Source of the DNA: Escherichia phage HMD-P3
DNA length: 64,000 bases
Sequence record: PQ462667.1
Reading direction: 5' to 3' (one strand)
In this document: positions 1 to 64,000 of the stretch, in pieces
Layout: every line of letters starts with the position of its first letter
How positions within the stretch are numbered: the stretch's first letter is position 1
Notes under the pieces: generated by a model
What the model was told of the DNA's origin: nothing
The model's input: only the letters and a program-made list of their open reading frames with translations
The model's database searches: none
Position numbers and translations under genes: made by a program

Positions 1-225
1 TACAGCCAGGCGCCGTCGCCACTGAGCCAATCCCCCATATTTGAATGAAAAGTAAGTCGGTTAAACTCAAGGTGGAATATTTCAGGATTTCCTGACTTTA
101 CCCCTAAAGGCAACTCGCCTAATTACTTCTCATTCAGATATGTTTCCAAATTAGATAAATATTATATCAAGTTTTATAGTATTGGGCAAGTCAAATTTTA
201 AAGAACTTGCCCAATGCTGTATTAG

Positions 226-501
226 TTAGTCGAACTTAGGAGTGACAGTTAAGGAGAACGGAAGTTCAAAAACTTCTTCGCCCTCATCACTAACAGTGAT
301 TACACGACCTTTAAGTTCAGACATTGAAATATCAATATCAGCTTTTGCATCTGGAGCCATGCCAGCTTCAACACATTTAGCTTTAATTTCCGGCAGAAGT
401 TCTACATCGTAGAAATAAAGCCATTCAATCTCACCTTCCCAGCCTTCCCAGGATTTACAGATTGCACTTTCAATACCAGCTGCTATAACACGATTTTGCA
501 T
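226..501 (-). CDS. hypothetical protein (91 aa)
   Basis: Intact ORF in the minus-strand early block; no recognisable motif. Confidence 0.45.
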   Translation of the reverse strand: MQNRVIAAGIESAICKSWEGWEGEIEWLYFYDVELLPEIKAKCVEAGMAPDAKADIDISMSELKGRVITVSDEGEEVFELPFSLTVTPKFD

Positions 502-591
502 TCGTTAACTCCTTCATCAATTTATACAACTATTATACCAGAAATTTAAAGCAAAAGGCAAGTACATTTTTAAAAATTCTGTTTGGAGGAG

Positions 592-798
592 CTAAACTCC
601 AGATTCTTCAGCCAAGTCTAGACTAATAAGAGATATAGCCATAATTGCCGCTCCATGTTCTTTTTCTCCAGTCTCTTTAGCTAGAGTTATAATGTCAAGA
701 AATTGCTTATGAAAATCTGCAACCTCTTGAGTTATACCTGCCTCAGCAATCATGCCTTTAAGCATGAAACGTTGTGCTGTAATTTCAGGATTAGCCAT
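592..798 (-). CDS. hypothetical protein (68 aa)
   Basis: ORF co-oriented with neighbours; start overlaps the stop of a possible small upstream ORF (TAATG-type coupling). Confidence 0.4.
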   Translation of the reverse strand: MANPEITAQRFMLKGMIAEAGITQEVADFHKQFLDIITLAKETGEKEHGAAIMAISLISLDLAEESGV

Positions 799-973
799 GT
801 TGTTTCTCCAGTTTCATCTTTAATAATCTACAAATAAAATCAATGTCTTCATCCGTGCCTAGATCTCTGTCTTCAAGAGTTGCCTTGAAGTTTTTAGTCA
901 ATTCCATGAGGATAACTTCCCTAGAACGACGTGTTGGCGGAGGTGGATGTCTATACATCTTATTTCCTTAATT

Positions 974-1050
974 TGGTAGGGGTGGTGGGATTCGAACCCA
1001 CAAAACCTGAATTTTAAGTCCAGTACCTATGCCAATTCGATTACACCCCC
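974..1050 (-). tRNA. tRNA, anticodon loop CUUAAAA (anticodon possibly UAA, isotype uncertain)
   Basis: Minus-strand sense GGGGGTG...GTGGGTTCGAATCCCAC...CACCCCTACCA: acceptor stem, T-arm with GGTTCGAATCC, encoded CCA, 5-bp anticodon stem CTGGA/TTCAG. Confidence 0.7.
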
Positions 1051-1151
1051 ATGTAATCAGTTTATTAGTTGATACATATTATAGCCTAGTGAAAATCCTA
1101 CTACTAGTCCTACAAACCAACCAATATAATAATCTTTTAGTTTCACAGGTA

Positions 1152-1337
1152 TTATCCTCGTTCAATATCTAGGGAAATACCGCAGTTAGGATTAATACCT
1201 GTACCCTTGCAATTTGGGCAAACCCAGATATTGCAAAAAGTATCTCCTGCTTCTGCATCAGAACTTTCACCAATTCCCCTACACTCAGGGCAGGCACATT
1301 CTTCTAGCTCTTGCTTGAGTTCTTGAAACTTAGACAT
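1152..1337 (-). CDS. small DnaJ-type zinc-finger protein (61 aa)
   Basis: Two CxxCxGxG motifs (CPECRGIG, CPNCKGTG) plus further Cys pairs. Confidence 0.45.
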   Translation of the reverse strand: MSKFQELKQELEECACPECRGIGESSDAEAGDTFCNIWVCPNCKGTGINPNCGISLDIERG

Positions 1338-1346
1338 AAAGTCTCC

Positions 1347-1535
1347 TTAGTCAATTACTTTTGAGGCTTCAAGGTAGTCGATATAGTGTACGTTTTCTAC
1401 CGTAATCATATAATCAGCCACTTTATCCATAGCTTGGGCTTCAGAGGTAGCTCTGGCTAACCTATATCCTTTTTTATATTCATCCGGGTATTCTCTATCT
1501 TGAATAAACACAACATAAACTATATATAGATCCAT
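1347..1535 (-). CDS. hypothetical protein (62 aa)
   Basis: ORF between tRNA genes, co-oriented; no motif. Confidence 0.35.
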   Translation of the reverse strand: MDLYIVYVVFIQDREYPDEYKKGYRLARATSEAQAMDKVADYMITVENVHYIDYLEASKVID

Positions 1536-1553
1536 TTGTGACCTCTATTTAAT

Positions 1554-1631
1554 TGGTGGCTCCCCGAGGATTCGAACCTACGTACCTTCCGGTTATGAGC
1601 CGGGTGCTCATACCATATGAGCTTGAGAACC
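1554..1631 (-). tRNA. tRNA-Met/Ile2-like (anticodon CAT)
   Basis: Sense GGTTCTC...CCGG-CTCATAA-CCGG...GGTTCGAATCC...GGGAGCC-A-CCA; anticodon loop CUCAUAA; acceptor pairs with two G-U wobbles; T-stem has one bulge. Confidence 0.7.
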
Positions 1632-1637
1632 AAAATC

Positions 1638-1726
1638 TGGCGGAAGAAGTGGGAATCGAACCCACAAGGCTATATTTCAAACCGACAGATTAGCAATCTG
1701 CTGCAATACCGTTATGCTATTCTTCC
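1638..1726 (-). tRNA. tRNA-Ser (anticodon GCT), type II with long variable arm
   Basis: Sense GGAAGAA...GCAGA-TTGCTAA-TCTGT, long variable arm GGTTTGAAATATAGCC, T-arm GTGGGTTCGATTCCCAC, acceptor TTCTTCC-G-CCA. Confidence 0.8.
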
Positions 1727-1747
1727 GAATTTATAAGATATATTATA

Positions 1748-2317
1748 TTAGAAATTTAGCTTCATAGCAAGAAAATTTTTCAAGTTTTCGGTAGACATCT
1801 CATCCACATCTACAGGAGAAACAAATCCATTTAATTGTCTAGCAAACTTTTCACCAGCAGGATCGTTGTCCCCAACAGCTACTAATTTGAAAGGTAATAA
1901 TTTCAGTTGCTTTAATAACGCTTTTCCTGGAGAAGAACCCAGCATTGCCAGGGCTGGATAACCAGCATTATGTAATGCAACTGCCTTAAATACAGATTCA
2001 GCAATCAATACTACTTTTTCATCTCCATTGAGAGTTTCTAGTCCCCATACACACTGTGTAGTGGAGTAGGTAAAATATTTAGCCTCAAAGGGGCACTTAC
2101 CATGCCCTTTTGGAGCAGAAGGATTATACGTCTGATAGCCCCGCAACATCCCAGAGAAGTCATACAATGGGACTGTTAGCCACCCTTCCGGGCTTAACCA
2201 GCAATGATATTTATCTGTATCAAATCCTCTAGATAAGAGGTGCTGTGTTAGCTCATCAACATTCATATTTGGTTCCTCTCTCAAATTTATAGATATATTA
2301 TACAGAGAATTTAGCAT
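1748..2317 (-). CDS. Toprim-domain protein (189 aa)
   Basis: C-terminal half VVLIAESVFKAVALHNAGYPALAMLGSSPG...KLVAVGDNDPAGEKFA matches the Toprim E...DxD pattern of DnaG-type primases; no zinc-binding or helicase-interaction region. Confidence 0.55.
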   Translation of the reverse strand: MLNSLYNISINLREEPNMNVDELTQHLLSRGFDTDKYHCWLSPEGWLTVPLYDFSGMLRGYQTYNPSAPKGHGKCPFEAKYFTYSTTQCVWGLETLNGDEKVVLIAESVFKAVALHNAGYPALAMLGSSPGKALLKQLKLLPFKLVAVGDNDPAGEKFARQLNGFVSPVDVDEMSTENLKNFLAMKLNF

Positions 2318-2340
2318 TCAAGCAATCAAATTTTTTAACT
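2283..2340 (-). promoter_or_regulatory. T5-type early promoter (minus strand)
   Basis: Reverse complement carries the recurring ...tttgattgcttgaatgctaaattctctgtataatatatctataaattt... architecture shared with about 10 other intergenic copies. Confidence 0.55.
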
Positions 2341-2441
2341 TTTTAGAGGAAAATCATAGGGCACTTAAGGGTAGCAGATAAGTGGTGAGGACCAAAATTT
2401 GTGACTCCACTAAAAATCCGGGGGCAATTTTTAAAGACCCC

Positions 2442-2470
2442 TTGACATTTTTGTTGGGGTAGTGTAAAGT
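2442..2470 (+). promoter_or_regulatory. sigma70-type promoter (TTGACA, 17-bp spacer, TG-extended TAAAGT)
   Basis: cTTGACAtttttgttggggtagTGTAAAGTat directly upstream of the plus-strand cassette; differs from the T5 early promoter family used elsewhere. Confidence 0.55.
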
Positions 2471-2532
2471 ATATGTTATGGATGAGTGATCAAAGAGACA
2501 CACATTTTCTATATACTAGGAGGTGTCAAAAA

Positions 2533-3525
2533 ATGACAGAAGAAGTAGCTAAGAGTCCTGAGACCGTCGCTAGCGTTGCAGCAGAACTGCACCGTCACGA
2601 GGAATCAGATAAGAAAAAGTGGGAGAAGGTCAGAGCCTACGAAGAAAAACATCGTGAACACGATGAAGATGATGAAGAAGATGACGATGATGAACATTGT
2701 CATAAATATGGAAAACATAAAATGCAAGAACCAGTAAACGTATTCACTAGTGGCTTCCCTGGCCTAATGGGCGGTTACCCAGCAAACGCAGGTGCTTTTG
2801 GTGGTGAAGGTATGGGTCTATTCGGAGCTATCCTAATCGGTGCTCTATTAACAGGCGGATTCGGTGGTTTCGGTGGATTCGGTGGACGTGGTGTAGTTGG
2901 TGATGGTAGCGCAGTTGATGCAGTGCTTCAGAATCAAGATACCGCTAGTATTCTAGCAGCTATTAACACTACTCGTACAGAAGCTAATCAGGGTACTGGA
3001 GCTGTTTTAAGCGCAGTTAATAATGGTTTTAGCCAGACATCCCAAAACCAGAGCCGTGATACTCAGTCTGTACTAACTACGATCTATGGTACGGGTGCTA
3101 ATCTGTCTAATCAAATCTGCCAGGAAACTCGCAACGTTATTCAGGGTCAGTTCGATCTTTCTCGCCAGATTGATCAATCTTTCGCAGCTAACCAGATAGC
3201 TCGTGCACAAGATAAGTTTGATTCTGCACAGATCGCTTTCCAGCAGACTTTACAAACTAATAACCAGTTTGCAGCTGTTCAGGCTCAGATGTGTGCTAAC
3301 CAGAACTCTCTGGAACGTCAGATCGCTGAATGTTGCTGTGAACTTCAGACTGCGATCGCTGGTGTAACTACTGCACGTATCCAGGACGAGTTAGACGCAT
3401 GTCGCCTACGTGAAGCAATCGCTGCGGGTAGTGGTGCTAACGGTCAGGTAATTAATCAAATCGCTTTAAGTCTTGGTGCTATCACTCAGACTCTGGCTGG
3501 TCTGCAGGCTAAACTGCCGGCTTAA
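2533..3525 (+). CDS. low-complexity protein: acidic/His-rich N-terminus, glycine-zipper hydrophobic segment, Q/N/A-rich C-terminal domain (about 330 aa from the RBS-supported start)
   Basis: Strong RBS (AGGAGG) 7 nt before ATG at 2533 (the track ORF begins at 2473 without an RBS); segment GLFGAILIGALLTGGFGGFGGFGGRG; CCC and further Cys in the C-terminal part. Confidence 0.55.
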   Translation: MTEEVAKSPETVASVAAELHRHEESDKKKWEKVRAYEEKHREHDEDDEEDDDDEHCHKYGKHKMQEPVNVFTSGFPGLMGGYPANAGAFGGEGMGLFGAILIGALLTGGFGGFGGFGGRGVVGDGSAVDAVLQNQDTASILAAINTTRTEANQGTGAVLSAVNNGFSQTSQNQSRDTQSVLTTIYGTGANLSNQICQETRNVIQGQFDLSRQIDQSFAANQIARAQDKFDSAQIAFQQTLQTNNQFAAVQAQMCANQNSLERQIAECCCELQTAIAGVTTARIQDELDACRLREAIAAGSGANGQVINQIALSLGAITQTLAGLQAKLPA

Positions 3526-3546
3526 TATTAAGGGGAGGAGCCCATT

Positions 3547-3963
3547 ATGAGTAAATATGGTTTTGTAAATAACGGACTTAATCAAAGTATGGGCTCCCAG
3601 CAGCCCATTCCAGGTCTGGATAACCCCTACTTACAACAGTTGCAACAGCGTTTAGCAGAAGCGCAACAGATGCAGCAACAACTCCAGCAAAATCCTAGAA
3701 GTGTGAGTCCTATACAAATGATGCAGCAAATGAGCGGGCAGTCGCAAATGCCTCAACAAATGCAGCAACAGATGCCGCAGCAGCAAGTTCAGCAACAAAC
3801 CCAACAACCGCAGGTTTCTGCGGAAGGACAGGCAGTACTAGCCCTTTTCGAAGACTTCGCAAAGACAGAGGATGGGAAGCAGCTTGTATCACTTATGGGT
3901 AAGTTTAATAGCTTCTGCCAAAGCCAAATTGCAAAAGCTCAAAATAGCGGTGATAACTCCTAA
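3547..3963 (+). CDS. glutamine-rich low-complexity protein (138 aa)
   Basis: RBS GGGGAGG upstream; about 35% Q in the central region (QQMQQQLQQ..., PQQMQQQMPQQQVQQQTQQPQ). Confidence 0.5.
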   Translation: MSKYGFVNNGLNQSMGSQQPIPGLDNPYLQQLQQRLAEAQQMQQQLQQNPRSVSPIQMMQQMSGQSQMPQQMQQQMPQQQVQQQTQQPQVSAEGQAVLALFEDFAKTEDGKQLVSLMGKFNSFCQSQIAKAQNSGDNS

Positions 3964-3972
3964 GGAGGAATT

Positions 3973-4167
3973 ATGTGTTGCAGAAAATCTGTTTCGTGCT
4001 GCCCAATGCCTGTAGCACGTTGTTGCTCTCCAGCAATGTTTACGCAAATACCGGCGTTCAATCCGTTTGCCTTTAAGCCTACTCTTATCCTGCCCCCTAG
4101 AGTAGATTTTCAGTCAAGATTGGCCTCCCGTATGGGTGGTTGCTGTACACCGAGAGTGTGGTTCTAA
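3973..4167 (+). CDS. small cysteine-pair-rich protein (64 aa)
   Basis: RBS AAGGAGG upstream; four CC dipeptides (MCC, SCC, RCC, GCC). Confidence 0.4.
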   Translation: MCCRKSVSCCPMPVARCCSPAMFTQIPAFNPFAFKPTLILPPRVDFQSRLASRMGGCCTPRVWF

Positions 4168-4180
4168 ACCAAAAAACAAA

Positions 4181-4215
4181 AGCCCCTGCCGAAAGGTAAG
4201 GGGCTTTTTCTTTTG
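4181..4215 (+). terminator. rho-independent terminator
   Basis: Stem agcccct/aggggct with 11-nt loop followed by tttttctttt. Confidence 0.65.
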
Positions 4216-4219
4216 CCTT

Positions 4220-4259
4220 AAATACAGAAAAGCCCGCGCTCTCAGAGGAAACGCGGGCT
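4220..4259 (-). terminator. rho-independent terminator for the SPFH gene
   Basis: Perfect 8-bp stem agcccgcg/cgcgggct; on the minus strand it is followed by a U-run (revcomp of acagaaa). Confidence 0.6.
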
Positions 4260-4283
4260 TGGTTAGAAGATTACGTGTAACTA

Positions 4284-5231
4284 TTACTTGTTACGCATAT
4301 CCATGATCATTTGACCATCGTAGCCAGTACCTACCACAGTCTGAGGCACACCACCTTGATACTTCTGAGCACGAATCATTTCAACTTCCAGTTGCTTCCA
4401 GCGAATCATCTCAGGAGTAATGGTACGTTGCAATGCGGCGTTAGCTTCAGCTTCTTTTTTAGCTGCGTACAGTTTAGCATCTGCGTCACGTTCATTAGCA
4501 ATAGCTTGGTTGTTGCGAGCTTCACGATCTGCTTCTGCTTGTTTAACTTTTTGCTGTGCTTCCTGTTCAACGCGGGCAAGTTCAGCTTTCGCAGCGTTAA
4601 CTTGCTCTTCACGAACTTTGGTATTCTGTACCTGTTCCATGATTACCGGTGGCAAAGTAATATCCTGAAGAAACACCTGCTTAACTGTGTAACCATATGG
4701 GCGTGCATACTCTTCAACTTCCTGTTGAATTGCAGTTTGCAATTGAGCCTGAATTTTAGCATCAAACAAATCTTGTGCTTTAGGTACAGACTTACCAAAC
4801 TCACGAATAGTAGACAGTAATTTTTCAGTTACATATTTGTCTAATGCTTGATCCTGGGTACCTGCATTAATACGGTTAATCGGTGCCTTAGAACCATCAA
4901 ACTGCAACATAACAGTCAGGTCAACAGTGGATTTAAACTTATCCTGACTAGGAACCTGAAGTTTATCTAATTTTAGAGCAATATCTTTAGTACTAAAAGT
5001 ATCGAAAGAAGCAAAAGGATTTACAATATGAAAGCCGGGTAATACTGGGCTAGGGTCAACTTTACCCAGGAAAGTCTGGGTTTTAACAGTACCGTCTTGG
5101 ACAACAGTATAAGAGTTAAGAGCCAGAACTAAACCTACCAAACCAACTGCAGCACCAATACCCCAACGTTTGATATTACGCATTAATTTTTGCTCATAAG
5201 TCAGTTCTTTAGTGTTTTTAGTAGCAAACAT
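4284..5231 (-). CDS. SPFH/band-7 (prohibitin/HflK/C-like) membrane protein
   Basis: N-terminal TM helix (WGIGAAVGLVGLVLAL), central SPFH-like region, C-terminal charged coiled coil (EQVNAAKAELARVEQEAQQKVKQAEADREARN...). Confidence 0.65.
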   Translation of the reverse strand: MFATKNTKELTYEQKLMRNIKRWGIGAAVGLVGLVLALNSYTVVQDGTVKTQTFLGKVDPSPVLPGFHIVNPFASFDTFSTKDIALKLDKLQVPSQDKFKSTVDLTVMLQFDGSKAPINRINAGTQDQALDKYVTEKLLSTIREFGKSVPKAQDLFDAKIQAQLQTAIQQEVEEYARPYGYTVKQVFLQDITLPPVIMEQVQNTKVREEQVNAAKAELARVEQEAQQKVKQAEADREARNNQAIANERDADAKLYAAKKEAEANAALQRTITPEMIRWKQLEVEMIRAQKYQGGVPQTVVGTGYDGQMIMDMRNK

Positions 5232-5265
5232 ATATTTCCTTTGTTTTAGTTACAGTTAATAAAAT

Positions 5266-5340
5266 TGGCCGAGGTGACAGGATTCGAACCTGCATAAAGG
5301 AATTTAGAAGACTCCTGCCTCTCCCTTAGACTACACCTCG
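5266..5340 (-). tRNA. tRNA-Arg (anticodon TCT)
   Basis: Sense CGAGGTG...GGAGT-CTTCTAA-ATTCC...GCAGGTTCGAATCCTGT-CACCTCG-G-CCA; anticodon loop CUUCUAA. Confidence 0.8.
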
Positions 5341-5832
5341 TTTAAGTATTTTTAAGAACTCTCGTAAAAACTCTTAAAAATACAGACGATACCGGGAGAG
5401 TCATAAGTCTCACTCATTAAGTATTTCAAGACAAAATACGGTAACGTCTACTATTTTCCAGTTTAAGTCAGGGTGACTTAGTGGTTATGTCCTGCGGTAT
5501 ATTGAGGACTCGGTTAGGCTCGGGGTCATGACTTCCCGCCTTTTGCTGCTACTCAACAGGAGTTATCGCGAATTACCTGTGCTATTGTGCACCATTAGTG
5601 ACATCTCTCATGCCAGCATTTCCCACTTTGTGGATAGCTTGAAAAACTACTCCGATATGGAGAAAGAACTTCACTATCCTAGAATACCTTCTAAAGTTCT
5701 TCTTTAGCCTGGACATAGTTAAATCGTAATAAAACTATTCAGCAGACTGGTTGGTTAGTCTGGAACCAACTACCGCGTGGTTTAGGCAGTGCGCAACTAA
5801 CCTCGGAAGCTTTTACTTTAAAAGCATCAGTT

Positions 5833-5914
5833 ATCCAGTTCTTACCGACCATAGGATTCGAACCTACATCTTCCACCAGTTACGGCTTGATAATACCAAT
5901 TATACTAGGACGGC
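5833..5914 (-). tRNA. tRNA-like element (perfect T-arm, imperfect acceptor, anticodon arm not resolved)
   Basis: Sense contains GTAGGTTCGAATCCTAT and acceptor-like GCCGTCC/GGTCGGT with one mismatch; no clean cloverleaf by eye. Could be a divergent or degenerate tRNA. Confidence 0.4.
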
Positions 5915-6129
5915 AGTGTTACTACATAAGTGATTTCCACACCCCACTATTTATAAATTAGAGAAGAGTTTAGGGGAGAGGTTTCAGACGCCTCATTTTA
6001 CACGTTCTAGCCACTAACCGGGATTGCCGCCCCCTGTGTACTAGTTTTACAACTAACCCACCGACTCTATTCAATGCGCTTCGGTTGGGATTATGCATTC
6101 AGCGTAATCGGCTCGCTGTTCCCTAATTT

Positions 6130-6178
6130 ATGAATATATTATACAGAATTTAAAGGCATTTAGCAAATAAATTTTTAA
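6130..6178 (-). promoter_or_regulatory. T5-type early promoter (minus strand) upstream of the tRNA-containing transcription unit
   Basis: Reverse complement aaaatttatttgctaaatgcctttaaattctgtataatatattcataaatt closely resembles T5 PN25 (-35 TTGCTa, -10 TATAAT, A/T-rich upstream). Confidence 0.6.
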
Positions 6179-6618
6179 TTAAATTCGCCAGCAATCTGAG
6201 CAGCAGTACCACCATCATAACGCCCAGGAAATTCTTCCTTAATCGCTTTCATCAGCATACCTTTTGTAATTCCAGGGTTTAGCTTAACTAATTCTGCAAA
6301 GTATTTACGAATCTCAGTATCAGATAACTGAGGAGGCAGATACTCCTGCAACCACTTATTTAGAATGTATTCATACTGAGCAGACTGCAAGCTATAGCTA
6401 TCAAGATCTTGACCATGAAGTTTAGCTTTCATCTGGTTAATGCTTTTTAGTTGAGCTTTGAGATAAGACACAAATTGTTCAGAAGTGATGAAATCTTTAT
6501 CAATACGCTGAAGATCCCCGATTATGGTCTGATAACTTTTAGCGACTTCTTTATCAGAACCATTAAACTTAGAATCCTGCAAAGCTCTACGCAAAACATC
6601 TAAAATATTCTCTTCCAT
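6175..6618 (-). CDS. GatB/YqeY-domain protein
   Basis: C-terminal YLPPQLSDTEIRKYFAELVKLNPGITKGMLMKAIKEEFPGRYDGGTAAQIAGEF matches the GatB/YqeY pattern. Confidence 0.6.
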   Translation of the reverse strand: MEENILDVLRRALQDSKFNGSDKEVAKSYQTIIGDLQRIDKDFITSEQFVSYLKAQLKSINQMKAKLHGQDLDSYSLQSAQYEYILNKWLQEYLPPQLSDTEIRKYFAELVKLNPGITKGMLMKAIKEEFPGRYDGGTAAQIAGEFN

Positions 6619-6788
6619 TATTTCATTCCTAGCGCTTGGTTAAAAGATTGTTCTGTCATAACTGCTGAGACTTTGGCGAAATCAAACTTTTTAGGGTTCG
6701 TAGTGATTTCAGCAACGTTAGAAGTTTTAACAGTTTTCGTAGTACGAATACCGCGAGTGTTAACACCAATAATTACAACTGATTTCAT
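6618..6788 (-). CDS. possible small ORF (56 aa), translationally coupled to the GatB/YqeY gene
   Basis: ATG preceded by GAGAGG; stop overlaps the downstream start (ATGAAATAATG); below the 60-aa track cutoff. Confidence 0.3.
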   Translation of the reverse strand: MKSVVIIGVNTRGIRTTKTVKTSNVAEITTNPKKFDFAKVSAVMTEQSFNQALGMK

Positions 6789-6807
6789 ACTTCGCTTCCT
6801 CTCATTA

Positions 6808-6862
6808 ATTTATGGAAGTATTATACGGAAATTTAAGTAGTTAAGCAAGTAAATTTTTAAGT
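6808..6862 (-). promoter_or_regulatory. T5-type early promoter (minus strand)
   Basis: Reverse complement cttaaaaatttacttgcttaactacttaaatttccgtataatacttccataa. Confidence 0.55.
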
Positions 6863-7324
6863 TTTAGTGACAACAGGTTTATAGAATGTATGTCCCTTAA
6901 TTTTAGTTGTTTTCTTAAATTTCTTTGTCCAGTAAGGTTTATCTTTACCACTATGGAAGTATAGTGCTCCATGTGTAGGATCTTGTGGTAAATCAACGTA
7001 GTATATCACTCTAGCTAAATTCTTAGCGGTTTGCCAAGCCTCATCAGTTTTATCAACTTTTGGTCTCTTAGATACCCAAGAGAACTGGTTAGACTGATAT
7101 ACTACTTTACAGTAGGAATCTGGGAATTTACCGGAGTTTACACGGTTTTTAGTAACATGTGCAATCGCCGTCATTCCCTTTATGCCCTCACCACGACTTT
7201 CGAAATAGATATTTTTAGCAATGCAATCTATTTCTTTTGCATCGTGCGATGCCTGACTACTAAAGCTGAAGGTAAGGGCAGCTACTAAAAGCAAAGCTGC
7301 CTTCATTCTTTTTACTCCTGCCAA
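6857..7324 (-). CDS. secreted cell-wall hydrolase, SleB-like
   Basis: N-terminal signal peptide (MKAALLLVAALTFSFSSQA); core IAKNIYFESRGEGIKGMTAIAHVTKNRV...VVYQSNQFSW matches the SleB-type cell-wall hydrolase signature. Confidence 0.65.
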   Translation of the reverse strand: MAGVKRMKAALLLVAALTFSFSSQASHDAKEIDCIAKNIYFESRGEGIKGMTAIAHVTKNRVNSGKFPDSYCKVVYQSNQFSWVSKRPKVDKTDEAWQTAKNLARVIYYVDLPQDPTHGALYFHSGKDKPYWTKKFKKTTKIKGHTFYKPVVTKT

Positions 7325-7629
7325 TCATATTCAACACGATTGGGATTTTCTTTATACCCTAAGTCAAGCAAATCATTACGCATATTTTGCTTAGCTACTG
7401 GGTTCGAGGTTACTAGTACCACTTTCTTTGGTCTCTGCCCAAATTCTAATAGTAAACGAAGAATTTGATAACCTTCCATACCATCTACAGCCAAGTCATT
7501 ATCCATATAAACGAAATGGCCTGTGGTATCAGTTTTATTCAGAAACTCTACAGCGGCTTCTGGGGTTCGAATGATAATGTCCATTCCGTGAAGATTACGC
7601 ACATCATCAATCAAAATATGAAAAGTCAT
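7312..7629 (-). CDS. hypothetical protein, possibly receiver (REC)-like fold (105 aa)
   Basis: Acidic motifs in REC-like spacing (ILIDDVR, VYMDNDL, VLVTSNP); weak, by eye only. Confidence 0.35.
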   Translation of the reverse strand: MTFHILIDDVRNLHGMDIIIRTPEAAVEFLNKTDTTGHFVYMDNDLAVDGMEGYQILRLLLEFGQRPKKVVLVTSNPVAKQNMRNDLLDLGYKENPNRVEYDWQE

Positions 7630-7647
7630 AATAGCCTCGTTTCATCA

Positions 7648-7705
7648 ATTTAAAAATATATTATACATATAATTTAGTAGATTAGCAAATACATTTTTAA
7701 ATTGT
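7648..7705 (-). promoter_or_regulatory. T5-type early promoter (minus strand)
   Basis: Reverse complement aaaaatgtatttgctaatctactaaattatatgtataatatattttt. Confidence 0.55.
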
Positions 7706-8071
7706 GAAACTAGTAAACCGATAAACAGCCTAGAGGCGCCACAGGCCATACCTTATGAGCCATGTACCTTTGATCTAGGGTTTTAATCATCAACGAATAC
7801 TTTGCATCTTTTAGCTTTAGAAGTTTAGAAGTTTGAGTTCTTTAAACTTTTCAGCTTTCATACTTAAATGTTGATCTTTGAAGTTGTGTCGGTAATATCA
7901 ACGACGCTTTGTTTTTACGTGTCAGCTTAAAAGGCTGGTGTAATAAACATAATCTCCAATAGATTATACTTTATAGTATGGTCAGCGGTCCTATTTAACC
8001 TCGTATTTCAACCGCTGCTGCGAGGTAAGATGCTTGGGCTTTCGTCTACCGATTTACTAGCTTTTAAATTA

Positions 8072-8710
8072 TTACTCTACTTCAATGAAGGTAGAGGCGT
8101 TAGACTCGGACAGAACAAAGTCAACATTTGTTGCAAAGTCCTGATATTCCTCGTCATGCTGCTTAATCAGCTTTTCCAGTTCCAGCGGATCAATCAAGAA
8201 TGGAGTATTCTTGAGTTCCAGCAGGTTGAGCTGCATTTTAACTTCATCTTCGGAAGTTTTCTTATCGCGAGTAGCCATGCTATCCTGCAAACGCTCATAT
8301 TTAGCATCAAACTGTGCTTTCTGCGTATTAAACTTAACCGTAGCGGCATGGAACTGCTTACGCATGTTAGCAAGCAGTTGAGCTTTAAGTTCCATAGAAC
8401 GCTTAGCTTCAATTGCTTCCGCAACAGTCATCTTACGAGAGCCAATCTCAACGATTGTTTCTGCATTGCTCTTAATCAGAGCAGATTTGATACTATCACG
8501 CTTAGACATCATATCCAGCAGAGACTGGAAATCAGTCTTAATACGAGTAGACAGATCGGCTACTTCGATTGCAGCGCCAACTACAACCTGGTTTTTATCC
8601 TTACCTTCACCAACAGCGATCAGAAGCTGCTGTTCAGTAGCTTTACGGATTTTAGCTTCCAGAGATTTGATAGTTGCCAGAGCACGAGTTTTAGAAATAC
8701 GAGTAGTCAT
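8072..8710 (-). CDS. hypothetical protein (212 aa)
   Basis: ORF with RBS; overlapping plus-strand ORFs are shadow frames; followed by a roughly 440-bp non-coding tail. Confidence 0.55.
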   Translation of the reverse strand: MTTRISKTRALATIKSLEAKIRKATEQQLLIAVGEGKDKNQVVVGAAIEVADLSTRIKTDFQSLLDMMSKRDSIKSALIKSNAETIVEIGSRKMTVAEAIEAKRSMELKAQLLANMRKQFHAATVKFNTQKAQFDAKYERLQDSMATRDKKTSEDEVKMQLNLLELKNTPFLIDPLELEKLIKQHDEEYQDFATNVDFVLSESNASTFIEVE

Positions 8711-8763
8711 TATTTGCTTCCTTATATGAAGTTTGAGATTTGAATTTGTTTGAATTTGGTCTA

Positions 8764-8946
8764 TTACAGACCAATTGCCAGCAGAGTGCGCAGAACAGTA
8801 TCGTTACTGTTATCAATTTTAGGATTAGCACGATTTAGTAGATTAAAGATTTTCTGGATACCTGATTGACGTTCAGCCATACGACGGATACCCAGATTAC
8901 GAGTAGCTTTCTTACCATTTTTACGAACATTTTTAGATACTGGCAT
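8764..8946 (-). CDS. small basic protein (60 aa)
   Basis: Lys/Arg-rich N-terminus; T5-type promoter immediately upstream (8962-9018). Confidence 0.4.
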   Translation of the reverse strand: MPVSKNVRKNGKKATRNLGIRRMAERQSGIQKIFNLLNRANPKIDNSNDTVLRTLLAIGL

Positions 8947-9016
8947 ATTTGTTTTCCTTTTATTGTTTTCTCAAATTTATGAATATATTATACAGAATTT
9001 TGGAGCCGGAAGCAAA

Positions 9017-9718
9017 TCAAATTTTCATTTTTTCGATCATAGCTGCAACACAATAGCTCTCAACTAAGGCATCAAATGCAGGATCATGCTTAACCGGATA
9101 AATCCCATAACGAATAGTGTCCATCTTCTCCATTTTAGCTATTGCCCAGCTAATACCTTCGGTCTCTAGAGCTTTATAACTGTATCCAGCTTGCATCCAG
9201 AGATTACGAAGAGATCGAACATTGCCCAAATTCCAGAATTTCCACGGAACTACTTCTTCATTGGTTCCAGCATGGAACGTGTTTGCAGAGTAGATAGTCA
9301 TATCAAACTCTGGGCCATTGCCATAATACAAAGCATTTTCGCCTAGAGCCAACTCCATAATATTTTTAGCCATAGAGAAGGCAGCATAGTTTGAGCCAAG
9401 TTTATTAGTGCAATGATGTTTACCATTTTGGAAGGCAATCAGTTTTGGATTACGCTCGTTCATAGCTTCCATAATGTGGATAGCAGACGGGCTATTTTTA
9501 GCTTGATCCATCCAGAATGCTAGAGTAGATGCTGTAACTTTGGCACCAGAATTAAGTTGATCTTGCACATCCAAAGTAACAAATACTAGATCAGGGTCTT
9601 TATCAATCCCATGCATAGCTACAAAAGCGAAAGAAGGCATTGCGATATGAGTAGTACCACAATCTCCTGGAGTTCCTAGAGATTCAATATCTAGCATACC
9701 AAATGGTTTTACTTTCAT
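9017..9718 (-). CDS. putative DnaQ-like (DEDDh) 3'-5' exonuclease
   Basis: N-terminal Exo I-like GMLDIESLGT and C-terminal Exo III-like HDPAFDAL (H-x4-D-A); middle motif not clearly seen. Confidence 0.45.
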   Translation of the reverse strand: MKVKPFGMLDIESLGTPGDCGTTHIAMPSFAFVAMHGIDKDPDLVFVTLDVQDQLNSGAKVTASTLAFWMDQAKNSPSAIHIMEAMNERNPKLIAFQNGKHHCTNKLGSNYAAFSMAKNIMELALGENALYYGNGPEFDMTIYSANTFHAGTNEEVVPWKFWNLGNVRSLRNLWMQAGYSYKALETEGISWAIAKMEKMDTIRYGIYPVKHDPAFDALVESYCVAAMIEKMKI

Positions 9719-9746
9719 AAGTTATCCTTTATTGTGTAGAAAACTA

Positions 9747-9968
9747 TTAAAGAGCTGTCTCTTTAATAGACTCCCACTTCTTGGGGTCTTTAAAACCAGG
9801 GAGCATATCCTCACTGACATCCCAGTTCTCCTCCATATAGAGGTCATCTAAGTCTAACTCACCCACTGCTAAATCCATTACCTCATGACTAGAAAGTCGT
9901 GTATAATCCCTAGCGGACTTATGAGTGCTAGCACGGTTAAAATCATTCTTTGCTACAAAATTACGCAT
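9747..9968 (-). CDS. hypothetical protein (73 aa)
   Basis: ORF co-oriented in the operon; no motif. Confidence 0.4.
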   Translation of the reverse strand: MRNFVAKNDFNRASTHKSARDYTRLSSHEVMDLAVGELDLDDLYMEENWDVSEDMLPGFKDPKKWESIKETAL

Positions 9969-10009
9969 AGTTTCTCCGATTAAGAGGGGCTTTCGCCCCT
10001 ATTTATCTA

Positions 10010-10525
10010 TTACTTCGCTTTACGCTTGCGAGCTGGTTTAGCAGATTTACGAGCAGAATCACCCGTGAACTTAATGCCTACACCGTAACACAGAGCACGA
10101 ACATTATCTTTACTATACTCTACACCAAAGATATTTGGCTTAACAGAACCAAACTGTCCACGAGTATCACGCAATACATCTGCTGTTGGTTTACGCTTCT
10201 GGTTAACTGCCTTCTCATAGTCTTTCATAGACATACCATTACGAGAGAACAATTCAGCCCCAGCGTTGAAGCTCAGGGAAACTGGGACAGATTTGTGGCC
10301 GTAATTTTCTACATACATAACCATTTTGTAGGATTTACGGGTGGCATTTTTAGCTTTAGGCTTCTGACGAATCGGAGCCGGATTATTCAGTGCTTGCGCA
10401 GCCTGAGCATCGGTAGGATGCTTACGCAGGTGACGTTCCAGACGAGCTTTGCGATTAGCCTCAGTCTTCGGGAAAGTTTTAACTGCCGGAGCTGCTTGAG
10501 TTTTTGCGTTTTTCTGCTTAGCCAT
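10010..10525 (-). CDS. hypothetical basic protein (171 aa)
   Basis: Lys/Arg-rich termini; T5-type promoter upstream (about 10548-10606). Confidence 0.5.
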   Translation of the reverse strand: MAKQKNAKTQAAPAVKTFPKTEANRKARLERHLRKHPTDAQAAQALNNPAPIRQKPKAKNATRKSYKMVMYVENYGHKSVPVSLSFNAGAELFSRNGMSMKDYEKAVNQKRKPTADVLRDTRGQFGSVKPNIFGVEYSKDNVRALCYGVGIKFTGDSARKSAKPARKRKAK

Positions 10526-10608
10526 TATTTGTTTTCCTTTTTGTTTATCAATTTATGAAGTATATTATACGAGAATTTGAAGCGTTTAGCAAATGAATTT
10601 TTTAAAAA

Positions 10609-10887
10609 TTATCTACCAACCATCTTAGCTTGTTCGGCATCTGAGACATATTGATACGCCCCTTTATTATACGCTGGAGCAGTACACATTTTCTTACGCT
10701 CAATCTCTTCTTGAGCTTTTCTTTCGCGTTCAGCTAACTCTTCGTCCAGATAAACTAAACGTTGCTCTGGAGGAGGTGGAAGACGTGTTTCTGGCTCACC
10801 AATATTAGCCTTTCTTATTTGACGAGGTGATTGTGCACGTTTTCTCAATGGCTTAAATCCTAATGAATTTGAGTTATAAATCCGCAT
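10609..10887 (-). CDS. hypothetical protein (92 aa)
   Basis: ORF with T5-type promoter upstream (about 10900-10960). Confidence 0.45.
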   Translation of the reverse strand: MRIYNSNSLGFKPLRKRAQSPRQIRKANIGEPETRLPPPPEQRLVYLDEELAERERKAQEEIERKKMCTAPAYNKGAYQYVSDAEQAKMVGR

Positions 10888-10963
10888 AAAGCCCTCCTCA
10901 CTTTCAATATGAATATTATACTAAATTAGAGGGCTTTAAGCAAGTGAATTTTTAATTTATTTA

Positions 10964-11440
10964 TTACATCTCAGCCATTTCAGCTTCAGTAATAACTGTA
11001 TTACACAATGCATCTACAGCTTCATTACCACTAATACCAGAATGTCCTTTGACCTTAATAAAGGTAGGGTTAGTGTTATGAAAGTTGATATACTGCTGTG
11101 TTAATTTAAATGCTTCCTGCCAAAGTTCTAGATTAAGAGGAACTTCACCATCTGCTTTCTTCCATCCTTTCCTTTGCCAAGAAAACATCCAACTTTCCAT
11201 GCCATTTTTGCAATAAGCAGAGTCAGTATAGATAGCAATTGGTCTATTATCTTTTTTAACAGACCAACGTAGAGCTTCTACAATAGCTGTGAGTTCCATC
11301 TCATTATTTGTAGTTTTAGGATTATAACCAGATTTAGAACCTAAACGATCGTCGTTATCATCATAGACAATAAAACCCCAAGCACCTGGACCTGGATTAG
11401 ACTTACAAGCACCATCTGTGTAAATGTGGAAAACGCTCAC
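10964..11440 (-). CDS. rnhA: ribonuclease HI
   Basis: N-terminal IYTDGACKSNPGPGAWG and downstream TNNEMELTAI...IYTDSAY...GHSGISGNEAVDAL match the RNase H fold motifs. Confidence 0.85.
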   Translation of the reverse strand: MSVFHIYTDGACKSNPGPGAWGFIVYDDNDDRLGSKSGYNPKTTNNEMELTAIVEALRWSVKKDNRPIAIYTDSAYCKNGMESWMFSWQRKGWKKADGEVPLNLELWQEAFKLTQQYINFHNTNPTFIKVKGHSGISGNEAVDALCNTVITEAEMAEM

Positions 11441-11985
11441 TTATTAAGTTCCTCTACTGGTGGGTAATAGTTGGTATAGAAATCTTCTATAACTGCTTCG
11501 CTACCATGAAGTGTTTTTCTTAGTTCATTAGCCTTTATGACCGCACTTTCTAGATCTAAGTAGTCAAAAACACCCCCGTAAATATTTTTACCATTATTAT
11601 CAATTACCTGTACTTGCCATTTCTGTAGTTGTTTGTTCCAGTGTACACCTAGATATCCAGATTTACTCGATGCGGTACAATTTCTATTATTAGACTGGCT
11701 TGTAGCTTCTCTTAGATTTATCCACCTATTATCTGACCTAATTCTATTTTTGTGGTCTATTAAATCAGGTATTGATCCTGTCATGTATAGAAAGGCTAAC
11801 CTATGTGCTAAATAATCTATTTTATCTATCTTAATAGTTATATAGCCATCTTTTCTTAGGTATCCAGCGGGCGAACCTGCTTTTCCTCCCCTACCACGAC
11901 TCACCTTATTAGTAAATATACCAGTATCTGGATCATAGATTAGTATTTCTTTTAATCTTTCTTGGCTAGGTAGCTTTTTACTCAT
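11437..11985 (-). CDS. HNH homing endonuclease with AP2-type DNA-binding domain
   Basis: HNH motif DHKNRIRSDNRWINLREATSQSNNRN; C-terminal GYLGVHWNKQLQKWQVQV...GGVFDYLDLESAVIKANE resembles an AP2 domain; free-standing between rnhA and the next gene. Confidence 0.75.
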   Translation of the reverse strand: MSKKLPSQERLKEILIYDPDTGIFTNKVSRGRGGKAGSPAGYLRKDGYITIKIDKIDYLAHRLAFLYMTGSIPDLIDHKNRIRSDNRWINLREATSQSNNRNCTASSKSGYLGVHWNKQLQKWQVQVIDNNGKNIYGGVFDYLDLESAVIKANELRKTLHGSEAVIEDFYTNYYPPVEELNK

Positions 11986-12361
11986 CTAACCATCCTATGT
12001 CTATACTAAGTAGTGCTTTTATTCCTGTAATACCTGTACCATAAGTATTATATCGAATAGCACTTCTGCTCTTTACTTCAAGTATATTTTCATGCTCTGT
12101 ATTTTCTAGAATTTCTGTAGATATACCTAAATATCCTAATTGATCTTCCTCGTCCCAACCCATATCTTCTAGAAGATTTAGACGTAACTCTACCTTCTCA
12201 TCTCCATTTCCTACAGAGTAGTGGTCTTCTAAAGTCCTGAATTTAGAAGTGATAGAATCTAGTATTAATAATACCTGTTCCTTAGTAATAGTTTCTTTAT
12301 CACCCTGTAAGTAATTGGAGTAATTCAGAAGGGCTTGTTCTAATTCAATTTCTTTACTCAT
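11978..12361 (-). CDS. hypothetical acidic protein (127 aa)
   Basis: ORF overlapping the HNH gene start by 8 nt; promoter with a palindrome upstream. Confidence 0.5.
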   Translation of the reverse strand: MSKEIELEQALLNYSNYLQGDKETITKEQVLLILDSITSKFRTLEDHYSVGNGDEKVELRLNLLEDMGWDEEDQLGYLGISTEILENTEHENILEVKSRSAIRYNTYGTGITGIKALLSIDIGWLDE

Positions 12362-12387
12362 TTTATTATCCTTTTGTACTTATTGAG

Positions 12388-12440
12388 TATATTATATTTG
12401 AAATTGTACTCAATAAGCGAGTACAATTTCAAATATAATA
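12388..12440. promoter_or_regulatory. perfect 17-bp inverted repeat (7-bp spacer) overlapping a promoter
   Basis: tatttgaaattgtactc-aataagc-gagtacaatttcaaata; the right arm runs into a TATAAT element on the minus strand. Confidence 0.5.
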
Positions 12441-12460
12441 GCCCCGAAGGGCTACTTAAG

Positions 12461-13300
12461 TTAAGAGGACATCTTAGCTTTAAGAGCTGGATGTGGATCA
12501 TATCCTTCCAGCTTGAAAGACCAGGCCGCAGTATTATTCTCTAATAAATCATAAAGATCTACAAATTCTGGCATTACTAGAGCTGGCAAAGGACGTGGTT
12601 TACGTTTCAATTGCTCCTCTACTTGCCCTATATGATCACTATAAATATGTGTATCTCCACCACTAAAGATGAGATAACGAGGTTTTAATCCAGTCAGTTT
12701 TGCTAGGATATGTGTTAGTAAAGCATAACTAGCAATATTGAAAGGTAGACCTAGAAAACAGTCTACAGAACGTTGTGTCCATTTAAGATCTAAGTATCCA
12801 TCATTACTTACGTAACATTGGAAACCATAGTGACACGGTGGTAATGCCATCTTATCCAGTTCAGCTACGTTCCATGCAGATACTAGGTGTCTACGACCAT
12901 GTGGATTATTCTTGAGACCCTCAATGAGTTCTAGGATCTGATCTCGTCCACCAAAGTTGCGCCATTGTTTACCATATACTGGCCCCAGATTACCTCTGTC
13001 ATAACCCATGCTTATGGCTTGGTCTTCATAATTTGGAGTCCAGATAGTCCACTGTCCTTCGTCACGCCCAAATGTGAATACTCGTAGATCATGGAGATTT
13101 GTAGATCCAGATAAAAACCATAGGAGTTCTCCAACTACCGATTTCCAAGCTAGACGTTTAGTGGTTACAGCTGGAAATCCTTCACGTAGATCGAACTTAG
13201 CATAGGAATCGAAAATCGAAACTGTGCCTGTCCCCGTACGATCGTTACGTGGTTCACCTAGTAAAATTACATCTGTTAGAATTTTTAAATATTGTTGCAT
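12461..13300 (-). CDS. thyA: thymidylate synthase
   Basis: Catalytic region ALPPCHYGFQCYV plus conserved TGTGT and WxxW motifs; 279 aa. Confidence 0.9.
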   Translation of the reverse strand: MQQYLKILTDVILLGEPRNDRTGTGTVSIFDSYAKFDLREGFPAVTTKRLAWKSVVGELLWFLSGSTNLHDLRVFTFGRDEGQWTIWTPNYEDQAISMGYDRGNLGPVYGKQWRNFGGRDQILELIEGLKNNPHGRRHLVSAWNVAELDKMALPPCHYGFQCYVSNDGYLDLKWTQRSVDCFLGLPFNIASYALLTHILAKLTGLKPRYLIFSGGDTHIYSDHIGQVEEQLKRKPRPLPALVMPEFVDLYDLLENNTAAWSFKLEGYDPHPALKAKMSS

Positions 13301-13833
13301 TAATAAGTAACCAATTCCTGTACAAATCGCAGGCTGTTATCACTGTTTGCGCCAGTTGCGTAAACTAAACGAGTAGATTCATAGTTGTAATCTAGAATCG
13401 TATTATCCAGATGTACATCTGCCTCTAGTTTTTGATTACTAAAGATTGTGGATACGAAAGCACTTTCAATATGACCATGAATATACATTTCGTACAGTAA
13501 TGTTGCGCCACCTAAAACCACTGTCTGTTGATCTTTTAAGAATGTAGGTAATGTATCCCCAATCTTAGAAATTGGAGTGTAAATACCATGTTTAATATCA
13601 TCAGGCAGAGGACGATCCGCACGAATAAAGAGGTCAGATTCTCCAATCATACGTTGCCGAACAACTTCTGGAAGTGCTAAATAAGTACCCGCACCAATGA
13701 TGATGTTATCTGGGTTCAACACGTCCAGTTGAGAGTAGAAAGCATCTAGTTCTTCTTTGAAGGAACCCCATGGAAGTTTACCTCGGAGGCCGAACTCCCC
13801 ATTCGGCCCAACTGCATATAATGCCGTTATCAT
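13300..13833 (-). CDS. frd: dihydrofolate reductase
   Basis: N-terminal MITALYAVGPNGEFGLRGKLPW and VVLGGATLLYEM fit the DHFR pattern; ATGA overlap with thyA. Confidence 0.8.
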   Translation of the reverse strand: MITALYAVGPNGEFGLRGKLPWGSFKEELDAFYSQLDVLNPDNIIIGAGTYLALPEVVRQRMIGESDLFIRADRPLPDDIKHGIYTPISKIGDTLPTFLKDQQTVVLGGATLLYEMYIHGHIESAFVSTIFSNQKLEADVHLDNTILDYNYESTRLVYATGANSDNSLRFVQELVTY

Positions 13834-14975
13834 AAGAAATCTCCAAATTCATTGCCCAGATCTTTCAGAGTATCAGTAGAGGTCTCAGTTACCTGACCTA
13901 CACGGTATGCTGCACCAATCTGGATTTCTTGTGGAGCAGGCTGTAGAGAAGTAGTATCCAACCAGTTCATGATCCACGGAATAGGGTTTTTGGTAATTAC
14001 TGGTAAGTGACTAGGCCATTCTACACCAATGTGCATAAATGCGTTACGTCCCACAAAGTACAAATACTCTTCTAGAAGTTCTGCGTTCAAACCAATCAGG
14101 CTACGACCTTTGAAAATGAAATGACCCCATTCAATTTCAGTTTTCAGAGTTTTCAGGAGCTGTGCTGGTGCTTTAGCCACTGCTTCATCTACCAGATCTT
14201 TGTCAAATTGCTGAAACATAATCTGGATGATTGCTTTGGACATCTGAGTATGCAGAGCTTCATCTTTAGCGATTAATTGCAGATTTTTAGCAATACCTTG
14301 CAGAATATCGTTCTCTGCTAATGCAAAGGTACATGCAAAGGATGCGTAAAACTGCATTGCTTCCAGACCATAGATCGCAAAGTAAGCGTCTAATAGTTTA
14401 GCCTGAGTTTCACGTTTAACTTCAGGGAACTCAGTTTCTGGGTATGTATTGTCGCCACGATGATCGCGTACTGCGATGAAATACTGACCTAACTGGTACA
14501 GTTCATCGAATAGTTCAACAGAATCAGCGATGCGTGCGAATGCTTCTTGGTTTTTGGTTACAGAATCAATAAATTCTGCTGGATCAGTTAACACATTACG
14601 AATAATATTGCTATAAGCACGACTATGCAGATCTTCAAAATAGCTCCACTGCTTGAGCATACCTTCCAATTCTGGACGACTTACAAGCGGCATAATAGCT
14701 GCTTCAGGAGCACGACTGATAAAGGAGTCGGTTTGGGTTTGCCATGCTAAGTTCAGGAGTGTAATTTCCTGAATTTCACGCGGAAGGTTAGGCCATTGTT
14801 TCTTATCTGCTTCCAGACTGATTTCAGTTTCAGTCCAAAATTGAGAGCGTTGCAGTAGTGCCAGACGTTCTAGTTCTGGATGTGCTACACGTACGTAATC
14901 TGCGATACCGAGAGAATCTCCCAGGAAAAGGTCAGCGTTAGTATGATCCCAATTCAGGTTTAGTAAAGTAGTCAT
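13830..14975 (-). CDS. nrdB: ribonucleotide reductase class Ia, small (beta) subunit
   Basis: 381-aa ORF immediately downstream of nrdA, acidic/aromatic C-terminal tail; call rests mainly on context and length. Confidence 0.8.
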   Translation of the reverse strand: MTTLLNLNWDHTNADLFLGDSLGIADYVRVAHPELERLALLQRSQFWTETEISLEADKKQWPNLPREIQEITLLNLAWQTQTDSFISRAPEAAIMPLVSRPELEGMLKQWSYFEDLHSRAYSNIIRNVLTDPAEFIDSVTKNQEAFARIADSVELFDELYQLGQYFIAVRDHRGDNTYPETEFPEVKRETQAKLLDAYFAIYGLEAMQFYASFACTFALAENDILQGIAKNLQLIAKDEALHTQMSKAIIQIMFQQFDKDLVDEAVAKAPAQLLKTLKTEIEWGHFIFKGRSLIGLNAELLEEYLYFVGRNAFMHIGVEWPSHLPVITKNPIPWIMNWLDTTSLQPAPQEIQIGAAYRVGQVTETSTDTLKDLGNEFGDFL

Positions 14976-14989
14976 TGATTTTCCTCTTT

Positions 14990-15050
14990 CTCACTATTTC
15001 AGGAATATTATAGCAAATCTGGTAGAGATTAGCAAGTAAAATTTCAAAGA
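14990..15050 (-). promoter_or_regulatory. T5-type early promoter for nrdB
   Basis: Reverse complement ...ttttacTTGCTAatctctaccagatttgcTATAATattcc (17-bp spacer). Confidence 0.55.
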
Positions 15051-15081
15051 AAAAGGAGACCCGAAGATCTCCTTGTTTTTA
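15041..15081 (-). terminator. hairpin terminator downstream of nrdA
   Basis: Stem aaggaga/tctcctt with 8-nt loop, flanked by A/T runs on both sides. Confidence 0.5.
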
Positions 15082-17517
15082 TTAAATAGTACAACCACCG
15101 GATGCACAACCGGCTGCTTCTTCTCCAGCACCTCCACCATTTGCGGTATTGAAGTTAGCATAATACCAAGTTTTCCACCCATACTTAACAGCAGTCATGA
15201 AATCACGAACTACTACTGGGCCAGGAATGATTTCATTCTCAAACTTGGTGTAGTCATAGTACATATTCGTACTGATAGACTGACTGAAGAATTTCTGCAT
15301 AGTTGCTACCCATTTGATCCACTCGATACGATCTACATCATAAGCCAGTTTATAGCTCATTAACGTTTCCCAATCGGTTGCGCCTGGAGCAATTGCAATT
15401 ACTTTATTTACTGCACTACCTTTAATAGATACAATCTTACGGGGTGGTTCGATAGAGTTAGTAACACCTAACAGAACAGAAGAACTTTCCCCTGGCATCT
15501 GAGCAGTCAGAACAGAGTTACGCATACCATATTTCAGAATATCTGCACGCAGAGACTCCCAATCCATTTCTAGACCTACGGATACCAGTTCATCAACAGT
15601 TTTCTTGTACGTGTCGATTACCAGAATTCCTTTAGATGGTTTAGTACGATCAAACCACTCACATGCACCCTGTTCTTTAGCTAGGCGTACAGAGGCTTTA
15701 TGCAGGAAGTAAGACAGTTTTTCAGCTTCACGGTGAATCCAGTTACGGGCTTCAATACCTTCATAAGCCAGACCTTCTGCCGCCATTGCACCTGCTGCGT
15801 TCATCAGGCCAATACCAACATTACGACGTTTCTTAGCCGTATATTCCATAGTTGGGAACGGATAATCCTGAATTTCAATAATTGTATCAACGAATTTCAG
15901 GAGGATGTAGCAAGTTTTTTCCCACTCAGCCAAAGATTCCATGCGCCCAAGTACAACACCACCTAAGTTACACAGAGATACTTCACCAATATCCTCCGGC
16001 TTCATTTGATCAAGCTGCTCTTTTGTCTTGTACAGCTCTGTAATGTGATGGAACGGGCGTGTAGGCTGAGTAATTTCAACACAAAGGTTTGTCATACGGA
16101 TCGGATCAAGGAAGTTACCGTGACGATTAGATTCCCCGATGTGATGAGCATACATACGTCCTGTTTCCATTCGGATACGTAGCCAAGTATCTAGGATTTC
16201 TTTTGCAGAGACTTTAGGAGCTGCTGGAACTGTTTTTCCTTCGTGGTCGATCTTTGTAAGAGATGCCACACGTTTCTCCGCTGCCACGTAGATTTCTTCA
16301 AATTTAGCCTCGTCATCACTATAAAACGCTTCATGAACTTCTGGAGCATAGAAGTATGACATTAGCGTAATATCTTCGTTTTTCAGATAACGTTTTAACA
16401 AAAGATTGTTGAAGCTCAGAGAGTAATCCATCTTATCGATTTTATTCTCATCTGTAGCACGTTGTTGCTTAACCTGCATCAATTGAATGATTTCAGGGTC
16501 GAAGTATGGATAAGACACTGTAGCAGAACCACCACGAGTTTGCTGAGTATTGGCCTTTACTGAGCGGTCAATGTGTCGATAATATGGCAGTTTTCCGGAA
16601 TGCGGGAATGCCCCATTTCGCACCGGATCAGCAATTGATCGGCTTTCAAGATGATACCCGATTCCCGCTCTGGCTGCGACCATTTTGAAGACGATGTGCT
16701 CGGCGGTGTCGATTGAATCCAACGTGTCAGTGGAATCCACGAGGCAGCAACTAGCAAATCCACGGTCACTAGAGCGCAGACCAACCAGTGGCGGCGTAGG
16801 AACGTTAATTTTGTGGAGCGACATTGCGTTGTAGAGGTCGATTGCATCTAGAATTGTCCAGTTAGGTTGAGATAGCATCGCCATTGCCATACCCATGTAG
16901 GCAAACTGCGGAGTTTCATAAATTTCACCAGTGGCTATGTTACGGCGGGAATACTTATCAAAGAACTGCTTCAGCCCACCACTAGTAAAAAGACGGTCAC
17001 GATCATGGTCGATAACCTGATTCAGAGCTTCAAATTGCTCATCGGTAATCCATGCACTCATGTCTTCCCATGCACCTACGCTAACCATATGGTCATGGAA
17101 GAAACGCAGAGAAGGCGGTTCGAAGGAATCATAAAGGCGTTTACGCATTTGCGCAAGACGTAATTCCTTTGCTGGCACATCATATGCTGGATTATCTTTG
17201 ATAAGACTTTCAGCAGCTTTAATTAATGCATCCATCAGAGTGTCGGAATCTACAACCCCTTTAGGCAGAGTTTTTTGAGCAGCCATAGTAATGGCTGACC
17301 AACTTACATCAACTGTTTTGCAACCATACTCTGCCCAACCATTGATTTTTTCAGGAGCAAAGTCTTCTACAGTACCGTCACGTTTAATTACTTTTTCAAT
17401 GCGATGGCTCATTTGGCTTTCCTTTTTATAGTTATCAGGATTTAAGGAATATTCTACTTTATTATCGGTCATTAGGCAAATAAAATTTTCTGATAGAAAA
17501 GGCCCGAGTATTTTCAT
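15082..17517 (-). CDS. nrdA: ribonucleotide reductase class Ia, large (alpha) subunit
   Basis: 811 aa; N-terminal ATP-cone-like region (VIKRDGTVEDFAPEKI), C-terminal redox Cys pair (CASGGCTI). Confidence 0.9.
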   Translation of the reverse strand: MKILGPFLSENFICLMTDNKVEYSLNPDNYKKESQMSHRIEKVIKRDGTVEDFAPEKINGWAEYGCKTVDVSWSAITMAAQKTLPKGVVDSDTLMDALIKAAESLIKDNPAYDVPAKELRLAQMRKRLYDSFEPPSLRFFHDHMVSVGAWEDMSAWITDEQFEALNQVIDHDRDRLFTSGGLKQFFDKYSRRNIATGEIYETPQFAYMGMAMAMLSQPNWTILDAIDLYNAMSLHKINVPTPPLVGLRSSDRGFASCCLVDSTDTLDSIDTAEHIVFKMVAARAGIGYHLESRSIADPVRNGAFPHSGKLPYYRHIDRSVKANTQQTRGGSATVSYPYFDPEIIQLMQVKQQRATDENKIDKMDYSLSFNNLLLKRYLKNEDITLMSYFYAPEVHEAFYSDDEAKFEEIYVAAEKRVASLTKIDHEGKTVPAAPKVSAKEILDTWLRIRMETGRMYAHHIGESNRHGNFLDPIRMTNLCVEITQPTRPFHHITELYKTKEQLDQMKPEDIGEVSLCNLGGVVLGRMESLAEWEKTCYILLKFVDTIIEIQDYPFPTMEYTAKKRRNVGIGLMNAAGAMAAEGLAYEGIEARNWIHREAEKLSYFLHKASVRLAKEQGACEWFDRTKPSKGILVIDTYKKTVDELVSVGLEMDWESLRADILKYGMRNSVLTAQMPGESSSVLLGVTNSIEPPRKIVSIKGSAVNKVIAIAPGATDWETLMSYKLAYDVDRIEWIKWVATMQKFFSQSISTNMYYDYTKFENEIIPGPVVVRDFMTAVKYGWKTWYYANFNTANGGGAGEEAAGCASGGCTI

Positions 17518-17562
17518 ACCCAGGCCCTATATATTACCAGTCTAGCTTTTTAGCTTATTCAA

Positions 17563-17778
17563 TTACTTTAGCTCTCTAGCTACTTCTTTTAATAGAATAT
17601 CTATGGAGGTGCTCAGCTCGTTATAATTGAATGGTTTATTTGGATTTGAGGTTACAATTTTCCACGCTAGGGTTGTCTTAGGACTTTCTTCCCCTTCCTT
17701 ACGTGTAATCATATTAGCAGCACTCAGTGAAGTACGATGTATTTTAGTTTTACGGCTCAGATGAACGACGTTTCCCAT
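17563..17778 (-). CDS. hypothetical protein (about 71 aa from the internal ATG)
   Basis: Track ORF 17563-17847 overlaps the phoH 3' end; an in-frame ATG in a TAATATG arrangement with RBS GGGGAAGG gives a coupled start. Confidence 0.35.
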   Translation of the reverse strand: MGNVVHLSRKTKIHRTSLSAANMITRKEGEESPKTTLAWKIVTSNPNKPFNYNELSTSIDILLKEVARELK

Positions 17779-17779
17779 A

Positions 17780-18541
17780 TTACACCTTCCCCATGTCTTT
17801 AAAAATATCATAGAATGCTTTAGACTCAACAGAACGAACGTTATCAATCAATTCGATCATTGAGAATGGGGCATTTTCGTATTTCTCATAGACTTCCATA
17901 AGGAGCGCTAGACCTGAGTCACCTTTAATGTCTTTCTGAGCTATATCTCCGCAGATAATTAAACGGCAGTCTTGCCCTACACGAGTTAGGAGACAAATCA
18001 TTGCCTCAACGGAAATATTCTGAGCTTCATCGACAATTACATAGGAGTTGTTGAAAGTTCTGCCACGAGCATGTTCGATAGCCAAAAATTTAATTTTCTG
18101 ACGTTCGACATATCCTTTATATGCATGATCGCCGATGGCCCATTTCATACCATCAGCTATTGGCTCCAACCAAGGCTCTAGCTTTTCCGCTAGATCACCA
18201 GGAAGCATACCAAGAGACTTACCTAGAGGTTCATTAGGACGTACGAGGATCACTTGCTCAATATCTGAGTGAATGTCTACGAGTTCCTGAGCTGCAAGAA
18301 CGGACGGAATAAAGGTTTTACCAGTACCTGGCTCACCTATACCTACAGTCACTGTGTTGTTCTTGATCATATTGATATATGATTTTTGCTCGCGGTTTTT
18401 ACCTACTAGGGATTTAGCAACTGGGTTAGCGTAATCAGTAGAAAAATCAGCCTGAATTACGTTATTCTCATATTTGTTGCCACGCTTTCTTGAACCATTG
18501 CGGTTCTCTCTTTTTTGACGTGCTTTTCCCATAAATAACAC
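17780..18541 (-). CDS. phoH: PhoH-like ATPase
   Basis: Walker A GEPGTGKTF and Walker B-like VIVDEAQN; track start is GTG. Confidence 0.85.
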   Translation of the reverse strand: MLFMGKARQKRENRNGSRKRGNKYENNVIQADFSTDYANPVAKSLVGKNREQKSYINMIKNNTVTVGIGEPGTGKTFIPSVLAAQELVDIHSDIEQVILVRPNEPLGKSLGMLPGDLAEKLEPWLEPIADGMKWAIGDHAYKGYVERQKIKFLAIEHARGRTFNNSYVIVDEAQNISVEAMICLLTRVGQDCRLIICGDIAQKDIKGDSGLALLMEVYEKYENAPFSMIELIDNVRSVESKAFYDIFKDMGKV

Positions 18542-18826
18542 TCCTATAGTGTACTTCGCTAACAGAGGATCAACAAAAAGATCTTGTTTATCAACTTACA
18601 AATATATTATACCAATATATACAGTAAAAAGCAACTACAATTTTAAATAAGCCTATGATATTGCATTTAAATAAAAAATTTGCTTGCTTTTAACGTGAGA
18701 TGTGTGATACTAGATAATCATTTTATATCGCGTGCACGAGTGCGTGATTATACAATTTTTAATAGAGATTGGCAAATAAAATTTTTTGACTCAGATCATG
18801 TTACAGAACTTTATAGTAAAATATTG

Positions 18827-18855
18827 TTGACATCCGCCCTCGAATGAGTTATAAT
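18827..18855 (+). promoter_or_regulatory. consensus sigma70 promoter (TTGACA-17-TATAAT) for nrdD
   Basis: TTGACAtccgccctcgaatgagtTATAAT, then RBS GAAGGAGAG and ATG at 18885; lies in a divergent promoter region with further candidate -10 elements. Confidence 0.65.
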
Positions 18856-18884
18856 AGTAGTCTTAGTTAGAGAAGGAGAGTATA

Positions 18885-20759
18885 ATGAATCGCAATGAAG
18901 AACTAAAGTATAAAGAAATGCAGGCGTTAATTAGAAACTGCAAAGAGATTATCGAAGGGTCAGCAGATGAAGAGCTGCTGTTTAATAATGCTAATAAACC
19001 CTCAGAACGTTTCCCTACACAAAGGGATATGCTTGCAGGTGAATTGAGTAAGTATCTGATTCTAGAAGAAATGCCAATTCAGATTCGAAATGCTCATATG
19101 ATTGGGGATATTCATTTCCATGATGCTGATTATGCTGCATTAGGCATGACTAACTGTTGTCTGGTAGCTCTGGAAGATATGCTGAAGAATGGTATGAAGG
19201 TTGGTAATGCTGAAATTAGCACTCCAAACTCTATCACTACTGCGGCGGCTATTACTGCTCAGATTATCACTCAGGTTAGCTCTCATCAGTATGGTGGTAC
19301 TTCTGTAGATCGCCTTGATGAAGTATTAGCCCCTTATGTTCGTAAATCCTATGACAAAAATCATGCGTTTGCAAAACGTTGGACTAAGGATGAAGCCAAA
19401 GCATCAGTAATGGCTACGGAGATGACTGAAAAGGAAGTCTATGATGCCTGTCAGGGTCTAGAGTATGAAATCAATACGATGTTCAACTCTAACGGTCAGA
19501 GTCCATTTATTACCTTTGGTTTTGGTCTAGGAACTTCTTGGGAAGCACGTCTAGTACAGAAAGCAATACTGAAAGTACGCATGGATGGTTTAGGTATCAA
19601 TAAACGTACAGCTATCTTCCCGAAACTGGTATTTGTACTTCGTGATGGAGTAAATATGAAACCAGGAGATGTTAATTATGACATCAAGAAGTTAGCTATG
19701 AAATGTACTGCTGAACGTATGTATCCAGACTATATCAGCTATGATAAGGTTGTGGAAGTTACTGGGGACTACAAAGTTTCTATGGGTTGTCGTTCATTCC
19801 TAGCTGCTACAGAAGATGGTGAAACTGCCGGTCGTAATAACTTAGGTGTTGTTTCTGTAAACTTGCCTAGAATTGCTATCGAAGCTGAAGGAAATATTGA
19901 CCTATTCTTTGATTTGCTTGAGCTACGTGTAGATACAGCGTTAAAAGCGTTGGAGTGGAGAGTTGATCGCTTAAAATACATTCAAGCTAAAGCTGCACCC
20001 ATCCTGTATATGTCAGGAGCCTTTGGACTGCGCTTGGAGCCTGATGAATATGTATTCGATCATTTCTATAACCGTGCTTCTGTATCTCTAGGGTATATTG
20101 GTTGCCATGAAATGCTACAGTTTATGTTTGGCAAAGATGTAGACACAATGTCCGAGACCTGCATCAAGTTTGTTCAGCGTGTATTGCAGTACATGCGGGA
20201 TAGAGTCGATCAGAAGAAGGAAGAAACTAAATTAGGTTATAGCCTGTATGCTACACCATCAGAATCCCTATGTGACCGTTTTTGTCGTCTAGACCGTGAA
20301 TATTTCCCAGAGCATGAAGATATTCTGTCCAAAGGATACTACACTAACTCGCACCACCTTGATGTAGAACGTAAAGTTGCTCCCAATGTGAAATTTGATT
20401 ATGAATCTAACTTTACTCCGATTGCTTCTGGTGGGTGCATTTCCTATGTAGAACTACCGGATATGAAACGATTCCCAGATGCACTGGAATGGGTTATTAA
20501 TTATGCTGCTAGTAAGGTTCATTACTTCGGTATTAATACCCCAGTGGATTCTTGTGGTAAATGTGGATTCTTAGGTGAAACAATAGCATCCGAAGATGGA
20601 TTTAAGTGCCCTATCTGTGGTAATCATGACCCCGAAACTCTTGAAGTAACTCGTCGAGTTTGTGGGTATCTTGGAAATCCGGGTGCTCGTCCATTTAACC
20701 CCGGCAAACAGCACGAGGTGATGGGCAGAGTGAAGCATCAGGATATTCGAGCTAAGTAA
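18885..20759 (+). CDS. nrdD: anaerobic ribonucleoside-triphosphate reductase (class III)
   Basis: C-terminal glycyl-radical motif TRRVCGYLG; C-terminal Zn-ribbon Cys pairs (CGKC...CPIC); 624 aa. Confidence 0.9.
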   Translation: MNRNEELKYKEMQALIRNCKEIIEGSADEELLFNNANKPSERFPTQRDMLAGELSKYLILEEMPIQIRNAHMIGDIHFHDADYAALGMTNCCLVALEDMLKNGMKVGNAEISTPNSITTAAAITAQIITQVSSHQYGGTSVDRLDEVLAPYVRKSYDKNHAFAKRWTKDEAKASVMATEMTEKEVYDACQGLEYEINTMFNSNGQSPFITFGFGLGTSWEARLVQKAILKVRMDGLGINKRTAIFPKLVFVLRDGVNMKPGDVNYDIKKLAMKCTAERMYPDYISYDKVVEVTGDYKVSMGCRSFLAATEDGETAGRNNLGVVSVNLPRIAIEAEGNIDLFFDLLELRVDTALKALEWRVDRLKYIQAKAAPILYMSGAFGLRLEPDEYVFDHFYNRASVSLGYIGCHEMLQFMFGKDVDTMSETCIKFVQRVLQYMRDRVDQKKEETKLGYSLYATPSESLCDRFCRLDREYFPEHEDILSKGYYTNSHHLDVERKVAPNVKFDYESNFTPIASGGCISYVELPDMKRFPDALEWVINYAASKVHYFGINTPVDSCGKCGFLGETIASEDGFKCPICGNHDPETLEVTRRVCGYLGNPGARPFNPGKQHEVMGRVKHQDIRAK

Positions 20760-20794
20760 GCTAATCAGCCGGGTTGCTAGTCGACCTGGCTTTT

Positions 20795-20858
20795 ATTTTA
20801 TTTGCTTTCAGCCAAAAATTTATATATAATAGATTTATAAATTTGAGAGGAGAAAGAT
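20795..20858 (+). promoter_or_regulatory. T5-type early promoter
   Basis: tttatttgctttcagccaaaaatttatatataatagatttataaatttgagaggag, PN25-like. Confidence 0.6.
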
Positions 20859-21239
20859 ATGGAATTAAAGCCCTATATAGTTGAATCTACATGTGGTAGT
20901 TTCCATCTGGGTGTGGATAATATTGCTGAGGCTGTCTTTGCTGCTACAGGTGATTACTCGCATATAGAGGGTGTTGCATACCCTACCATTATTGGCGATT
21001 GGGTGGGAACAAATCTAGATGTATCGCCTTATAACCCATATTGCTTGTTTGATGAAGACAGAGATGAAGTAAAATGTAATCTTGAATTTGTGTATAATAG
21101 AGTGTTAAAAGTGTACCAACGTAGCCCCAATGGGTACGAAGATATTACTTGGAGTATTAAACAGTATCTTAAAGATATATACTCTAGTTTTTCTGACGAA
21201 GACCTAGAAACAGTTGCAGTGGAGTTTAATAATGACTAA
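20859..21239 (+). CDS. hypothetical protein (126 aa)
   Basis: First gene of the operon after the promoter; no CxxxCxxC, so not NrdG. Confidence 0.5.
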   Translation: MELKPYIVESTCGSFHLGVDNIAEAVFAATGDYSHIEGVAYPTIIGDWVGTNLDVSPYNPYCLFDEDRDEVKCNLEFVYNRVLKVYQRSPNGYEDITWSIKQYLKDIYSSFSDEDLETVAVEFNND

Positions 21240-21438
21240 GAATGTGAAACACCTTAAATATCGCTTAATTTACAACGGACGTATGGAAACAGAAGATCTG
21301 GCCCAGTTAGCTATTAATTCTAATGAGGTTACAGTACGCGCGCTGGCAATTGAAAAGTTGCGTGCCTCTTATGAAAATCGTGTTATGGAACTAGAGGAGA
21401 AACTTTATGGCATTCTCGAAGCCGATGCTACCAGATAA
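21214..21438 (+). CDS. hypothetical protein (74 aa)
   Basis: Overlapping start/stop with neighbours. Confidence 0.4.
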   Translation: MQWSLIMTKNVKHLKYRLIYNGRMETEDLAQLAINSNEVTVRALAIEKLRASYENRVMELEEKLYGILEADATR

Positions 21439-21628
21439 GGGTTTAAACGCCGCTTTGGAAAACGCATTAATGCAGCGCTGGGAAACTGGCTATAAGGATG
21501 GTGTTGAATCCTGCGCTACTATGCTAGAAGTTATTGCTAATACCTTAATGGAGAAAGGCAATAAAGAATTAGCTGAGCTATTAGACAGTATTGGGCAAAA
21601 CTTCAGAGAACAGGTGAAAAATGCGTAG
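21407..21628 (+). CDS. hypothetical protein (73 aa)
   Basis: Overlapping start/stop with neighbours. Confidence 0.4.
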   Translation: MAFSKPMLPDKGLNAALENALMQRWETGYKDGVESCATMLEVIANTLMEKGNKELAELLDSIGQNFREQVKNA

Positions 21629-22436
21629 ATTAATTATTATTAGTGGTGCAGGTTTGAGTGTTGAAAGTGGTGTACGAGCTTTTCGTACTGATACTGCTAG
21701 CGGTAAAGCATTGTGGGATGATTATGATCTAGAAGAAGTATGTAATATTCATGCCTTTCGCGGTAATTTTTATCATAAAACCCATATGTTTTACAACAAG
21801 CGTCGTGAAGAACTAAAAACTGTTGAACCCAATCTTGCGCATTTGCGTATTGGTGAATGGTATAAACAATATCCAGGTCAAATAGTAAACTTGACTACCA
21901 ATGTTGATGACCTTATTGAGCGTGCTGGCGTTCCACATAGTGACATTCTGCACATTCACGGATATTTAAAAGAGGTTGTTGTAGCTGATAACTACAATAG
22001 TAGCAATAAACGGATTATTGATGTAGGATACAATTCTATTGATCCAGATGATTATAAATGGGTTAAACCTAATGTAATCTTCTTTGGAGAGCATGCTCCA
22101 GCATATGCGGAGATGTACAATGTTTTTGATGGTATTACCAGTCAAGATATGATCATTGTGGTTGGTTGCTCCAACCAAGTAATTAACTTCTACTGGGAAT
22201 TATTTCCTGTTCTTAATTTGACTGCTGCTAAGCTAATGGTTGTTAACTACTATGATAGTGCCCTAGCGGTGGAACCGGGCTATCAAGGTATGACTCGTAG
22301 TGAGATGTATCAACTGGAAGAACGTGGTATCCCTTACTGGAGTAAAGGTGCGGTAGATGCTTTCAGTGATCCTGATTTTATTGCTCGTGTAGAAGCTCAT
22401 TTAGGGGGTAGACCTTATGTATCAGGAACTAAGTAA
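21621..22436 (+). CDS. Sir2-family NAD-dependent deacylase/ADP-ribosyltransferase-like protein lacking the zinc ribbon
   Basis: Sirtuin motifs in order: GAGLSVESGVRAFR, TTNVDDLIERAG, HIHG, VIFFGE, IIVVGCSNQV; the CxxC...CxxC zinc motif is absent. Confidence 0.8.
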   Translation: MRRLIIISGAGLSVESGVRAFRTDTASGKALWDDYDLEEVCNIHAFRGNFYHKTHMFYNKRREELKTVEPNLAHLRIGEWYKQYPGQIVNLTTNVDDLIERAGVPHSDILHIHGYLKEVVVADNYNSSNKRIIDVGYNSIDPDDYKWVKPNVIFFGEHAPAYAEMYNVFDGITSQDMIIVVGCSNQVINFYWELFPVLNLTAAKLMVVNYYDSALAVEPGYQGMTRSEMYQLEERGIPYWSKGAVDAFSDPDFIARVEAHLGGRPYVSGTK

Positions 22437-22929
22437 TACTCCAATTATTTTTCTAGACATTGATGGGGTGCTCAATTCGAGCATCTCCCACCATCATGCA
22501 CCTGATAATGAAAAGATTTTCTTTGGAAGTGACTGGGTTTTCAAACCGCTTCTCAAGGCTTTTCAGGACTTTATTCGTCCTTCTCCAATAATGATTGTTG
22601 GAGTATCATCTTGGTTCTCTGTCAGAAATGAGATGGAGAACGTTCAGATTATGACCGGATTAGGTCTTATCGATCGCTTTCTTGGTACAACGGATTTTAC
22701 TGGTGGTGGATTATCTAGGGGTAATTCTGTTCTTCGTTTCGTCGAAAAGCATAAGCTCAAACATTGGTGTGTACTTGATGATGCGGGTGCTATGATGTAT
22801 CAGTATCCAACGGTTATAGTCAACGGTAGAACTGGGATAAATCTTCAAGATTTAAAAGCTGTTAGCTATATGCTAGAATTTAGCCCAGATCTTGAAATGT
22901 GTAAATCCTTACAACAATTTAAGGTGTAA
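22417..22929 (+). CDS. HAD-superfamily phosphatase-like protein
   Basis: HAD motif I FLDIDGVLN near the N-terminus and a late acidic motif WCVLDDAG. Confidence 0.5.
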   Translation: MYQELSNTPIIFLDIDGVLNSSISHHHAPDNEKIFFGSDWVFKPLLKAFQDFIRPSPIMIVGVSSWFSVRNEMENVQIMTGLGLIDRFLGTTDFTGGGLSRGNSVLRFVEKHKLKHWCVLDDAGAMMYQYPTVIVNGRTGINLQDLKAVSYMLEFSPDLEMCKSLQQFKV

Positions 22930-22931
22930 AT

Positions 22932-23360
22932 ATGTTCAATAATGTATTCTCTAAAGAAGCTAACCCAATTTTGGTTAACTTTTGGCGTACTCTCCCGGCT
23001 AGCCTGTATAATGAGGCTATTAACTCCTTGAAAATATGGTGTGAGAATAACGAAATCTCTTTTGCTTTTAAAGATGATGTTGATGAGGCCCCTTGTATTG
23101 GTTTAAGTGTGCAGGTAGAGGAGGGTCTTGAAGAGATTGTCGGCTGGAAAGAGTTAGATGAAATGGGCTTAGTTTTTGCGTTAAACTATAAGCTGTTTAT
23201 GCCTGCTAAGCATCGCCTCGTTGTTAACTATAAAACTAGTGAATCTCCTGGTTTTCAGGTTAATGAACGTTATGGTTGGTCTTACTCACCGGAAGAAGTA
23301 AATGAGGGGATTCAGAAACTTCGACGTTTCGGGTATATAATCCCAGGTTTAACTGCTTAA
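22932..23360 (+). CDS. hypothetical protein, paralog A of a tandem pair
   Basis: Shares ...SF-F...D-PCIG...W-EL...GL--ALN...F-P...W-Y-P...L-R-G...PGL with the next ORF. Confidence 0.5.
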   Translation: MFNNVFSKEANPILVNFWRTLPASLYNEAINSLKIWCENNEISFAFKDDVDEAPCIGLSVQVEEGLEEIVGWKELDEMGLVFALNYKLFMPAKHRLVVNYKTSESPGFQVNERYGWSYSPEEVNEGIQKLRRFGYIIPGLTA

Positions 23361-23369
23361 GGAGGCAGA

Positions 23370-23759
23370 ATGGAACAAGTATATTGGCGTCAGATTGACC
23401 CTAGTTTGGTGAAACGTGCGGAGAAGCTGCTACAACGTTGGTTGGGGGTAAGACAAGCCTCCTTTACTTTTCCGGAACAGCAAATAGATGACCCCTGCAT
23501 TGGTGTTTTCCTGTCTGGATATGCCGGGGAATGGGAATTGGATTGGAATGAATTGTCTGCTATGGGCTTGATTGTTGCCCTAAACTTCTCTATATTCCAT
23601 CCACGTGGTTTGGCCATATGTCGTGTGCCGGATGATGGTTGTTCGCCCCATCTTTTACAGGTGGAAGATGATATTTGGGAGTACACTCCAGATATTCTCA
23701 AAGAAGCTAAAGAACAATTAAACCGTGTTGGGATCTATGTTCCGGGGTTAAGTGACTAA
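23370..23759 (+). CDS. hypothetical protein, paralog B of a tandem pair
   Basis: Paralogous to 22932-23360 (conserved PCIG, MGL-ALN, VPGL motifs); hairpin plus T-run downstream. Confidence 0.5.
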   Translation: MEQVYWRQIDPSLVKRAEKLLQRWLGVRQASFTFPEQQIDDPCIGVFLSGYAGEWELDWNELSAMGLIVALNFSIFHPRGLAICRVPDDGCSPHLLQVEDDIWEYTPDILKEAKEQLNRVGIYVPGLSD

Positions 23760-24380
23760 TGATTTTTATTAGCTGAACTCTGATTACCGAGTCATTTTGG
23801 CTCGGTTTTCTCTATGCTCAAGGACACTGATAGCACCTTTGGGAAAATTTTACTTGCAGGATGCCCAAAATCTTGATATAATATTTATATTGAATTGAGA
23901 GACATTAGTAAAAATTGATTTTGCTAATTTTTCTTGTTTACAATCCGCGATACGGAACAGTTAGGCTGCCCCATTAAGGGTTGTTTTAACTGTTACGTGT
24001 TAGTTTTTAAACAAATAATTAATAGAATACTTAGCGATCTACATCCCGTAGGAACCCTGGTAAGGCCTCGAAGCAACCTAGTGTGAGGTGGTTGTGAAGT
24101 GAGACGGGAAGAGTGAAAAACTCTGAGAAGTGATGACGTAAGGTATACTGCATCTAGTATGAGCTAGTATATGAAGCATTAGGTGAGCAAATCTGGCTTA
24201 GCGGCCATCCTCAAGGATTTGTGCGGTATAGTGAAGCGGCAGTGTAGCGTGAAAGGGGAAGTTGCCACCCCCCTTCAGTATTTGCGATTAATTGTTGAGA
24301 AATTGACAGTAACAGTTGTTCTATTCTTTCTGAATAGTCCTAAAGAAAACTTATTTCATTTCCAACACAGGAGTATTGTT

Positions 24381-27170
24381 GTGTTCTCAATCCTACAAGG
24401 TCATGCAGGATTTCATCGCGATTTAGCCACAGGCAATTGGCGGGAAGTTAAAGCAGAAAACTATCTTTTTGCTAAAAGATTTTCCTCAAAGCATCCTGAA
24501 GGTAAACCAGCTTCAATGCCCTTCAAGTTTGATGTAATTGATGAAGTTGATCCTCAAACCCTAGTAGAAATGCTCCCTCTTATGAGACGTTTAACGTCTG
24601 ACCCTCATATCGTTGCGGTACGAGGTCGATGTCTTGCACCTAAAAATAATGTGCGACGTAAGAAGGGCAACTTTAATGTATCTAACCCAAGTCATATAAT
24701 TGCAATGGACGTGGATGGTATTGTAGATACAGGTGGTTGTAACAAGTTTGATCTTGTTGGCATGGCTCGACATATTATTAGAATGTTAAATAGTATTAGT
24801 GAGGATATGTTTCCTCTTGATGCAGGGTTTATCGCTCATGCATCGTCTTCGGCTGGGCTAAAACCAGGTATCCGAATGCACTTAATACTAGAATCTAATG
24901 TTAAAGTAACTCAGGGTCAAATCAAATTCTTATTTACATCTATCAACGAAAGTAGTAGACAAAAGTATGGCTTTGATATTGCCGACTTAGCTTATTACTC
25001 TTCCGTACAGCTCCATTATTTTGCAGATCCGTTATTTACTGATGGTATAGTAGATCCGTTTAAAGCGGAGGGTGCTTCACGTCTGGTATTTGTTAAGGGT
25101 TCTAAGGTAAACTTACCCAATAATCTGGTTGATTATGAAACAACTAGAGGTGAGTTTAAAGAGGAGTTTTACTCTTTACTCGACCAAATTAAGGGTAAAA
25201 AAGCTGCCTCTGATAAAGTAGAGGAAACTATCAGCGAACTAGAAGAAGCTGAGGATGGAGTGTACCTACGTATCATACCTAAACTCTATCACAGAGCTTT
25301 AGAGGATGGTGTTGATTTTGCGTGGCTAGAAAAAGAAATCCGTCCAGCCTTATCAGAATATATTGCAACTAAAGATAATAGTCGTAATATTCAAGATTAC
25401 TTTAATAACGGTCGTAAACAGGCTCTGAAAGCGTTTGTTAATAATTCTAAACGCGATATACCTGATGTTTTAAAAGGTATTCCACTTAAAAAGCTAGAAA
25501 CTAATTCTTTAGAAACTGATAACTTCTTGAAATTAAATACTGTACCACCAGAAGGTTATATGACTTTTGTAAAAGCAAGTCTAGGTACAGGTAAAACTAC
25601 GGCGGTTGTGCGTTGGTTAGATTCAGGAGTTATTAAGGGTAATTTCTTAGCAATTACCAATACTCGAGCACTGGTATCTTCAAATGCTAAGAAATTTAGT
25701 GCAGGACAATATGATAAGTCTGTAGATATGCTTAATTTTAAGCGTGGCGCTATTGACCGTATGTCCACAACTATTCACTCTTTGCATAAGTTCAAGAGTT
25801 TTATTGGTCAAATCGATGCAATCTTTATCGATGAATGTGATGCTGTAATGAATGACCTATTATTCGCCCCGGTTGTTAAACAACGTCGTGAATGTATTCA
25901 GGTTCTTCGGGATATTCTTGCAACTGCAAAAATCATTATATTATCTGATGGGGATATTAGTGCTGAAACAATTGAAGCATATGGTTCTTTGATTGAGTTT
26001 GATAAACCGGTTGCATTTTATAATCACCACCGTAAGATGCTGTCAAAAGCTCATGCTTATGAATTCCCTGATGAATCCAGTATTTGGGTTGCACTTCAGA
26101 CTTCTCTAGAGATGGGTGAGAAGTCTATCCTAGTATCTGACTGTGGTCCAGATGAACTGAATGAGAAGGGTATGGCATTGCGTCGTAATACGGGTGCGTT
26201 AGTTAAGGAAATCCACTCAAACTCTACGTCTGATGTAGATATTCGACGTATTCTGGATTACACAACTAATGAGCTAATTGACCAACAAATTGATTGCTTA
26301 TTATGTAGTCCATCCGTAACGAGTGGTGTTGACTTTAACTATTTTGATAACGTATTCGTTATCACTAGAACCTCAAACCAAGCGCCAAACATGCGTTTTC
26401 AAGCAATCAGGCGCGACCGTGGCGCTCAGAACATTTATTATTTTATTGATAAATCTACGAGTGGATTCTCCGCAGGTTCTGAACAATATAACATTGATGA
26501 AGGTTGGCTGGAGTTAGCACAGCAATTATACGCACGTCGTAGGGAGCTGGAATCTAGGAACTATACTAGTACTTTACGTTATTACTTGCTTGATCAGGGT
26601 GCAACTATTGATATTTTCAGTGAAAGCTGGGGAACTATCGAAGGTGCAGGAAAAGAGTATACGGAAGAGCGAATCAAAGCTATTTTGTATTCAACTCCTG
26701 ATTATTGTGCTCCACGCCATGCAGATGCGTATGAGGCTAAACTACTTCTTGTTCGCTATTATCATCTTGAGTCTATTAAAGATGTAACAGTTGAGCACGT
26801 TGAACAATATATCAAGGATAAACCGAATGATCGAGCTGCATTCTTCCATAAGATGCACGAGATGTTCTGGGAAGATATTAAGAAGTGTTCAAATGTCACT
26901 ATCAAACCATTCATAGAAGCTCTGAAAGGTAAGAAGAAAGATTTCTTCCTTAAAACAGGTCAGAGTGCTAACCCAAAATATGCAAGAATGTATCTTGGTA
27001 TGATGGGTATTGGTAAGGATATGAACACTGAAAATATTGTAGACTGGTACAGAACCTATTGTAAAATCGAGTGTATGCCAATCCCGTATAAGTTTATGAC
27101 TGATGAGGAGAAACATATGCATGATGAAGCAATGGCAGAGCTAGGTGCTAGAAATGACAGTGAAGAATAA
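24381..27170 (+). CDS. putative replication initiator / origin-binding P-loop NTPase (helicase-like), about 929 aa
   Basis: Walker A FVKASLGTGKTTAV and Walker B IFIDECDAV in the central region. The track ORF begins at 24183, but the first 66 codons have atypical codon usage and no RBS; an in-frame GTG at 24381 follows ACAGGAG by 8 nt. Start is uncertain. Confidence 0.55.
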   Translation: MFSILQGHAGFHRDLATGNWREVKAENYLFAKRFSSKHPEGKPASMPFKFDVIDEVDPQTLVEMLPLMRRLTSDPHIVAVRGRCLAPKNNVRRKKGNFNVSNPSHIIAMDVDGIVDTGGCNKFDLVGMARHIIRMLNSISEDMFPLDAGFIAHASSSAGLKPGIRMHLILESNVKVTQGQIKFLFTSINESSRQKYGFDIADLAYYSSVQLHYFADPLFTDGIVDPFKAEGASRLVFVKGSKVNLPNNLVDYETTRGEFKEEFYSLLDQIKGKKAASDKVEETISELEEAEDGVYLRIIPKLYHRALEDGVDFAWLEKEIRPALSEYIATKDNSRNIQDYFNNGRKQALKAFVNNSKRDIPDVLKGIPLKKLETNSLETDNFLKLNTVPPEGYMTFVKASLGTGKTTAVVRWLDSGVIKGNFLAITNTRALVSSNAKKFSAGQYDKSVDMLNFKRGAIDRMSTTIHSLHKFKSFIGQIDAIFIDECDAVMNDLLFAPVVKQRRECIQVLRDILATAKIIILSDGDISAETIEAYGSLIEFDKPVAFYNHHRKMLSKAHAYEFPDESSIWVALQTSLEMGEKSILVSDCGPDELNEKGMALRRNTGALVKEIHSNSTSDVDIRRILDYTTNELIDQQIDCLLCSPSVTSGVDFNYFDNVFVITRTSNQAPNMRFQAIRRDRGAQNIYYFIDKSTSGFSAGSEQYNIDEGWLELAQQLYARRRELESRNYTSTLRYYLLDQGATIDIFSESWGTIEGAGKEYTEERIKAILYSTPDYCAPRHADAYEAKLLLVRYYHLESIKDVTVEHVEQYIKDKPNDRAAFFHKMHEMFWEDIKKCSNVTIKPFIEALKGKKKDFFLKTGQSANPKYARMYLGMMGIGKDMNTENIVDWYRTYCKIECMPIPYKFMTDEEKHMHDEAMAELGARNDSEE

Positions 27171-27387
27171 AAAATGGGAAACAAGGAAGTTCCCAGTAAA
27201 AGAACGTAAAGTTCCTGTTTACGACACTTCGGAAAAGCTATGTAGGGTGGTACCGCATAGATTAGTTGGCATCCCTAACATATCCGAGTGGTTACTTAAA
27301 CAACGGAAAACAAACGTGTCTCTTCGCATCGGCTTTGAGTTAGATAAAGTCTATGCTGAACTTGCTTCTTTGCTCAAGGAATCGTAA
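27145..27387 (+). CDS. hypothetical small protein (80 aa)
   Basis: ORF overlapping the end of the preceding gene; weak. Confidence 0.3.
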   Translation: MLEMTVKNKKWETRKFPVKERKVPVYDTSEKLCRVVPHRLVGIPNISEWLLKQRKTNVSLRIGFELDKVYAELASLLKES

Positions 27388-27452
27388 AAATTTATTTGCT
27401 TTCAGGAAAATTTTTCTGTATAATAGATTTATAAATTTGAGAGAGGAGTTTA
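27383..27452 (+). promoter_or_regulatory. T5 early promoter, near-identical to PN25
   Basis: aaaatttatttgctttcaggaaaatttttctgtataatagatttataaatttgagagaggagtt matches my recollection of T5 PN25 with very few differences. Confidence 0.75.
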
Positions 27453-27455
27453 AAT

Positions 27456-28160
27456 ATGGCTGGTTCTCGTAGAAAGAAACACATTCATGAAATCCCGGAT
27501 GAAGTCTTTAAAAAGGTTATAGAGCATCTGGAGAACGGTGGTACTAAGAAAGCAGCATGTGAAATGCTCGGCGTATCGTCCAATCCAACTATGGAAAGGA
27601 TGATTGAAGAATGGCAAGACCGCCAGATCCAAGTTGCCGAAATGAAGAAAAAGAAACGTGGCACACTTATTGAAGGCATCGAGTTAGCTAACGTTATTGA
27701 GCAGTATTTATCTGGTGATTCTTTTGAAGAAATTGCCGATCGTAATTATCGCTCTGTAGCAATGGTTAAATCTGTTCTGGAACGATACGGTGCTCTACTT
27801 CGTTTGAATGATATTGTAGATCCATTGAATCCTCCGATTATTCCTGATGATGCTGTAGCAGAAGAATTTGCAGTTGGTGAACTTGTTTGGGTTCCTGGAT
27901 ACCAGTGTATCGGTGAAATCAAAAAAGCAATGGATAATCCTGTTGGTTGCTACCGTGTATGGCTTCTATCAGAAGGCAAACAACAGAACGTCCATTATAT
28001 GAATTACGAGCTGGCTTCTGTTAAACATCTGGAAAAGTTAGGGGTAGACGTAAAATCTCTGGGGTATAAATGGACTCGTGAAGAAATTATTACGTTGATT
28101 AACGAAGCTGTTAAGGCTGCCCTGAAACTTGATAAAGAAAAAGGAAAACGCCGTGAGTAA
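27456..28160 (+). CDS. DNA-binding protein with N-terminal HTH (possibly T5 D5-like)
   Basis: N-terminal IEHLENGGTKKAACEMLGVSSNPTMERMIEEW resembles an HTH; downstream of the PN25-like promoter. Confidence 0.5.
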   Translation: MAGSRRKKHIHEIPDEVFKKVIEHLENGGTKKAACEMLGVSSNPTMERMIEEWQDRQIQVAEMKKKKRGTLIEGIELANVIEQYLSGDSFEEIADRNYRSVAMVKSVLERYGALLRLNDIVDPLNPPIIPDDAVAEEFAVGELVWVPGYQCIGEIKKAMDNPVGCYRVWLLSEGKQQNVHYMNYELASVKHLEKLGVDVKSLGYKWTREEIITLINEAVKAALKLDKEKGKRRE

Positions 28161-28383
28161 ACTAACAGATTTGCTTAAAGATGGAGATGTAAAATATCTC
28201 CAGCGTGATAGTTGGGAAAATAATAAATACTTTACAGTGGTTTTAGAATTTAACGTAGGGCAGGGTACAGTGACCGAACATGTGTGGGAGAACGGTATGG
28301 AATCCCCACTTATCCGTCAAGTAAACCTTACCCTAGACGAGGCTCTGGCCGACGATTGGGAGATCATTGAGCTAGATGTGTAG
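28129..28383 (+). CDS. hypothetical protein (84 aa)
   Basis: ORF overlapping the previous stop. Confidence 0.4.
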   Translation: MIKKKENAVSKLTDLLKDGDVKYLQRDSWENNKYFTVVLEFNVGQGTVTEHVWENGMESPLIRQVNLTLDEALADDWEIIELDV

Positions 28384-28489
28384 CAATTACAGAAAAATTT
28401 CAGTTGCTTAATCCTATAATTCTTGATATAATATTCTCATAGTTTGAAAGAACTATTCTGTTTAATTCTTAATTAAGGAAATATAAAAT

Positions 28490-28900
28490 ATGACTACTCC
28501 AACTCAGTGGACTGATGAACTGTTCGAAAAAATGTCTTCCGAATACGTTGCTCGTATGGAGCAATTCCCAGAGGATGAACGTCCGGGTGTTAGCATGGAA
28601 ATTGTTAGCGAAATTGCCCAGGAAAATGGTGTAACTCCGAACGGTTTTCGTATGAAGCTGACTAAAGCAGGTTTGTATATCAAGAAAGCTGCTGGCTCTG
28701 CTTCTAAATCTAGCGCATCTACTGGAGAAAAAGCTTCTGGTGGTTCTCGTACTTCCAAAGCCCAGGCGCATGCAGATCTTCGTTCAGCGTTCTCTGATGC
28801 TGGCCTAGCACCAGATTTTCTGGATGATGCAATTATCGACAAACTGACCGGTAAAGCGGCTGCTCATCTGGCAGAAGCAATCCGAGCTATCACTAAGTAA
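28490..28900 (+). CDS. hypothetical protein (136 aa)
   Basis: ORF with RBS (AAGGAAA) and its own promoter-like element (cttgatataatattctcat) upstream. Confidence 0.5.
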   Translation: MTTPTQWTDELFEKMSSEYVARMEQFPEDERPGVSMEIVSEIAQENGVTPNGFRMKLTKAGLYIKKAAGSASKSSASTGEKASGGSRTSKAQAHADLRSAFSDAGLAPDFLDDAIIDKLTGKAAAHLAEAIRAITK

Positions 28901-28936
28901 TTTTTAGATAAATCCACCAACAAAAGGAACACAGTT

Positions 28937-29233
28937 ATGACCAAAGCTGAAATTATCGCACAATGTGAAAAATTTGGTGAGTTTTATCTTCATTACGAGA
29001 AACTTCGTCAGAAAGGAACCACGTACCTTCAGGGTACGATGGAATTTGATCCAGCCCAAGATAAATATCTGGCTGAGCGTATTAAACGTGAACGTATTCG
29101 TAAAGCGAAAGATGATGAAATCCTTGTCTTCTCTCGTACTAATGATAGCTTCCGTTTTATTCCTGTCGAGAAAGTCCGTCGTGTGACTAGCCTCCAATCA
29201 GAGTTAGATCGTGCTTCTCCAGTAGGCCGATAA
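28937..29233 (+). CDS. hypothetical protein (98 aa)
   Basis: ORF with RBS AAGGAAC. Confidence 0.45.
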   Translation: MTKAEIIAQCEKFGEFYLHYEKLRQKGTTYLQGTMEFDPAQDKYLAERIKRERIRKAKDDEILVFSRTNDSFRFIPVEKVRRVTSLQSELDRASPVGR

Positions 29234-29283
29234 GAAACCAATTAGCCCCTATATGGGGCTTTTTGTGTATTTGGGATATGTAA

Positions 29284-29592
29284 ATGAGCGAACAGGTAAA
29301 TCAAAACTATGAAGGACACGTTGATGACCAGTCCATCATACTTTGGGAGAAGGAGGGAGAACAAGTAAGATTAACAGTATCTGAATTTCGTGGGAATCTA
29401 TACATGGGTATTCGTTACTGGCTTCTTGATATTAATGATGAATGGTTTCCAACGAAATCTGGCTTCTCTTTTCCTTACACCCTAGAAACAACATCACAGC
29501 TTTTCTATGCGTTTACACAGATTCTTAGCGAATCTGAGGTTTTACATGAAGTACAGAAACGAGCTGAAGAACTCAAAGCCAAGAATGCCTAG
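29284..29592 (+). CDS. PC4/Sub1-like ssDNA-binding protein
   Basis: VRLTVSEFRGNLYMGIRYW fits the PC4 C-terminal domain signature; a PC4-like protein is documented for T5. Confidence 0.55.
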   Translation: MSEQVNQNYEGHVDDQSIILWEKEGEQVRLTVSEFRGNLYMGIRYWLLDINDEWFPTKSGFSFPYTLETTSQLFYAFTQILSESEVLHEVQKRAEELKAKNA

Positions 29593-29604
29593 TTCTTGGC
29601 TTTT

Positions 29605-29676
29605 TCTTTATAAATGTATTTGCTTTCAACTCAGTTTTGTTATATAATATTTATATAAATTGATGAGAGGATCAAT
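29605..29676 (+). promoter_or_regulatory. T5-type early promoter
   Basis: tgtatttgctttcaactcagttttgttatataatatttatataaattgatgagagg. Confidence 0.55.
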
Positions 29677-29866
29677 TATGAACATAACACTTCCAAAAAT
29701 TCAAGCAAAGTTAAACCTAGTATCAACTGCTAGAAATAACTATCTAGATAACTTTGGTGGAATCAACGATAAAGCGTACAAAGATGCGTGGTTGAAAGAA
29801 GCGCAAGAGTTAGCCGATCTCACTACTCAGTATAGTAAAGAACTACAGGTAGAAATGAATGACTAA
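29660..29866 (+). CDS. hypothetical protein (68 aa)
   Basis: ORF immediately upstream of, and overlapping, the ligase N-fragment. Confidence 0.4.
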   Translation: MMRGSIMNITLPKIQAKLNLVSTARNNYLDNFGGINDKAYKDAWLKEAQELADLTTQYSKELQVEMND

Positions 29867-30830
29867 TGTAAAAGACTTTATTAAACGTTGTCAAGAAGCA
29901 TATTACCAGGGAATGTCTTTAATCTCTGACGAAGAATATGATCGTCTGATTAAAAGATTTCCGTTAGAAGAAGAGATCGGGCCTAAGGGTGATATTCCAC
30001 ATCTGTATCGTATGTATTCTTTACAGAAAGTTTATTATAATCGTGGAGATAAACCTCCGTTTAACCCATTAGGTCAGGTAGAAACTGATAAGTTAGATGG
30101 TTGTGCGATTTCTCTGTTATATATTAATGGCGAATTTGTTCAAGCACTAACTCGTGGTAATGGTATTCTAGGGAACGATGTCACAAGCAACGTAAGATTG
30201 CTGAACATTCCTAAAAAGATTTCCCAAAAAGTACCTACTCAAATCACTGGTGAAGTTCTAATTACAAAAGAAGTAGAAAATAAACGTAACTTTGCCTCTG
30301 GTGCTATTAACCTCAAAGATAGTGATGATTTCGTACAGCGTATCGGAGAAGGTGGTTTAATCTTCGTTGCATACGGTATCCAGTGTTCTGGTGAATCTGT
30401 AGGTATTACAGAAACGTATTTAAAAGATATGCTTTGGCTAGAGAATGAGAACTTCTTAACAGTTGTTAATGTGCGTTCCTTCTTTAAGTGGATTCCAACG
30501 GATGGTAAAGTTGTTCGTATTAATGACAACAACAAATTCTTCCGAGAAGGCTGGACTAATAAATTTCCTCGTGGAGCATTCGCTATTAAAGAGGATGAAG
30601 AAGGTGAGATTACTACTCTTACTAAAGTTGAATGGCAGGTAGGGGCTTCTGGTAAAGTAACTCCAGTTGGTTATTTCGAACCGGTAATTATTGATGATGC
30701 TACAATTGTTAAGGCGACTCTTAATAACGTTGATTATATTAACTCTCTCGATCTAGAGATCGGTTGCCAGATTCGAGTAATTCGTGCTGGTGGTGTAATC
30801 CCGTGCATAGTAGAGCGAGTATACGATTAA
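29859..30830 (+). CDS. ligA: NAD-dependent DNA ligase, N-terminal fragment (adenylation + OB domains)
   Basis: EEYDRLIKRF, adenylation lysine motif KLDGCAISLLY, TRGNGILGNDVTSNV and an OB-domain tail align to bacterial LigA. Confidence 0.85.
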   Translation: MTNVKDFIKRCQEAYYQGMSLISDEEYDRLIKRFPLEEEIGPKGDIPHLYRMYSLQKVYYNRGDKPPFNPLGQVETDKLDGCAISLLYINGEFVQALTRGNGILGNDVTSNVRLLNIPKKISQKVPTQITGEVLITKEVENKRNFASGAINLKDSDDFVQRIGEGGLIFVAYGIQCSGESVGITETYLKDMLWLENENFLTVVNVRSFFKWIPTDGKVVRINDNNKFFREGWTNKFPRGAFAIKEDEEGEITTLTKVEWQVGASGKVTPVGYFEPVIIDDATIVKATLNNVDYINSLDLEIGCQIRVIRAGGVIPCIVERVYD

Positions 30831-31029
30831 TACATAACCCTTTGCTACCCATCTACCATATCGGAATTATAAAGTGGTTATTGACATTTTCGCCGCTTAG
30901 GTATATACTATTATCATTCAGTTGAGGGATAGAAAGTTATGGCGAGGGTAAGCAAAGTTAGTTAAAATTGTAGTTGCTAAATGCTTAAATACTTGCTATA
31001 ATATTTATATAAATTGATAAGGAAGAAAT

Positions 31030-31812
31030 TTGATGAAAATCGAAATTCCAATACAATGTCCCTCTTGTGGTTCTAAGCTAGATCTTGTCAACGGACAATT
31101 ATTCTGTCGGAATAAGTCCAACTGTCCAGCGCAATCAAGTAAGTTAATTGAGAACTTCTGTACAAAAATGAAGTTAAAGGGCTTTGGCCCAAAAACTATT
31201 GAGAAGCTGGAGCTGACGAAGATTTCAGAACTATTCTACCTAACCGAAGAAGATTTGGTTAGAGCCGTGGGTAGCAAGGTTGCCGCTAAATTAATTAGCG
31301 AATTAAATACTAAAGTTCGCGGAGACATTGACTTTGGTTCAGTTCTCGGTTCTTTAGGAATCCCTCTAATTGGAGAGGTTGCAGCAAAGAAATTATCCCA
31401 AAATTGCACTAGCTTCCACGATGTGAAGGCTGACGGCAAGGCTGGAGAAAACTATAAAACCTGGCTAAATTCCCCACAAGGCAAGGATGTTATTGAATTA
31501 CCGTGGAAATTCTCAACTGGTATCAGAGGTGCAAAAGCTAATATTATCATTACAGATGAATTAGTTGCCCAGCCAAACGGAATCGCGGTATGTATTACCG
31601 GATCTTTGCAAGATTTTGCAAATCGAACGGATGCAACAAACTATTTAGAAAGTCTAGGATATACGGTTAAGAAATCCGTTACCAAAGACGTCAAATACCT
31701 AATCTGTGAGGATGAATCAAAACGTTCTTCCTCATCTTATAAGAAAGCCGAAACGAATGGGATAGAAATCCTGTCGATTAAAGAACTATTGGAGAAAAAT
31801 AATAATGTCTAA
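31030..31812 (+). CDS. ligB: NAD-dependent DNA ligase, C-terminal fragment (Zn finger, HhH, BRCT)
   Basis: CPSCGSKLDLVNGQLFCRNKSNCPAQ (LigA Cys4 zinc finger), helix-hairpin-helix segment, BRCT-like ICITGSL...; separated from the N-fragment by a 199-bp gap carrying promoters. Confidence 0.85.
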   Translation: MMKIEIPIQCPSCGSKLDLVNGQLFCRNKSNCPAQSSKLIENFCTKMKLKGFGPKTIEKLELTKISELFYLTEEDLVRAVGSKVAAKLISELNTKVRGDIDFGSVLGSLGIPLIGEVAAKKLSQNCTSFHDVKADGKAGENYKTWLNSPQGKDVIELPWKFSTGIRGAKANIIITDELVAQPNGIAVCITGSLQDFANRTDATNYLESLGYTVKKSVTKDVKYLICEDESKRSSSSYKKAETNGIEILSIKELLEKNNNV

Positions 31813-32572
31813 ACTGAACTGGAACGTAGAAGGTGTAACCGAGTCTCTGAAAGCAAAAGCCACTGCTCTGGGTGTTGCTGTAATCTCTCAAGAACAAGTA
31901 GCTGCTATCGCTGCTGAACTGGCTGCTGAAACTGGCAAAGACGTTACAGCTCGCTCTGTCGGCTCTAAACTGCGTAAAGAAGGTTTTGAAGTACAGAAAG
32001 CTAACGAAGTACAGAAATCCCCGTGGACTCCTGAGCAGGAAGCTGAACTGGTTGATTTCCTGAACGCTCATGCTGGTCAGTACACCTATGCTGAAATCGC
32101 TGCTGCTGTAGCTGGTGGTCAGTTCGGTGCTAAACAGGTACAGGGTAAGATCCTGAGTCTGGAAATGACCGCTTCTGTTAAGCCAACCGAAAAAGCTGCT
32201 GCTGTTCGTTCCTTTACTCCAGATGAAGAAACTGATTTTGTTAATCAGGTTGTTGCTGGTGCTACTATTGAAGCTATCGCTGCTCACTTCGGTCGTAATA
32301 TCAAGCAGATCCGTGGTAAAGCTCTGAGCCTGCTTCGTGAAGGTCGTATCGCTGCTATGCCGGTACAGGAAACTTCAAGTGCTAAAACTCGTGAAGATCT
32401 GTTAGAAGGTCTGGATCTGGTTAACATGACTGTTGCTGAGATCGCTGAGAAAACTGGTAAGTCTGAGCGCGGTGTTAAATCTATGCTGTCTCGTCGTGGT
32501 CTGGTTGCTAAGGACTATGATGGTGCCGCTAAGCGTGCTAAACTGGATGCAAAAGCTGCGGCTGCTGAATAA
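31805..32572 (+). CDS. protein with three tandem ~50-aa alpha-helical repeats
   Basis: Three repeats of the form (T)PE/DE..E.V.F.N...G.T..EIAA..G.....V.GK.LSL...; the third continues ...MTVAEIAEKTGKSERGVKSMLSRRGL (HTH/SAP-like); terminator downstream. Confidence 0.55.
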   Translation: MSKLNWNVEGVTESLKAKATALGVAVISQEQVAAIAAELAAETGKDVTARSVGSKLRKEGFEVQKANEVQKSPWTPEQEAELVDFLNAHAGQYTYAEIAAAVAGGQFGAKQVQGKILSLEMTASVKPTEKAAAVRSFTPDEETDFVNQVVAGATIEAIAAHFGRNIKQIRGKALSLLREGRIAAMPVQETSSAKTREDLLEGLDLVNMTVAEIAEKTGKSERGVKSMLSRRGLVAKDYDGAAKRAKLDAKAAAAE

Positions 32573-32588
32573 TCTGGTAAATTAAACC

Positions 32589-32622
32589 TAAGGGGAGGGG
32601 GCTATGCTCCTTCCCCTTTTTG
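32589..32622 (+). terminator. rho-independent terminator
   Basis: aaggggagggggctatgctccttcccctttttg: G/C-rich stem with T-run; the track ORF start at 32604 lies inside it. Confidence 0.6.
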
Positions 32623-32654
32623 CATTTAGAAGGCACGAAAGCGTGCAAAGGAGA

Positions 32655-34127
32655 ATGACCTTGTTTAACGTGCAAGCTGTAGTGTTGAAGATGCTTCTCG
32701 CTTCTGAACAGAAGCAAATAGCATTGGAAACATTCTCAAAACTGCATAAAGATCATTTTAATGACGCTTTCTCCTCAATTTACCAAGCCGTCCAGAATTA
32801 TTATAAAAAATATAACACAATGCCGTCCATTGACGCACTTATGCTTGAAGCTAATAGGAACGCCCGCCTTTCTCAAGCTCTAGTCGTCTTAGCTAACACT
32901 CAAATTCCAGAAGTGAGCATGGAACAGGCACTTGAAGTCCTAGAGGCTGAATATACACAGGATTTATTCCTGAAGCTTCTAGAAACAGACGTGCTTCAAG
33001 ATTTAACAATGCTGGATCAGGGAGAAATTCTCAACCGAGTTGCCTCCCTTCACTTAAAATTAGAAGAGAAAGTAACGAATACTGGAAAAGTATTCAACGC
33101 AGATAACATGCGTATTTTCCAGAGAGAAGAAGATACCAAACTGAACTTAATCGCTCTTGGTATTTGTAATGAGTTCGACGCTCAAATTGGTTTAGCTCGC
33201 ACAGAAACGTTACTGCTTGGTGGTTGGCGTGGTACTGGTAAATCCATTATCTGTTCAAACATACAGGTTCAGCAATATTTGAATGGAGATATTGCTCCAT
33301 ACTTCTCAATTGAGATGAAAGAACATGAAGTATTTAGACGTAATCTAGCCATGTTAGCAGGTGTATCAGCACTAGCAATGCGTAATAATACTCTAGAAGG
33401 TGCAGCTCTGTTGAGATTAGCCAGAACTAGAGCTAGAATGTTTAATGGTGGTGAAGAGCTTTTTGATAACTTCGTTAAACAGTACACAATGGCTAAGATG
33501 AGTGATTTCTACGATATGGAGAGTAAGCTAATAGAAGGATATGAGCTACATACTCCTATGATTATTGTTTATGACCCTGAGCTGTCTATTACAACAGTTG
33601 ACGTAGAACTAAATAAATTAGTTGCTAGATATGGAGATAAAGTTACAGTAGCTTTACTGGACTATATTAACCAAACCCGACTTCCAGATTCTAAAACCAT
33701 TGATATGTATGACTGGAAAGAACAGATGGTTGTTAGCTCGTCTTTCAAATCTATCTGCCAGAAACATAACGTGGCTGGTGTAGCTCCTTACCAGATCGAT
33801 CAAGATGGTAGAACACGTATGTCAAAGGGGATTCTTGATTCCGCGGATATGGCTGCTAATCTTAATGCTGCAAAAGCTGATAATGGTCAAGGTGCTATTA
33901 TGTTTGACTTCGTTAAGACTCGTTCTTCTGATAGCGTGAAGTTTATGCCTAAGATGAACTGGGAAACTCTGCGAATGGATAACACTACCAACCTAGCAAT
34001 GGAAGACATATCTCAAATGGAAGCTGAGTTCGTTATCCCTATTGAGAAGGATAAGCCGGCTCAACCTAAACGTGCTAAGAAAGACAAAGCTGAAAATTCA
34101 ACAGGTGAACAGGCCAGCGATATATGA
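32655..34127 (+). CDS. DnaB-like / RecA-fold replicative helicase
   Basis: Walker A LLGGWRGTGKS and Walker B-like VALLDYINQ; start set to ATG 32655 (RBS AAGGAGA; a TTG at 32661 is an alternative) rather than the track start inside the terminator. Confidence 0.6.
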   Translation: MTLFNVQAVVLKMLLASEQKQIALETFSKLHKDHFNDAFSSIYQAVQNYYKKYNTMPSIDALMLEANRNARLSQALVVLANTQIPEVSMEQALEVLEAEYTQDLFLKLLETDVLQDLTMLDQGEILNRVASLHLKLEEKVTNTGKVFNADNMRIFQREEDTKLNLIALGICNEFDAQIGLARTETLLLGGWRGTGKSIICSNIQVQQYLNGDIAPYFSIEMKEHEVFRRNLAMLAGVSALAMRNNTLEGAALLRLARTRARMFNGGEELFDNFVKQYTMAKMSDFYDMESKLIEGYELHTPMIIVYDPELSITTVDVELNKLVARYGDKVTVALLDYINQTRLPDSKTIDMYDWKEQMVVSSSFKSICQKHNVAGVAPYQIDQDGRTRMSKGILDSADMAANLNAAKADNGQGAIMFDFVKTRSSDSVKFMPKMNWETLRMDNTTNLAMEDISQMEAEFVIPIEKDKPAQPKRAKKDKAENSTGEQASDI

Positions 34128-35014
34128 GTAGAATAACAGAACTACTTGATCTGAAAGGCATTGAATATAAAGACACAGGTGGGGACATCCTCATCTGTTG
34201 TCTCAATCCAGATCATGACGATAAACACCCAAGTTTGCGTATTGATCCTGAAACAGGTATTATGCACTGCTTGAGTTGTGGCTTCGGTAAAGGTATACCG
34301 AGCATTTACCATTATTTTAATGAGACTCAGTACCGACAGTCCCCAAGGCTATCGCAAGTACGCAAAAAGATTTCAGAGATTAGGAATGGATCAACGAATC
34401 TTGCAATTCCTGAATCTGCTTACCTTTTCGAAGGTGATTTCCGAGGTATAAGTTCTAAGACCTTGAAGAAATATTTTGCTTTCCAACACCAAGCAGACTG
34501 GGAAGGCAGAATTGTATTCCCAATCACAGATGCTGTTGGACGCAATATCCTATTTTTGGGTCGTTCTATAAACAGTTCTGCCCCTCCTAAATACTTAGTA
34601 AAACCAAAACAAGTTTCACCACCGATTTTCCCTGTACGATATAATACTCCAGTTCTTATTCTAGTTGAAGGTATCTTTGATATGCTGAACCTAGAGGATA
34701 ATGGTATAGACTATGCTTCTTGCTGCTTTGGTACACATCAGTTTACTTCGGATAACATTGCAGATAAGTTCAGTCCTTATATTATTGCGGGTGTAAAAGT
34801 TGTTGTTATCTTACTAGATAATGATGCTTCTGGTAATAAGGCTGCACAAGCATTGGCCAAATTAATTCGTACAAAAACGCGTTTAACACCTGTAGTGGCT
34901 AACTTTCTTCTGCCTGAGGGTAAAGATCCTGGTGAGTTAAACAAAGATGAAATTGATATGTTAGCAAAACGTATTGAAATTTTAGTTGCTGAATCGCTTA
35001 AAGATTTGGTATAA
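34124..35014 (+). CDS. DnaG-type DNA primase
   Basis: N-terminal zinc-binding CCLNPDHDDKHPSLRIDPETGIMHCLSCG; Toprim VLILVEG...VVILLDNDASGNKAA. Confidence 0.8.
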   Translation: MSRITELLDLKGIEYKDTGGDILICCLNPDHDDKHPSLRIDPETGIMHCLSCGFGKGIPSIYHYFNETQYRQSPRLSQVRKKISEIRNGSTNLAIPESAYLFEGDFRGISSKTLKKYFAFQHQADWEGRIVFPITDAVGRNILFLGRSINSSAPPKYLVKPKQVSPPIFPVRYNTPVLILVEGIFDMLNLEDNGIDYASCCFGTHQFTSDNIADKFSPYIIAGVKVVVILLDNDASGNKAAQALAKLIRTKTRLTPVVANFLLPEGKDPGELNKDEIDMLAKRIEILVAESLKDLV

Positions 35015-35076
35015 TATATTGGTAAGTTAGAGAAGAAACACTGAAGTTATACTTACTTACCAAGAGGAGATTAAAT

Positions 35077-37644
35077 TTGAAAATCGCAGTAGTTGATAAA
35101 GCTCTAAATAACACTCGTTACGATAAACATTTCCAGCTATACGGCGAGGAAGTTGATGTATTCCATATGTGTAACGAGAAGTTATCTGGTCGTTTGCTTA
35201 AAAAGCATATTACTATTGGAACACCAGAAAACCCATTCGATCCGAATGATTATGATTTTGTTATACTAGTAGGTGCTGAACCTTTCCTGTACTTTGCAGG
35301 TAAGAAAGGTATTGGTGACTATACTGGTAAACGTGTAGAGTATAATGGATATGCTAACTGGATTGCGAGTATCAGCCCAGCCCAGTTACACTTTAAGCCC
35401 GAAATGAAACCAGTTTTTGATGCAACAGTAGATAATATCCACGATATTATCAATGGTCGTGAGAAGATTGCAAAAGCTGGTGATTACCGTCCTATTACTG
35501 ACCCTGACGAGGCGGAAGAATATATCAAGATGGTGTATAATATGGTTATCGGACCTGTCGCATTCGACTCCGAAACCTCAGCACTATACTGTCGAGATGG
35601 TTATCTGCTTGGTGTTTCTATGTCTCACCAAGAGTATCAGGGTGTATATATCGATTCTGATTGTCTCACAGAGGTTGCAGTATATTATCTCCAGAAAATT
35701 CTGGATAGTGAAAACCACACTATTGTTTTTCACAACCTGAAGTTTGATATGCACTTTTATAAGTACCATCTGGGACTTACTTTTGATAAAGCACATAAAG
35801 AACGCAGGCTCCATGATACTATGTTGCAGCATTATGTCCTAGATGAGCGTCGTGGTACTCATGGCTTGAAATCTCTAGCAATGAAGTATACCGATATGGG
35901 TGACTATGACTTTGAACTAGATAAGTTCAAGGAGGATTACTGCAAAGCACATAAAATCAAGAAAGAAGATTTCACCTATGATTTAATTCCGTTTGATATT
36001 ATGTGGCCTTACGCTGCAAAAGATACCGATGCCACCATACGTTTACACAACTTCTTCTTACCAAAAATTGAGAAGAACGAAAAGCTTTGCAGTCTGTATT
36101 ATGATGTTTTGATGCCTGGTTGTGTATTTCTCCAGCGTGTTGAGGATCGTGGTGTACCTATTTCTATTGATCGTTTAAAAGAAGCTCAGTACCAGTTAAC
36201 TCATAATCTGAATAAAGCTCGTGAAAAGCTGTATACTTATCCAGAAGTAGTTCAGCTAGAGAAAGATCAGAATGAAGCGTTTAACCCAAACTCTGTTAAA
36301 CAACTCCGTGTTCTTCTGTTTGACTATGTTGGCTTAACTCCAACAGGTAAATTGACGGATACTGGAGCAGACTCTACAGATGCAGAAGCTCTGAACGAAT
36401 TGTCTACGCAGCATCCAATTGCTAAGACTCTACTAGAGATTCGTAAGCTGACTAAGCTGATCTCTACTTACGTTGAAAAAATTCTTCTGAGTATTGATGC
36501 AGATGGTTGCATTCGTACTGGTTTCCACGAACATATGACTACTTCTGGTCGTCTGAGTTCTTCTGGTAAACTGAACCTGCAACAGTTACCTCGTGATGAA
36601 TCTATTATCAAGGGCTGTGTAGTAGCTCCTCCTGGGTATCGTGTAATTGCTTGGGACTTAACAACTGCGGAAGTTTATTATGCTGCTGTTCTATCTGGGG
36701 ATAGAAATATGCAACAAGTATTTATCAACATGAGAAATGAACCTGATAAATACCCTGACTTCCACTCTAACATCGCACACATGGTATTTAAGCTCCAATG
36801 CGAGCCTCGTGATGTTAAAAAGTTATTCCCAGCTCTGCGTCAAGCAGCTAAAGCAATCACCTTTGGTATTCTGTATGGTTCTGGCCCAGCTAAAGTAGCT
36901 CATTCTGTTAACGAAGCTCTTCTGGAACAGGCTGGTAAGACAGGCGAACCGTTTGTAGAGTGTACTGTTGCAGATGCTAAAGAGTACATTGAAACTTACT
37001 TCGGTCAGTTCCCACAGCTTAAGCGTTGGATTGATAAGTGTCACGACCAGATCAAGAACCATGGATTTATCTATAGTCACTTTGGTCGTAAACGTCGTCT
37101 GCATAATATCCACTCCGAAGACCGTGGTGTTCAGGGTGAAGAAATCCGTTCTGGATTTAACGCAATCATTCAGTCTGCTTCTTCTGATAGTCTCCTTTTA
37201 GGTGCTGTAGATGCAGATAATGAGATCATTTCTCTTGGCCTAGAACAAGAGATGAAGATTGTTATGCTGGTTCATGACTCCGTAGTTGCTATTGTTCGTG
37301 AAGACTTGATCGACCAATACAATGAAATCCTGATTCGTAATATCCAAAAAGACCGTGGTATCAGTATTCCTGGCTGTCCGATTGGTATTGATTCTGATTC
37401 TGAAGCTGGAGGTTCTCGTGACTACTCTTGTGGTAAGATGAAGAAGCAACATCCATCAATCGCTTGTATTGATGATGATGAATATACTCGTTATGTTAAG
37501 GGTGTATTACTTGACGCAGAGTTCGAGTATAAGAAACTAGCTGCAATGGATAAAGAGCATCCAGATCATAGCAAATACAAGGATGATAAGTTTATTGCTG
37601 TATGTAAAGATTTGGATAACGTGAAAAGGATTCTCGGTGCTTGA
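35077..37644 (+). CDS. DNA polymerase, family A, with 3'-5' exonuclease domain
   Basis: 855 aa, matching the T5 DNA polymerase length; exonuclease motif VAFDSETSALY; C-terminal polymerase region with RQAAKAITFGILYGSG (motif B-like) and VMLVHDSVV (motif C). Confidence 0.9.
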   Translation: MKIAVVDKALNNTRYDKHFQLYGEEVDVFHMCNEKLSGRLLKKHITIGTPENPFDPNDYDFVILVGAEPFLYFAGKKGIGDYTGKRVEYNGYANWIASISPAQLHFKPEMKPVFDATVDNIHDIINGREKIAKAGDYRPITDPDEAEEYIKMVYNMVIGPVAFDSETSALYCRDGYLLGVSMSHQEYQGVYIDSDCLTEVAVYYLQKILDSENHTIVFHNLKFDMHFYKYHLGLTFDKAHKERRLHDTMLQHYVLDERRGTHGLKSLAMKYTDMGDYDFELDKFKEDYCKAHKIKKEDFTYDLIPFDIMWPYAAKDTDATIRLHNFFLPKIEKNEKLCSLYYDVLMPGCVFLQRVEDRGVPISIDRLKEAQYQLTHNLNKAREKLYTYPEVVQLEKDQNEAFNPNSVKQLRVLLFDYVGLTPTGKLTDTGADSTDAEALNELSTQHPIAKTLLEIRKLTKLISTYVEKILLSIDADGCIRTGFHEHMTTSGRLSSSGKLNLQQLPRDESIIKGCVVAPPGYRVIAWDLTTAEVYYAAVLSGDRNMQQVFINMRNEPDKYPDFHSNIAHMVFKLQCEPRDVKKLFPALRQAAKAITFGILYGSGPAKVAHSVNEALLEQAGKTGEPFVECTVADAKEYIETYFGQFPQLKRWIDKCHDQIKNHGFIYSHFGRKRRLHNIHSEDRGVQGEEIRSGFNAIIQSASSDSLLLGAVDADNEIISLGLEQEMKIVMLVHDSVVAIVREDLIDQYNEILIRNIQKDRGISIPGCPIGIDSDSEAGGSRDYSCGKMKKQHPSIACIDDDEYTRYVKGVLLDAEFEYKKLAAMDKEHPDHSKYKDDKFIAVCKDLDNVKRILGA

Positions 37645-38134
37645 TTTCAAATTGCCCGTATATGCTTTACGGGCGTTTGTATCAATTGAGCAGGAAGGTG
37701 ATTATTCCGTAATTACAACAAGATATAATAAATATGTGCTAGATAACAGGAAGTTGCCTGGCACTTTTTCTCAACGTAGACTTATTCTATTTGAGAAACG
37801 GAAAGAATTACCGTACAAGCTCTACCCTATTAGAGGTAGAATATCAATGTTGTCTCAATTAGTTGGGTCAAAGCGTAGCCAATTTATAGATTCTGATGGA
37901 AATCTTATTAACTGGAAGAAAACTACGTTCTATGATGTTGTCACCTCTAAAGTTTTGCATTCAGCTAGAATTTATAACGGAAAATACCAATGCTATGTAG
38001 CTAAAGTTCCATATCCATTTGTATTATCCTATGTTCCAGCTTATATAAGCTATATTCTGGTAAATAATAGCCCTGTTATTTATCAAGTCCATCAAGAGGA
38101 GCCTGAAATTCCTAGACTTAGAATAAAATTATGA
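37637..38134 (+). CDS. hypothetical protein with atypical codon usage (165 aa)
   Basis: Sits between polymerase and helicase with ATGA-type overlaps at both ends; rich in AGA/AGG/ATA/CTA codons that are rare in flanking genes. Confidence 0.45.
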   Translation: MLDFKLPVYALRAFVSIEQEGDYSVITTRYNKYVLDNRKLPGTFSQRRLILFEKRKELPYKLYPIRGRISMLSQLVGSKRSQFIDSDGNLINWKKTTFYDVVTSKVLHSARIYNGKYQCYVAKVPYPFVLSYVPAYISYILVNNSPVIYQVHQEEPEIPRLRIKL

Positions 38135-39483
38135 AGGTTGTTATATCTAATAAAGCCTATTTCAAGCCCGATGATGAACTTTGGGATTATTGTAGTAAAC
38201 AAACCACTTATCACATAGAGACAATGACTAGTAAATACCCTATTATGTATAAGAATAGTGGTGTTGTTGCCAAAGAGATTAAGTGGATTCCTATTACGCG
38301 TCTGGATTTACTAGATGCTAAAGGAGTAAAATACGAATTAGTCGATAAACGTACATTAGCTCCTGTAGATATACCAAAACCTAAGTTCAAGCTGCGTGAA
38401 GAAGATCAGCTTCCAATATACGAAGAATGCGATGATACCTGTATTATTAATGGTAAGCCTGGATTTGGTAAAACTATCCTAGCCCTTGCACTTGCGTATA
38501 AATTTGGCCAGAAAACTTTGGTAATTTGTACCAACACATCTATTCGTGAAATGTGGGCTGCAGAAGTTCGTAAATGGTTTGGGTTTGAACCGGGTATCAT
38601 AGGTTCTGGGAAATACAATATTGATCCACCAATTGTGGTCAGTAATATTCAAACAGTGAATAAACATGCGAATAATCTGTCTAAAGTATTCGGTACTGTT
38701 ATAGTTGATGAAGTTCACCATTGTGTGGCCACAACTTTCACTAACTTCCTAGAAATATCATGTGCTCGCTATAAGATTGGACTATCTGGAACATTAAAAC
38801 GTAAAGATGGTCTACAAGTTATGTTCAAAGATTTCTTTGGATATAAGGTCTTTAGCCCACCGGTTAATAATACTGTTGCACCTACAATCCATAGGTACTC
38901 CGTGCCTGTTGAGTTATCAGGAAACCAAAACGTACCGTGGGCATTACGTGCTAATGATGTGTACAACCATCCTGAATATCGAGAGACTATTATAAATCTA
39001 GCACATTTATACGTGAACATGGGACATAAAGTACTCATTGTAAGTGACAGAACAGAGTTAATCCAAACAGTACTAGAAGCTCTTGCACAGCGTGGTGTTA
39101 CAACATATGAAATTATAGGGGCAACCCACTTAGATGACCGATTAAAAATTCAGGAAGATATAGCAAAAGGTGGACCTTGTGTACTTGCAGCAGCTCAAAG
39201 TATCTTCTCTGAGGGTATTTCTCTAAATGAGTTGTCTTGTTTAATAATGGGAAGTCTCATTAATAATGAATCTCTCATTGAACAGCTTGCAGGACGTGTT
39301 CAACGTATTGTCGATGGTAAACTCGACCCTATTGTTGTAGATTTAATTATGAAAGGCGGCACTGGACTAAGACAGGCTTCTGGACGTATGGCAGTATATC
39401 GTAATAACGGGTGGAAAACTATTACTATGACTCCGGAGAAAGCAGTTCAATTAGCTAAAATTGCATTTGGCAACAGCTCATAA
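38131..39483 (+). CDS. SF2 DEAD/DEAH-box helicase (T5 D10-like)
   Basis: Walker A GKPGFGKT, DEVH box VIVDEVHHC, helicase C-terminal domain; 450 aa. Confidence 0.8.
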   Translation: MKVVISNKAYFKPDDELWDYCSKQTTYHIETMTSKYPIMYKNSGVVAKEIKWIPITRLDLLDAKGVKYELVDKRTLAPVDIPKPKFKLREEDQLPIYEECDDTCIINGKPGFGKTILALALAYKFGQKTLVICTNTSIREMWAAEVRKWFGFEPGIIGSGKYNIDPPIVVSNIQTVNKHANNLSKVFGTVIVDEVHHCVATTFTNFLEISCARYKIGLSGTLKRKDGLQVMFKDFFGYKVFSPPVNNTVAPTIHRYSVPVELSGNQNVPWALRANDVYNHPEYRETIINLAHLYVNMGHKVLIVSDRTELIQTVLEALAQRGVTTYEIIGATHLDDRLKIQEDIAKGGPCVLAAAQSIFSEGISLNELSCLIMGSLINNESLIEQLAGRVQRIVDGKLDPIVVDLIMKGGTGLRQASGRMAVYRNNGWKTITMTPEKAVQLAKIAFGNSS

Positions 39484-39489
39484 ATGATG

Positions 39490-39625
39490 TATAATATATA
39501 CATAAATTTGAGAGAGAAAGTTTCGGATTGATAAGAAAGTCCGAAGCAGAAAAATAAAAATTTTAGTTGCTAAATTCTCTCGAAATCTAGTATAATATAT
39601 ACATAAATTCGAGGAGAAAACAAAA
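39490..39625 (+). promoter_or_regulatory. two tandem T5-type early promoters
   Basis: tataatatatacataaatttgagagag and tagtataatatatacataaattcgaggag about 100 bp apart, separated by a small hairpin. Confidence 0.5.
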
Positions 39626-39703
39626 ATTAAATTCTTCGATTATGAAAAGCTATACTTACTAGCTAGAGGAAATTCCGACCTAATTATTAAGCTATTCAAA
39701 AGA

Positions 39704-39988
39704 ATGCTTACAGAGCCTGATGCTCACCAATTATTGGTCGGTTCCTCATTCATTTTGAATGAATCAACAATAGTTGATAATCCAAATAAATTGTCTAATA
39801 GACAACTGGCAGAATATCTAGGAATTTTAAGTCTACGAAATTATGCCGAATACAAGTTTACAAACGATCCTAGTTTGGACATACAATATGTTCCAGTATG
39901 GATACCACGTTTAGTAATCGACACTAACCCACTAATCGCAATTAACAAATCGAAATTAATCTTTAAAGAGGAAATAAAATATGGCTAA
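39704..39988 (+). CDS. hypothetical protein (94 aa)
   Basis: ORF overlapping the next start. Confidence 0.4.
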   Translation: MLTEPDAHQLLVGSSFILNESTIVDNPNKLSNRQLAEYLGILSLRNYAEYKFTNDPSLDIQYVPVWIPRLVIDTNPLIAINKSKLIFKEEIKYG

Positions 39989-40754
39989 GTCTTGGGGCGA
40001 AACTACTGGCGGTTCTAACGATAAAATCGAATTCCTGAAGTTCAACAACGGTATCACTCGTGTTCGTATCGTTTCTGGTGTTCTTCCACGTTATGTCTAT
40101 TGGCTGACTAATAAAGATGGTAACGCAGCTCCTTTCGAATGTCTCCGTTTTAACCGTGACAAAGAGAGTTTTGTTCGTGGTAAAGCTGATCCGGTTCATG
40201 AGATGGGCTTCTTCGAGAAAGAGCTGGATAAAGATGGTAATCGTGTTCCGCTGAAACCGAAGAAAAACTATATAGCTTTTGTTATCGACCGTTCTGATAA
40301 CAAACTGAAAGTAATGGAAGTCAAGGCTACTATTCTGAAAGGCATCCAGTCTATCATGAAGCAGTTGAATCTGGCAACTCCGTTTGATATTGATATTTCT
40401 ATCGAGAAAAAAGGTAAAGGTTTCGATACTGAGTATGATGTACAGCAGATTGCTGCTATGCAGTTCCAGATTAAGCTGCAAGATCCTAACAGTGCGGAAT
40501 CTAAGCAATATGCTGCGGATGTAGATCTGATCGGTGAAGCTATGTGTGACGAAGATGGCGACATCATTAAGTTCGAAAAAGTTCCTTCTCTGGAACAAAC
40601 CTATCCGGTTCCTACCTATGAAGAGCAGAAAGAAGCAATTCAAGCCTTCATGGAGGGGCGTGAGAATAAAGATGATGATGCCAAATCTGGTAATAGCAAT
40701 GCAGGTTCCCAGAAAGGTATTGACTCAGAAGCTGCAAGCGATCTGGACGACTAA
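39981..40754 (+). CDS. putative ssDNA-binding protein
   Basis: Position in the replication module; Gly/Ser-rich linker and acidic C-terminal tail (SEAASDLDD) typical of phage SSBs; codon usage of a highly expressed gene. By analogy only. Confidence 0.5.
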   Translation: MAKSWGETTGGSNDKIEFLKFNNGITRVRIVSGVLPRYVYWLTNKDGNAAPFECLRFNRDKESFVRGKADPVHEMGFFEKELDKDGNRVPLKPKKNYIAFVIDRSDNKLKVMEVKATILKGIQSIMKQLNLATPFDIDISIEKKGKGFDTEYDVQQIAAMQFQIKLQDPNSAESKQYAADVDLIGEAMCDEDGDIIKFEKVPSLEQTYPVPTYEEQKEAIQAFMEGRENKDDDAKSGNSNAGSQKGIDSEAASDLDD

Positions 40755-40790
40755 TAAATAGAGGGGCTTCGGCCCCTTTCTTTTTAACCA

Positions 40791-41768
40791 ATGAGAATAT
40801 TATTTAGTGCTGATCATCATATCAAACTAGGACAAGATAAGGTTCCAAAGGAATGGCAGAAGCGTCGCTTCCTGATGCTAGGAGAACGGTTAAATGATAT
40901 ATTCCATAATCATAACTGTGATCTTCATATTGCTGGTGGTGATATACTTGATATTGCCGACCCGTCGTCAGAAGAAATAGAACTGCTTGAACAGTTCATG
41001 TCAAGACTTGACCATCCAGGCAAAATCTTTACTGGAAATCATGAAATGTTAACTAAAACCATTTCATGCCTATATCATTATGCAGGAGTTATTAATAAAG
41101 TAACGAGCGGGAAGTGGGAAGTAATTACCAAACCATATCGTTCCCCTGAATTTGATATTGTTCCGTATGATGAGATCCATAAGTCTAAGTGGAAACCATC
41201 TGAATCAAAACTATGTTTCACGCATGTTCGTGGTGAAATCCCTCCACATGTAAAACCAGAAATTGATCTAACTAAGTACAACTGTTATGATACTGTAATT
41301 GCTGGCGATTTACATTCTTATACTAATAGCCAGACTATCGGATCTACTAGACTCCTCTACCCAGGCTCTCCATTAACTACATCGTTCCATAGAGAACGCA
41401 CAAAAGGTACAAATGGTTGCTTTATCATTGATACCGATACATTAAAAGTAGAATGGATTGAACTTGGTGATTTGCCACAACTGATTCGTAAAACAATCGG
41501 AGCTGGTGAAGAGATGGAACCTAGCGATTATGATCGTGTAGTCTATGAAGTTACTGGTGACGTTGTTCAATTAAAGTCTATCAAAGACTCTGATTTATTA
41601 GATAAGAAGATTAACCATCGAGTTACTAAAGACGCTAAGTTAAATCTTGTTGATCTTGATATGTTAGGTGAACTTGAACTTTACTTCCGTGAAGTCGAGA
41701 AGCTATCTCAAGGCGACATTGATAGAATCTTGGCTAGAGCTGCGAAATATGTCAAAGATTACAATTAA
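40791..41768 (+). CDS. SbcD/Mre11-like nuclease (calcineurin-like phosphoesterase)
   Basis: N-terminal ILFSADHH and later GGDILD, GNHE phosphoesterase motifs; paired with the downstream SbcC-like ATPase. Confidence 0.75.
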   Translation: MRILFSADHHIKLGQDKVPKEWQKRRFLMLGERLNDIFHNHNCDLHIAGGDILDIADPSSEEIELLEQFMSRLDHPGKIFTGNHEMLTKTISCLYHYAGVINKVTSGKWEVITKPYRSPEFDIVPYDEIHKSKWKPSESKLCFTHVRGEIPPHVKPEIDLTKYNCYDTVIAGDLHSYTNSQTIGSTRLLYPGSPLTTSFHRERTKGTNGCFIIDTDTLKVEWIELGDLPQLIRKTIGAGEEMEPSDYDRVVYEVTGDVVQLKSIKDSDLLDKKINHRVTKDAKLNLVDLDMLGELELYFREVEKLSQGDIDRILARAAKYVKDYN

Positions 41769-43587
41769 GACACTAAAATTTAGTAACGTTATGTCTTACG
41801 GTAAGGACATCGTAATTCATTTCGATAAGAATCCAGTTACTCAACTAATTGGTGGCAATGGGCTAGGGAAATCCACTATTGCTACTGTTATTGAAGAACT
41901 ATTCTATAATAAGAACTCACGCGGTATTAAGAAGGATGCCCTGTTCTCTTGGTCTTCTCCGAAGAAAGAGTATGATATGCATGCTTACTTCTCAAAAGAT
42001 GAAGATGAGTATGAATTGCATAAAGTAGTTAAATCAACTGCTAAAGTAACTCTTATTAAGAATGGAGAAGATATTAGTGGCCACACGGCAACTCAAACAT
42101 ACAAGATGATTGAAGAGATTATGGGTGGTGACTTCCAAACATTCACCAAACTGATTTATCAATCAGTGGGTTCCAATCTAGACTTTCTAAAAGCAACAGA
42201 CGCAACACGTAAGGCTTTTCTTGTTAACTTGTTCAATCAAGAACAGTACAAAGAAATGTCAGAAACTATTAAGGCTGACCGTAAAGAAATAGCAAATACC
42301 TTAAATAATTTGCAGGGCCAAATGGCTGTAATTACGAAAATCCTTAATGGAAAGAATAACCTGGGAACTTTGCAAGAACCAGTCGAAGTGCCTGAGTTTG
42401 ATGAAGAGCCATTAGCACAAGAACTTACTGAATCGAAAATTAAGGCGGCATTAGCCAAGTCTCAAGAGGCTAATATTACTAAATTGCGTAATTTGGACAA
42501 AGCTGTACAAGTTGCCGAACAATCTTTCGAGCCTTTCAAAAATTTACCCGCGCCCACTGACCAAAATGAAGAGATCTCGAGTGTTACGCGTGACCTAACG
42601 ATTGTGACCTCACGTGCGGGCGAAGTCAAGAAACGTTATCAGAAGTTCAAGCAAGAAGCTTCAAATACTAAATGTCCTACTTGTGGTACTCATCTGGATA
42701 CAACTGCTGCTCAAAAAGCAATGGATATGGCCAGAATAGAATATGACCCACTGTTCAAAGAGAAGCAATCTCTTGAAGCTAAGCTAGAACAGTTGAAGAA
42801 AGAACAACTTGAGTACGTTGCGTATACTAGAGCAAAGGATGCTTTGGATAAAGCAGTAGCAGCTAGAGATGAGTTCAAAAACTCAATGAGTGATGCTTCT
42901 TTTGAAGAACTCAATGTGCAAATCCTACAGGTGCAAATCCGACAATTAGAACAGGAAATCGCTGATGGCCGTTCTAAAGTTGCAATTGCCAAAGAGCATA
43001 ATGCAAATGTCGAATTAGCCAATGCAAAATATAAAGCGAAACTAGAACAGATTGAGAAAGCTGAGGCAGAAATGTCTGAGATTACTTCCAAACTGGATGG
43101 AGTATCAGAAGCTGTTGCTGATCTCGATATTCTGATCGCCGCATTGAAAAATCTGGTAGGGTATAAACTAGAACATAGTGTGAAAGTATTTGAAGAACTA
43201 ATTAATAAATACCTTTCTATTATGACTGGTGGTAAGTTCGCACTTGGATTTGAACTTGATGAAACGAAATTACAAGTAGTAATCTTCAATGATGGAAACC
43301 GTACTAGTATGGAGAACTGCTCTACTGGTCAGCAAAGTCGAATTAATCTAGCAACTCTGTTAGCTATTCGGATGCTACTAACATCTATTAGTAAAGTTAA
43401 TATTAATCTTCTATTCCTTGATGAAGTAATTAGCTTTATTGATACGAAAGGACTTGACACTCTTGTTGAATTATTAAATGAGGAAGAAAGTCTAAATTCT
43501 ATCATTGTTTCTCATGGGCATACGCATCCATTGGCCCATAAGATTACTGTCAAAAAAGATGCAGAAGGATTTTCCTACTTAGAATAA
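41749..43587 (+). CDS. SbcC/Rad50-like recombination ATPase
   Basis: Walker A GGNGLGKST, long coiled coil with zinc-hook CPTCG, Walker B LLFLDEV; start set at the RBS-proximal ATG 41749 (track start 41668). Confidence 0.8.
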   Translation: MSKITIKTLKFSNVMSYGKDIVIHFDKNPVTQLIGGNGLGKSTIATVIEELFYNKNSRGIKKDALFSWSSPKKEYDMHAYFSKDEDEYELHKVVKSTAKVTLIKNGEDISGHTATQTYKMIEEIMGGDFQTFTKLIYQSVGSNLDFLKATDATRKAFLVNLFNQEQYKEMSETIKADRKEIANTLNNLQGQMAVITKILNGKNNLGTLQEPVEVPEFDEEPLAQELTESKIKAALAKSQEANITKLRNLDKAVQVAEQSFEPFKNLPAPTDQNEEISSVTRDLTIVTSRAGEVKKRYQKFKQEASNTKCPTCGTHLDTTAAQKAMDMARIEYDPLFKEKQSLEAKLEQLKKEQLEYVAYTRAKDALDKAVAARDEFKNSMSDASFEELNVQILQVQIRQLEQEIADGRSKVAIAKEHNANVELANAKYKAKLEQIEKAEAEMSEITSKLDGVSEAVADLDILIAALKNLVGYKLEHSVKVFEELINKYLSIMTGGKFALGFELDETKLQVVIFNDGNRTSMENCSTGQQSRINLATLLAIRMLLTSISKVNINLLFLDEVISFIDTKGLDTLVELLNEEESLNSIIVSHGHTHPLAHKITVKKDAEGFSYLE

Positions 43588-43590
43588 AAC

Positions 43591-44073
43591 ATGGCTGTAG
43601 ATAGTAGAGAGAAAGGTAAACGCGGTGAATATCAGGTAAGAGATATTCTACGTGAGCGTACAGGTCTTGAGTGGGAACGTGTTCCTGGCTCTGGTGCTTT
43701 TGGCCAGAGCCACGGACTGAAAGGTGACATCTACCTTCCACCACAAAGCGGACACATTAGTAAATACTGCTTCGAAGTTAAGTGGTATAAAGATGATAAT
43801 ATATCAAGTAATTTATTTAATGTTGGTGAATCCACTCTAGAGAAGTGGTGGCAGCAGTGCTCACGTGAAGGTGAGCAGATGAACTCCAAACCTGCATTAA
43901 TATTCAAAAAAGACAGAGGACAGTGGTTAATAGCTTTGGATAGCTCAGACCCGATGGTTGACAACTTAATGAGTCGTACCCATATGGTGTTAAATAAGAA
44001 AGACATGGAAATCGTAATTGGTTTATTTGAGCCGTGGCTACATCATGCATCTGTTGAGGACTTAATTAAATAA
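43591..44073 (+). CDS. putative PD-(D/E)xK-type nuclease / resolvase-like protein
   Basis: Motif arrangement E...GDIY...FEVKWYK compatible with a PD-(D/E)xK core; weak. Confidence 0.4.
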   Translation: MAVDSREKGKRGEYQVRDILRERTGLEWERVPGSGAFGQSHGLKGDIYLPPQSGHISKYCFEVKWYKDDNISSNLFNVGESTLEKWWQQCSREGEQMNSKPALIFKKDRGQWLIALDSSDPMVDNLMSRTHMVLNKKDMEIVIGLFEPWLHHASVEDLIK

Positions 44074-44948
44074 TGAGTAAATCCTGGGGAAAATTTATTG
44101 AAGAAGAGGAAGCTGAAATGGCTTCCCGTCGTAACCTAATGATTGTTGATGGAACTAACTTAGGCTTTCGCTTCAAGCATAATAACAGTAAAAAACCATT
44201 TGCCTCAAGTTATGTTTCCACTATTCAGTCTCTAGCAAAATCTTATTCCGCTAGAACTACAATAGTTTTAGGAGATAAAGGGAAGTCTGCATTCCGCTTA
44301 GAGCATCTCCCTGAGTATAAAGGGAATCGAGATGAGAAATACTCGCAGCGTACGGAAGAGGAGAAAGCGTTAGATGAGCAGTTCTTCGAGTATTTGAAAG
44401 ATGCTTTCGAACTATGTGAAACTACATTCCCAACATTCACTATTCGTGGTGTAGAAGCAGATGATATGGCGGCTTATATCGTTAAACTCATTGGACATCT
44501 TTATGATCATGTTTGGCTAATTTCTACCGATGGTGACTGGGATACTTTATTAACTGATAAAGTTTCTCGCTTCTCTTTCACAACACGTCGTGAATATCAT
44601 CTTCGTGATATGTATGAGCATCATAATGTTGACGATGTAGAGCAGTTTATCTCTCTGAAAGCAATTATGGGTGATTTAGGAGATAATATCCGAGGTGTTG
44701 AAGGTATTGGGGCAAAACGCGGATATAATATTATTCGTGAATTTGGTAATGTTCTGGATATTATTGATCAGCTTCCATTGCCTGGAAAACAGAAATATAT
44801 ACAGAATTTAAATGCTTCGGAAGAATTGCTTTATCGAAACCTAATTCTGGTTGATTTACCTACCTACTGTGTGGATGCTATTGCTGCTGTAGGTCAAGAT
44901 GTATTAGATAAGTTTACAAAAGATATTTTGGAGATTGCAGAACAATGA
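44073..44948 (+). CDS. flap endonuclease / 5'-3' exonuclease (T5 D15-like)
   Basis: N-terminal NLMIVDGTNLGFRF and downstream acidic clusters typical of the 5' nuclease family; 291 aa matches T5 D15. Confidence 0.9.
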   Translation: MSKSWGKFIEEEEAEMASRRNLMIVDGTNLGFRFKHNNSKKPFASSYVSTIQSLAKSYSARTTIVLGDKGKSAFRLEHLPEYKGNRDEKYSQRTEEEKALDEQFFEYLKDAFELCETTFPTFTIRGVEADDMAAYIVKLIGHLYDHVWLISTDGDWDTLLTDKVSRFSFTTRREYHLRDMYEHHNVDDVEQFISLKAIMGDLGDNIRGVEGIGAKRGYNIIREFGNVLDIIDQLPLPGKQKYIQNLNASEELLYRNLILVDLPTYCVDAIAAVGQDVLDKFTKDILEIAEQ

Positions 44949-45391
44949 TTAAAATTAAATTAACTCATCCAGATTGTATGCCTAAGATTGGTTCCGAAGA
45001 CGCCGCAGGTATGGATCTGCGTGCATTCTTTGGTACTAACCCTGCTGCAGATTTACGTGCTATTGCACCAGGTAAATCCCTAATGATTGACACCGGTGTC
45101 GCGGTGGAAATTCCGCGAGGTTGGTTCGGTTTGGTAGTTCCTCGCAGCTCTCTAGGTAAGCGTCATCTGATGATCGCAAATACCGCAGGAGTGATCGACT
45201 CAGACTATCGTGGAACTATTAAGATGAACCTTTATAACTACGGTTCTGAAATTCAAACTCTGGAAAATTTTGAAAGACTTTGCCAGTTGGTAGTAGTACC
45301 ACACTACTCAACACATAATTTTGAAATTGTTGATGAACTAGGAGAAACTGATCGTGGAGAAGGTGGATTTGGAAGTTCAGGAAGTAAATAA
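44945..45391 (+). CDS. dut: dUTP diphosphatase
   Basis: dUTPase motifs AAGMDLRA, PRSSLG, GVIDSDYRG, GDRGEGGFGSSG. Confidence 0.9.
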   Translation: MIKIKLTHPDCMPKIGSEDAAGMDLRAFFGTNPAADLRAIAPGKSLMIDTGVAVEIPRGWFGLVVPRSSLGKRHLMIANTAGVIDSDYRGTIKMNLYNYGSEIQTLENFERLCQLVVVPHYSTHNFEIVDELGETDRGEGGFGSSGSK

Positions 45392-45412
45392 TCTACATAT
45401 CAAATAAATAAT

Positions 45413-45450
45413 AAACCCCAATGGACAAAATCCATTGGGGTTTTCTTTTA
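45413..45450. terminator. bidirectional rho-independent terminator between convergent dut and tail-fibre genes
   Basis: Perfect 10-bp stem ccccaatgga/tccattgggg, 5-nt loop, T-run on plus and A-run upstream. Confidence 0.75.
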
Positions 45451-47604
45451 TTGTGATACTAGTTGTACCTTTAATTGCTCAAGCTCTTTCTCCAGATCTT
45501 CAATCCTTTTAATAAGATCTTGCACAACATGCATAGTGTCAAGAAGCATTGGAGTTGTATCTAATTCCTTTTGTTCCTGCTCTACTCCGTCATCATTATA
45601 GAATCTTCTGGTCTTTACATAGAGGGGCTCTATAGTCTCTACTTGCTGCGCAATAACCCCACGTCGGATACGAGATTTTTCATCGTTATTATATATAAAG
45701 GACTGGAATTCTAATCCTTTTAATACCTCGATGGACTTAGTTGCATCTATAGCTTTAATATCATGCTTTAAACGAGAATCAGATATAGCATTTAACTGCA
45801 GAGTATACGTTGCTGCGCCATTGGGCCACCAAGAATAGAAATAAATACTATTATTGTTTGGCTGAATTTTTAAACGTACACCATATTTGTTATCCGCGTC
45901 TCCCGATACGTGCCAGCAAGAATCAGCAAAGGAACCCAAGTCATTATGAATTAATCCAAAATGTGCAGATGTTTTATACCCCGCAGTAGAATACTGGGAA
46001 CCACTCAAAATACTATTAAAATTAAATGTACTGCCTATATTCGCTTCGCTCTGAGAAAAAGTACCTTGTACCCAGCCTGTCTGAGACCACGCCATACCAG
46101 TTACTAGTCTAGCTTCAAAACGATCCGCTACAAAATTCCCAGTATCTACAAGCTGGGCGGAACTCGATTTACCAGTAGATTTATTTTCTATTAGTAGCTC
46201 AGTAGAGTAGTTGCCATCAATAGTAGCTTTAGCACGTAATGTACTTACAGCTTCACTACTAGTACCTACTTTATACTCAGATAGTACACTCCCGCCATAA
46301 ACAGTAGTACTAGCAGAAGGTTTGACAGCATCGCCATTAATGACACTCCACGAGGTATTCGCAGCCACGAATCCACCAGAAGCACGGATTACCCATACAC
46401 CGACAAAGTTTCGTGTAAGGATTTCGTCCTGTGCTGCACCGTAGATAGGGCTTGAGTGTGAGGCGTCAAAATTTAATGTATTATAGCGCCCAGTTAATGC
46501 AATATTTCCTGTACTGGGGATCGCATCCCCATCCCCATTAGGAAAAATCCCATTATTAACAAAGAATGCACCGGCAGCAGCAGACCCAAATACCTGAGCG
46601 TAGCTAGTACTTGAGTAGCTAGGAACAGTACCTGTTATATTAGGCGCAGCTGATTCAAATAGCTGACCATTTGCACTACTATTCCCACCATCACCACGAC
46701 CGTAAAGAGCACGTATTGATCCTTGTTGCACACCGTTCCGATCTGGCACACGGAAAGTAGTTGTGCCATCACCCAAGGAGTATCTGCCACGCTGAAATTT
46801 ATCTGCTAACCAAACTGAATCATCTATGGCCCCAACCATTTGTGCATATGCCCAAAGTTCAGGCCAATCAGCCCTATTAAGGAGCTGTCCGTCAGAAACG
46901 ACTTCGTATGGCTGAATATACGCACGACTATCTCGGAGGTGAAAATCACCAACACCGTAGTTCATAACACCATTCATGGTAGGTCCAACTGTACCAGTGT
47001 TAATCTTATTCTCTACCCAACGCTTAGTAACAGCATCATAATCATTAACGGGATCTCCAGCAAGTGGAGTAGACCCAATAGGGCGTACATTTAGCCACGC
47101 AGCGGCTCGGTCTGCTAAATCTGATAAATTATTTTCAGATAATAGACTTTCGTCTTTTGTTGGCACATTATAACTTTGTCTAAAAGCTTCTTTTGATACT
47201 ACTCCAGTACCTCCTTGTTCTATAGAAAGTGCAGTGGTTAAACCTGTTAAAGATTTAATAGTTGAGTTGGCACCATCCATGTCTATACTAGCAAATCTTG
47301 ACCATGCAGTCCATGAATTGTAAAAAGATCTACTATATATCTCATTACTATTATAAGGTAAGTAAATTTGAGTACAAGAAGTTGATAAACTGCTTGCATT
47401 ATTTTTTAAGACTAGTAATGTACCTGCAGCTGCAACAGGATAGTTAAGAGAAGTAGGAGAGTTAGCATTTCCAGATTGCCAGTACTTTCCATACACCCTT
47501 CCATCAAGTGTATTTAAATCTGTTCCTGCAGTAATTAAACCATATACAGGTAATGCGGCTACATCAGTAGCCTTTAAGTTAATTTTATCAATTCTAAGAG
47601 CCAT
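45448..47604 (-). CDS. tail fibre protein with C-terminal intramolecular chaperone (S74-type autoproteolytic) domain
   Basis: C-terminal SDSRLKHDIKAI...GVIAQQVETIEP...LEKELEQLK is the hallmark of the tail-fibre/endosialidase intramolecular chaperone; the upstream part is Gly/Ser/Thr/Asn-rich. Confidence 0.75.
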   Translation of the reverse strand: MALRIDKINLKATDVAALPVYGLITAGTDLNTLDGRVYGKYWQSGNANSPTSLNYPVAAAGTLLVLKNNASSLSTSCTQIYLPYNSNEIYSRSFYNSWTAWSRFASIDMDGANSTIKSLTGLTTALSIEQGGTGVVSKEAFRQSYNVPTKDESLLSENNLSDLADRAAAWLNVRPIGSTPLAGDPVNDYDAVTKRWVENKINTGTVGPTMNGVMNYGVGDFHLRDSRAYIQPYEVVSDGQLLNRADWPELWAYAQMVGAIDDSVWLADKFQRGRYSLGDGTTTFRVPDRNGVQQGSIRALYGRGDGGNSSANGQLFESAAPNITGTVPSYSSTSYAQVFGSAAAGAFFVNNGIFPNGDGDAIPSTGNIALTGRYNTLNFDASHSSPIYGAAQDEILTRNFVGVWVIRASGGFVAANTSWSVINGDAVKPSASTTVYGGSVLSEYKVGTSSEAVSTLRAKATIDGNYSTELLIENKSTGKSSSAQLVDTGNFVADRFEARLVTGMAWSQTGWVQGTFSQSEANIGSTFNFNSILSGSQYSTAGYKTSAHFGLIHNDLGSFADSCWHVSGDADNKYGVRLKIQPNNNSIYFYSWWPNGAATYTLQLNAISDSRLKHDIKAIDATKSIEVLKGLEFQSFIYNNDEKSRIRRGVIAQQVETIEPLYVKTRRFYNDDGVEQEQKELDTTPMLLDTMHVVQDLIKRIEDLEKELEQLKVQLVSQ
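45451..45795 (-). other. intramolecular chaperone domain (predicted autocleavage near SDSRLK)
   Basis: Domain limits estimated from the last ~115 residues of the fibre ORF. Confidence 0.6.
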
Positions 47605-47613
47605 TTTAATTCC

Positions 47614-47919
47614 TCATGCCCACATGCGAACAGGTGTTTCTGGGTTTACTATAAACTTATCTAGTATAGAGAGATCAAAATCATCAATATTCATAATACG
47701 CAGATTAACGTGATATCCTTCTTGCACTACATACTCAATATCTTCTATATTTTGATACTCTGTTAAGGGTTTTACAGGCTGACTAATAATACCTATAAAA
47801 TCAATACTAACATTTTCACAGTATAAACTACCTGTTTCTTCATCTAAACTAAAGCCAAATTTTATCAAATTAATTTTCATTTCATCAGCATTAGTAAATT
47901 TTAGATATAAATCTTTCAT
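47614..47919 (-). CDS. hypothetical protein (101 aa) between the two fibre genes
   Basis: Stop lies 9 nt upstream of the next start; AT-rich. Confidence 0.45.
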   Translation of the reverse strand: MKDLYLKFTNADEMKINLIKFGFSLDEETGSLYCENVSIDFIGIISQPVKPLTEYQNIEDIEYVVQEGYHVNLRIMNIDDFDLSILDKFIVNPETPVRMWA

Positions 47920-47964
47920 TATAGGATCCTTAATTTATGGGAGCATTATATAATGCTCCTGTAC

Positions 47965-50060
47965 TTACCGTAAGCCATTAATCTGATCATTATTTAAGGC
48001 CCTATACCATACTCGGAAATTCTTAATATGATATACAAATTTAGAAACGGTATAAGGTGGTGGTGTACCTAACCTAGACGGAGTACCTGTCAAACTCACG
48101 GGAGTACTAGTAGATTTAGCAGTTTTACCATTAAAATAGTTGCTTATTTCATCTCCAACTATTTTTTGGACATAGGTCATAGGAGGTAAACTTTCTATAT
48201 CTGGAATAGATAAGGTTGGCCCACCACTAGATCTATATGTTATTATAGTGGCACTATCACTGCTATTACAGCGGCAGATAATGTCATTCCTAGAGCCTCT
48301 TACTTGCATAACTTCTACATAACTAGTATAAGGCCGTACTTTACAATTAAATTCAAAAGATACTGTACGCTCAAAGTAGTCCGCTAGGGTTCTATAGCCG
48401 GCATTATCTGGTATACACCACCATTCATCTGCTGTTCTAGTAGTAGTGGTATCAGTGCTATTACGGATGTAAGAAGTTGGAGCTATGCCTTCCTCAACCT
48501 GTATACCCCAGATGTAGAAACCAGAAACACCATCCCCCGGATAGACGGTAACACCAGTAGTTTTAGCCATCTGGAGTCTAAATATAGTATCTTTACTTGT
48601 AGTGGCAGCAAAAGAAAGCCAAATTCTATATATACCTCCAGTTAGTCTCTCATATCCCCCTCTAATATTACTAGCAGAACCACTTGTAGTAACAGTTTCA
48701 TTTTTAATATCAAAAAACATGCCCGCTGTTGTACCGGAAGCTACACGTAGGTATACTAAACGATTTGCAGTATCATCTTTAACATAAGCAGAATAGCAAT
48801 AAAAAGTATCAGCAGTCAAAGATATAAATTTATCTTTGGAATAATGCTCGCTGTCATTGGTATTCTCGGTAAACTTAGTCATTAACATTTCGCCAGTCGG
48901 ACAAGCCGAAGCATTAGGAGTTGTAATAACTGTACTACTTCCAGTAATTTCTTCTGAATTAGTATATAAATTAGTGCACTGGGACTCCATTAATAAACCT
49001 TGCTTTTCAAATCTAGGTTCATTAATATCTGCAAAACACATTTTACCACTTTTATCTATATAACTGGCGGTAGTTGAGCGAGTAAAATTTGCAGATTTTG
49101 TTGGTAATTCCAGAGTTACATCATTAATTGTTGCTAAATCGTAAGGGGCCATACCAGATAATAATCTCATATCATCAGTTAAAGGTACCCAAACATCCGG
49201 ATAGGGGACAGGTTCATATATAATAATACTAGCAGCAGAGGCAGCAGCAGCGGCTTCAGAAGCTTTAGCATTAATTTCAGAAGCTTTAGCATTAGTCTCT
49301 GAAGCTTTAGCATTAGTCTCAGAAGTTTTTGCTGCTGTTTGTGAAGCTGCTGCTGCATTTTTACTTGCTAATGCATCAGCGGCACTTCAATTTAATGATA
49401 CGGCGACCACCGAGATCTACACCTGAGGAAACACTCTTTCCCTACACGACGCTCTTCCGATCTAGCTGCCGCTAATTCGGAAGCTTTAGCATTAGTTTCA
49501 GAAGTCTTAGCATTAGTCTCAGAAGTTTTTGCTGCTGTTTGTGAAGCTGCTGCTGCATTTTTACTTGCTAATGCATTAGTCTCACTAGTTTTAGCATTAG
49601 TCTCGGAGGCTTTAGCTTTTGTTTCACTAGTCTTAGCATTAGTTTCTGATACTTTTGCATTAGTCTCTGAGGTTTTAGCCTTAGTTTCACTAGCTTTCGC
49701 ATTAGTCTCAGATACTTTAGCTGCTGCGGCTGATTCTGCAGATCTATCCGCTGATGCAGCAGATTGAGTAGCAGATGTAGCGGACTGAGTAGCAGAAGTT
49801 TCAGAAGCTCCAGCAGAAATAGCTGCTTCCTGTTCAGAGTTCTTAGCGTTAAGCTCCGAAGTTTTAGCCGCTATCTCAGAATCTTTTGCAGCTGCAGCAG
49901 ACTTAGCTGCTGCTTCAATAGAAGATACTAACTCACTTGCAGTAATAGAGCTAATAGAATTACCTAGAGTTACTGTATATCTAGGAAACTTACTAGCAGT
50001 AGCTTTAGTATCATCAATATTTAATATTTGTTGTACAATAATTTTAGTAGTTACTGCCAT
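47965..50060 (-). CDS. L-shaped tail fibre protein (LtfA/pb1-like), frame interrupted in this assembly by an adapter-derived insertion
   Basis: N-terminal part (49392-50060) has SETNAK-type fibre repeats. The frame of the 401-aa ORF 47965-49170 is open upstream through 49171-49380 and encodes the same repeat sequence, so the two track ORFs are fragments of one gene split by the artefact at about 49377-49463. Confidence 0.55.
49394..49463. other. Illumina TruSeq-type universal (P5/i5) adapter sequence (contamination / assembly artefact)
   Basis: AATGATACGGCGACCACCGAGATCTACAC + 8-nt index CTGAGGAA + ACACTCTTTCCCTACACGACGCTCTTCCGATCT; its translation gives the ORF tail ...RVGKECFLRCRSRWSPYH; flanked by duplicated sequence. 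Confidence 0.95.
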
Positions 50061-50482
50061 TATTTAGTTACCCCATCACTGATAAATACTTTACCCTCCA
50101 TTATACGAAAGGAGCTAATTGCAGATCCTATAATATCTCTAGTCATAATTATATCATAGTATCCCGCAAATCTCTGACGAGGATTATATTTATCTCTATC
50201 TTTAGATGCCTTAGCTCCTATATTTTCCACAGATTCTACTGGCAAACTTATAGCTACAGCCCCCTGAGCAGCATCAATAATATTAGTAGTAAAGGATGCT
50301 AATATCTCCGCATTCTCATCTAGGCTATTTTTTATAGTACCCCTTAGAGAGTACCCAGTTAAGTTAACAGGGGTATTTGTAGGTGGATAAGTACTATCAT
50401 CAACATCTAAGAACTGCATCATTAAACCATAAGGTACTTTTTCATCTATTACTAAGTCTATAACTCTATTTTCAGTACTCAT
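50060..50482 (-). CDS. putative collar protein (T5 p132-like, 140 aa)
   Basis: 140-aa ORF directly upstream of the fibre gene, the position and size of T5 p132; call by synteny. Confidence 0.5.
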
Positions 50483-50485
50483 TAT

Positions 50486-52558
50486 TTACCTTATATGAAT
50501 GTACCCGTTTTGCAGGTCTATCTTCATTCTGTAATAGGCTTCCGGGTTAGATGATAGTGCGGCCGCACGATCATATATAATATTCACACCAATTTGAGAT
50601 AAGAAAGCATTACCAGCAACTATTTTACTAGCGGTTACAGTACCATTAACTATCATATCTCCGTGTAAGACCATAGCAGGACTAACCCATGCCGAACCAT
50701 TCCATTGTCTAGTAAATGCTGTTTGCGGAGCATTACTATTAAACTCAGTTAATACATCGTATTTAACAGGTGGGGAACCAAAATTACTTTGGAAGAAGGA
50801 GTTAGCACGACTATCGTCCCATCCTCCTAATCCGGCCACTCCAAGAGAATACATGCCCGGGCCTCTCTGGCCATCCGCACCAATAGTACCTTCAGTACCA
50901 CTCCACTGAACAACGTCTGCCCAGCTAGTACCTTCTAGTAACTTATTAGTAACAGGGTCTAGAGTACCAGTTGTAGCATAAATATTCTGAGTCATATCAG
51001 TACGGTTAGGCGGTGTTTTAGACCAGCCAGGTGGTGGGTAATCCTGCTCCAATGGTTTTGCTGGTAAACTTTTACCAAGTTTATAAACAAATACTGTTTG
51101 TTTACCTTGCATACCAGTTCCAATATCTACGTCACCATTAGGAGTTCCAATAACAACCCCGCTAGAAATACGAAGAGTATCCCCATCATAACGTATCCAC
51201 TGAGTAGCATTACCTATATCTAACTTTGGCTTAGCAGAAGTGTTATCCATTCCCATCCAGATACCAGATTTTGTATCTCCCCAAGTTTTACCTTGAGTAT
51301 AGATTGCCGGATTATCTTGGCCAGTTAGATTAGTCATTACAAAGTTAGCAGCATTGATAGTTTTAGTTATAACACTACCATCAACGTTAACTATCTTTTT
51401 AATAGGATCGAAAGATATTGGTGCTTTTCCTTCGGCATCTAGGAGGCCTATATTAATAGCACCAGTAGTAGCATCGATTAAAAATGTTTGCTTCCACGTG
51501 GAGCCATCTTTAATCTTACCTTTAATATACGCATAGTTTACTTCTATACCAGTTTCATTAACAAAACTATTGTCAAGAGGGGTATCCTCATTTAGTATAA
51601 AAGTCTGTACTACAGAATCTGTTACATCTTGAGCATTTGGCCCCCACGCTATAGAGGAGACTTTAAATTTATGCTCAATTTTCCACGGGAACGATATAAT
51701 AGTTGCCGCTTGTGCAGCACCTACGTTAATTTTTTGGGCCTTAGTCCATCCAGTTCTTGCAAATTCTGCGGAGTCTATATAAGACACGACAAATTCACGA
51801 ACATTTGCTCCAGATCCCTTATTCCAATCCCATTGCACACGTAAATCATAACGTTCTTTACCATCTGCAATTCTTGCAGCCTTGAAGGTAATATTGCTAG
51901 GAGCAGTGGGTGGTACAAAGTTATATTCTACAGTAAGAAATTTAGAAAACTCAAAGTATCCAGAGGAATCTACAGTTACACCATCAGGCATAGTAACTTG
52001 CCCTGATATACGTACTTTATAATCTCCAATAGGAACACCACCAAATCTAATAGTCGGAGATAGTGGGCCTATATAATACTTTATCCATGGGCTATTTGAA
52101 GGTTGAGTACTTTTTAACTCAATAGTACAATAACTAGCTTCTCCTGTAGTTTCTATAACTACTATAGGAGCACCTACGCCCACATCTACTGGATCAGCTT
52201 CTGATCTAGCGGCAGTAATAATAGGTTTTCTCTTAGTACTAAAGGTAGTTTTATTGGATAAGTTTATACCAATTTTAGCCTCTAGTAATTCAGAATCTAT
52301 AATAGAATCATAAAAAGCCCCTTGAACTTCATAAGAGGTTGAAGGGGTTAGATTATTAATCATTACGAAGAAAGTATCTATACCAGTATAATCACGTCTA
52401 TCTATACTTTCTCCTAACTTTAGCCAAAAAGATCTACCAATAACATCATAGTCAGTATATATAGAGTGCTGGACATACGCCATTGTATATCCAGTCATTA
52501 TACTATTTAAGACCATTTTGGCTGGTGCATTATTCGAAATCATTAAATGGATGCCCAC
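50486..52558 (-). CDS. tail/baseplate protein (T5 pb4-like, 690 aa)
   Basis: Large beta-rich Gly/Thr/Ser-rich protein between the hub-like protein and the collar; by synteny and length. Confidence 0.55.
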   Translation of the reverse strand: MGIHLMISNNAPAKMVLNSIMTGYTMAYVQHSIYTDYDVIGRSFWLKLGESIDRRDYTGIDTFFVMINNLTPSTSYEVQGAFYDSIIDSELLEAKIGINLSNKTTFSTKRKPIITAARSEADPVDVGVGAPIVVIETTGEASYCTIELKSTQPSNSPWIKYYIGPLSPTIRFGGVPIGDYKVRISGQVTMPDGVTVDSSGYFEFSKFLTVEYNFVPPTAPSNITFKAARIADGKERYDLRVQWDWNKGSGANVREFVVSYIDSAEFARTGWTKAQKINVGAAQAATIISFPWKIEHKFKVSSIAWGPNAQDVTDSVVQTFILNEDTPLDNSFVNETGIEVNYAYIKGKIKDGSTWKQTFLIDATTGAINIGLLDAEGKAPISFDPIKKIVNVDGSVITKTINAANFVMTNLTGQDNPAIYTQGKTWGDTKSGIWMGMDNTSAKPKLDIGNATQWIRYDGDTLRISSGVVIGTPNGDVDIGTGMQGKQTVFVYKLGKSLPAKPLEQDYPPPGWSKTPPNRTDMTQNIYATTGTLDPVTNKLLEGTSWADVVQWSGTEGTIGADGQRGPGMYSLGVAGLGGWDDSRANSFFQSNFGSPPVKYDVLTEFNSNAPQTAFTRQWNGSAWVSPAMVLHGDMIVNGTVTASKIVAGNAFLSQIGVNIIYDRAAALSSNPEAYYRMKIDLQNGYIHIR

Positions 52559-55392
52559 TCCACAGACTGTTCTCCATCATCTCCTTCTGCTCTAATACGA
52601 AAATATAGTTTTCTATTGATCCCTAGAGCACCACTGTTATGAAGAGCAAAATCTGCCTTATTATACATTAATAAATAGTCATAAGTATACTGATTTTCAA
52701 TACGTACACTTCTTAGCATTCTATTCTGAGAATCATAGATCTCCAGAGTATAGAATATACTTTCTATTATATCTTCTTCTGGTATCCTATCCCAAGCTAG
52801 TCTTACATCTGGGCCTACAAACTCAGTTACATCCCCAGAAGCCATATTAGTTACCCTAAAATTAGATACTACACTTAGGTTTTTAGCAGAGTTAAGTTCT
52901 ATAGATAATGTTACTGGAGAACTTCTTCTACCGTTTATATCCACGGCCCTTATTTCAAATATTGCTAAACCTGCAGGCTCTCCAATTATCTCTTGGACCA
53001 TGCGTTCATTGGGATTTGTTTCTAGTTGCTGCACGATATAGGGTTCAGCATGACCTGAATGCACGATAGAGTAATAAACTACGTTATTAGTTAAACTTGG
53101 AAGCCAAGATAGCTCACCATTTTTTCCTATAGAGCCAACTAAACCACCGGGTGTAGGGGTATATTTAAAATCTCTAGGAGGAAGAACATTGTTACTAATA
53201 TCTGGTATATCATTACCACTATTATCTACTTGATCAGAGTTGATAAATACATCTTCCCCATACTCTTGTAGAGTAACATTTATCTTTCCTTCCCTAGAGT
53301 TTTCGACTTCATCTACTAAAAAGTATTTCTTATCCCATCCGTAACGGTCGTATGTAAATGCAATGGCATCGTTAGGTTCAATACCAATGAATTGATATGG
53401 TAAAGAAAAAGAAAGGGTTCTAGAATACCTAGATTTCTTAAGTTCTCTGTCTGCAAAACTTCTAGCAGTATAGTAGTTAGTTATATTTGCAAAAGATAAT
53501 TGTAATTTTTTGTCTAAATTTTTATCTTGCTCTTTATATCTAGAGTTATAAAAGGTAATAGAGTTAGTTTTCCAGCTAAGAGCTGGGTCTACGATGGATG
53601 CTTGAACTGAGTTGAACTTATTTCTACCAGTAGTATCTGATAGCTCTAAATCACCATAAGTATCCAGAAAATTAATCTCTAATGGAGTATTAGAATACTT
53701 TTCCACAGTAATTCTATACTGACCAGATAAGTTGTTAATAGCTCCACCATAGGACTCTAGCAAACCTTGCACATTTTTGAATACTGATTCAGATGTATCT
53801 AGAATAGTATTCATTTGTACTATTTGTCTATTTTCTGCTAATGGATCAGTCCACCCAATGTACCTCCAGTACGGCTGCCAGGATACTTGGTAAGATTCAT
53901 CTATAATATCTAGGATAGCAGCTTCCTGTATCAATTGTTGAAGAGGGAATTGATCAATAGTAATATTAGCACCGTATCTATCTGAAGTTAAGTAATCAAG
54001 TGTTTGCCAGATACCATTTAAACTAGTGCTATTAGCAGTTACTCTACCATCAGAGTGGTAGATTTTTACCTTCTTACCCTGAATCTCAGCACTAACTTCT
54101 GGAATCTCAGTTCTATTTTCATTAATAGTAAAGCGCACTACCGCATAAGCAGTATCTAATAGTTTATATCTAGCATCCCAGTACTCAGGCCCATTACCGT
54201 TCATACTTTGAAGATAGAACCCACGCTCCTTCGCTATATTTACTAATACTTCAGAAGCCGTTTGATCGGCTTTTCCATGATAAGTCCAAATCCTTATATC
54301 ACCATTACCATCGTTATATTTATATTCCTGGCCATGCACAGAAGGACTACTAGAAGATATTCCTGATGCTATTCTTTGCATGGTGTCTCCTGCTACTTTT
54401 TTAACACCGAAGCAGGTTCTAGCAGAGCTATCATTAGAGTCCATACAAATCATAGGATTATCACCAAAGGAAAAGTCAAGAAAACCGTCTATCTCTCCTT
54501 CAGCAAAAGCATATACTACATAAACTATATTAGGATTGTGTAATTCCGTATCCGCAAAAATAGGTATTCCCGGTATTTTCTGTACACCATAAACTACTGG
54601 TATATACTTAGCAGCAAGGTTAAAATCTATATCTACTTCTTTAGTAACAGTCTCATAATACTTTTTAAGACTATAACTTCTAGATAGTCCAAATAGCTTT
54701 TTCTTAGATTTTAGCTTGTATCTTTCTTCCTGTACCTGATACTTTGCTAGAATAGAGATACTTTTATTGGCATGAAAGAAACCGTAATCTTCTTGGTACT
54801 CAAGTCTTTTAGCCCCGTTAGATGGAAGTAATTGCCCTGCTACAACTTCAAGCCCTCTATGAGAAGCATCATCAGTAAATCTACCATTAACCCTATCAAA
54901 ATCATAGAATTGGTTAGAACAATTCCAAGTAATTGTGGAGGTTCCAACTCCCGAAGTACTAATATTATCCTTAATACCTCCACCAGTAATTCTACCTCTA
55001 AAGTATAATAAAGGCCCGTTTGTGTCTGGGTCTACAGGTAAAATAGAACCATCCTCTGTAATAATTGCTTGGTGGATTGATACTGTTCTATCTAAAAAGG
55101 ACACACCATTCTGCACTAATTTCAGTACTTCATCCTGCGCTGTACCCGTAATAGTAAAAGATAGACTGCCAATAGATAAATCTCTGTTTTGTTTATGTGC
55201 GCTAATAGATTTAACTTTACCAGCCTGATACAAAATACCATTATATAGTACATCTCTAAAATAATCAGTTAAATAAATAAAAGCAGTACTAGTACCAGTA
55301 GAGCTAGGCAACTCTAGAGAAATTAGACTAGCAGTTTTTATTCTGCTATTATTTTTTAAGTAGTTTCTAGCACTATCTAATATTTTTTTCAT
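52543..55392 (-). CDS. baseplate hub / tail tip protein (T5 pb3-like, 949 aa)
   Basis: 949-aa ORF immediately downstream of the Dit-like gene; by synteny and length. Confidence 0.6.
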   Translation of the reverse strand: MKKILDSARNYLKNNSRIKTASLISLELPSSTGTSTAFIYLTDYFRDVLYNGILYQAGKVKSISAHKQNRDLSIGSLSFTITGTAQDEVLKLVQNGVSFLDRTVSIHQAIITEDGSILPVDPDTNGPLLYFRGRITGGGIKDNISTSGVGTSTITWNCSNQFYDFDRVNGRFTDDASHRGLEVVAGQLLPSNGAKRLEYQEDYGFFHANKSISILAKYQVQEERYKLKSKKKLFGLSRSYSLKKYYETVTKEVDIDFNLAAKYIPVVYGVQKIPGIPIFADTELHNPNIVYVVYAFAEGEIDGFLDFSFGDNPMICMDSNDSSARTCFGVKKVAGDTMQRIASGISSSSPSVHGQEYKYNDGNGDIRIWTYHGKADQTASEVLVNIAKERGFYLQSMNGNGPEYWDARYKLLDTAYAVVRFTINENRTEIPEVSAEIQGKKVKIYHSDGRVTANSTSLNGIWQTLDYLTSDRYGANITIDQFPLQQLIQEAAILDIIDESYQVSWQPYWRYIGWTDPLAENRQIVQMNTILDTSESVFKNVQGLLESYGGAINNLSGQYRITVEKYSNTPLEINFLDTYGDLELSDTTGRNKFNSVQASIVDPALSWKTNSITFYNSRYKEQDKNLDKKLQLSFANITNYYTARSFADRELKKSRYSRTLSFSLPYQFIGIEPNDAIAFTYDRYGWDKKYFLVDEVENSREGKINVTLQEYGEDVFINSDQVDNSGNDIPDISNNVLPPRDFKYTPTPGGLVGSIGKNGELSWLPSLTNNVVYYSIVHSGHAEPYIVQQLETNPNERMVQEIIGEPAGLAIFEIRAVDINGRRSSPVTLSIELNSAKNLSVVSNFRVTNMASGDVTEFVGPDVRLAWDRIPEEDIIESIFYTLEIYDSQNRMLRSVRIENQYTYDYLLMYNKADFALHNSGALGINRKLYFRIRAEGDDGEQSVEWASI

Positions 55393-56003
55393 AGACTTTC
55401 CCGTAAATTTAATGAGATGTTGGAATATGTTCCGTTATTATTTAGTGTAGACCCAAAAGCATCACCATTCATGAGTTTTGTTCTAAATAGTATTCCATTA
55501 AATACTGGCTTCTCCGCTCCAGTAGTAGTTATAAATAAATCAGGGTATAAGTTTATAGACCATGTATTACCTGATTTGTTAAATGATGTTATTTTATATA
55601 CTTTTGGGTGGTTAGACAGCTTAAATAGATCCCCCGGTTTTGGAGTACCTGTAAGAAGTCCTTTTGTATCCATAGTTATATTAGAACCCTTCTGTCCAGC
55701 GGGTATACTTACTAGACTAGTATTACCTCTAACTCTAAAAGCTTCGTATTGTGGTAGTATAACATCAATATAACCACCAGTCCTTTTGTATTCTAGAATA
55801 AAAGCATCTAGAACACTATATTCATCTGGAAATAATTCTGGATAAGAAATATTTATACCCCAGTATTGAGCAGATACCTTAACTTCGTTAACTTTACCAT
55901 TTGGTAACTCATCACGAATTACTGGGTCATTATCAATCAGGTTAACACTTTCGAATCCTAAGCCTGAAAGTTCTGGATTCGTGTATGGGTCTGGTAATCT
56001 CAT
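55389..56003 (-). CDS. distal tail protein (Dit, T5 pb9-like, 204 aa)
   Basis: 204-aa ORF directly downstream of the tape measure gene. Confidence 0.6.
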   Translation of the reverse strand: MRLPDPYTNPELSGLGFESVNLIDNDPVIRDELPNGKVNEVKVSAQYWGINISYPELFPDEYSVLDAFILEYKRTGGYIDVILPQYEAFRVRGNTSLVSIPAGQKGSNITMDTKGLLTGTPKPGDLFKLSNHPKVYKITSFNKSGNTWSINLYPDLFITTTGAEKPVFNGILFRTKLMNGDAFGSTLNNNGTYSNISLNLRESL

Positions 56004-56070
56004 AGTTAATTTCTCCTCTTTAATAACAATATTATAATAGTATTAGAAAATTTTATCAAGAAATTTTTAT

Positions 56071-56106
56071 TTTTCCATAAAGAAAAGGAGGACTCAAAGT
56101 CCTCCT
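56071..56106 (-). terminator. hairpin terminator/attenuator downstream of the tape measure gene
   Basis: 8-bp stem aggaggac/gtcctcct, 4-nt loop, followed on the minus strand by a U-rich run. Confidence 0.5.
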
Positions 56107-56112
56107 CCAGTT

Positions 56113-59100
56113 TTAAGAATTTCCTAATGTTTTCAGACTAGCACCGTTCTCATTCAGAGCTAATTCTACTGCGTCTCTCAGAGCACCACTATTACTAGAA
56201 GCAAACTCTCTAAAACTTGCAGCATCCATAGCACTAATATTCAGGATGATAGGTCTTCCTGAAGTTGAGTTAGATGAAGTTTTTAGCTCATCATTAGGTG
56301 TAGATTTCATAGGAACCATAGGGGTAACTACTTCTGTACCATGTTCACCCATTTGATAACTAACCCCAGGGTACATATTACCACCCTCAGCACGAGGAAC
56401 GAAAGAATTAGCACCACCTATACCTTTATCGCCTCTGATATAAGATAATTCACCAGCATTAGCAGACATAGACACATCTATATTCTTCTGACGCTCTCCT
56501 AAGGTTAGGTAACTAGTTGTATTTGCTCCAGAATCCACAGAGGGTATAGAGGATGCACCAGAAGCAGCGGCTAAGGATAGTGCGCCTGCAGCAGCCGCAG
56601 TGGCCATCATCGTTAACCCTAATGGTAAGAACGGACGGGTAGCTGCAGCGTTCATCATAGCTACGGCTGTAGATATGATTATTTGCTTTTTAGCTTCTCG
56701 CTGTTGTATCTTAGTCTTTTCTGCCTCCAACTTCTTGATTTTAGCTTTAGATTCCTCAGACTTACCATCACGCTTCTGTTCTGCTGCAATAGCCTGGTCT
56801 ATTGCACTTATTTGCTGGTTAGCGGAATATGCCATCATCTGTCCCACCATCTGCATACCTGCAGATATGGTTGTTATACTATCCAAGCTATCTTGTGCAT
56901 TAGCCACCACTGCTAAGGAGAAATTACCTATGCTGTTAGCCAATGCTGTAGAAGCAGAATCCACTTCTGACATCTTAGCTATAGCCTGATCATACATAGA
57001 CATTCTATTCTCAAAATCAGCAAACTCCTTATCAGCACCAGATAATCCATAGGTAGGAGTGAAGGTACCCCCTAGTGAGGATACGACTGATTTGTACTTT
57101 TGATCCTCTCTTTGCTTTTTAAGCTGTTCTAAGGCTGCTGAAGTTTTATAAATCTCATTACGATATTTAATTTCTTCTTCAGTATTATCTTTAGACAGCT
57201 CCAGCTGCTGCTGCAGAATAGATAACCTTTCAGTGAGAATCTGTGACTGACCAGTGACATTTCTCTGCGTTTGGCTAACCTCTAAGGCATCCATAAGGGC
57301 GGATACATGAGTAGCAGTAGCTTGCTTTTCTGCTTCCCACTTCTCTCTCTCTAGCTGTGCCTGTGCACGTCTAGATTGTTCCAGTTTAACCTGGCTATCA
57401 GCCTGTTTAGCGTATAGCTTAGTTTTTTTCCCCTCTAACTCTAGTTCAAGATCTAACTGTGCTAGACGATACTGAGTATCAGTCATAGTACGGTTATTTA
57501 AAAGGGCTATTTCTTCGTCAATGCCAAGAATTTTATCTGTTTGATCCTTAACCTTTTTAGCGGTTTCAAATCCTTGAGCTTTAGTGTTGAGAATTTCCGT
57601 TTCTATTTTAGCTACTTGTTTTAATGCTTCAGGATCATTTGGATTTATAGCTAATAGTGTTTTTGCTGCACTAAGCTGTTCCTGTTGTTGACGCAGTAAT
57701 ACTTCCCTAGCTGCTGCCTCTGCCTTAGCCTTGTCCTTAGTCTGAGCGTAAACCTCATCCTTACGTTTAGCTACCTCTAGTGCATTCTGCTCAGTTTTAT
57801 CCATAGCAGTTACATATTCTGCTAGGCCTTTCTGAGCATTCTTAATTTGATCTAGGCTTGTGAAACCTAGATTTAGATCCTTAACTAGAGTATCTGCACT
57901 TTGCCCAGTTATTTTAGAAGTATCTTCTATTGCCTTTACAACACTGTTTAGGTCACTAGAGGCTTTCTTAGCGTTAGTAATACTACTTGCCGCCATTTTT
58001 ATGTTATTTGCAGTATCACTAGAACTTTTCTTCAGGAAGTCAAAGTTCTTCTGTATCTCTGCGGCAGCTTTGAGGTTCTTAGGATCAATTTCGAATACTC
58101 CTTTTTCTCCCGGGATAGCAGTGGCAGCATACTTCATTTTAGCTCCTAACTGCTCAGCCAGATTGCCATTACGTAACAGAGCTTCCCCGGTATCCTGTAC
58201 CGCCTGTCTTAGAACCTTCTCGGTTTTGGCTCGTTCTTCTATTTCTTTGTTTTGACGAGCCAACTCATTAGTAAGCTGTACTACTAACAGATTACTCTCA
58301 TCTGTAGGAAGACCACCAAAAGCAGTCAATGCATTGACAAAAGGAGCAGTAAATGATTGTTTTGCTTTAATATCATCCAATTGCTGTTTAATCTCTTGAG
58401 CTTTCTTAATACGTTCTTCACTTTCTTTAAGATATGTATCTAGGTCTTCTTGAGCCCCTACAGCATTCCCTATTAAAGCTGTAACGTTTTCAGATGGAGT
58501 AATTTTAGCGGATGCACTACGTGCCATTGCAGAAACTCTTGATTGAGAAGCCTTAGTTTGGTATAAGAAAGTATTAAGTGTATCCATAACAGGATTTAAG
58601 TATGTAGCAGCACTTTGTTGTAAACTTCTTAGAGCTGAGTTAGCATTGGCAGCAAATTGTTCCCAAGAGGTTGCCTTAAGAGCATCATCCAGGTATCCAA
58701 ATCTACGAGTAGACTCTGCAATAACCTCATTTGCATATGCTTGTTGTCTCTGGTAGGTAGTCAGGCTATCTACAGTATATTTAATGCCGGTACTAGTAGC
58801 ATTTAACTGTTTAACATAATTTGCATACGCATCGTTAAGACGAATAGTAACACCAAGTTCATCCAGAAGTTCAATTTCTTGTTTTGATACACCCTTAATT
58901 ACACGGTTAAGTGCATCAGTCATATCAACACCAAGAACAGCAGCAGCACGACGTGCTACTAAACCAAACTGCTCCAATTGTTCACTGTCAAATCCATAAG
59001 CGGAAGCAGTAGATGCTTGGCGCATAGCTTCTTCAAAGGATATAGCACCATTAGTAGCGTTTTGTAGTGATAAAGCTAGTGTCTGTACAGGTGTACCTGT

Positions 59101-59775
59101 TATGGTACCAACAATAGTGCCAAACTGCTCTAACCTGTTTAGCTGATCACCTACTTTTAGGTTCTCAAAAGCAGTCTGTAGGACGTATACGTTAGAAGCA
59201 AAGGCTGCGTATAGTATAGGTAGACGACCACCGATCTTAGCCATTGCCGCAAAATCACGAGTAGCTCCGCGTGCTGAACCGGAAGTATTACCTAAAGCTC
59301 TAGAAGCCCTACCAGCAGCACCAGCAGTATCATTAAAACCTCTAGATGTACCACCTAAAGCTCTATTAGTATCGTATAGCCTATCTTGAACTTTCTCTGT
59401 TGCAGCTGCAACATCATTACCCATTGCTTTAACAGATCTAGAGACTCCATTAAACCCAACCTCTAGTTTATCCGCTACTTCGATCATTGCAATAGCTAGA
59501 TCATCTAACTTAACACCAATACTATCAATGGATTTAGTGATACCAGCCATACCCCTACTAGCTTGCATTTTAGTAAGACTTTTTGCTGCTCTATCCGCTG
59601 CCCTCTCAATGGAGTAAAGGGTTTTGGGCATTTTACCTAACTGCTCGTTTGTCAGTTCGGAAGCAGCAGCAGCGTTTTCTAACGCATCAGATACGTTTTC
59701 AATAGACTTTGCAGTACGAGTTGCCCCCTTCTGCTTAACGTCTATTAGTAATTCTCGTATTAGCTTATCAGTCAT
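56113..59775 (-). CDS. tail tape measure protein (T5 pb2-like, 1220 aa)
   Basis: Very long Ala/Gln/Lys/Glu-rich coiled-coil protein with C-terminal hydrophobic and Gly-rich segments; located between the chaperone pair and Dit. Confidence 0.85.
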   Translation of the reverse strand: MTDKLIRELLIDVKQKGATRTAKSIENVSDALENAAAASELTNEQLGKMPKTLYSIERAADRAAKSLTKMQASRGMAGITKSIDSIGVKLDDLAIAMIEVADKLEVGFNGVSRSVKAMGNDVAAATEKVQDRLYDTNRALGGTSRGFNDTAGAAGRASRALGNTSGSARGATRDFAAMAKIGGRLPILYAAFASNVYVLQTAFENLKVGDQLNRLEQFGTIVGTITGTPVQTLALSLQNATNGAISFEEAMRQASTASAYGFDSEQLEQFGLVARRAAAVLGVDMTDALNRVIKGVSKQEIELLDELGVTIRLNDAYANYVKQLNATSTGIKYTVDSLTTYQRQQAYANEVIAESTRRFGYLDDALKATSWEQFAANANSALRSLQQSAATYLNPVMDTLNTFLYQTKASQSRVSAMARSASAKITPSENVTALIGNAVGAQEDLDTYLKESEERIKKAQEIKQQLDDIKAKQSFTAPFVNALTAFGGLPTDESNLLVVQLTNELARQNKEIEERAKTEKVLRQAVQDTGEALLRNGNLAEQLGAKMKYAATAIPGEKGVFEIDPKNLKAAAEIQKNFDFLKKSSSDTANNIKMAASSITNAKKASSDLNSVVKAIEDTSKITGQSADTLVKDLNLGFTSLDQIKNAQKGLAEYVTAMDKTEQNALEVAKRKDEVYAQTKDKAKAEAAAREVLLRQQQEQLSAAKTLLAINPNDPEALKQVAKIETEILNTKAQGFETAKKVKDQTDKILGIDEEIALLNNRTMTDTQYRLAQLDLELELEGKKTKLYAKQADSQVKLEQSRRAQAQLEREKWEAEKQATATHVSALMDALEVSQTQRNVTGQSQILTERLSILQQQLELSKDNTEEEIKYRNEIYKTSAALEQLKKQREDQKYKSVVSSLGGTFTPTYGLSGADKEFADFENRMSMYDQAIAKMSEVDSASTALANSIGNFSLAVVANAQDSLDSITTISAGMQMVGQMMAYSANQQISAIDQAIAAEQKRDGKSEESKAKIKKLEAEKTKIQQREAKKQIIISTAVAMMNAAATRPFLPLGLTMMATAAAAGALSLAAASGASSIPSVDSGANTTSYLTLGERQKNIDVSMSANAGELSYIRGDKGIGGANSFVPRAEGGNMYPGVSYQMGEHGTEVVTPMVPMKSTPNDELKTSSNSTSGRPIILNISAMDAASFREFASSNSGALRDAVELALNENGASLKTLGNS

Positions 59776-59787
59776 ATTTTATTTTTC

Positions 59788-59823
59788 CCAATAAAAAAGG
59801 CTCTGGGCAAATCACCCAGAGCC
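59788..59823 (-). terminator. hairpin terminator/attenuator immediately upstream of the tape measure start
   Basis: Perfect 9-bp stem ggctctggg/cccagagcc, 7-nt loop, followed on the minus strand by TTTTTTATT. Confidence 0.55.
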
Positions 59824-59858
59824 AAGCCTCATCGTGGAACGCCCATTGGAGGAAACTT

Positions 59859-60227
59859 TTACCGTGCTCGAGATCTAGCATGTGGCTTAACGTTAGGAAT
59901 CCTTCCGTTTTGCGGTTTATGCTTCTCAGCACGTTTACGTGCAGCATCTACAGCTTTAGCATCAAATATATTGATAATGTGTAGAACAAATTCTTTTTCT
60001 ATAGGATCAGTAATCCCATAAATATCAAATAAAACACCTAATGCAGCCTTATCCTTACCTATAAAAATAGGAAAGTCACCTGGTATAAAGCAGTCAATTA
60101 GACTGTTATAAATATTCATACTAACAGATACAATAGGCGGAAAATCTTCGAGTTCAACGGGCATAGCCTTAGGATCAGGTTCTATACCCATGGACTCGCA
60201 AAGTATTAAATATTGTTGTTTAGTCAT
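59859..60227 (-). CDS. tail assembly chaperone, downstream ORF (T-like)
   Basis: 122-aa ORF just upstream of the tape measure gene; no obvious SD before its ATG; its frame is open for 29 codons upstream, overlapping the end of the preceding ORF. Confidence 0.45.
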   Translation of the reverse strand: MTKQQYLILCESMGIEPDPKAMPVELEDFPPIVSVSMNIYNSLIDCFIPGDFPIFIGKDKAALGVLFDIYGITDPIEKEFVLHIINIFDAKAVDAARKRAEKHKPQNGRIPNVKPHARSRAR

Positions 60228-60288
60228 TTTAGATGCTGAGCTTTTAATGCACTTATCAGCAAAGTCAGCAACAGCATCTAGGAGTTCT

Positions 60289-60693
60289 TTACGCTTTTGG
60301 GCTACGAAAAGTGTCTAAGTGGAACACTGTCTGGTTGATCCAAGAATCAAACGCAGCAGAGTTCTGCATAAGCATTACAGCATTATCACGACTGAATGGA
60401 ACTTCAGTAGCAGGATCAGCATCTGTTTCAATCAGCATCAGTTTTTCAACGTCACCTACAGTCAAACCAGTCCAACCTTTAATAGCTGCATCAACAAAGG
60501 CTTCAATGAACTTATCATCATCCTGTACCTGAACCAAAGTACCGTTAACCCATTCATCGCGTTTAGCAGAAGAAATAACACGTTTAGAGGTAGCACGAGA
60601 CATATAGTTAAGTTCTAGTTTAAAGTTCGGCATACCTGGGTAGGAAAGAGTAATAGTACGAGTATCAAGAGTAATATCTTTTAAATTAATCAT
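60289..60693 (-). CDS. tail assembly chaperone, upstream ORF (G-like)
   Basis: 134-aa ORF at the conserved chaperone position; ATGA-type overlap with the upstream gene. Confidence 0.45.
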   Translation of the reverse strand: MINLKDITLDTRTITLSYPGMPNFKLELNYMSRATSKRVISSAKRDEWVNGTLVQVQDDDKFIEAFVDAAIKGWTGLTVGDVEKLMLIETDADPATEVPFSRDNAVMLMQNSAAFDSWINQTVFHLDTFRSPKA

Positions 60694-61589
60694 TTTTTAA
60701 TTTCTCCAAAGAAATCTATTCTCACTGGGTCTGAAGAAGCAGTAGGTATAATATCCCACTCAACTCTATACACATCTGAGAACTCTAGGCGTTTTGTAAT
60801 ACGTGCTGAAGGAAAATCTATAGAAATATTATTATTTCTTATCGTTAAAGGTACATCTATCTCCGGTTCTATATTATAAACCATATCTCCTGCAAAACGT
60901 TTTAAGTAGTACAGAGAAATGGTTGCCGAAGCATTCATTTCAGTTACATAGGCTCTTTTATTATTATAAATTTTATTTATATCAAAAACACTCTTATCCT
61001 CTCTCCAGGAGCACTGCTGTTGGAAAGATAAAGAGGCAGAAATAAGACCGGGTAAGATGCTGCCATTAGTAGAAGCTATTACTGGGCTGTAAGACATTAC
61101 TTCACCCTGTATAATAGAAGCTGCTTCTCTATACGTAGATACTTCTGAGAATTTCCCAGACTCAATACCAACATTAAGAATTGGTATATTCTTATCTAAA
61201 GAAAAATCTACCGTAGATACATAGCAGTTTTCAAAATATACACAGTTATTATCTTTATTTACTATATAGATATTGAACATAATAGGTTCAATATTACTAC
61301 TATATAGTGGTAGTAAGAAAGTATTACCTTTTCTATCAAAACCTAACCATTCAAAGAAGTTAGCCTCAGTAAGAGTATTACTGAAATTTACTGCTAGAGA
61401 GATAGAAGAGGGGGTTTGAGCATTTATAATAGAGTCTGCATAGTTAGTTCTACGATGAACAGTCCTACGAAGAGTCTTGAATTCCTCGTAGGAAGTCTGT
61501 ATATCATAGTTTGATAGGGCATCAAAATGAAATGCCCTACCATCATACTCAACTATAACTTTTGACTCTCTCATTAGAGAGTAATACAT
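60690..61589 (-). CDS. tail protein (299 aa)
   Basis: ORF between the major tail tube gene and the chaperone pair; by synteny. Confidence 0.5.
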   Translation of the reverse strand: MYYSLMRESKVIVEYDGRAFHFDALSNYDIQTSYEEFKTLRRTVHRRTNYADSIINAQTPSSISLAVNFSNTLTEANFFEWLGFDRKGNTFLLPLYSSNIEPIMFNIYIVNKDNNCVYFENCYVSTVDFSLDKNIPILNVGIESGKFSEVSTYREAASIIQGEVMSYSPVIASTNGSILPGLISASLSFQQQCSWREDKSVFDINKIYNNKRAYVTEMNASATISLYYLKRFAGDMVYNIEPEIDVPLTIRNNNISIDFPSARITKRLEFSDVYRVEWDIIPTASSDPVRIDFFGEIKK

Positions 61590-61593
61590 TTAA

Positions 61594-63003
61594 TTAGCCA
61601 CCAGAACCGGTAACTGTAATGCTCTTAGTACCTTCTACACCAGAACCGTCTTTAGCTACAGCTTTAACAGTAACTTCTCCAGTCTTAGTAGTGTCCGCAG
61701 TTAATAGACCAGATTCTGGATCAATTGTAGCTGCATCACCACTAGAAATAGACCAAGTTACAGCACTATTAGTAGCATCTGAAGGAGTTACTTCAACAGA
61801 CATTTGTAGAGTATTGCTATTCTCCACTGAAGCTGCATCACCAGCAGATTTAACTGTGATTGATTCAACTAGTTTTGGTGGAGTTTTAGCGCCATCTCCT
61901 GTAGCAATCAGATTAGCCACAGTGGTTTTAGTATACTTGTTAGAGAAACCAAGATAACCCTCATCACCAGTATCCAAATCTGTAGGAATAGCTTTAAACT
62001 CTACTGAAGTACCAAGTACATCATCAGTCTCAATAGTAGGAATGTTAACGTGTGCCTGTTTAGCAACCAACACAGCTGCCGGGCGTTCATCATCATACTC
62101 ACCACCAAGGATAAGTGCAATTTCAAACTTGTTAACTACCTTCAAGGTTTTGATAAGATCTTTATACAGTTCCATAGAACCAAGAGATTTATCATTTAGA
62201 TAGGCAGTTAGTGAACCAGTTAATTCAAATGCACCCGTAAATGAACCAATCGGAATATTTACACGGGACATAATATTCGGGGTTAGGTACGTGATGTTGT
62301 TATTAATGGTGAAAGTACCGCCAGTAATAGGGATATCATATGCCTTATCAGAATCCATATCCTTAATCTTCAGGATAGTCAGTTTGTTCTTAATATAAGA
62401 ACTCTGAATAGTCATATAAGTTTCATCATCAATACCTACAGTATCAGGATCAAATGGTTGCTCATCCAGAGGAATAAGCTGAGTACCATTACCAGACCAA
62501 GTTACACGACCAATATCCTCAATATCAACGTTAACTTCTGCCTGATTAATCTGACAGGAATCGATATAACTCCATGCTTTGTCAGTCAGGATGTAGATAT
62601 GCAGCATTGCCAGCTCGTGGTACGCATTATCTTTAAAGTTAACCATAAAATTGGTTTCGTTATTATGTGCTCCTGTATCACCTTCCAGGTTCAGAGCTTT
62701 ACCACTAGAAAGAGCGTGCCATAACATATAGTCAGGAACAATCTGTTTATTAGTAGTTTTATCTTTGTATGGCAGGATATAAGTAGAGAAACTCCACTCA
62801 GCCGCGTTTAAAGAGTCATTAAAACGTTTAGAACCACGAGTTGGACGCGGACCAGCTTCATTAACAGTAATATCTGTTGAGTTACTGTCCTGACCCCAAG
62901 AAATATCATCCTGAACTAGAATCTCTTGCGTGTTGGTCTTATTATGACCAGTCTTAACCGTAGACACGAAGATTCGAGTATTACGTAATAGTTGTAAAGA
63001 CAT
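61594..63003 (-). CDS. major tail tube protein with C-terminal Ig-like (Big_2-type) domain (T5 pb6-like)
   Basis: 469 aa; C-terminal ~90 aa (ITVKSAGDAASVENSNTLQMSVEVTPSDATNSAVTWS...VTVKAVAKDGSG) resembles a bacterial Ig-like decoration domain. Confidence 0.75.
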   Translation of the reverse strand: MSLQLLRNTRIFVSTVKTGHNKTNTQEILVQDDISWGQDSNSTDITVNEAGPRPTRGSKRFNDSLNAAEWSFSTYILPYKDKTTNKQIVPDYMLWHALSSGKALNLEGDTGAHNNETNFMVNFKDNAYHELAMLHIYILTDKAWSYIDSCQINQAEVNVDIEDIGRVTWSGNGTQLIPLDEQPFDPDTVGIDDETYMTIQSSYIKNKLTILKIKDMDSDKAYDIPITGGTFTINNNITYLTPNIMSRVNIPIGSFTGAFELTGSLTAYLNDKSLGSMELYKDLIKTLKVVNKFEIALILGGEYDDERPAAVLVAKQAHVNIPTIETDDVLGTSVEFKAIPTDLDTGDEGYLGFSNKYTKTTVANLIATGDGAKTPPKLVESITVKSAGDAASVENSNTLQMSVEVTPSDATNSAVTWSISSGDAATIDPESGLLTADTTKTGEVTVKAVAKDGSGVEGTKSITVTGSGG

Positions 63004-63029
63004 TTAATTATTTTCTCCTAATCTGTAAC

Positions 63030-63515
63030 TTATCTGCGAAGTGACCTACGTGGAGGCTGATACCTCACTGTTACATTTATTTCTGCTAAACCATATGGGG
63101 CCAGTAGACCCTCATCTGTACTAACTGATGTAATGATCATATCAGTTGCCTCACATGGGAAGGTCGATCCATTAGGTTTACTAACAGTATATTCTAAATT
63201 TCCACCTGTGTCAATAACGGTTTTTATATCCGCTACGAGTTTTTCAAGTTGCTCTTGAATGTCTGTTTTCTCTTTATCGTACACCAGGATTGGAAGTTCT
63301 AAAAACATCCACTGTTGGCCCGAAGGAAGATACTGCCCAGTTTCAGTTCCGATATGAACTGCCACATAAGGAAACTCTCGTATTTCCTCAAATTTATAAG
63401 TTTGACGAGAAACGTTTCCATATAGGTTATTAAAATATTCGTCAGGTTGAGAACCATCCAACTGTTTAGATATACGGTCAACCAGAGCTTGTGCAATACT
63501 TGTTCTATGATCCAT
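63030..63515 (-). CDS. tail completion / head-tail joining protein (161 aa)
   Basis: ORF upstream of the major tail gene; by synteny. Confidence 0.45.
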   Translation of the reverse strand: MDHRTSIAQALVDRISKQLDGSQPDEYFNNLYGNVSRQTYKFEEIREFPYVAVHIGTETGQYLPSGQQWMFLELPILVYDKEKTDIQEQLEKLVADIKTVIDTGGNLEYTVSKPNGSTFPCEATDMIITSVSTDEGLLAPYGLAEINVTVRYQPPRRSLRR

Positions 63516-63518
63516 TTA

Positions 63519-64000
63519 TTATGTTCCTTGATTAACCTTGATTTTATATCTAGAGTGAATCAGGTCTCTTGCAGCTTTTGCTATAGCCTCTCCAATAAGT
63601 TTTTGGGGGTTTCTAGCACCAGGATAAGGTCGTAGAGATAGTCTCCTGTAGGTAGATACTGCAGGGTTGAACACAGAATATGGACGAGTCATATAATTAT
63701 ATGTTACGTTCAATTCAGGGGAGCCTTTACTAGCATCAGAATCGCGGAGCATAACATCCTTAATTTTTAAAGAGTTTGCAAAGCGACCAGTTCTATATTT
63801 TAGTGGTGCTCCTGTCTTCTTCATATCCTTTATTAAGTACTCTTTAGCAACTATCTCTAATATAGCCTTCATATTGCTATTAGACACAAAACGTCCGGAA
63901 GCACCTGTTATTGCACCTGAGTATCCATCCTCTACGTCTCTAGGATCACCAAAGTTTACATCTACTCTGCCTGTAGAACGTTTTTTACCTACCGCAGATT
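63519..64000 (-). CDS. structural protein, partial (runs off the window end)
   Basis: The frame of track ORF 63519-63887 (GTG start) stays open on the minus strand through position 64000, so the true start is probably outside the window. Confidence 0.45.
   Translation of the reverse strand, partial: SAVGKKRSTGRVDVNFGDPRDVEDGYSGAITGASGRFVSNSNMKAILEIVAKEYLIKDMKKTGAPLKYRTGRFANSLKIKDVMLRDSDASKGSPELNVTYNYMTRPYSVFNPAVSTYRRLSLRPYPGARNPQKLIGEAIAKAARDLIHSRYKIKVNQGT

What the first reader, a model, noticed from the sequence alone, without database searches (positions are those of the whole stretch)
20795..23760. Operon coupling a zinc-ribbon-less Sir2 protein with a HAD-like phosphatase and two tandem paralogs
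Seven translationally coupled genes follow a PN25-like promoter immediately after nrdD. The Sir2-family protein keeps the NAD-binding/catalytic motifs (GAGLSVESGVRAFR, TTNVDDL, HG, VIFFGE) but has no CxxC...CxxC zinc motif. It is directly followed by a HAD-like protein (FLDIDGVLN ... VLDDAG) and two clearly paralogous ~130-140 aa proteins (shared PCIG, MGL-ALN, VPGL motifs). Sir2 domains are NAD-consuming effectors in several bacterial defence systems; a phage-encoded Sir2 with a phosphatase partner could act on NAD/ADP-ribose metabolism, host-protein deacylation or counter-defence. The function of this module is, to my knowledge, not established.
Basis: partly seen in the sequence, partly recalled or inferred. 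Interest (0 to 1): 0.55.

Follow-up and report, generated by a model that had tools for sequence, protein, structure and literature searches.

The report
Known T5-family sirtuin–phosphatase early operon
This is the conserved early operon of T5-like phages (orthologous to T5.100-T5.107), encoding a zinc-less CobB-like sirtuin, an RNA-repair-type HAD phosphatase and two DUF7415 proteins; it is real and biochemically untested, but it is already annotated and a 2022 paper already proposed an RNA-repair role for it.

Summary
Seven tightly packed + strand genes (20859-23759) lie between a terminator plus PN25-like promoter and a downstream terminator. They encode three small unknowns, a 271-aa Sir2, a 170-aa HAD phosphatase (Pfam HAD_SAK_2) and two paralogous DUF7415 proteins.

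The window is a T5-like phage, and the operon is orthologous to T5.100-T5.107 (Sir2 94% identical). The Sir2 is a class III, CobB/SIRT5-like sirtuin. Its NAD, catalytic and Y-x-x-R residues are intact, and no CxxC occurs in any of 120 clade members. It matches no defence-system model.

The sirtuin plus "Swiss-army-knife" HAD neighbourhood was already described by Iyer et al. 2022, with phage SP15 as type. They proposed KptA/Tpt1-like removal of RNA 2'-phosphates. I found no experimental test.

New details:
- Sir2 is the hypervariable cassette of the operon.
- Sugarlandvirus keeps Sir2 and both DUF7415 genes but lacks the HAD.
- DUF7415 has no solved structural relative. Elsewhere it sits beside nrdD or rnlA, or is fused to nucleotide kinase or pyrophosphatase domains.
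- I found no RNA ligase in the T5-like DNA I scanned.

Verdict: already known and of moderate interest. RNA-end repair (about 0.35) and protein deacylation (about 0.3) remain close rivals.

The parts
20767..20791 (+). Intrinsic terminator of nrdD, directly upstream of the operon promoter
   Evidence: A 10-bp stem followed by a T run. It is annotated as a terminator at the orthologous place in T5 and Lindwurm.
20802..20830 (+). PN25-like T5 early promoter (-35 TTGCTT, 17-nt spacer, -10 TATAAT); orthologue of T5P31
   Evidence: The sequence is shown. The T5 annotation calls it 'putative early promoter T5P31'. The core motif occurs 3 times in the window against 0.01 expected.
20859..21239 (+). 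g1, 126-aa protein of unknown function (T5.100 orthologue, 92% identical)
   Evidence: ORF. It matches phrog_11748 at 5e-72, function unknown. There is no Pfam, NCBIfam or PADLOC hit. Epseptimavirus has an unrelated ORF in its place (28% identity).
21232..21438 (+). g2, 68-aa protein of unknown function
   Evidence: The ATG overlaps the g1 stop by 8 nt. It matches phrog_5236 at 7.5e-46. The same start is annotated in Lindwurm.
21407..21628 (+). g3, 73-aa protein of unknown function
   Evidence: It matches phrog_5827 at 2.7e-30 and is annotated in Lindwurm. It is not annotated in the two T5 records.
21621..22436 (+). Zinc-less class III (CobB/SIRT5-like) sirtuin of a phage-specific clade (T5.102 orthologue)
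   Evidence: It matches Pfam SIR2 at 86.8 bits against a cut-off of 24. Its best solved relative is CobB 1s5p, at 1.8e-17 with the single sequence and 2e-27 with the clade profile. The AF2 model has pLDDT 90.2, and its best fold match is CobB with TM 0.85. No CxxC occurs in 120 homologues.
22417..22929 (+). HAD-superfamily phosphatase of the 'Swiss Army Knife RNA repair' type (T5.105 orthologue)
   Evidence: It matches Pfam PF18143 HAD_SAK_2 at 72.1 bits against a cut-off of 27.5, covering the whole profile. Four motifs are conserved across the seven full-length members aligned: DIDGVLN, SSW, GGG..R and (L/I)DD; the truncated MP1 row lacks the first and reads IED at the fourth.
22932..23360 (+). 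DUF7415 protein a (T5.106 orthologue)
   Evidence: It matches Pfam PF24187 at 6.2e-37 with two matched stretches. It is a paralogue of the next gene, E 1e-20.
23370..23759 (+). DUF7415 protein b (T5.107 orthologue)
23786..23806 (+). Intrinsic terminator closing the operon
   Evidence: A 9-bp stem followed by a T run. It is annotated as a terminator in T5 and Lindwurm.

Best explanation
**Identity (near certain).** This is the conserved early operon of T5-like phages, orthologous to T5.100-T5.107. It is transcribed from a strong PN25-type early promoter.

**Mechanism (inferred, about one chance in three).** The sirtuin is an NAD+-consuming ADP-ribosyl-transferring enzyme that works on phosphorylated RNA ends.
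1. It would transfer ADP-ribose from NAD+ onto an RNA 2'-phosphate. Such phosphates are left when 2',3'-cyclic-phosphate ends, made by host anticodon nucleases or toxin RNases, are opened.
2. [quoted passage not shown]
3. The HAD phosphatase would either trim terminal RNA phosphates or dephosphorylate the ADP-ribose phosphate by-product.
4. Sealing would have to be done by a host ligase, because I found no phage RNA ligase in the T5-like DNA I scanned.

This is the hypothesis of Iyer et al. 2022. The two DUF7415 proteins would be non-catalytic accessory or adaptor subunits of unknown role.

**Shown:** gene order, domain identities and intact catalytic motifs.
**Inferred:** the substrate, every reaction step, and any role for DUF7415.
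For: **Orthology.**
- The DNA is 95-97% identical to many Tequintavirus genomes.
- The proteins are 91-99% identical to T5's.

**Context of close sirtuin homologues.**
- Homologues 56-62% identical sit in RNA-healing and sealing operons in Vequintavirinae.
- In JES2013 the order is RNA ligase, cREC, Sir2, MazG, with a P-loop kinase and a metallophosphoesterase next door.
- In KB57 the order is phosphoesterase, RNA ligase, cREC, kinase, Sir2.
- Sirtuins are as similar between the two phage families as within Demerecviridae, and they are swapped as cassettes. This argues for one shared activity.

**The HAD partner.**
- It belongs to the Pfam family defined on RNA-repair proteins, and its catalytic motifs are intact.
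- In Aeromonas phage PX29 its homologue lies three genes upstream of RNA ligase rnlA. A single-domain DUF7415 gene immediately follows rnlA there.

**Literature.** The published analysis reaches the same reading and names the SP15 type. SP15 carries this module.

**Chemistry (my own reasoning).** In the sirtuin reaction an oxygen nucleophile attacks NAD+ C1', and then a His-activated ribose hydroxyl attacks. This is formally parallel to the two Tpt1 steps summarised in PMC11417386.
Against: - I found no RNA ligase, polynucleotide kinase, cREC or CCA-adding homologue. I searched the 64-kb window and 46 kb of the related phage Lindwurm with single-sequence phmmer at E<=10.
- Sugarlandvirus keeps Sir2 and both DUF7415 genes but has no HAD within 3.5 kb on either side of Sir2.
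- The residues lining the CobB acyl-lysine pocket are conserved or conservatively replaced: A76->C41, Y92->Y58, R95->R61, I131->V95, V187->V152. This fits a lysine-deacylase tunnel better than access for a bulky RNA end.
- HAD homologues also occur in non-RNA contexts. One lies directly upstream of Prs-like and NAMPT-like NAD-salvage genes in phage ChuuTotoro.
- DUF7415 also occurs in temperate-phage early regions with no Sir2 nearby.
- All support is by genomic association. I found no biochemical or genetic test.
Confidence: 0.35

Rival explanations
1. The sirtuin is what it is annotated as: a CobB-like NAD+-dependent protein lysine deacylase (deacetylase or desuccinylase). Made early, it would reset the acylation state of host or phage proteins, for example metabolic, transcription or replication enzymes. 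The HAD and DUF7415 genes would be merely co-transcribed, or would handle O-acyl-ADP-ribose or nucleotide by-products.
For: - The closest characterised relatives by sequence and fold are CobB, Sir2Af and SIRT5.
- The NAD-binding GAG.S and SG.R.FR motifs, N94/D96 and H113 are invariant.
- The class III Y-x-x-R pair that binds acidic acyl groups is invariant (Y58, R61). It aligns to CobB Y92/R95, which I fixed using the Y92A mutant row of 6rxs.
- The other acyl-pocket positions are conservatively kept.
- The three-stranded sheet of the zinc module is still predicted with high confidence. The loss of Cys therefore need not change the fold.
Against: - The protein scores far below the curated CobB equivalog cut-offs: 90 bits against 320, and 99 against 243.
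- All four zinc ligands are lost across the whole clade.
- The GTS..V.P peptide-clamp motif reads GCSNQVINF.
- Linkage to RNA-end-processing genes recurs in independent phage lineages, which would be unexplained.
- Sir2 is the fastest-diverging gene of the operon, which is unusual for a housekeeping-type deacylase.
Confidence: 0.3
2. The module acts on small NAD+/ADP-ribose-derived molecules rather than macromolecules. Sir2 would cleave or transfer from NAD+ or an NAD-derived immune signal or toxin, and the HAD would remove a phosphate from the product (ADP-ribose phosphates, NMN-like compounds). The effect would be to feed NAD+ recycling or to blunt NAD-based defences.
For: - A HAD homologue (39% identical) is the gene directly upstream of Prs-like and NAMPT-like genes in Serratia phage ChuuTotoro. 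From my own knowledge of Osterman et al. 2024, that pair has the form of the NARP1 NAD+-reconstitution pathway.
- Phage KB57 carries the same pair about 4 kb from its Sir2 cluster, and a NADAR gene about 5 kb away on the other side.
- T5-like phages are known to carry NAD+-restoring modules such as NARP3 (PMC13464706).
- This phage also encodes an NAD+-dependent DNA ligase, so its NAD+ supply matters.
- The high variability of Sir2 fits a gene caught in a host-phage conflict.
Against: - No Macro, Nudix, NADAR or NAD-salvage gene is adjacent in this window.
- The conserved acyl/anion pocket suggests a defined macromolecular or acyl substrate.
- An NAD+-consuming enzyme seems counter-productive against NAD+-depleting defences.
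- There is no similarity to known anti-Thoeris or anti-CBASS proteins by Pfam or PHROG name.
Confidence: 0.15
3. The seven genes are not one functional system. They share a promoter, but DUF7415 (and perhaps the HAD) belong to deoxynucleotide metabolism with the neighbouring nrdD, nrdAB, frd and td genes. Sir2 would be an independent mobile cassette.
For: - Single-domain DUF7415 genes lie between nrdD and nrdG in two T4-like genera.
- The domain is fused to a thymidylate-kinase domain and to a dATP/dGTP pyrophosphohydrolase domain in other proteins.
- In T5-like phages the operon follows nrdD.
- Sir2 is exchanged independently of its neighbours: 74% identity against 99-100% for the flanks between two Epseptimavirus genomes.
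- T5 has extra ORFs inserted between Sir2 and the HAD.
Against: - The order Sir2 then two DUF7415 genes is kept from Tequintavirus to Sugarlandvirus, even though nrdD identity there is only 62%.
- Sir2-HAD adjacency is kept through cassette replacement of Sir2.
- DUF7415 also lies next to RNA ligase, a Nudix gene or terminase genes, so its nrdD link is not exclusive.
Confidence: 0.15

Closest known systems
Phage sirtuin-centred RNA-repair neighbourhoods of Iyer, Burroughs, Anantharaman and Aravind 2022 (Viruses 14:1977, PMC9503650), type 3 'Escherichia phage SP15'
   Same: It is the same module. SP15 is a T5-like phage whose HAD is 96% identical and whose DUF7415-a is 92% identical to the window's. 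The sirtuin is next to a Swiss-army-knife-type HAD phosphatase.
   Different: - The text of that paper that I read does not mention the two DUF7415 genes, the three small leader ORFs, the loss of the zinc ligands, or the hypervariability of Sir2.
- Its figure 5f could not be viewed.
- The proposed activity is untested.
E. coli CobB / human SIRT5 (class III sirtuins, NAD+-dependent lysine deacylases)
   Same: - They are the best sequence and fold matches: 1s5p scores 1.8e-17 by sequence, and Foldseek gives TM 0.85.
- The NAD-binding motifs, the catalytic His, the Asn/Asp pair and the Y-x-x-R pair are shared.
   Different: - Identity is only about 25%.
- All zinc-binding Cys residues are lost.
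- The protein is far below the CobB equivalog cut-offs.
- It has a C-terminal extension.
- Its gene context is phage early genes and RNA-end enzymes rather than acetyl-CoA metabolism.
Tpt1/KptA RNA 2'-phosphotransferase
   Same: Only the proposed chemistry is shared: NAD+-dependent removal of an RNA 2'-phosphate through an ADP-ribosylated intermediate.
   Different: - The fold is unrelated: ART-type against a Rossmann-fold sirtuin.
- Pfam returns no other family for this protein even at E<=1, so no Tpt1/KptA-family match.
- The comparison is about how it might work, not about membership.
Vequintavirinae (V5/Mydo-type) RNA ligase-cREC-kinase-sirtuin-MazG clusters
   Same: The sirtuins belong to the same clade, at 58-61% identity to the window's Sir2. 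Both are early, tightly packed operons.
   Different: - Those phages supply the ligase, kinase, cREC and metallophosphoesterase.
- The T5-like module has none of these. It has a HAD and DUF7415 instead.
Defence-associated SIR2 NADases (ThsA, DSR1/2, SIR2-HerA, SIR2-APAZ/pAgo)
   Same: Both have a Sir2-superfamily Rossmann domain without a zinc ribbon, and both consume NAD+.
   Different: - No PADLOC defence model matches at E<=0.01.
- All of the listed top structural matches are deacylase-type sirtuins.
- The protein has no sensor or partner domain.
- It is encoded by a lytic phage in an early operon.
T4 Pnkp (HAD-type 3'-phosphatase) plus Rnl1 tRNA repair pathway
   Same: Both would use a HAD-superfamily phosphatase, with a DxDxV/T nucleophile motif, against host anticodon nucleases. 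This rests on the family assignment and on my own knowledge of T4 Pnkp.
   Different: - No sequence match to any solved structure was found, at E<=10.
- There is no kinase domain.
- No ligase was found in the T5-like DNA I scanned.

Membership tests
Sirtuin / Sir2 superfamily (Pfam PF02146) | Profile score above the curated gathering threshold over the whole catalytic domain | tested here: met
   The score is 86.8 bits against a cut-off of 24, covering residues 9-187 and profile positions 1-178 of 180.
Sirtuin / Sir2 superfamily | NAD+-binding GAG.S and SG.R.FR loop, the (T/Q)N.D motif, and the catalytic His in HG | tested here: met
   G9, A10, G11, S13, S16, G17, F21, R22, N94, D96, H113 and G114 are invariant in 50 clade members. 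They align to the same CobB motifs.
Sirtuin / Sir2 superfamily (classical deacylases) | Four-Cys zinc ribbon (CxxC...CxxC) in the small domain | tested here: not met
   None of 120 homologues contains a CxxC. The only widely conserved Cys residues are C41 and C183. The three-stranded sheet of the module is still predicted.
Class III sirtuins (SIRT5/CobB type) | Y-x-x-R pair that binds acidic acyl groups | tested here: met
   Y58 and R61 are invariant. They align to CobB Y92 and R95. I fixed the position using the Y92A row of 6rxs.
CobB protein deacylase (NCBIfam equivalogs NF040867 and NF001755; subfamily NF001753) | Score above the curated cut-off | tested here: not met
   The scores are 89.6 against 320, 76.5 against 318, and 99.4 against 243 bits.
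CobB protein deacylase | NAD+-dependent removal of acyl groups from lysine | not testable with these tools
   This needs an enzyme assay.
Defence-associated SIR2 effectors (PADLOC models) | Match to a ThsA, DSR, SIR2-HerA or pAgo-associated SIR2 profile | tested here: not met
   None of the seven proteins gives a PADLOC hit at E<=0.01.
HAD phosphatases, HAD_SAK_2 family (PF18143) | Profile score above the gathering threshold | tested here: met
   The score is 72.1 bits against a cut-off of 27.5, covering profile positions 1-138 of 139.
HAD phosphatases | Motif I DxDx(T/V) nucleophile, motif II S/T, motif III basic residue, motif IV acidic pair | tested here: met
   The conserved motifs are LDIDGVLN, V(G/I/L)(V/I)SSW, (G/T)GGG..R and (L/I)DD. 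They hold in the seven full-length homologues aligned, from five phage groups. The MP1 row lacks the first motif because its annotated start is truncated, and it reads IED at the fourth.
Phage sirtuin RNA-repair neighbourhood, SP15 type (Iyer et al. 2022) | Sirtuin of the phage clade in a conserved neighbourhood with a SAK-like HAD phosphatase | tested here: met
   The two genes overlap by 20 nt. SP15 carries orthologues.
Phage sirtuin RNA-repair neighbourhood | Actual RNA 2'-phosphate or end-processing activity | not testable with these tools
   This is only a published prediction. I found no assay in the literature.
Tpt1/KptA RNA 2'-phosphotransferase | Homology to the Tpt1/KptA phosphotransferase family | tested here: not met
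   Pfam lists only SIR2 for this protein, even at E<=1. The fold is CobB-like.
DUF7415 (PF24187) | Profile score above the gathering threshold | tested here: met
   The two proteins score 126 and 111.6 bits against a cut-off of 27, with two matched stretches in each.
T5 early promoters (PN25 family) | TTGCTT -35, 17-nt spacer, TATAAT -10, with the conserved flanking TTTATT...TAGATT.ATAAATTTGAG context | tested here: met
   The sequence is shown. The core occurs 3 times in the window against 0.01 expected. The orthologous site is annotated as T5P31. Promoter activity itself was not tested.

The most novel reading that the evidence does not exclude
The T5-family sirtuin would not be a protein deacylase. 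It would be the first sirtuin-fold enzyme that works on nucleic-acid phosphates, or on acylated or phosphorylated tRNA ends. With the HAD phosphatase and the two DUF7415 proteins it would form a four-protein machine. The DUF7415 proteins have a fold with no solved relative and would act as substrate adaptors. The machine would heal RNA damaged by host immune RNases and hand the ends to a host ligase. The rapid cassette turnover of Sir2 would reflect an arms race with host factors that sense or inhibit it.
Probability: 0.25. Interest if true: 0.7.

Novelty: already known. Interest (0 to 1): 0.3.

Why it matters
- **Prevalence.** Homologues of this sirtuin are found in about 1,000 of the 50,697 phage records searched, including the model phage T5. 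No assay of its activity turned up in the literature I could search.
- **If the RNA-repair prediction is right.** It would add a new reaction class to sirtuins, convergent with Tpt1, and a new phage counter-measure to RNase-based immunity.
- **If it is a deacylase.** It would show that phages rewrite the host acylome.
- **Tractability.** T5 is genetically tractable, and assays for both activities exist.
- **Caveat.** The question was already posed in print in 2022, so this finding restates an open problem rather than discovering one.

Tried and rejected
- **Defence-type SIR2 NADase.** Rejected: there is no PADLOC match, and the fold is CobB-like.
- **A solved relative of the HAD.** None was found at E<=10.
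- **A phage RNA ligase, kinase, cREC, MazG or CCA-adding enzyme in T5-like DNA.** None was found. I used single-sequence phmmer, so very remote homologues could be missed. The structural-gene half of the genome was only partly covered.
- **DUF7415 in the V5-like Sir2 clusters.** Absent within 6 kb.
- **Pfam, PHROG, NCBIfam and PADLOC hits for g1-g3.** Only function-unknown PHROGs matched.
- **Rfam families in or beside the operon.** None was found.
- **Literature.** Searches for T5.100-T5.107 by name, for DUF7415 and for HAD_SAK_2 returned nothing.
- **The 'Sir2 (x2)' annotation in many GenBank records.** I considered that it might mean a split sirtuin. It does not. phrog_18062, labelled Sir2, matches the C-terminal half of the HAD protein.

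Full report
**What is there**

The window is a T5-like phage (Demerecviridae).
- The 3-kb region is 95-97% identical at the DNA level to many Tequintavirus genomes. 185 phage records cover at least 80% of it.
- The encoded proteins are 91-99% identical to those of phage T5.

Seven + strand ORFs fill 20859-23759.
- Junctions are -8, -32, -8, -20, +2 and +9 nt, and each start has a Shine-Dalgarno-like run.
- Upstream lie the nrdD stop (20759), a terminator hairpin (20767-20791) and a promoter with TTGCTT, a 17-nt spacer and TATAAT at 20802-20830.
- The orthologous T5 site is annotated as early promoter T5P31.
- An exact copy of the PN25 core lies at 27396-27429. The operon promoter is therefore a paralogue, and 'PN25-like' is correct.
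- A terminator at 23786-23806 closes the unit.

In T5 the genes are T5.100 to T5.107. Two extra small ORFs, T5.103 and T5.104, lie between the sirtuin and the phosphatase there. The direct abutment seen in this window is thus one variant among several.

**The sirtuin**

Family and fold:
- The 271-aa protein matches Pfam SIR2 well above threshold.
- Its best solved relatives by sequence are E. coli CobB, archaeal Sir2Af and SIRT5 (profile search).
- An AlphaFold2 model built on 50 clade members has mean pLDDT 90.2.
- The model superposes best on CobB (TM 0.85 normalised to the target), then on Sir2Af, SIRT5, Sir2Tm and SIRT2.

Conserved residues:
- The NAD-binding and catalytic residues are invariant in the clade, including N94, D96 and H113.
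- The class III Y-x-x-R pair, Y58 and R61, is also invariant.
- I anchored the alignment on engineered CobB mutants in the PDB, namely the Y92A, A76G, I131C and V187Y rows. This places phage Y58, C41, V95 and V152 at the positions lining the CobB acyl pocket.

Departures from CobB:
- None of 120 homologues contains a CxxC, yet the three-stranded sheet of the former zinc module is still confidently predicted.
- The protein falls far below the curated CobB equivalog thresholds.
- It matches no defence-system profile.

It is therefore a member of the sirtuin superfamily with class III character. It is not a CobB equivalog and not a defence-type SIR2.

**The phosphatase and the paralogues**

- The 170-aa protein covers the whole HAD_SAK_2 profile, described by Pfam as 'HAD domain in Swiss Army Knife RNA repair proteins'.
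- It keeps the four HAD motifs in an alignment of relatives from five phage groups.
- No solved structure matches it by sequence.
- The two downstream proteins are true paralogues: 32% identity, E 1e-20.
- Both match DUF7415, with two matched stretches each.
The conserved positions are mostly hydrophobic or aromatic, plus E61 and N72, which gives no obvious catalytic signature.

**What is already published**

- Iyer, Burroughs, Anantharaman and Aravind (Viruses 2022, PMC9503650, section 3.7.3) describe a 'distinct clade' of phage sirtuins in three conserved neighbourhoods.
[quoted passage not shown] - They propose that these sirtuins act like KptA/Tpt1, removing 2'-phosphates from RNA ends. 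The linked enzymes would open cyclic phosphates or process the ADP-ribose cyclic phosphate product.
- SP15 is a T5-like phage carrying this very module.
- Genome announcements also note the sirtuin, for example for phage Sugarland.
- I found no biochemical or genetic test in the searchable library.

The module and a mechanistic hypothesis are therefore already known. The function is not.

**Evidence gathered here on the hypothesis**

In favour:
- In Vequintavirinae, sirtuins 58-61% identical to the window's lie in packed operons. The orders are RNA ligase, cREC, Sir2, MazG in one phage, and phosphoesterase, RNA ligase, cREC, kinase, Sir2 in another.
- Sirtuins are as similar between the two phage families as within Demerecviridae.
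- In Aeromonas phage PX29 a HAD homologue lies three genes upstream of RNA ligase rnlA. A single-domain DUF7415 gene directly follows rnlA, and a tRNA nucleotidyltransferase gene lies about 2 kb downstream.

Against:
- I found no RNA ligase, kinase, cREC or CCA-enzyme homologue in the window or in 46 kb of the relative Lindwurm. Sealing would have to rely on the host.
- Sugarlandvirus keeps Sir2 and both DUF7415 genes but has no HAD within the 3.5-kb flanks.
- The conserved acyl-lysine pocket fits a deacylase.
- A HAD homologue in Serratia phage ChuuTotoro sits directly upstream of Prs-like and NAMPT-like NAD-salvage genes. That points to ADP-ribose or NAD metabolism.

**DUF7415 in other phages**

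- A profile search shows that the widely shared core is residues about 56-110.
- It occurs as a small stand-alone protein between nrdD and nrdG in two T4-like genera.
- It also occurs beside a Nudix gene and beside terminase genes.
- It is fused to a thymidylate-kinase domain or to a dATP/dGTP pyrophosphohydrolase domain in other proteins. One such fusion lies in a temperate-phage early region.
- Nucleotide kinase and MazG-type pyrophosphatase are also the enzyme classes that flank the sirtuin in V5-like phages. This indirect link is suggestive only.

**A further observation**

Sir2 is the hypervariable gene of the operon.
- Between two Epseptimavirus genomes, nrdD, the HAD and both DUF7415 proteins are 98.6-100% identical, while Sir2 is 73.9% identical.
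- Between this window and Epseptimavirus the values are nrdD 98%, HAD 90%, DUF7415 73-76% and Sir2 61%.
- This indicates cassette replacement or diversifying selection at Sir2, with its position next to the HAD preserved.

**Verdict**

The parts are right and the function is indeed untested. However, the module is already annotated and already has a published hypothesis, and the comparison with defence NADases is not apt.
- My ranking is: NAD+-dependent RNA-end processing about 0.35; CobB-like protein deacylation about 0.30; small-molecule NAD/ADP-ribose metabolism or counter-defence about 0.15; functionally unlinked co-transcribed genes about 0.15.
- Novelty is 'already known' and interest is moderate to low (0.3). 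The open question is real and directly testable in T5.

Noticed in passing
window 27396-27429 (+), also 8982-9015 (-): An exact copy of the PN25 promoter core as I recall it (TTGCTTTCAGGAAAATTTTTCTGTATAATAGATT) lies upstream of the ORF at 27456-28160, which has only a sub-threshold HTH_28 match. A third, 3-mismatch copy lies on the minus strand. Three copies are found against 0.01 expected. The operon promoter at 20802 is thus one member of a repeated early-promoter family.
   Followed up: partly
window 21621-22436, compared with loci L013 and L018: Sir2 is far more divergent than its neighbours. Between two Epseptimavirus genomes it is 74% identical, while nrdD, the HAD and both DUF7415 proteins are 99-100% identical. 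This suggests cassette exchange or diversifying selection at the sirtuin.
   Followed up: partly
window 22417-22929 (HAD), residues 79-170: PHROG family phrog_18062 is labelled 'Sir2 (NAD-dependent deacetylase)', but it matches the C-terminal half of the HAD protein at 6e-58. This probably explains why many GenBank records list two 'Sir2' genes here. DUF7415 proteins are also mislabelled 'tail tube protein' or 'exonuclease' in some records.
   Followed up: yes
window 23807-24381 (+): A gap of about 575 nt separates the operon terminator from the likely start of the replication-origin-binding gene. That start is placed by the Lindwurm annotation; the long GTG ORF from 24183 is probably over-extended. 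The gap holds the T5P32-like promoter and a leader of about 475 nt. The leader folds only modestly better than shuffles (z -2.1) and has no Rfam match. Its role is unexplained.
   Followed up: partly
window 29859-30830 and 31030-31812 (+): The NAD+-dependent DNA ligase is split into two genes: an adenylation plus OB part, and an HhH plus BRCT part. The phage thus has a second NAD+-consuming enzyme about 8 kb from the sirtuin.
   Followed up: no
window 1557-1631 (-) and 5843-5914 (-): Rfam's tRNA model finds two more tRNA-like genes, at 40 and 34 bits, that ARAGORN did not report.
   Followed up: no
window about 10525-10610 (-), compared with Lindwurm L008 6393-6842: Lindwurm has a 149-aa gene annotated 'N-glycosidase' downstream of its RNase H gene, between a 94-aa ORF and the DUF7022 gene; from my own knowledge that label usually marks a NADAR/YbiA-type protein, though I did not scan it. 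No ORF of that size lies at the same place in this window. This NAD/ADP-ribose-related gene therefore seems to be variably present in T5-like phages.
   Followed up: no
locus L015 (Serratia phage ChuuTotoro) 3980-7196: A HAD_SAK_2-type homologue of the window's phosphatase (39% identical) is translationally coupled to Prs-like and NAMPT-like genes. That pair resembles the NARP1 NAD+-reconstitution pathway. This hints that the phosphatase family handles ADP-ribose phosphates.
   Followed up: no
loci L005 (KPV15) 3980-4213 and L011 (PSTRCR_121) 3453-3848: Single-domain DUF7415 genes are wedged between nrdD and nrdG in two T4-like genera. This echoes the position of the T5 operon right after nrdD. 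A link between this domain and anaerobic ribonucleotide reduction is possible and untested.
   Followed up: partly

Follow-up and report, generated by a model that had tools for sequence, protein, structure and literature searches.

In ColE1/pMB1 plasmids (RNA II) and at the R-loop origins oriF and oriG of phage T4, a promoter-driven, folded and G-rich transcript of several hundred nucleotides lies beside replication functions and changes quickly in sequence while its helices are kept. Long stems whose strands lie hundreds of nucleotides apart and enclose a folded RNA are known from rRNA processing and from the RNase III sites of phages T7 and lambda, the latter in early phage transcripts of enterobacterial hosts. 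Replication-protein mRNAs carry 5' control elements in the targets of T4 gp32, gp43 and RegA and in the MS2 replicase operator, all of which are single hairpins or pseudoknots of 20 to 40 nt. GOLLD and ROOL, which are associated with phages and prophages, and likewise OLE, raiA and HEARO, are large RNAs of hundreds of nucleotides with many covarying helices and few invariant nucleotides, standing alone or adjacent to tRNAs. Finally, the specificity modules of lambdoid phages (ori iterons plus the N-terminal domain of the O protein) place a diverged, "allelic" segment beside an initiator gene.

Here, we analyse a 620-base gap (23760-24380) in the window, i.e., the 64,000-nucleotide stretch of DNA from Escherichia phage HMD-P3 (PQ462667.1) on which all coordinates are given. 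To judge from its sequence, this gap is the template of a ~490-nt leader of the D2 gene, a complex structured RNA read from the + strand. An initial annotation had described a non-coding, purine-rich gap and had suggested a structured 5' leader, a small RNA or a replication origin; its observation is partly confirmed and holds in outline, and its interpretation is partly supported. By analogy, the leader may be likened to the ColE1 and T4 R-loop transcripts in all the respects given above; unlike them, it has no visible antisense partner of the RNA I type, runs into a protein gene, and lacks DNA-level origin features and a mapped DNA start. Its predicted long stem, P1, recalls the rRNA stems and the T7 and lambda RNase III sites, also in belonging to an early transcript of an enterobacterial phage, but P1 is imperfect and a putative site, the conserved hairpin H1 lies outside it, and the enclosed RNA is no known stable RNA. 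With the T4 and MS2 operators the leader shares its position at the 5' end of a replication-protein mRNA and a possible pairing of the start codon; however, its domain measures about 330 nt and has more than 12 helices. In size, covariation, paucity of invariant nucleotides and phage association it resembles GOLLD and its like, but it matches no Rfam model, lies inside an mRNA leader and is confined to one phage subfamily. As in the lambdoid modules, a diverged segment adjoins an initiator gene, but in the leader the variable segment preserves its pairing as RNA (G·U being much commoner than A·C), has no repeats and is separable from the 5' allele of D2, as seen in locus L015. The features of the locus are as follows, those of the RNA as predicted.

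23786..23811, + strand: intrinsic terminator ending the upstream operon; stem of 9 bp, loop of 3 nt, T-run.
23854..23882, + strand: early sigma-70-type promoter; TTGCAG (23854-59), 17 nt, TATAAT (23877-82), A/T tract upstream.
23897..23935, + strand: H0, 5'-proximal hairpin; GAGAGA...UUAGUAAAA/UUUUGCUAA...UUUUCUU, predicted in the fold of every clade.
23951..23969, + strand: H1, near-invariant block UACGGAACAGUUAGGCUGC; 4-bp hairpin CAGU/GCUG outside the P1 rod.
23988..24031, + strand: P1 5' strand; long imperfect rod (~40 bp) closing the structured domain.
24034..24049, + strand: P2o/P2/P3 5' strands, GCG-AU-CUACAU-CCCGU; compensatory changes in plain MAFFT plus RNAalifold.
24050..24108, + strand: P3 sub-domain; hairpins P3a and P3b (24073-78/24090-95), GA-rich junction, P3 3' strand ACGGG (24104-08).
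24110..24124, + strand: P4 hairpin, AGAGU-GAAAA-ACUCU.
24144..24230, + strand: P5 domain; long-range helix P5 (24144-51 with 24223-30) around the variable hairpin P5a and P6.
24187..24222, + strand: P6, asymmetric hairpin; 8-bp outer stem, 3' internal loop (AUCCUCAA), apical GGCU-UAGC-GGCC.
24242..24250, + strand: P2/P2o 3' strands, GUGUAG-CGU; conserved CAG just before.
24253..24275, + strand: P7 hairpin, AAGGGG...CCCCUU; third arm of the P1/P2/P7 junction.
24277..24317, + strand: P1 3' strand; pairs with 23988-24031.
24321..24337, + strand: P8 hairpin, CUAUUC-UUUCU-GAAUAG.
24364..24385, + strand: translation initiation region; AACAC (24364-68), SD AGGAG (24369-73), GUG start at 24381.
24381..27170, + strand: D2 gene (929 aa), T5 bipolar SF2 helicase/"replication origin binding protein".

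The window derives from a T5-like phage: region 23700-24450 matches 535 phage records, all of them T5-like (Demerecviridae, Markadamsvirinae), with Salmonella phage SP33 as the best match (98.7%). The gap is bounded on its 5' side by a DUF7415/T5.107-like gene ending at 23759 and on its 3' side by the D2 helicase gene; the genes 5' of it carry DUF7415 twice and one HAD_SAK_2 domain (Pfam). D2 is annotated as a replication origin binding protein because its residues 394-533, which match PF02399 (Herpes_ori_bp), resemble herpesvirus UL9, and a profile search with its N-terminal domain against the PDB returned no match.

The upstream hairpin that had been called terminator-like (ACCGAGTCA-TTT-TGGCTCGGT plus T-run, 23786-23806) was found by scan, is conserved in the alignment, and is annotated as a terminator in T5 (NC_005859) and phage Lindwurm. 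Likewise, the element described as T5-type promoter-like (tgatataat...ttgaattgagagac) is a real, conserved promoter, TTGCAG-17-TATAAT: TTGCNN-16/18-TAWAAT is found in the corresponding position of 38 of 39 relatives, even where spacer and flanks differ, and two T5 records annotate a promoter at this site. Transcription probably starts at about 23887-23890. A second promoter, TTGATT-18-TACAAT (23915-44), had also been proposed and is unsupported, with a consensus score of 9/12 in a region that holds five promoter-like sites against 3.7±1.9 in shuffled sequence, i.e., no enrichment. Its -35 hexamer (TTGATT) is the loop of the conserved hairpin H0, a 97-nt insertion splits its two halves in phages DT57C, DT571/2 and phiR2-01, and more distant relatives lack it.

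The gap is non-coding, as had been noted, with no conserved ORF between the stop at 23759 and the GTG at 24381. An open frame does run from GTG 24183 in the window, and some GenBank records list "hypothetical proteins" here, so that the gap might be read as encoding an N-terminal extension of D2 or small ORFs. However, only the window and three near-identical loci (4 of 40) keep this frame open ahead of D2, and the other relatives have a stop 6-126 nt before the conserved AGGAG-N7-start; no ORF of at least 20 aa on either strand is conserved in length or position across clades, and indels are not multiples of three. This reading retains next to no probability, and we regard the gap as coding sequence as excluded. 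The preference for GTG 24381 over the ORF start at 24183, an artefact, was borne out in the same way: AGGAG (24369-73) and the start are conserved, tblastn alignments start with the first residue of the 929-aa form even at 65% identity, and the biochemically characterised D2 protein was cloned from this GTG. In many GenBank records the gap carries spurious "hypothetical proteins" or D2 is given a wrong start there. A tRNA/tmRNA scan of the gap found none.

The suggestion of a structured 5' leader is strongly supported by covarying helices, by strand-specific pairing and by the recurrence of one architecture in clades whose sequences cannot be aligned. The domain 23986-24320 folds with -100.8 kcal/mol (z -3.83), a value reached by none of 100 shuffles, and over 23945-24385 the minimum free energy of the + strand is 23 kcal/mol below that of the - strand (-123.3 vs -100.1 kcal/mol). 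Unconstrained folds of eight to nine clade representatives with unalignable cores give the same architecture, and constraining them to the common helices costs only 0.1-8 kcal/mol. Compensatory changes keep the helices across T5-like genomes, the comparison by which the leader had been proposed to be checked. Plain MAFFT alignment of 12 sequences with RNAalifold recovered H1, P2, P3 and the P6 apex, with double changes in 13 of 24 pairs; over the whole leader only these are recovered because the cores do not align. The stems were therefore curated by hand: strands of 15 helices were taken from per-sequence folds, other loci were mapped to the nearest representative, and the stems were joined as a gapless pseudo-alignment of 20 distinct sequences. 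Counts from this set lean towards structure because the strands were chosen by hand. With hand-picked strands, 97.9% of 1590 cells are standard pairs vs 75.0±0.7 with shuffled partners, and sliding the partners by 1-3 columns leaves 37-46% paired. Both sides change in 69 of the 83 curated pairs (15 helices) vs 38.7 in shuffles, and the covariation score, likewise for hand-picked strands, is 0.600 vs 0.183, with 0/500 shuffles reaching 0.600.

A register-free control was provided by the P1 arms, for which 50 nt preceding P2 and 55 nt following P7 were taken from each of nine representatives. Their duplexes reach -28 to -38 kcal/mol vs -11 to -16 kcal/mol for shuffled arms (z -3.6 to -9.6; 0-1 of 1000 shuffles), and the window alone gives -33.8 vs -10.9±2.8 kcal/mol, whereas combining arms from different clades gives no pairing (-7 to -19 kcal/mol). 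Among cells that are not Watson-Crick pairs, G·U (191) far outnumbers A·C (6), which indicates pairing in a + strand RNA rather than a protein-bound inverted repeat in DNA. The RNA lies on the same strand upstream of D2 in all 40 loci. Altogether, sequence comparison shows that selection maintains the structure of the leader as RNA of the + strand, and that this RNA is confined to T5-like phages and always placed directly upstream of D2.

From 5' to 3', the predicted leader consists of H0, H1, a ~330-nt domain (23988-24317), P8, a 40-nt spacer, the SD and GUG. In H0, 99.4% of cells are paired and three of nine inner pairs change on both sides. H1 is the most conserved stretch of the leader, with one compensatory change (CGGU/GCCG) in Pantoea phage AAS21. 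In some clades only, H1 can also pair with the P1 5' strand (inverted repeat I4) and, again in some clades only, with GCGGC in the P5/P2 junction. P1, in which 16/16 curated pairs covary, forms 30-40 bp with small internal loops in nine of nine clades, which is long enough for an RNase III-processed stem (about two helical turns or more). Its inner end opens into a three-way junction with P7 and a 217-nt multi-helix domain (P2-P6), in which P2 stacks on P3, with two hairpins inside, followed by P4 and then P5. Covariation extends to 12 of 14 curated pairs in P2o/P2/P3, and constrained and free folds of the P3 sub-domain agree in nine clades. P4 varies from AGAGU/ACUCU to GGAGU/ACUCC and other forms and is directly followed by a conserved junction, GAGAAGUGAU...GUAAG (24125-24143). 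All six curated P5 pairs covary, e.g., GUCCAG/CUGGAU vs GUACAG/CUGUAU, as do five of six in P7 (AAGGGG/CCCCUU to AAGUGG/CCACUU, GGUAUG/CAUACU and others). The outer stem of P6 differs in every clade, yet 8 of 10 sequences self-fold to the same shape; its 3' internal loop has 7-10 nt, and CUUAGCGG (24197-24204) at its apex is invariant even in relatives with a D2 only 65% identical. Anti-SD pairing by this internal loop (CCUCCUUA in L029 and L040) was considered and dropped, as it is not conserved in class B, L005 and L028. P8 is not a terminator because no U-run follows it.

The core that P1 encloses is hypervariable. In a blastn search with 23940-24385, 442 phage records match, 163 of them over the whole length; the remaining two-thirds match at the two ends only (31-36% of the query), although the distance covered is again ~444 nt, with ~330 nt of equal length but unalignable sequence between the conserved ends. 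Near-invariant in the alignment are the promoter, ~100 nt at the beginning, ~60 nt at the end and the short motifs UACGGAACAGUUAGGCUGC, GAUC and GCUUAGCGGC. In sliding comparisons, e.g., with T5 and L016, block 23980-24280 is 53-62% identical and the neighbouring DNA 90-100%. At least three alleles occur with identical flanks, A (window), B (T5) and C (phiR2-01), and in L015 the RNA allele is separable from the N-terminal (5') allele of D2, i.e., coupling is not strict. The comparison shows the P1-enclosed core evolving as a fast-changing, structure-preserving cassette. Leaders are not usually so variable, with deep alleles in genomes that are otherwise near-identical, and this pattern suggests that specificity is under selection.

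Searches of wider collections point to an undescribed family of large structured RNA that, as far as sequence comparison reaches, is specific to T5-like phages. At permissive thresholds, none of the 4227 models of Rfam 15 matched, including RNase P, 6S, tmRNA and riboswitches as well as GOLLD, ROOL, OLE, HEARO, raiA and Y RNA. The best hit was the archaeal C/D snoRNA sR17 (17.4 bits vs a gathering score of 36; E 0.12-0.46), the only one at E<=1; such C/D-box-like hits were set aside as chance arising from the GA-rich junctions. H1 and P6 bear what we take to be a resemblance to the CR-IV/CR-V strings of RNase P; identity was rejected, as no RNase P model matches and the motifs lie in different structural contexts. 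In IMG/VR the H1 motif occurs in T5-like contigs only, save 11 hits that fall in GC-rich coding DNA and lack the second motif; a scan of 185,579 bacterial and archaeal genomes gave chance hits of this kind only, and in a metagenome collection the two-motif pattern gave eight T5-like contigs plus five GC-rich chance hits. The extra hits are taken as chance because the second motif is missing or they lie in GC-rich coding DNA. Across the viral, genome and metagenome collections scanned, the two-motif signature is thus confined to T5-like phages, and a literature search found no published description of a D2 leader RNA. Six relatives with a D2 65-78% identical (L028, L029, L032, L040, L041 and Pantoea phage AAS21) keep the promoter, the 5' hairpin, the long rod and the CUUAGCGG hairpin. 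In the more distant Vibrio Demerecviridae, whose D2 is 26-37% identical, the gene is likewise preceded by a gap of 600-730 nt with a promoter, with no motif in common.

We suggest that the leader is a cis-acting or processed element controlling D2. To this reading, our first-ranked, we give about an even chance, and we would place a trans-acting RNA or RNP after it and a primer or origin RNA after that. The upstream operon would terminate at 23786-23811 and host RNA polymerase would start at the early promoter 23854-82; the transcript would then fold into H0, H1, the P1-closed ~330-nt domain and P8, followed by the spacer, SD and GUG, and would act at the RNA level on D2 expression. The leader may serve as a platform for a protein, either D2 itself or another early protein, and/or P1 may be a double-strand-specific (RNase III-type) processing site; platform or processing would set stability and translation of the D2 message, and cleavage might in addition set free the folded core as a stable RNA. 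A cis-acting post-transcriptional element is the most economical explanation because the RNA is always the 5' leader of D2 and, in T5-type phages, no terminator was found between the RNA structure and D2. This explanation draws on position and anatomy, and parts of the anatomy sit uneasily with it. A 330-nt fold of 12 or more helices is far larger than known translational operators, and no conserved helix from within the domain that would sequester the RBS was found. H1, the most conserved element, lies outside P1, so that a simple picture of excision at P1 is incomplete. Moreover, Proteus phage Stubb (L041) has a consensus promoter (TTGACA-17-TATAAT) between RNA and D2, and L032 and L039 have about 150 extra nt there, which implies that D2 expression need not depend on the leader. 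A metabolite-sensing riboswitch would also be a structured 5' UTR of a single gene, with possible start-codon pairing; given the hypervariable core (53-62% identical between phages 90-100% identical around it), we consider this very improbable, all the more as only about 25 nucleotides are invariant, no riboswitch family matches, no terminator follows the domain, and no anti-RBS expression platform coupled to it was seen.

The size and helix number that fit an operator poorly lie in the range of large complex bacterial and phage RNAs, and the core, alone or with H1, could be a stable trans-acting RNA or RNP scaffold that merely uses the D2 promoter; it may, for example, bind phage or host proteins, act as a decoy against host defence, or be catalytic. 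The long closing rod resembles the processing stems of stable RNAs, invariant loops (CUUAGCGG, H1) stand amid freely changing sequence, Stubb has its independent D2 promoter downstream of the RNA, and deep alleles A, B and C in genomes 90-100% identical are as expected under diversifying selection. The small RNA that had been suggested is likewise a possibility, with the ~40-bp rod as a candidate processing site. Even so, we think a trans-acting RNA rather unlikely: in T5-type phages no terminator or defined 3' end follows the RNA, which is always tied to D2 on the same strand, has no evident partner protein gene, and has no copy found outside T5-like phages. A primer role is possible by analogy with ColE1, where RNA II likewise requires a folded RNA: a G-rich structured RNA in a persistent hybrid with its template might prime or open the T5 origin, with D2 acting on the hybrid. 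The element lies immediately upstream of a UL9-like initiator/helicase gene that starts at 59545 of 121750 in T5, i.e., in the middle of the genome, and the strong conserved promoter at 23854-82 reads into a core with 30.6% G vs 18.4% C (GC skew about +0.3). The G/A-rich, compositionally distinct stretch of the initial annotation is indeed present, but spans ~245 nt (24031-24275) rather than 350; its GC content is 49% vs 31-33% in the flanks and its purine content (58.4%) lies in the top 3% of 245-nt windows. However, the G runs of the core are short and G clusters few, and such a composition is usual for folded RNAs too. The replication origin that had been considered finds no DNA-level support, the pairing being of the RNA type: the gap holds no iterons, no tandem repeats (TRF) and no repeat family above chance, there are no DnaA boxes within 2.6 kb, and the A/T-rich P1 arms are the only origin feature present. 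The cumulative GC-skew minimum lies elsewhere, ~6 kb from the gap, near 17-18 kb of the window, and coincides with a switch in gene orientation. A literature search found no T5 origin mapped at sequence level, and recombitron editing in T5 suggests that replication runs mainly in one direction, starting from one end of the genome. A crude consensus scan of 23300-24800 showed no - strand promoter-like site for an antisense regulator, and the loose coupling of RNA and D2 alleles in L015 also argues against a primer or origin role. We therefore hold a primer or origin transcript to be improbable.

Beyond the control of D2 translation, the leader may represent a class of large phage RNA that is new, intricately folded and endowed with its own function; we put this forward tentatively, as the less probable case. 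It may then be a primer or loading RNA recognised by D2, i.e., the long-sought cis element of T5 replication initiation, or a specificity or anti-defence RNA under diversifying selection. How T5, a classical model phage, initiates replication and controls its early genes is still poorly understood, and collections for therapy and biocontrol make wide use of T5-like phages. The leader RNA, unannotated and absent from Rfam, provides a concrete, testable element before a replication initiator/helicase gene; it could explain the timing or limitation of D2 synthesis, mark an origin, or be a new functional RNA.

At the D2 start, AACAC may pair with GUGUU in a helix of 5 bp that would include the start codon, which we regard as suggestive only. 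This helix is local and partly conserved, without a link to the folded domain; in its general form, AACAN/NUGUU, it contains a wobble in L003, and L029 and L032 disrupt it. In most clades the base preceding the SD tracks the start codon, being C with GUG, U with AUG (L028) and A with UUG (L006).

The part of the D2 leader enclosed by P1, the closing rod of its core (window 23988-24317), is a hypervariable cassette. Compared with the loci of T5 (L024) and two further relatives (L016 and L025), this core is only 53 to 62% identical, while the surrounding 2 kb are 90 to 100% identical. At least three deep core alleles occur with identical flanks, and the alleles differ even between the sibling phages DT57C and DT571/2. 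Within the core, the 3' internal loop of hairpin P6 reads AUCCUCAA in the window (24207-24214). The homologous loop reads CCUCCUUAA or UCUCCUUAG in two clades, L029 and L040, and is there nearly identical to the 3' end of 16S rRNA, i.e., the anti-Shine-Dalgarno sequence. This likeness is not kept in class B, the T5 type of core, or in the relatives L005 and L028.

Three features lie before D2, the helicase gene that follows the leader, in relatives:

L002:3133-3229 (DT57C), optional 97-nt insertion between the hairpins H0 and H1
L041:2434-2462 (Proteus phage Stubb), consensus promoter TTGACA-17-TATAAT, ∼40 nt before the D2 RBS
L045:1224-1859 (Vibrio phage PG07), gap of 636 nt in the analogous position, ahead of the D2 homologue

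The 97-nt insertion, which corresponds to a site at about 23933/23934 in the window, is also present in L004, L005, L010, and L027 and is carried by ∼51 of the 522 matching phage records. The direct repeat TTTTTCTT borders it on both sides, and it is predicted to form a fold of its own, with the closing helix GUGAAGCU/AGCUUUAC. The insertion may represent a small RNA module that is mobile or can be deleted. In Proteus phage Stubb, the promoter sits downstream of a structured leader of ∼700 nt and, therefore, D2 could be transcribed without the RNA in this phage. The gap of Vibrio phage PG07 contains two copies of an exact direct repeat of ∼56 nt, GACTATCACTTTGTAGCCTCAATCCTCGGATTGTGTGAGTCAGTTAACTTCTGTCG.

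Many deposited T5-like genomes (GenBank records matching the region) have between one and five "hypothetical proteins" annotated within the gap or have its neighbors mislabeled, e.g., as "tail tube protein" or "U3 snoRNA-associated protein." These annotations look like gene-caller artefacts over a noncoding RNA.

The leader is flanked in the window by the following features:

21621-23759, operon upstream of the leader, including a Sir2-like protein (name taken from relatives)
22417-22929, protein with a HAD_SAK_2 ("Swiss Army Knife RNA repair" HAD) domain
22932-23360 and 23370-23759, two DUF7415 paralogues
24381-25550, D2 N-terminal domain (residues 1-390)

It is possible that the operon is an RNA-repair or antidefense module adjoining the structured RNA. 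D2 residues 1-390 had no match in Pfam or PDB; D110-x-D112 and S155-x-S157-x-G159-x-K161...R165-x-H167 are retained in relatives down to 26% identity. We take these residues to be putatively akin to the motifs of archaeo-eukaryotic primase-polymerases. Some GenBank records name the D2 protein "DNA primase."

On the scale of the window, the cumulative GC skew is lowest near 17-18 kb and highest near 46 kb, both at switches in gene orientation and not at the D2 leader. Three tRNA genes at the left end belong to the T5-type tRNA region:

974-1050, minus strand, tRNA Leu-UAA
1638-1726, minus strand, tRNA Ser-GCU
5266-5340, minus strand, tRNA Arg-UCU

Follow-up and report, generated by a model that had tools for sequence, protein, structure and literature searches.

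Work on the early promoters of bacteriophage T5, notably PN25, dates from the 1980s onward, and they now serve routinely in expression vectors and in studies of promoter escape; PN25 itself reportedly goes back to Gentz and Bujard in 1985. The N25 promoter has a UP element centred near -49, TTGctt and TATAAT hexamers 17 bp apart, an A/T-rich spacer that is UP-subsite-like near -19, and a 6-bp discriminator with G at -5 (PMC12464699). Its native purine-rich initial transcribed sequence (ITS) aids fast escape, and an 'anti' ITS cuts productive output about tenfold (PMC12464699). In T5, all gene classes are transcribed by the host sigma-70 holoenzyme; in vivo, the P15A and Ppol promoters were early and PG25 and PJ5 late, and for P15a primer extension demonstrated early in vivo activity (PMC7472727). 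The known T5 early promoters have a common ATATT discriminator (PMC7472727, Klimuk et al. 2020). The phage protein gpT5.026 weakens contacts between RNA polymerase and the discriminator, and ATATT was proposed to explain its class-specific effects (PMC7472727).

The DNA analysed here (the window) is a stretch of 64,000 nucleotides from Escherichia phage HMD-P3 (PQ462667.1). Twenty-two sites of one family were located in it. With a probability of about 95%, they serve a T5-like phage (Tequintavirus) as strong early promoters dependent on sigma-70, and are organised as ~70-nt promoter-plus-leader units. Motif, statistics, placement, orthology and selective conservation were computed here, and RNA polymerase binding, +1 and early timing come from T5 experiments. 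Early timing, +1 positions and sigma-70 initiation were carried over to the window promoters by analogy and would hold for them as in T5.

The copy at 27383-27452 had been identified, in a sequence-only reading of the window, as PN25 almost base for base. This proved accurate. Published PN25 (primers IM102/IM103 of PMC4447248, a sequence that agrees with the T5 RefSeq feature) was identical to window 27386-27450 at 64 of 65 positions (E 1e-30), and the annotated T5 feature was identical to the window site at 70 of 73. T5 (NC_005859) carries 'promoter P-N 25' at 63043-63117, just 5' of D2 (T5.111, 234 aa, 63122-63826). The window site lies between the T5.110 ortholog (upstream) and the D2 ortholog, with flanks collinear with T5. 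By sequence identity and by position before D2 alike, the copy is the T5 PN25 ortholog, predicted to drive D2. Its parts are as follows, with the basis of each in brackets.

27372..27393, plus strand: UP-element-like A/T tract, about -59 to -38 (sequence)
27396..27401, plus strand: -35 TTGCTT, the same in T5 and in published PN25 (alignment)
27402..27418, plus strand: 17-bp A/T-rich spacer TCAGGAAAATTTTTCTG with 'spacer UP-like' block AAAATTTTT, the same as in T5 (alignment)
27419..27424, plus strand: -10 TATAAT (alignment)
27425..27430, plus strand: 6-bp discriminator AGATTT, with G at -5 kept (alignment)
27431..27450, plus strand: putative ITS ATAAATTTGAGAGAGGAGTT, identical to the native N25 ITS (alignment; +1 by homology)
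27456..28160, plus strand: D2 ortholog, 234 aa, start codon 7 nt past the Shine-Dalgarno block (ORF, protein comparison)

By homology with N25, transcription would start at A27431. The only difference from T5 PN25 within the core is T for C at -1 (base 27430). Upstream, an 80-aa ORF (27145..27387) ends within the A/T tract, which covers its final codons and TAA stop (27385-27387). Downstream, the Shine-Dalgarno block GAGAGGAG lies at 27441-27448, within the ITS, and the D2-ortholog product has 100% amino acid identity to D2 of several Salmonella phages.

PN25 was one copy of a family of at least 15 sites said to share an A/T-rich upstream region, TTGCTA or TTGCTT, a 17-bp spacer and TATAAT. 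The window contains exactly 15 TTGCTW-N17-TATAAT matches, where dinucleotide-preserving shuffles predict 0.06; in 100 shuffles the count never reached 15. By strand, the exact matches divide into ten minus-strand sites (<18.7 kb) and five plus-strand sites (20.8-31 kb). When the 15 sites were aligned, conservation extended well outside the hexamers, in three blocks: AAAAATTT 5' of the -35, an AAATT-rich spacer, and downstream TATAAT-ATATT-CATAAATTGA. Of the 49 bits in the family model, ~26 (small-sample corrected) come from positions other than the hexamers. A promoter profile had been suggested as a check. The 68-column profile built from the 15 exact sites scored 20 window sites at 21-68 bits, all at <39.5 kb; 40 random Markov windows scored 9.3 bits at most. 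A relaxed scan was anchored on TATAAT and allowed 16-18-bp spacers and one -35 mismatch. Profile scan, relaxed hexamer scan and mapping of T5 annotations together yielded 22 members, 15 exact and 7 variants.

Generic TTGACA-based sigma-70 scans gave no overall enrichment (found/expected 45/53, 59/57 and 47/64). They are uninformative for this family because TTGCTT copies, including the PN25 copy, match TTGACA at 3 of 6 positions and go unregistered. An Rfam scan returned tRNAs only, with no RNA family overlapping the promoters, and Pfam searches with the small ORFs beside the promoters yielded no informative match.

Mapping of the NC_005859 promoters showed that nearly all other sites correspond one-to-one, as positional orthologs, to annotated T5 promoters; the T5 promoters with orthologs are P14a, P15c/b/a, P16-17, P-D/E33, P-H207, P-N26, P-K28a, P31A, P31B and ten unnamed ones. 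The mapped 75-nt T5 features were mostly 87-100% identical, eight of them at 75/75. The remaining members are given below, those without a stated method having been placed by exact match and T5 mapping.

161..189, minus strand: P14a ortholog, TTGCCC-17-TATAAT (profile scan, T5 mapping, hexamer scan)
532..561, minus strand: P15c ortholog, TTGCCT-18-TATAAT, upstream of ORF 226..501 (profile and hexamer scans, T5 mapping)
1742..1770, minus strand: P15b ortholog, predicted to drive a tRNA cluster (tRNA-Ser 1638-1726, tRNA 1557-1631)
2297..2325, minus strand: P15a ortholog
6138..6166, minus strand: P16-17 ortholog, predicted to drive an RNA/tRNA-Arg region (exact match, BLAST against T5)
6820..6848, minus strand: P-D/E33 ortholog
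7660..7688, minus strand: ortholog of unnamed T5 promoter 43067-43141
8987..9015, minus strand: ortholog of unnamed T5 promoter 44393-44467
10564..10592, minus strand: P-H207 ortholog, 75/75 identical to T5
10915..10943, minus strand: ortholog of unnamed T5 promoter 46337-46411
15007..15035, minus strand: member upstream of nrdB, with terminator-like hairpin 15053-15074 before the promoter
18606..18634, minus strand: member upstream of a phoH-like gene, 75/75 against T5
18747..18775, minus strand: TTGCCA-17-TATAAT, a weaker member within the divergent control region (hexamer scan and T5 mapping only)
20802..20830, plus strand: member preceded by terminator 20767-20791
23854..23882, plus strand: TTGCAG-17-TATAAT, upstream of a replication-origin-binding gene, long leader (profile and hexamer scans, T5 mapping)
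28404..28432, plus strand: P-N26 ortholog, upstream of D3 (28490..28900)
29620..29648, plus strand: member upstream of ligA, with terminator 29575-29603 before the promoter
30974..31002, plus strand: P-K28a ortholog, 75/75, upstream of ligB
34986..35015, plus strand: TTGCTG-18-TATAAT, before the DNA polymerase gene and within the primase gene's 3' end; probably T5 'Ppol', equated by position (profile and hexamer scans, T5 mapping)
39467..39495, plus strand: P31A ortholog, TTGGCA-17-TATAAT, 75/75, -10 at 39490-39495 (profile scan, T5 mapping)
39567..39596, plus strand: P31B ortholog, TTGCTA-18-TATAAT, 75/75, -10 at 39591-39596 (hexamer scan and T5 mapping only)

The P16-17 ortholog was placed from the BLAST table, and an indel adjoins the site. 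All 13 coordinates listed by the sequence-only reading hold a site, '39490' and '39590' being the -10 boxes of P31A and P31B. Four exact sites were absent from that list: 1742-1770, 10915-10943 and 18606-18634 on the minus strand and 28404-28432 on the plus strand. The described change of strand also holds, with 13 minus-strand members below 18.8 kb and nine plus-strand members from 20.8 to 39.6 kb. Every member (22/22) is co-oriented with the downstream gene or tRNA. The range of the family, 0.1-39.6 kb, corresponds to T5 35.4-75.6 kb, and the scans found 0 members in the late region (minus-strand tail genes, 45.4 kb to the window end).

A perfect TATAAT is present in 22 of 22 members and a TTGCTW -35 in 16, with the variants TTGCCC, TTGCCT, TTGCCA, TTGCAG, TTGCTG and TTGGCA. 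The 17-bp spacer occurs in 19 of 22; it measures 18 bp at 532-561, 34986-35015 and 39567-39596. Of the description given by the sequence-only reading, the -35 sequence and the spacer length need correcting for these variants. The 16 nt 5' of the -35 are 75-100% A+T, as had been claimed of the upstream region; the consensus there is ttAAAAtTttA, with AAAAATTT around -45 to -38, and the spacer consensus is aAatttt. Downstream, the consensus TATAAT-ATat.taTaAatT.gagA comprises an ATATT-type discriminator and an ATAAATT block. The sites thereby agree with the T5-type early class in hexamers and spacer, in A/T-rich upstream and spacer sequence, in the discriminator/ATAAATT block, and in early location and co-orientation. 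The downstream consensus has exceptions at 18747-18775 and 10915-10943; the former was counted as a member, though its downstream block is not family-like.

The sites had been called intergenic, which is correct for the cores of 19 of 22; the other three (1742-1770, 34986-35015 and 39467-39495) extend into the 3' end of the gene that precedes them. The distance from -10 to start codon is 33-37 nt in 13 of 22. The ribosome-binding octamer GAGAGGAG, proposed as a family feature, occurs exactly at only two sites (-10 at 20825 and 27419); elsewhere the proposal fails, and most other members have looser purine-rich Shine-Dalgarno blocks, e.g. GAGAGGAA, GAGAGGAT and AAGGAAG. The site at 20802-20830, the only copy besides the PN25 ortholog with exact GAGAGGAG, is also the paralog that published PN25 matches over the greatest length in BLAST (53 nt at 87%). 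Some members have long leaders (e.g. 23854-23882) or tRNA/RNA targets. Terminator-like hairpins lie directly 5' of several members (15053-15074, 20767-20791, 23786-23806 and 29575-29603).

PN25 is common in synthetic constructs, and a PN25-like stretch could in principle derive from contamination with a cloning vector (pQE- or pZ-type), or the matches could be chance products of A/T-rich DNA. The site is, however, embedded in collinear phage DNA, with the T5.110 ortholog upstream and a natural D2 start (ATGGCTGGTTCTCG) downstream. PN25-like sequence was found in 545 phage records, 478 of which carry at least 80% of the 86-nt query. Chance would supply 0.06 motif matches where 15 are observed. 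Both origins were refuted by synteny with T5 and by the motif statistics, and their probability is negligible.

On the promoter reading, the UP-like A/T tract would recruit the alpha C-terminal domains of host RNA polymerase, and sigma-70 would bind the near-consensus -35 TTGCTW, the 17-bp (sometimes 18-bp) A/T-rich spacer and the perfect TATAAT. An A/T-rich discriminator (ATATT or AGATT) follows the -10. The purine-rich ITS (ATAAATTGA-GAG...) would then promote quick promoter escape, and in many copies it continues without a break into the first gene's Shine-Dalgarno sequence. The promoters would cut the early region into short transcription units, divergent from a switch at ~18.7-18.8 kb, and several of these units would be insulated by the terminator hairpin immediately 5'. 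Individual window copies may be weak or silent, since of 19 T5 promoters defined in vitro just 11 yielded primer-extension products in vivo (PMC7472727).

Window and T5 were compared position by position across the members. The hexamers hardly differed (-10, 0/132; -35, 2/132), whereas the rate was 8.4% in the UP region, 8.0% in the spacer, 9.1% in the discriminator and 12.7% in the ITS, the last value being somewhat inflated by indels as the comparison was ungapped. Such a pattern indicates purifying selection. Several promoters were identical at 75/75 while their coding flanks were at 89-98%. In 22 of 22 members the T5 ortholog (mean 93.0%) was closer than the best window paralog (mean 70.5%; Wilcoxon p = 4e-5). 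As this holds in every copy, the sites are best understood as old, independently maintained functional sites and not as repeats that are spreading or being homogenised.

Mobile regulatory cassettes have a precedent in the PeSL promoter cassettes of T4-type phages. The ~70-nt repeats could likewise be primarily recombinogenic or mobile cassettes, or have arisen lately by duplication or gene conversion, in which case their similarity would reflect spread and not promoter selection. The copies do cross-match in BLAST (80-87% over 55-77 nt), and synteny breakpoints or insertions relative to T5 adjoin promoters at 5970/6120, 12388, 15000, 24001 and 29669/29847; a 62-aa ORF is inserted exactly between the promoter at 29620-29648 and ligA. 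Breakpoints near promoters are nevertheless expected, because insertions are tolerated in intergenic DNA only, and the similarity among paralogs is centred on elements with known promoter roles. Recent spread or homogenisation is excluded by the closer T5 ortholog in all 22 copies. Recombination as the primary explanation was rejected on the same figures (93% to the ortholog, 70.5% to the paralog) and is very improbable. The intergenic repeats are accounted for by the promoter family, as had been proposed.

The promoter architecture was also followed upstream of D2 orthologs in more distant phages. TTGCAA-17-TATAAT was found in Pectobacterium phage My1, TTGCTT-17-TATAAT...CATAAATTCGAGAGAGG in a Klebsiella Sugarlandvirus, and TTGCAC-17-TATAATAGATTCATAAA in Vibrio phage D414, whose D2 ortholog has 37% protein identity. 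No promoter occupies the PN25 position before the D2 orthologs of Proteus phage Stubb and Vibrio phage Pylo, so that this position is not universal in the family. When 50 kb of the D414 early region were scanned with the window-derived profile, 25 sites exceeded the random maximum; like the window members, they are laid out divergently and share the orientation of their genes.

Five T5 promoters that lie outside the family likewise have orthologs in the window: P12 (TTGACA/TAAAGT), P-K28b and P-J5 (TTGACA/TATACT), P-G25 (TTGATA/TATAAT) and the nrdD promoter, whose TTGACA-17-TATAAT at 18827-18855 is perfect. The downstream block common to the family is missing from all five. This distribution suits a reading in which the discriminator and ITS block (ATATT-CATAAATTGA) would also be the target of a phage regulator or RNA-polymerase-binding factor (gpT5.026, D5) in early-to-late shut-off. 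The retention of TATAATAGATTCATAAA upstream of D2 even in D414 points the same way, as do the weakening of the polymerase-discriminator interaction by gpT5.026 and the proposal of ATATT as a class determinant (PMC7472727). Against it, open-complex stability together with fast escape, properties intrinsic to the polymerase, is already a sufficient explanation of the native N25 ITS and discriminator (PMC12464699), the ITS is the block that varies most from the T5 orthologs, and operator-like symmetry is not evident. We consider such a regulatory target rather unlikely; as an idea it is already a published hypothesis (PMC7472727). Equally tentative is a joint reading, in which the extended architecture would be ancestral to Demerecviridae and the discriminator and ITS would have been retained as the target of a conserved phage RNA-polymerase modifier (e.g. 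a gpT5.026 homolog) for early shut-off, and not for promoter strength and escape alone.

The PN25 match had been said to fix the taxonomic assignment. The window is collinear with T5 NC_005859 from ~35.4 to ~100 kb, with ~92.5% weighted identity over 42 kb aligned, several indels and differences in HNH genes. Identity to Salmonella phages vB_SpuM_X5 and HMD-P5 was 97.5-97.7% over 24 kb, and HMD-P5, a near-best match, is classified in Demerecviridae, Markadamsvirinae, Tequintavirus. By ICTV convention, members of one species have genome-wide nucleotide identity of about 95% or more. The ~92.5% identity to T5 lies below this and places the phage outside the species Tequintavirus T5; collinearity with T5 and a near-best match within the genus place it in Tequintavirus. 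By these comparisons the window is that of a T5-like Tequintavirus, not T5 itself, closest to Salmonella phages. The PN25 match therefore indicates the group but not the species, given 92.5% identity to T5 and the 545 phage records with PN25-like sequence.

The finding as such is already known: the T5 reference annotates these promoters, and relatives carry the labels P-N-25-like and P-N-26-like. Its value is mainly one of annotation, a promoter map of this phage with 22 early-class sites and several non-family promoters with T5 counterparts. There is a modest comparative gain, in that the hexamers are frozen while their surroundings drift, the paralogs evolve independently, and the family reaches Vibrio T5-like phages.

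Compared with T5 PN25, the window copy has the same -35 TTGCTT, 17-bp spacer, -10, +1 to +20 ITS (ATAAATTTGAGAGAGGAGTT) and position before D2. It differs in T instead of C at -1, in a UP region with one A fewer and two A-to-G changes, in one additional T between the Shine-Dalgarno block and the ATG, and in belonging to a phage of a different species. In Salmonella phage S114 (NC_048006, Epseptimavirus), which belongs to another genus of the same subfamily, the sites before D2 and D3 are labelled 'Putative P-N- 25-like' and 'P-N-26-like' promoter, and window 27375-27460 (86 nt) is 96.5% identical.

With the T5 early promoter class as a whole, the family shares the A-tract, TTGCTW, the 17/18-bp spacer, TATAAT, the ATATT-type discriminator and the ATAAATT block (PMC7472727), and orthologs are 69-100% identical over an 82-nt block (mean 93%). 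The two sets differ at a few places. T5 promoter 46937-47011 has a degraded ortholog in the window (-35 TCGCTT at 12415-12420, -10 at 12391-12396), T5 promoter 81735-81809 has no window counterpart, its region being replaced, and small insertions lie beside some promoter copies in the window. Strong sigma-70 promoters with a UP element (lambda PR, rrnB P1) share with the family an A/T UP-like tract, near-consensus hexamers, a 17-bp spacer and the use of host holoenzyme (PMC12464699). Relative to these promoters, the family is set apart by its -35 TTGCTW, its 'spacer UP-like' block, its ATATT discriminator and its ITS, which is conserved, rich in purines and continuous with the ribosome-binding site.

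The early region switches strand at window 18600-18885, and the GC skew flips sign at the same place. The control region there is composed of opposed promoters of the T5-type early family (TTGCTW-17/18 bp-TATAAT) and of the general consensus type:

18600-18885, both strands: compact divergent control region, with promoters facing each other
18606-18634 and 18747-18775, minus: two family promoters, opposite the plus-strand promoter at 18827-18855
18827-18855, plus: perfect sigma-70 consensus promoter (TTGACA-17-TATAAT), upstream of nrdD
18885..20759, plus: nrdD (Pfam NRDD, 575 bits)

The plus-strand early genes meet the minus-strand tail genes at a hairpin:

45413-45443, both strands: strong bidirectional terminator hairpin of 13-14 pairs

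The adjoining tail-fibre region is not conserved between the window and T5, and T5 promoter 81735-81809 is not conserved in the window. Two orthologs of T5 late promoters were located on the minus strand:

56005-56079, minus: ortholog of P-G25 (74/75 identical)
63186-63214, minus: ortholog of P-J5, TTGACA-17-TATACT (75/75 identical)

The P-J5 ortholog lies within an ORF (63030..63515) and is not intergenic. The leader of the P-G25 ortholog, ATTAAAGAGGAGAAATTAACTATG, is identical to a ribosome-binding string that many pQE-type expression constructs carry; the string was found in 13 of the papers searched.

Further elements were noted on the minus strand:

1557-1631, minus: tRNA-like element (Rfam, 40.3 bits)
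5843-5914, minus: tRNA-like element (Rfam, 33.7 bits)
12397-12431, minus: perfect 14-bp inverted repeat, TTGAAATTGTACTC-gcttatt-GAGTACAATTTCAA

Neither tRNA-like element was called by ARAGORN. The element at 5843-5914 is downstream of the P16-17 ortholog, in the region matching the T5 ‘RNAX’ stable RNA. One T5 promoter has an ortholog with a degraded -35 (TCGCTT) in the window; the inverted repeat overlaps this ortholog, and promoter-like hexamers were detected on both strands there by the promoter scanner.

Gene content was compared with that of T5, yielding the following differences:

11437-12361, minus: insertion of ~950 bp, flanked by the genes for RNase H and thymidylate synthase
11437..11985, minus: HNH_3 endonuclease ORF within the insertion (51 bits)
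29678-29866, plus: 62-aa ORF, exactly between the promoter at 29620-29648 and ligA

The insertion also carries a 126-aa ORF. Conversely, the HNH genes hegH, hegI and hegJ of T5 are missing from the window. The 62-aa ORF overlaps the start of ligA (29859..30830), whereas T5 has no such ORF at this place and its promoter leader goes directly into ligA.

The D2 ortholog (27456-28160, plus) has the RefSeq product name ‘helicase’. Its sole Pfam match is to a helix-turn-helix, HTH_28, which at 22.1 bits falls short of the cutoff of 25. Pfam did not find a helicase domain, and the name therefore looks doubtful. Upstream of D2, the (GA)n run in the leader of the PN25 promoter differs in length among phages. 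T5 and the window have GAGAGAGGAG at this run, whereas Salmonella phage 1-29 has GAGAGAGAGAGGAG (locus position 301), a variation that suggests slippage in the leader/SD region.

The window-derived promoter profile was also applied to Vibrio phage D414 (record 24001-74000), a distant T5-like vibriophage, yielding 25 sites above the random maximum. In locus coordinates, the sites below 29.3 kb are all on the minus strand and those above 29.5 kb all on the plus strand, and several of the 25 have TAGCCA as a -35 variant.
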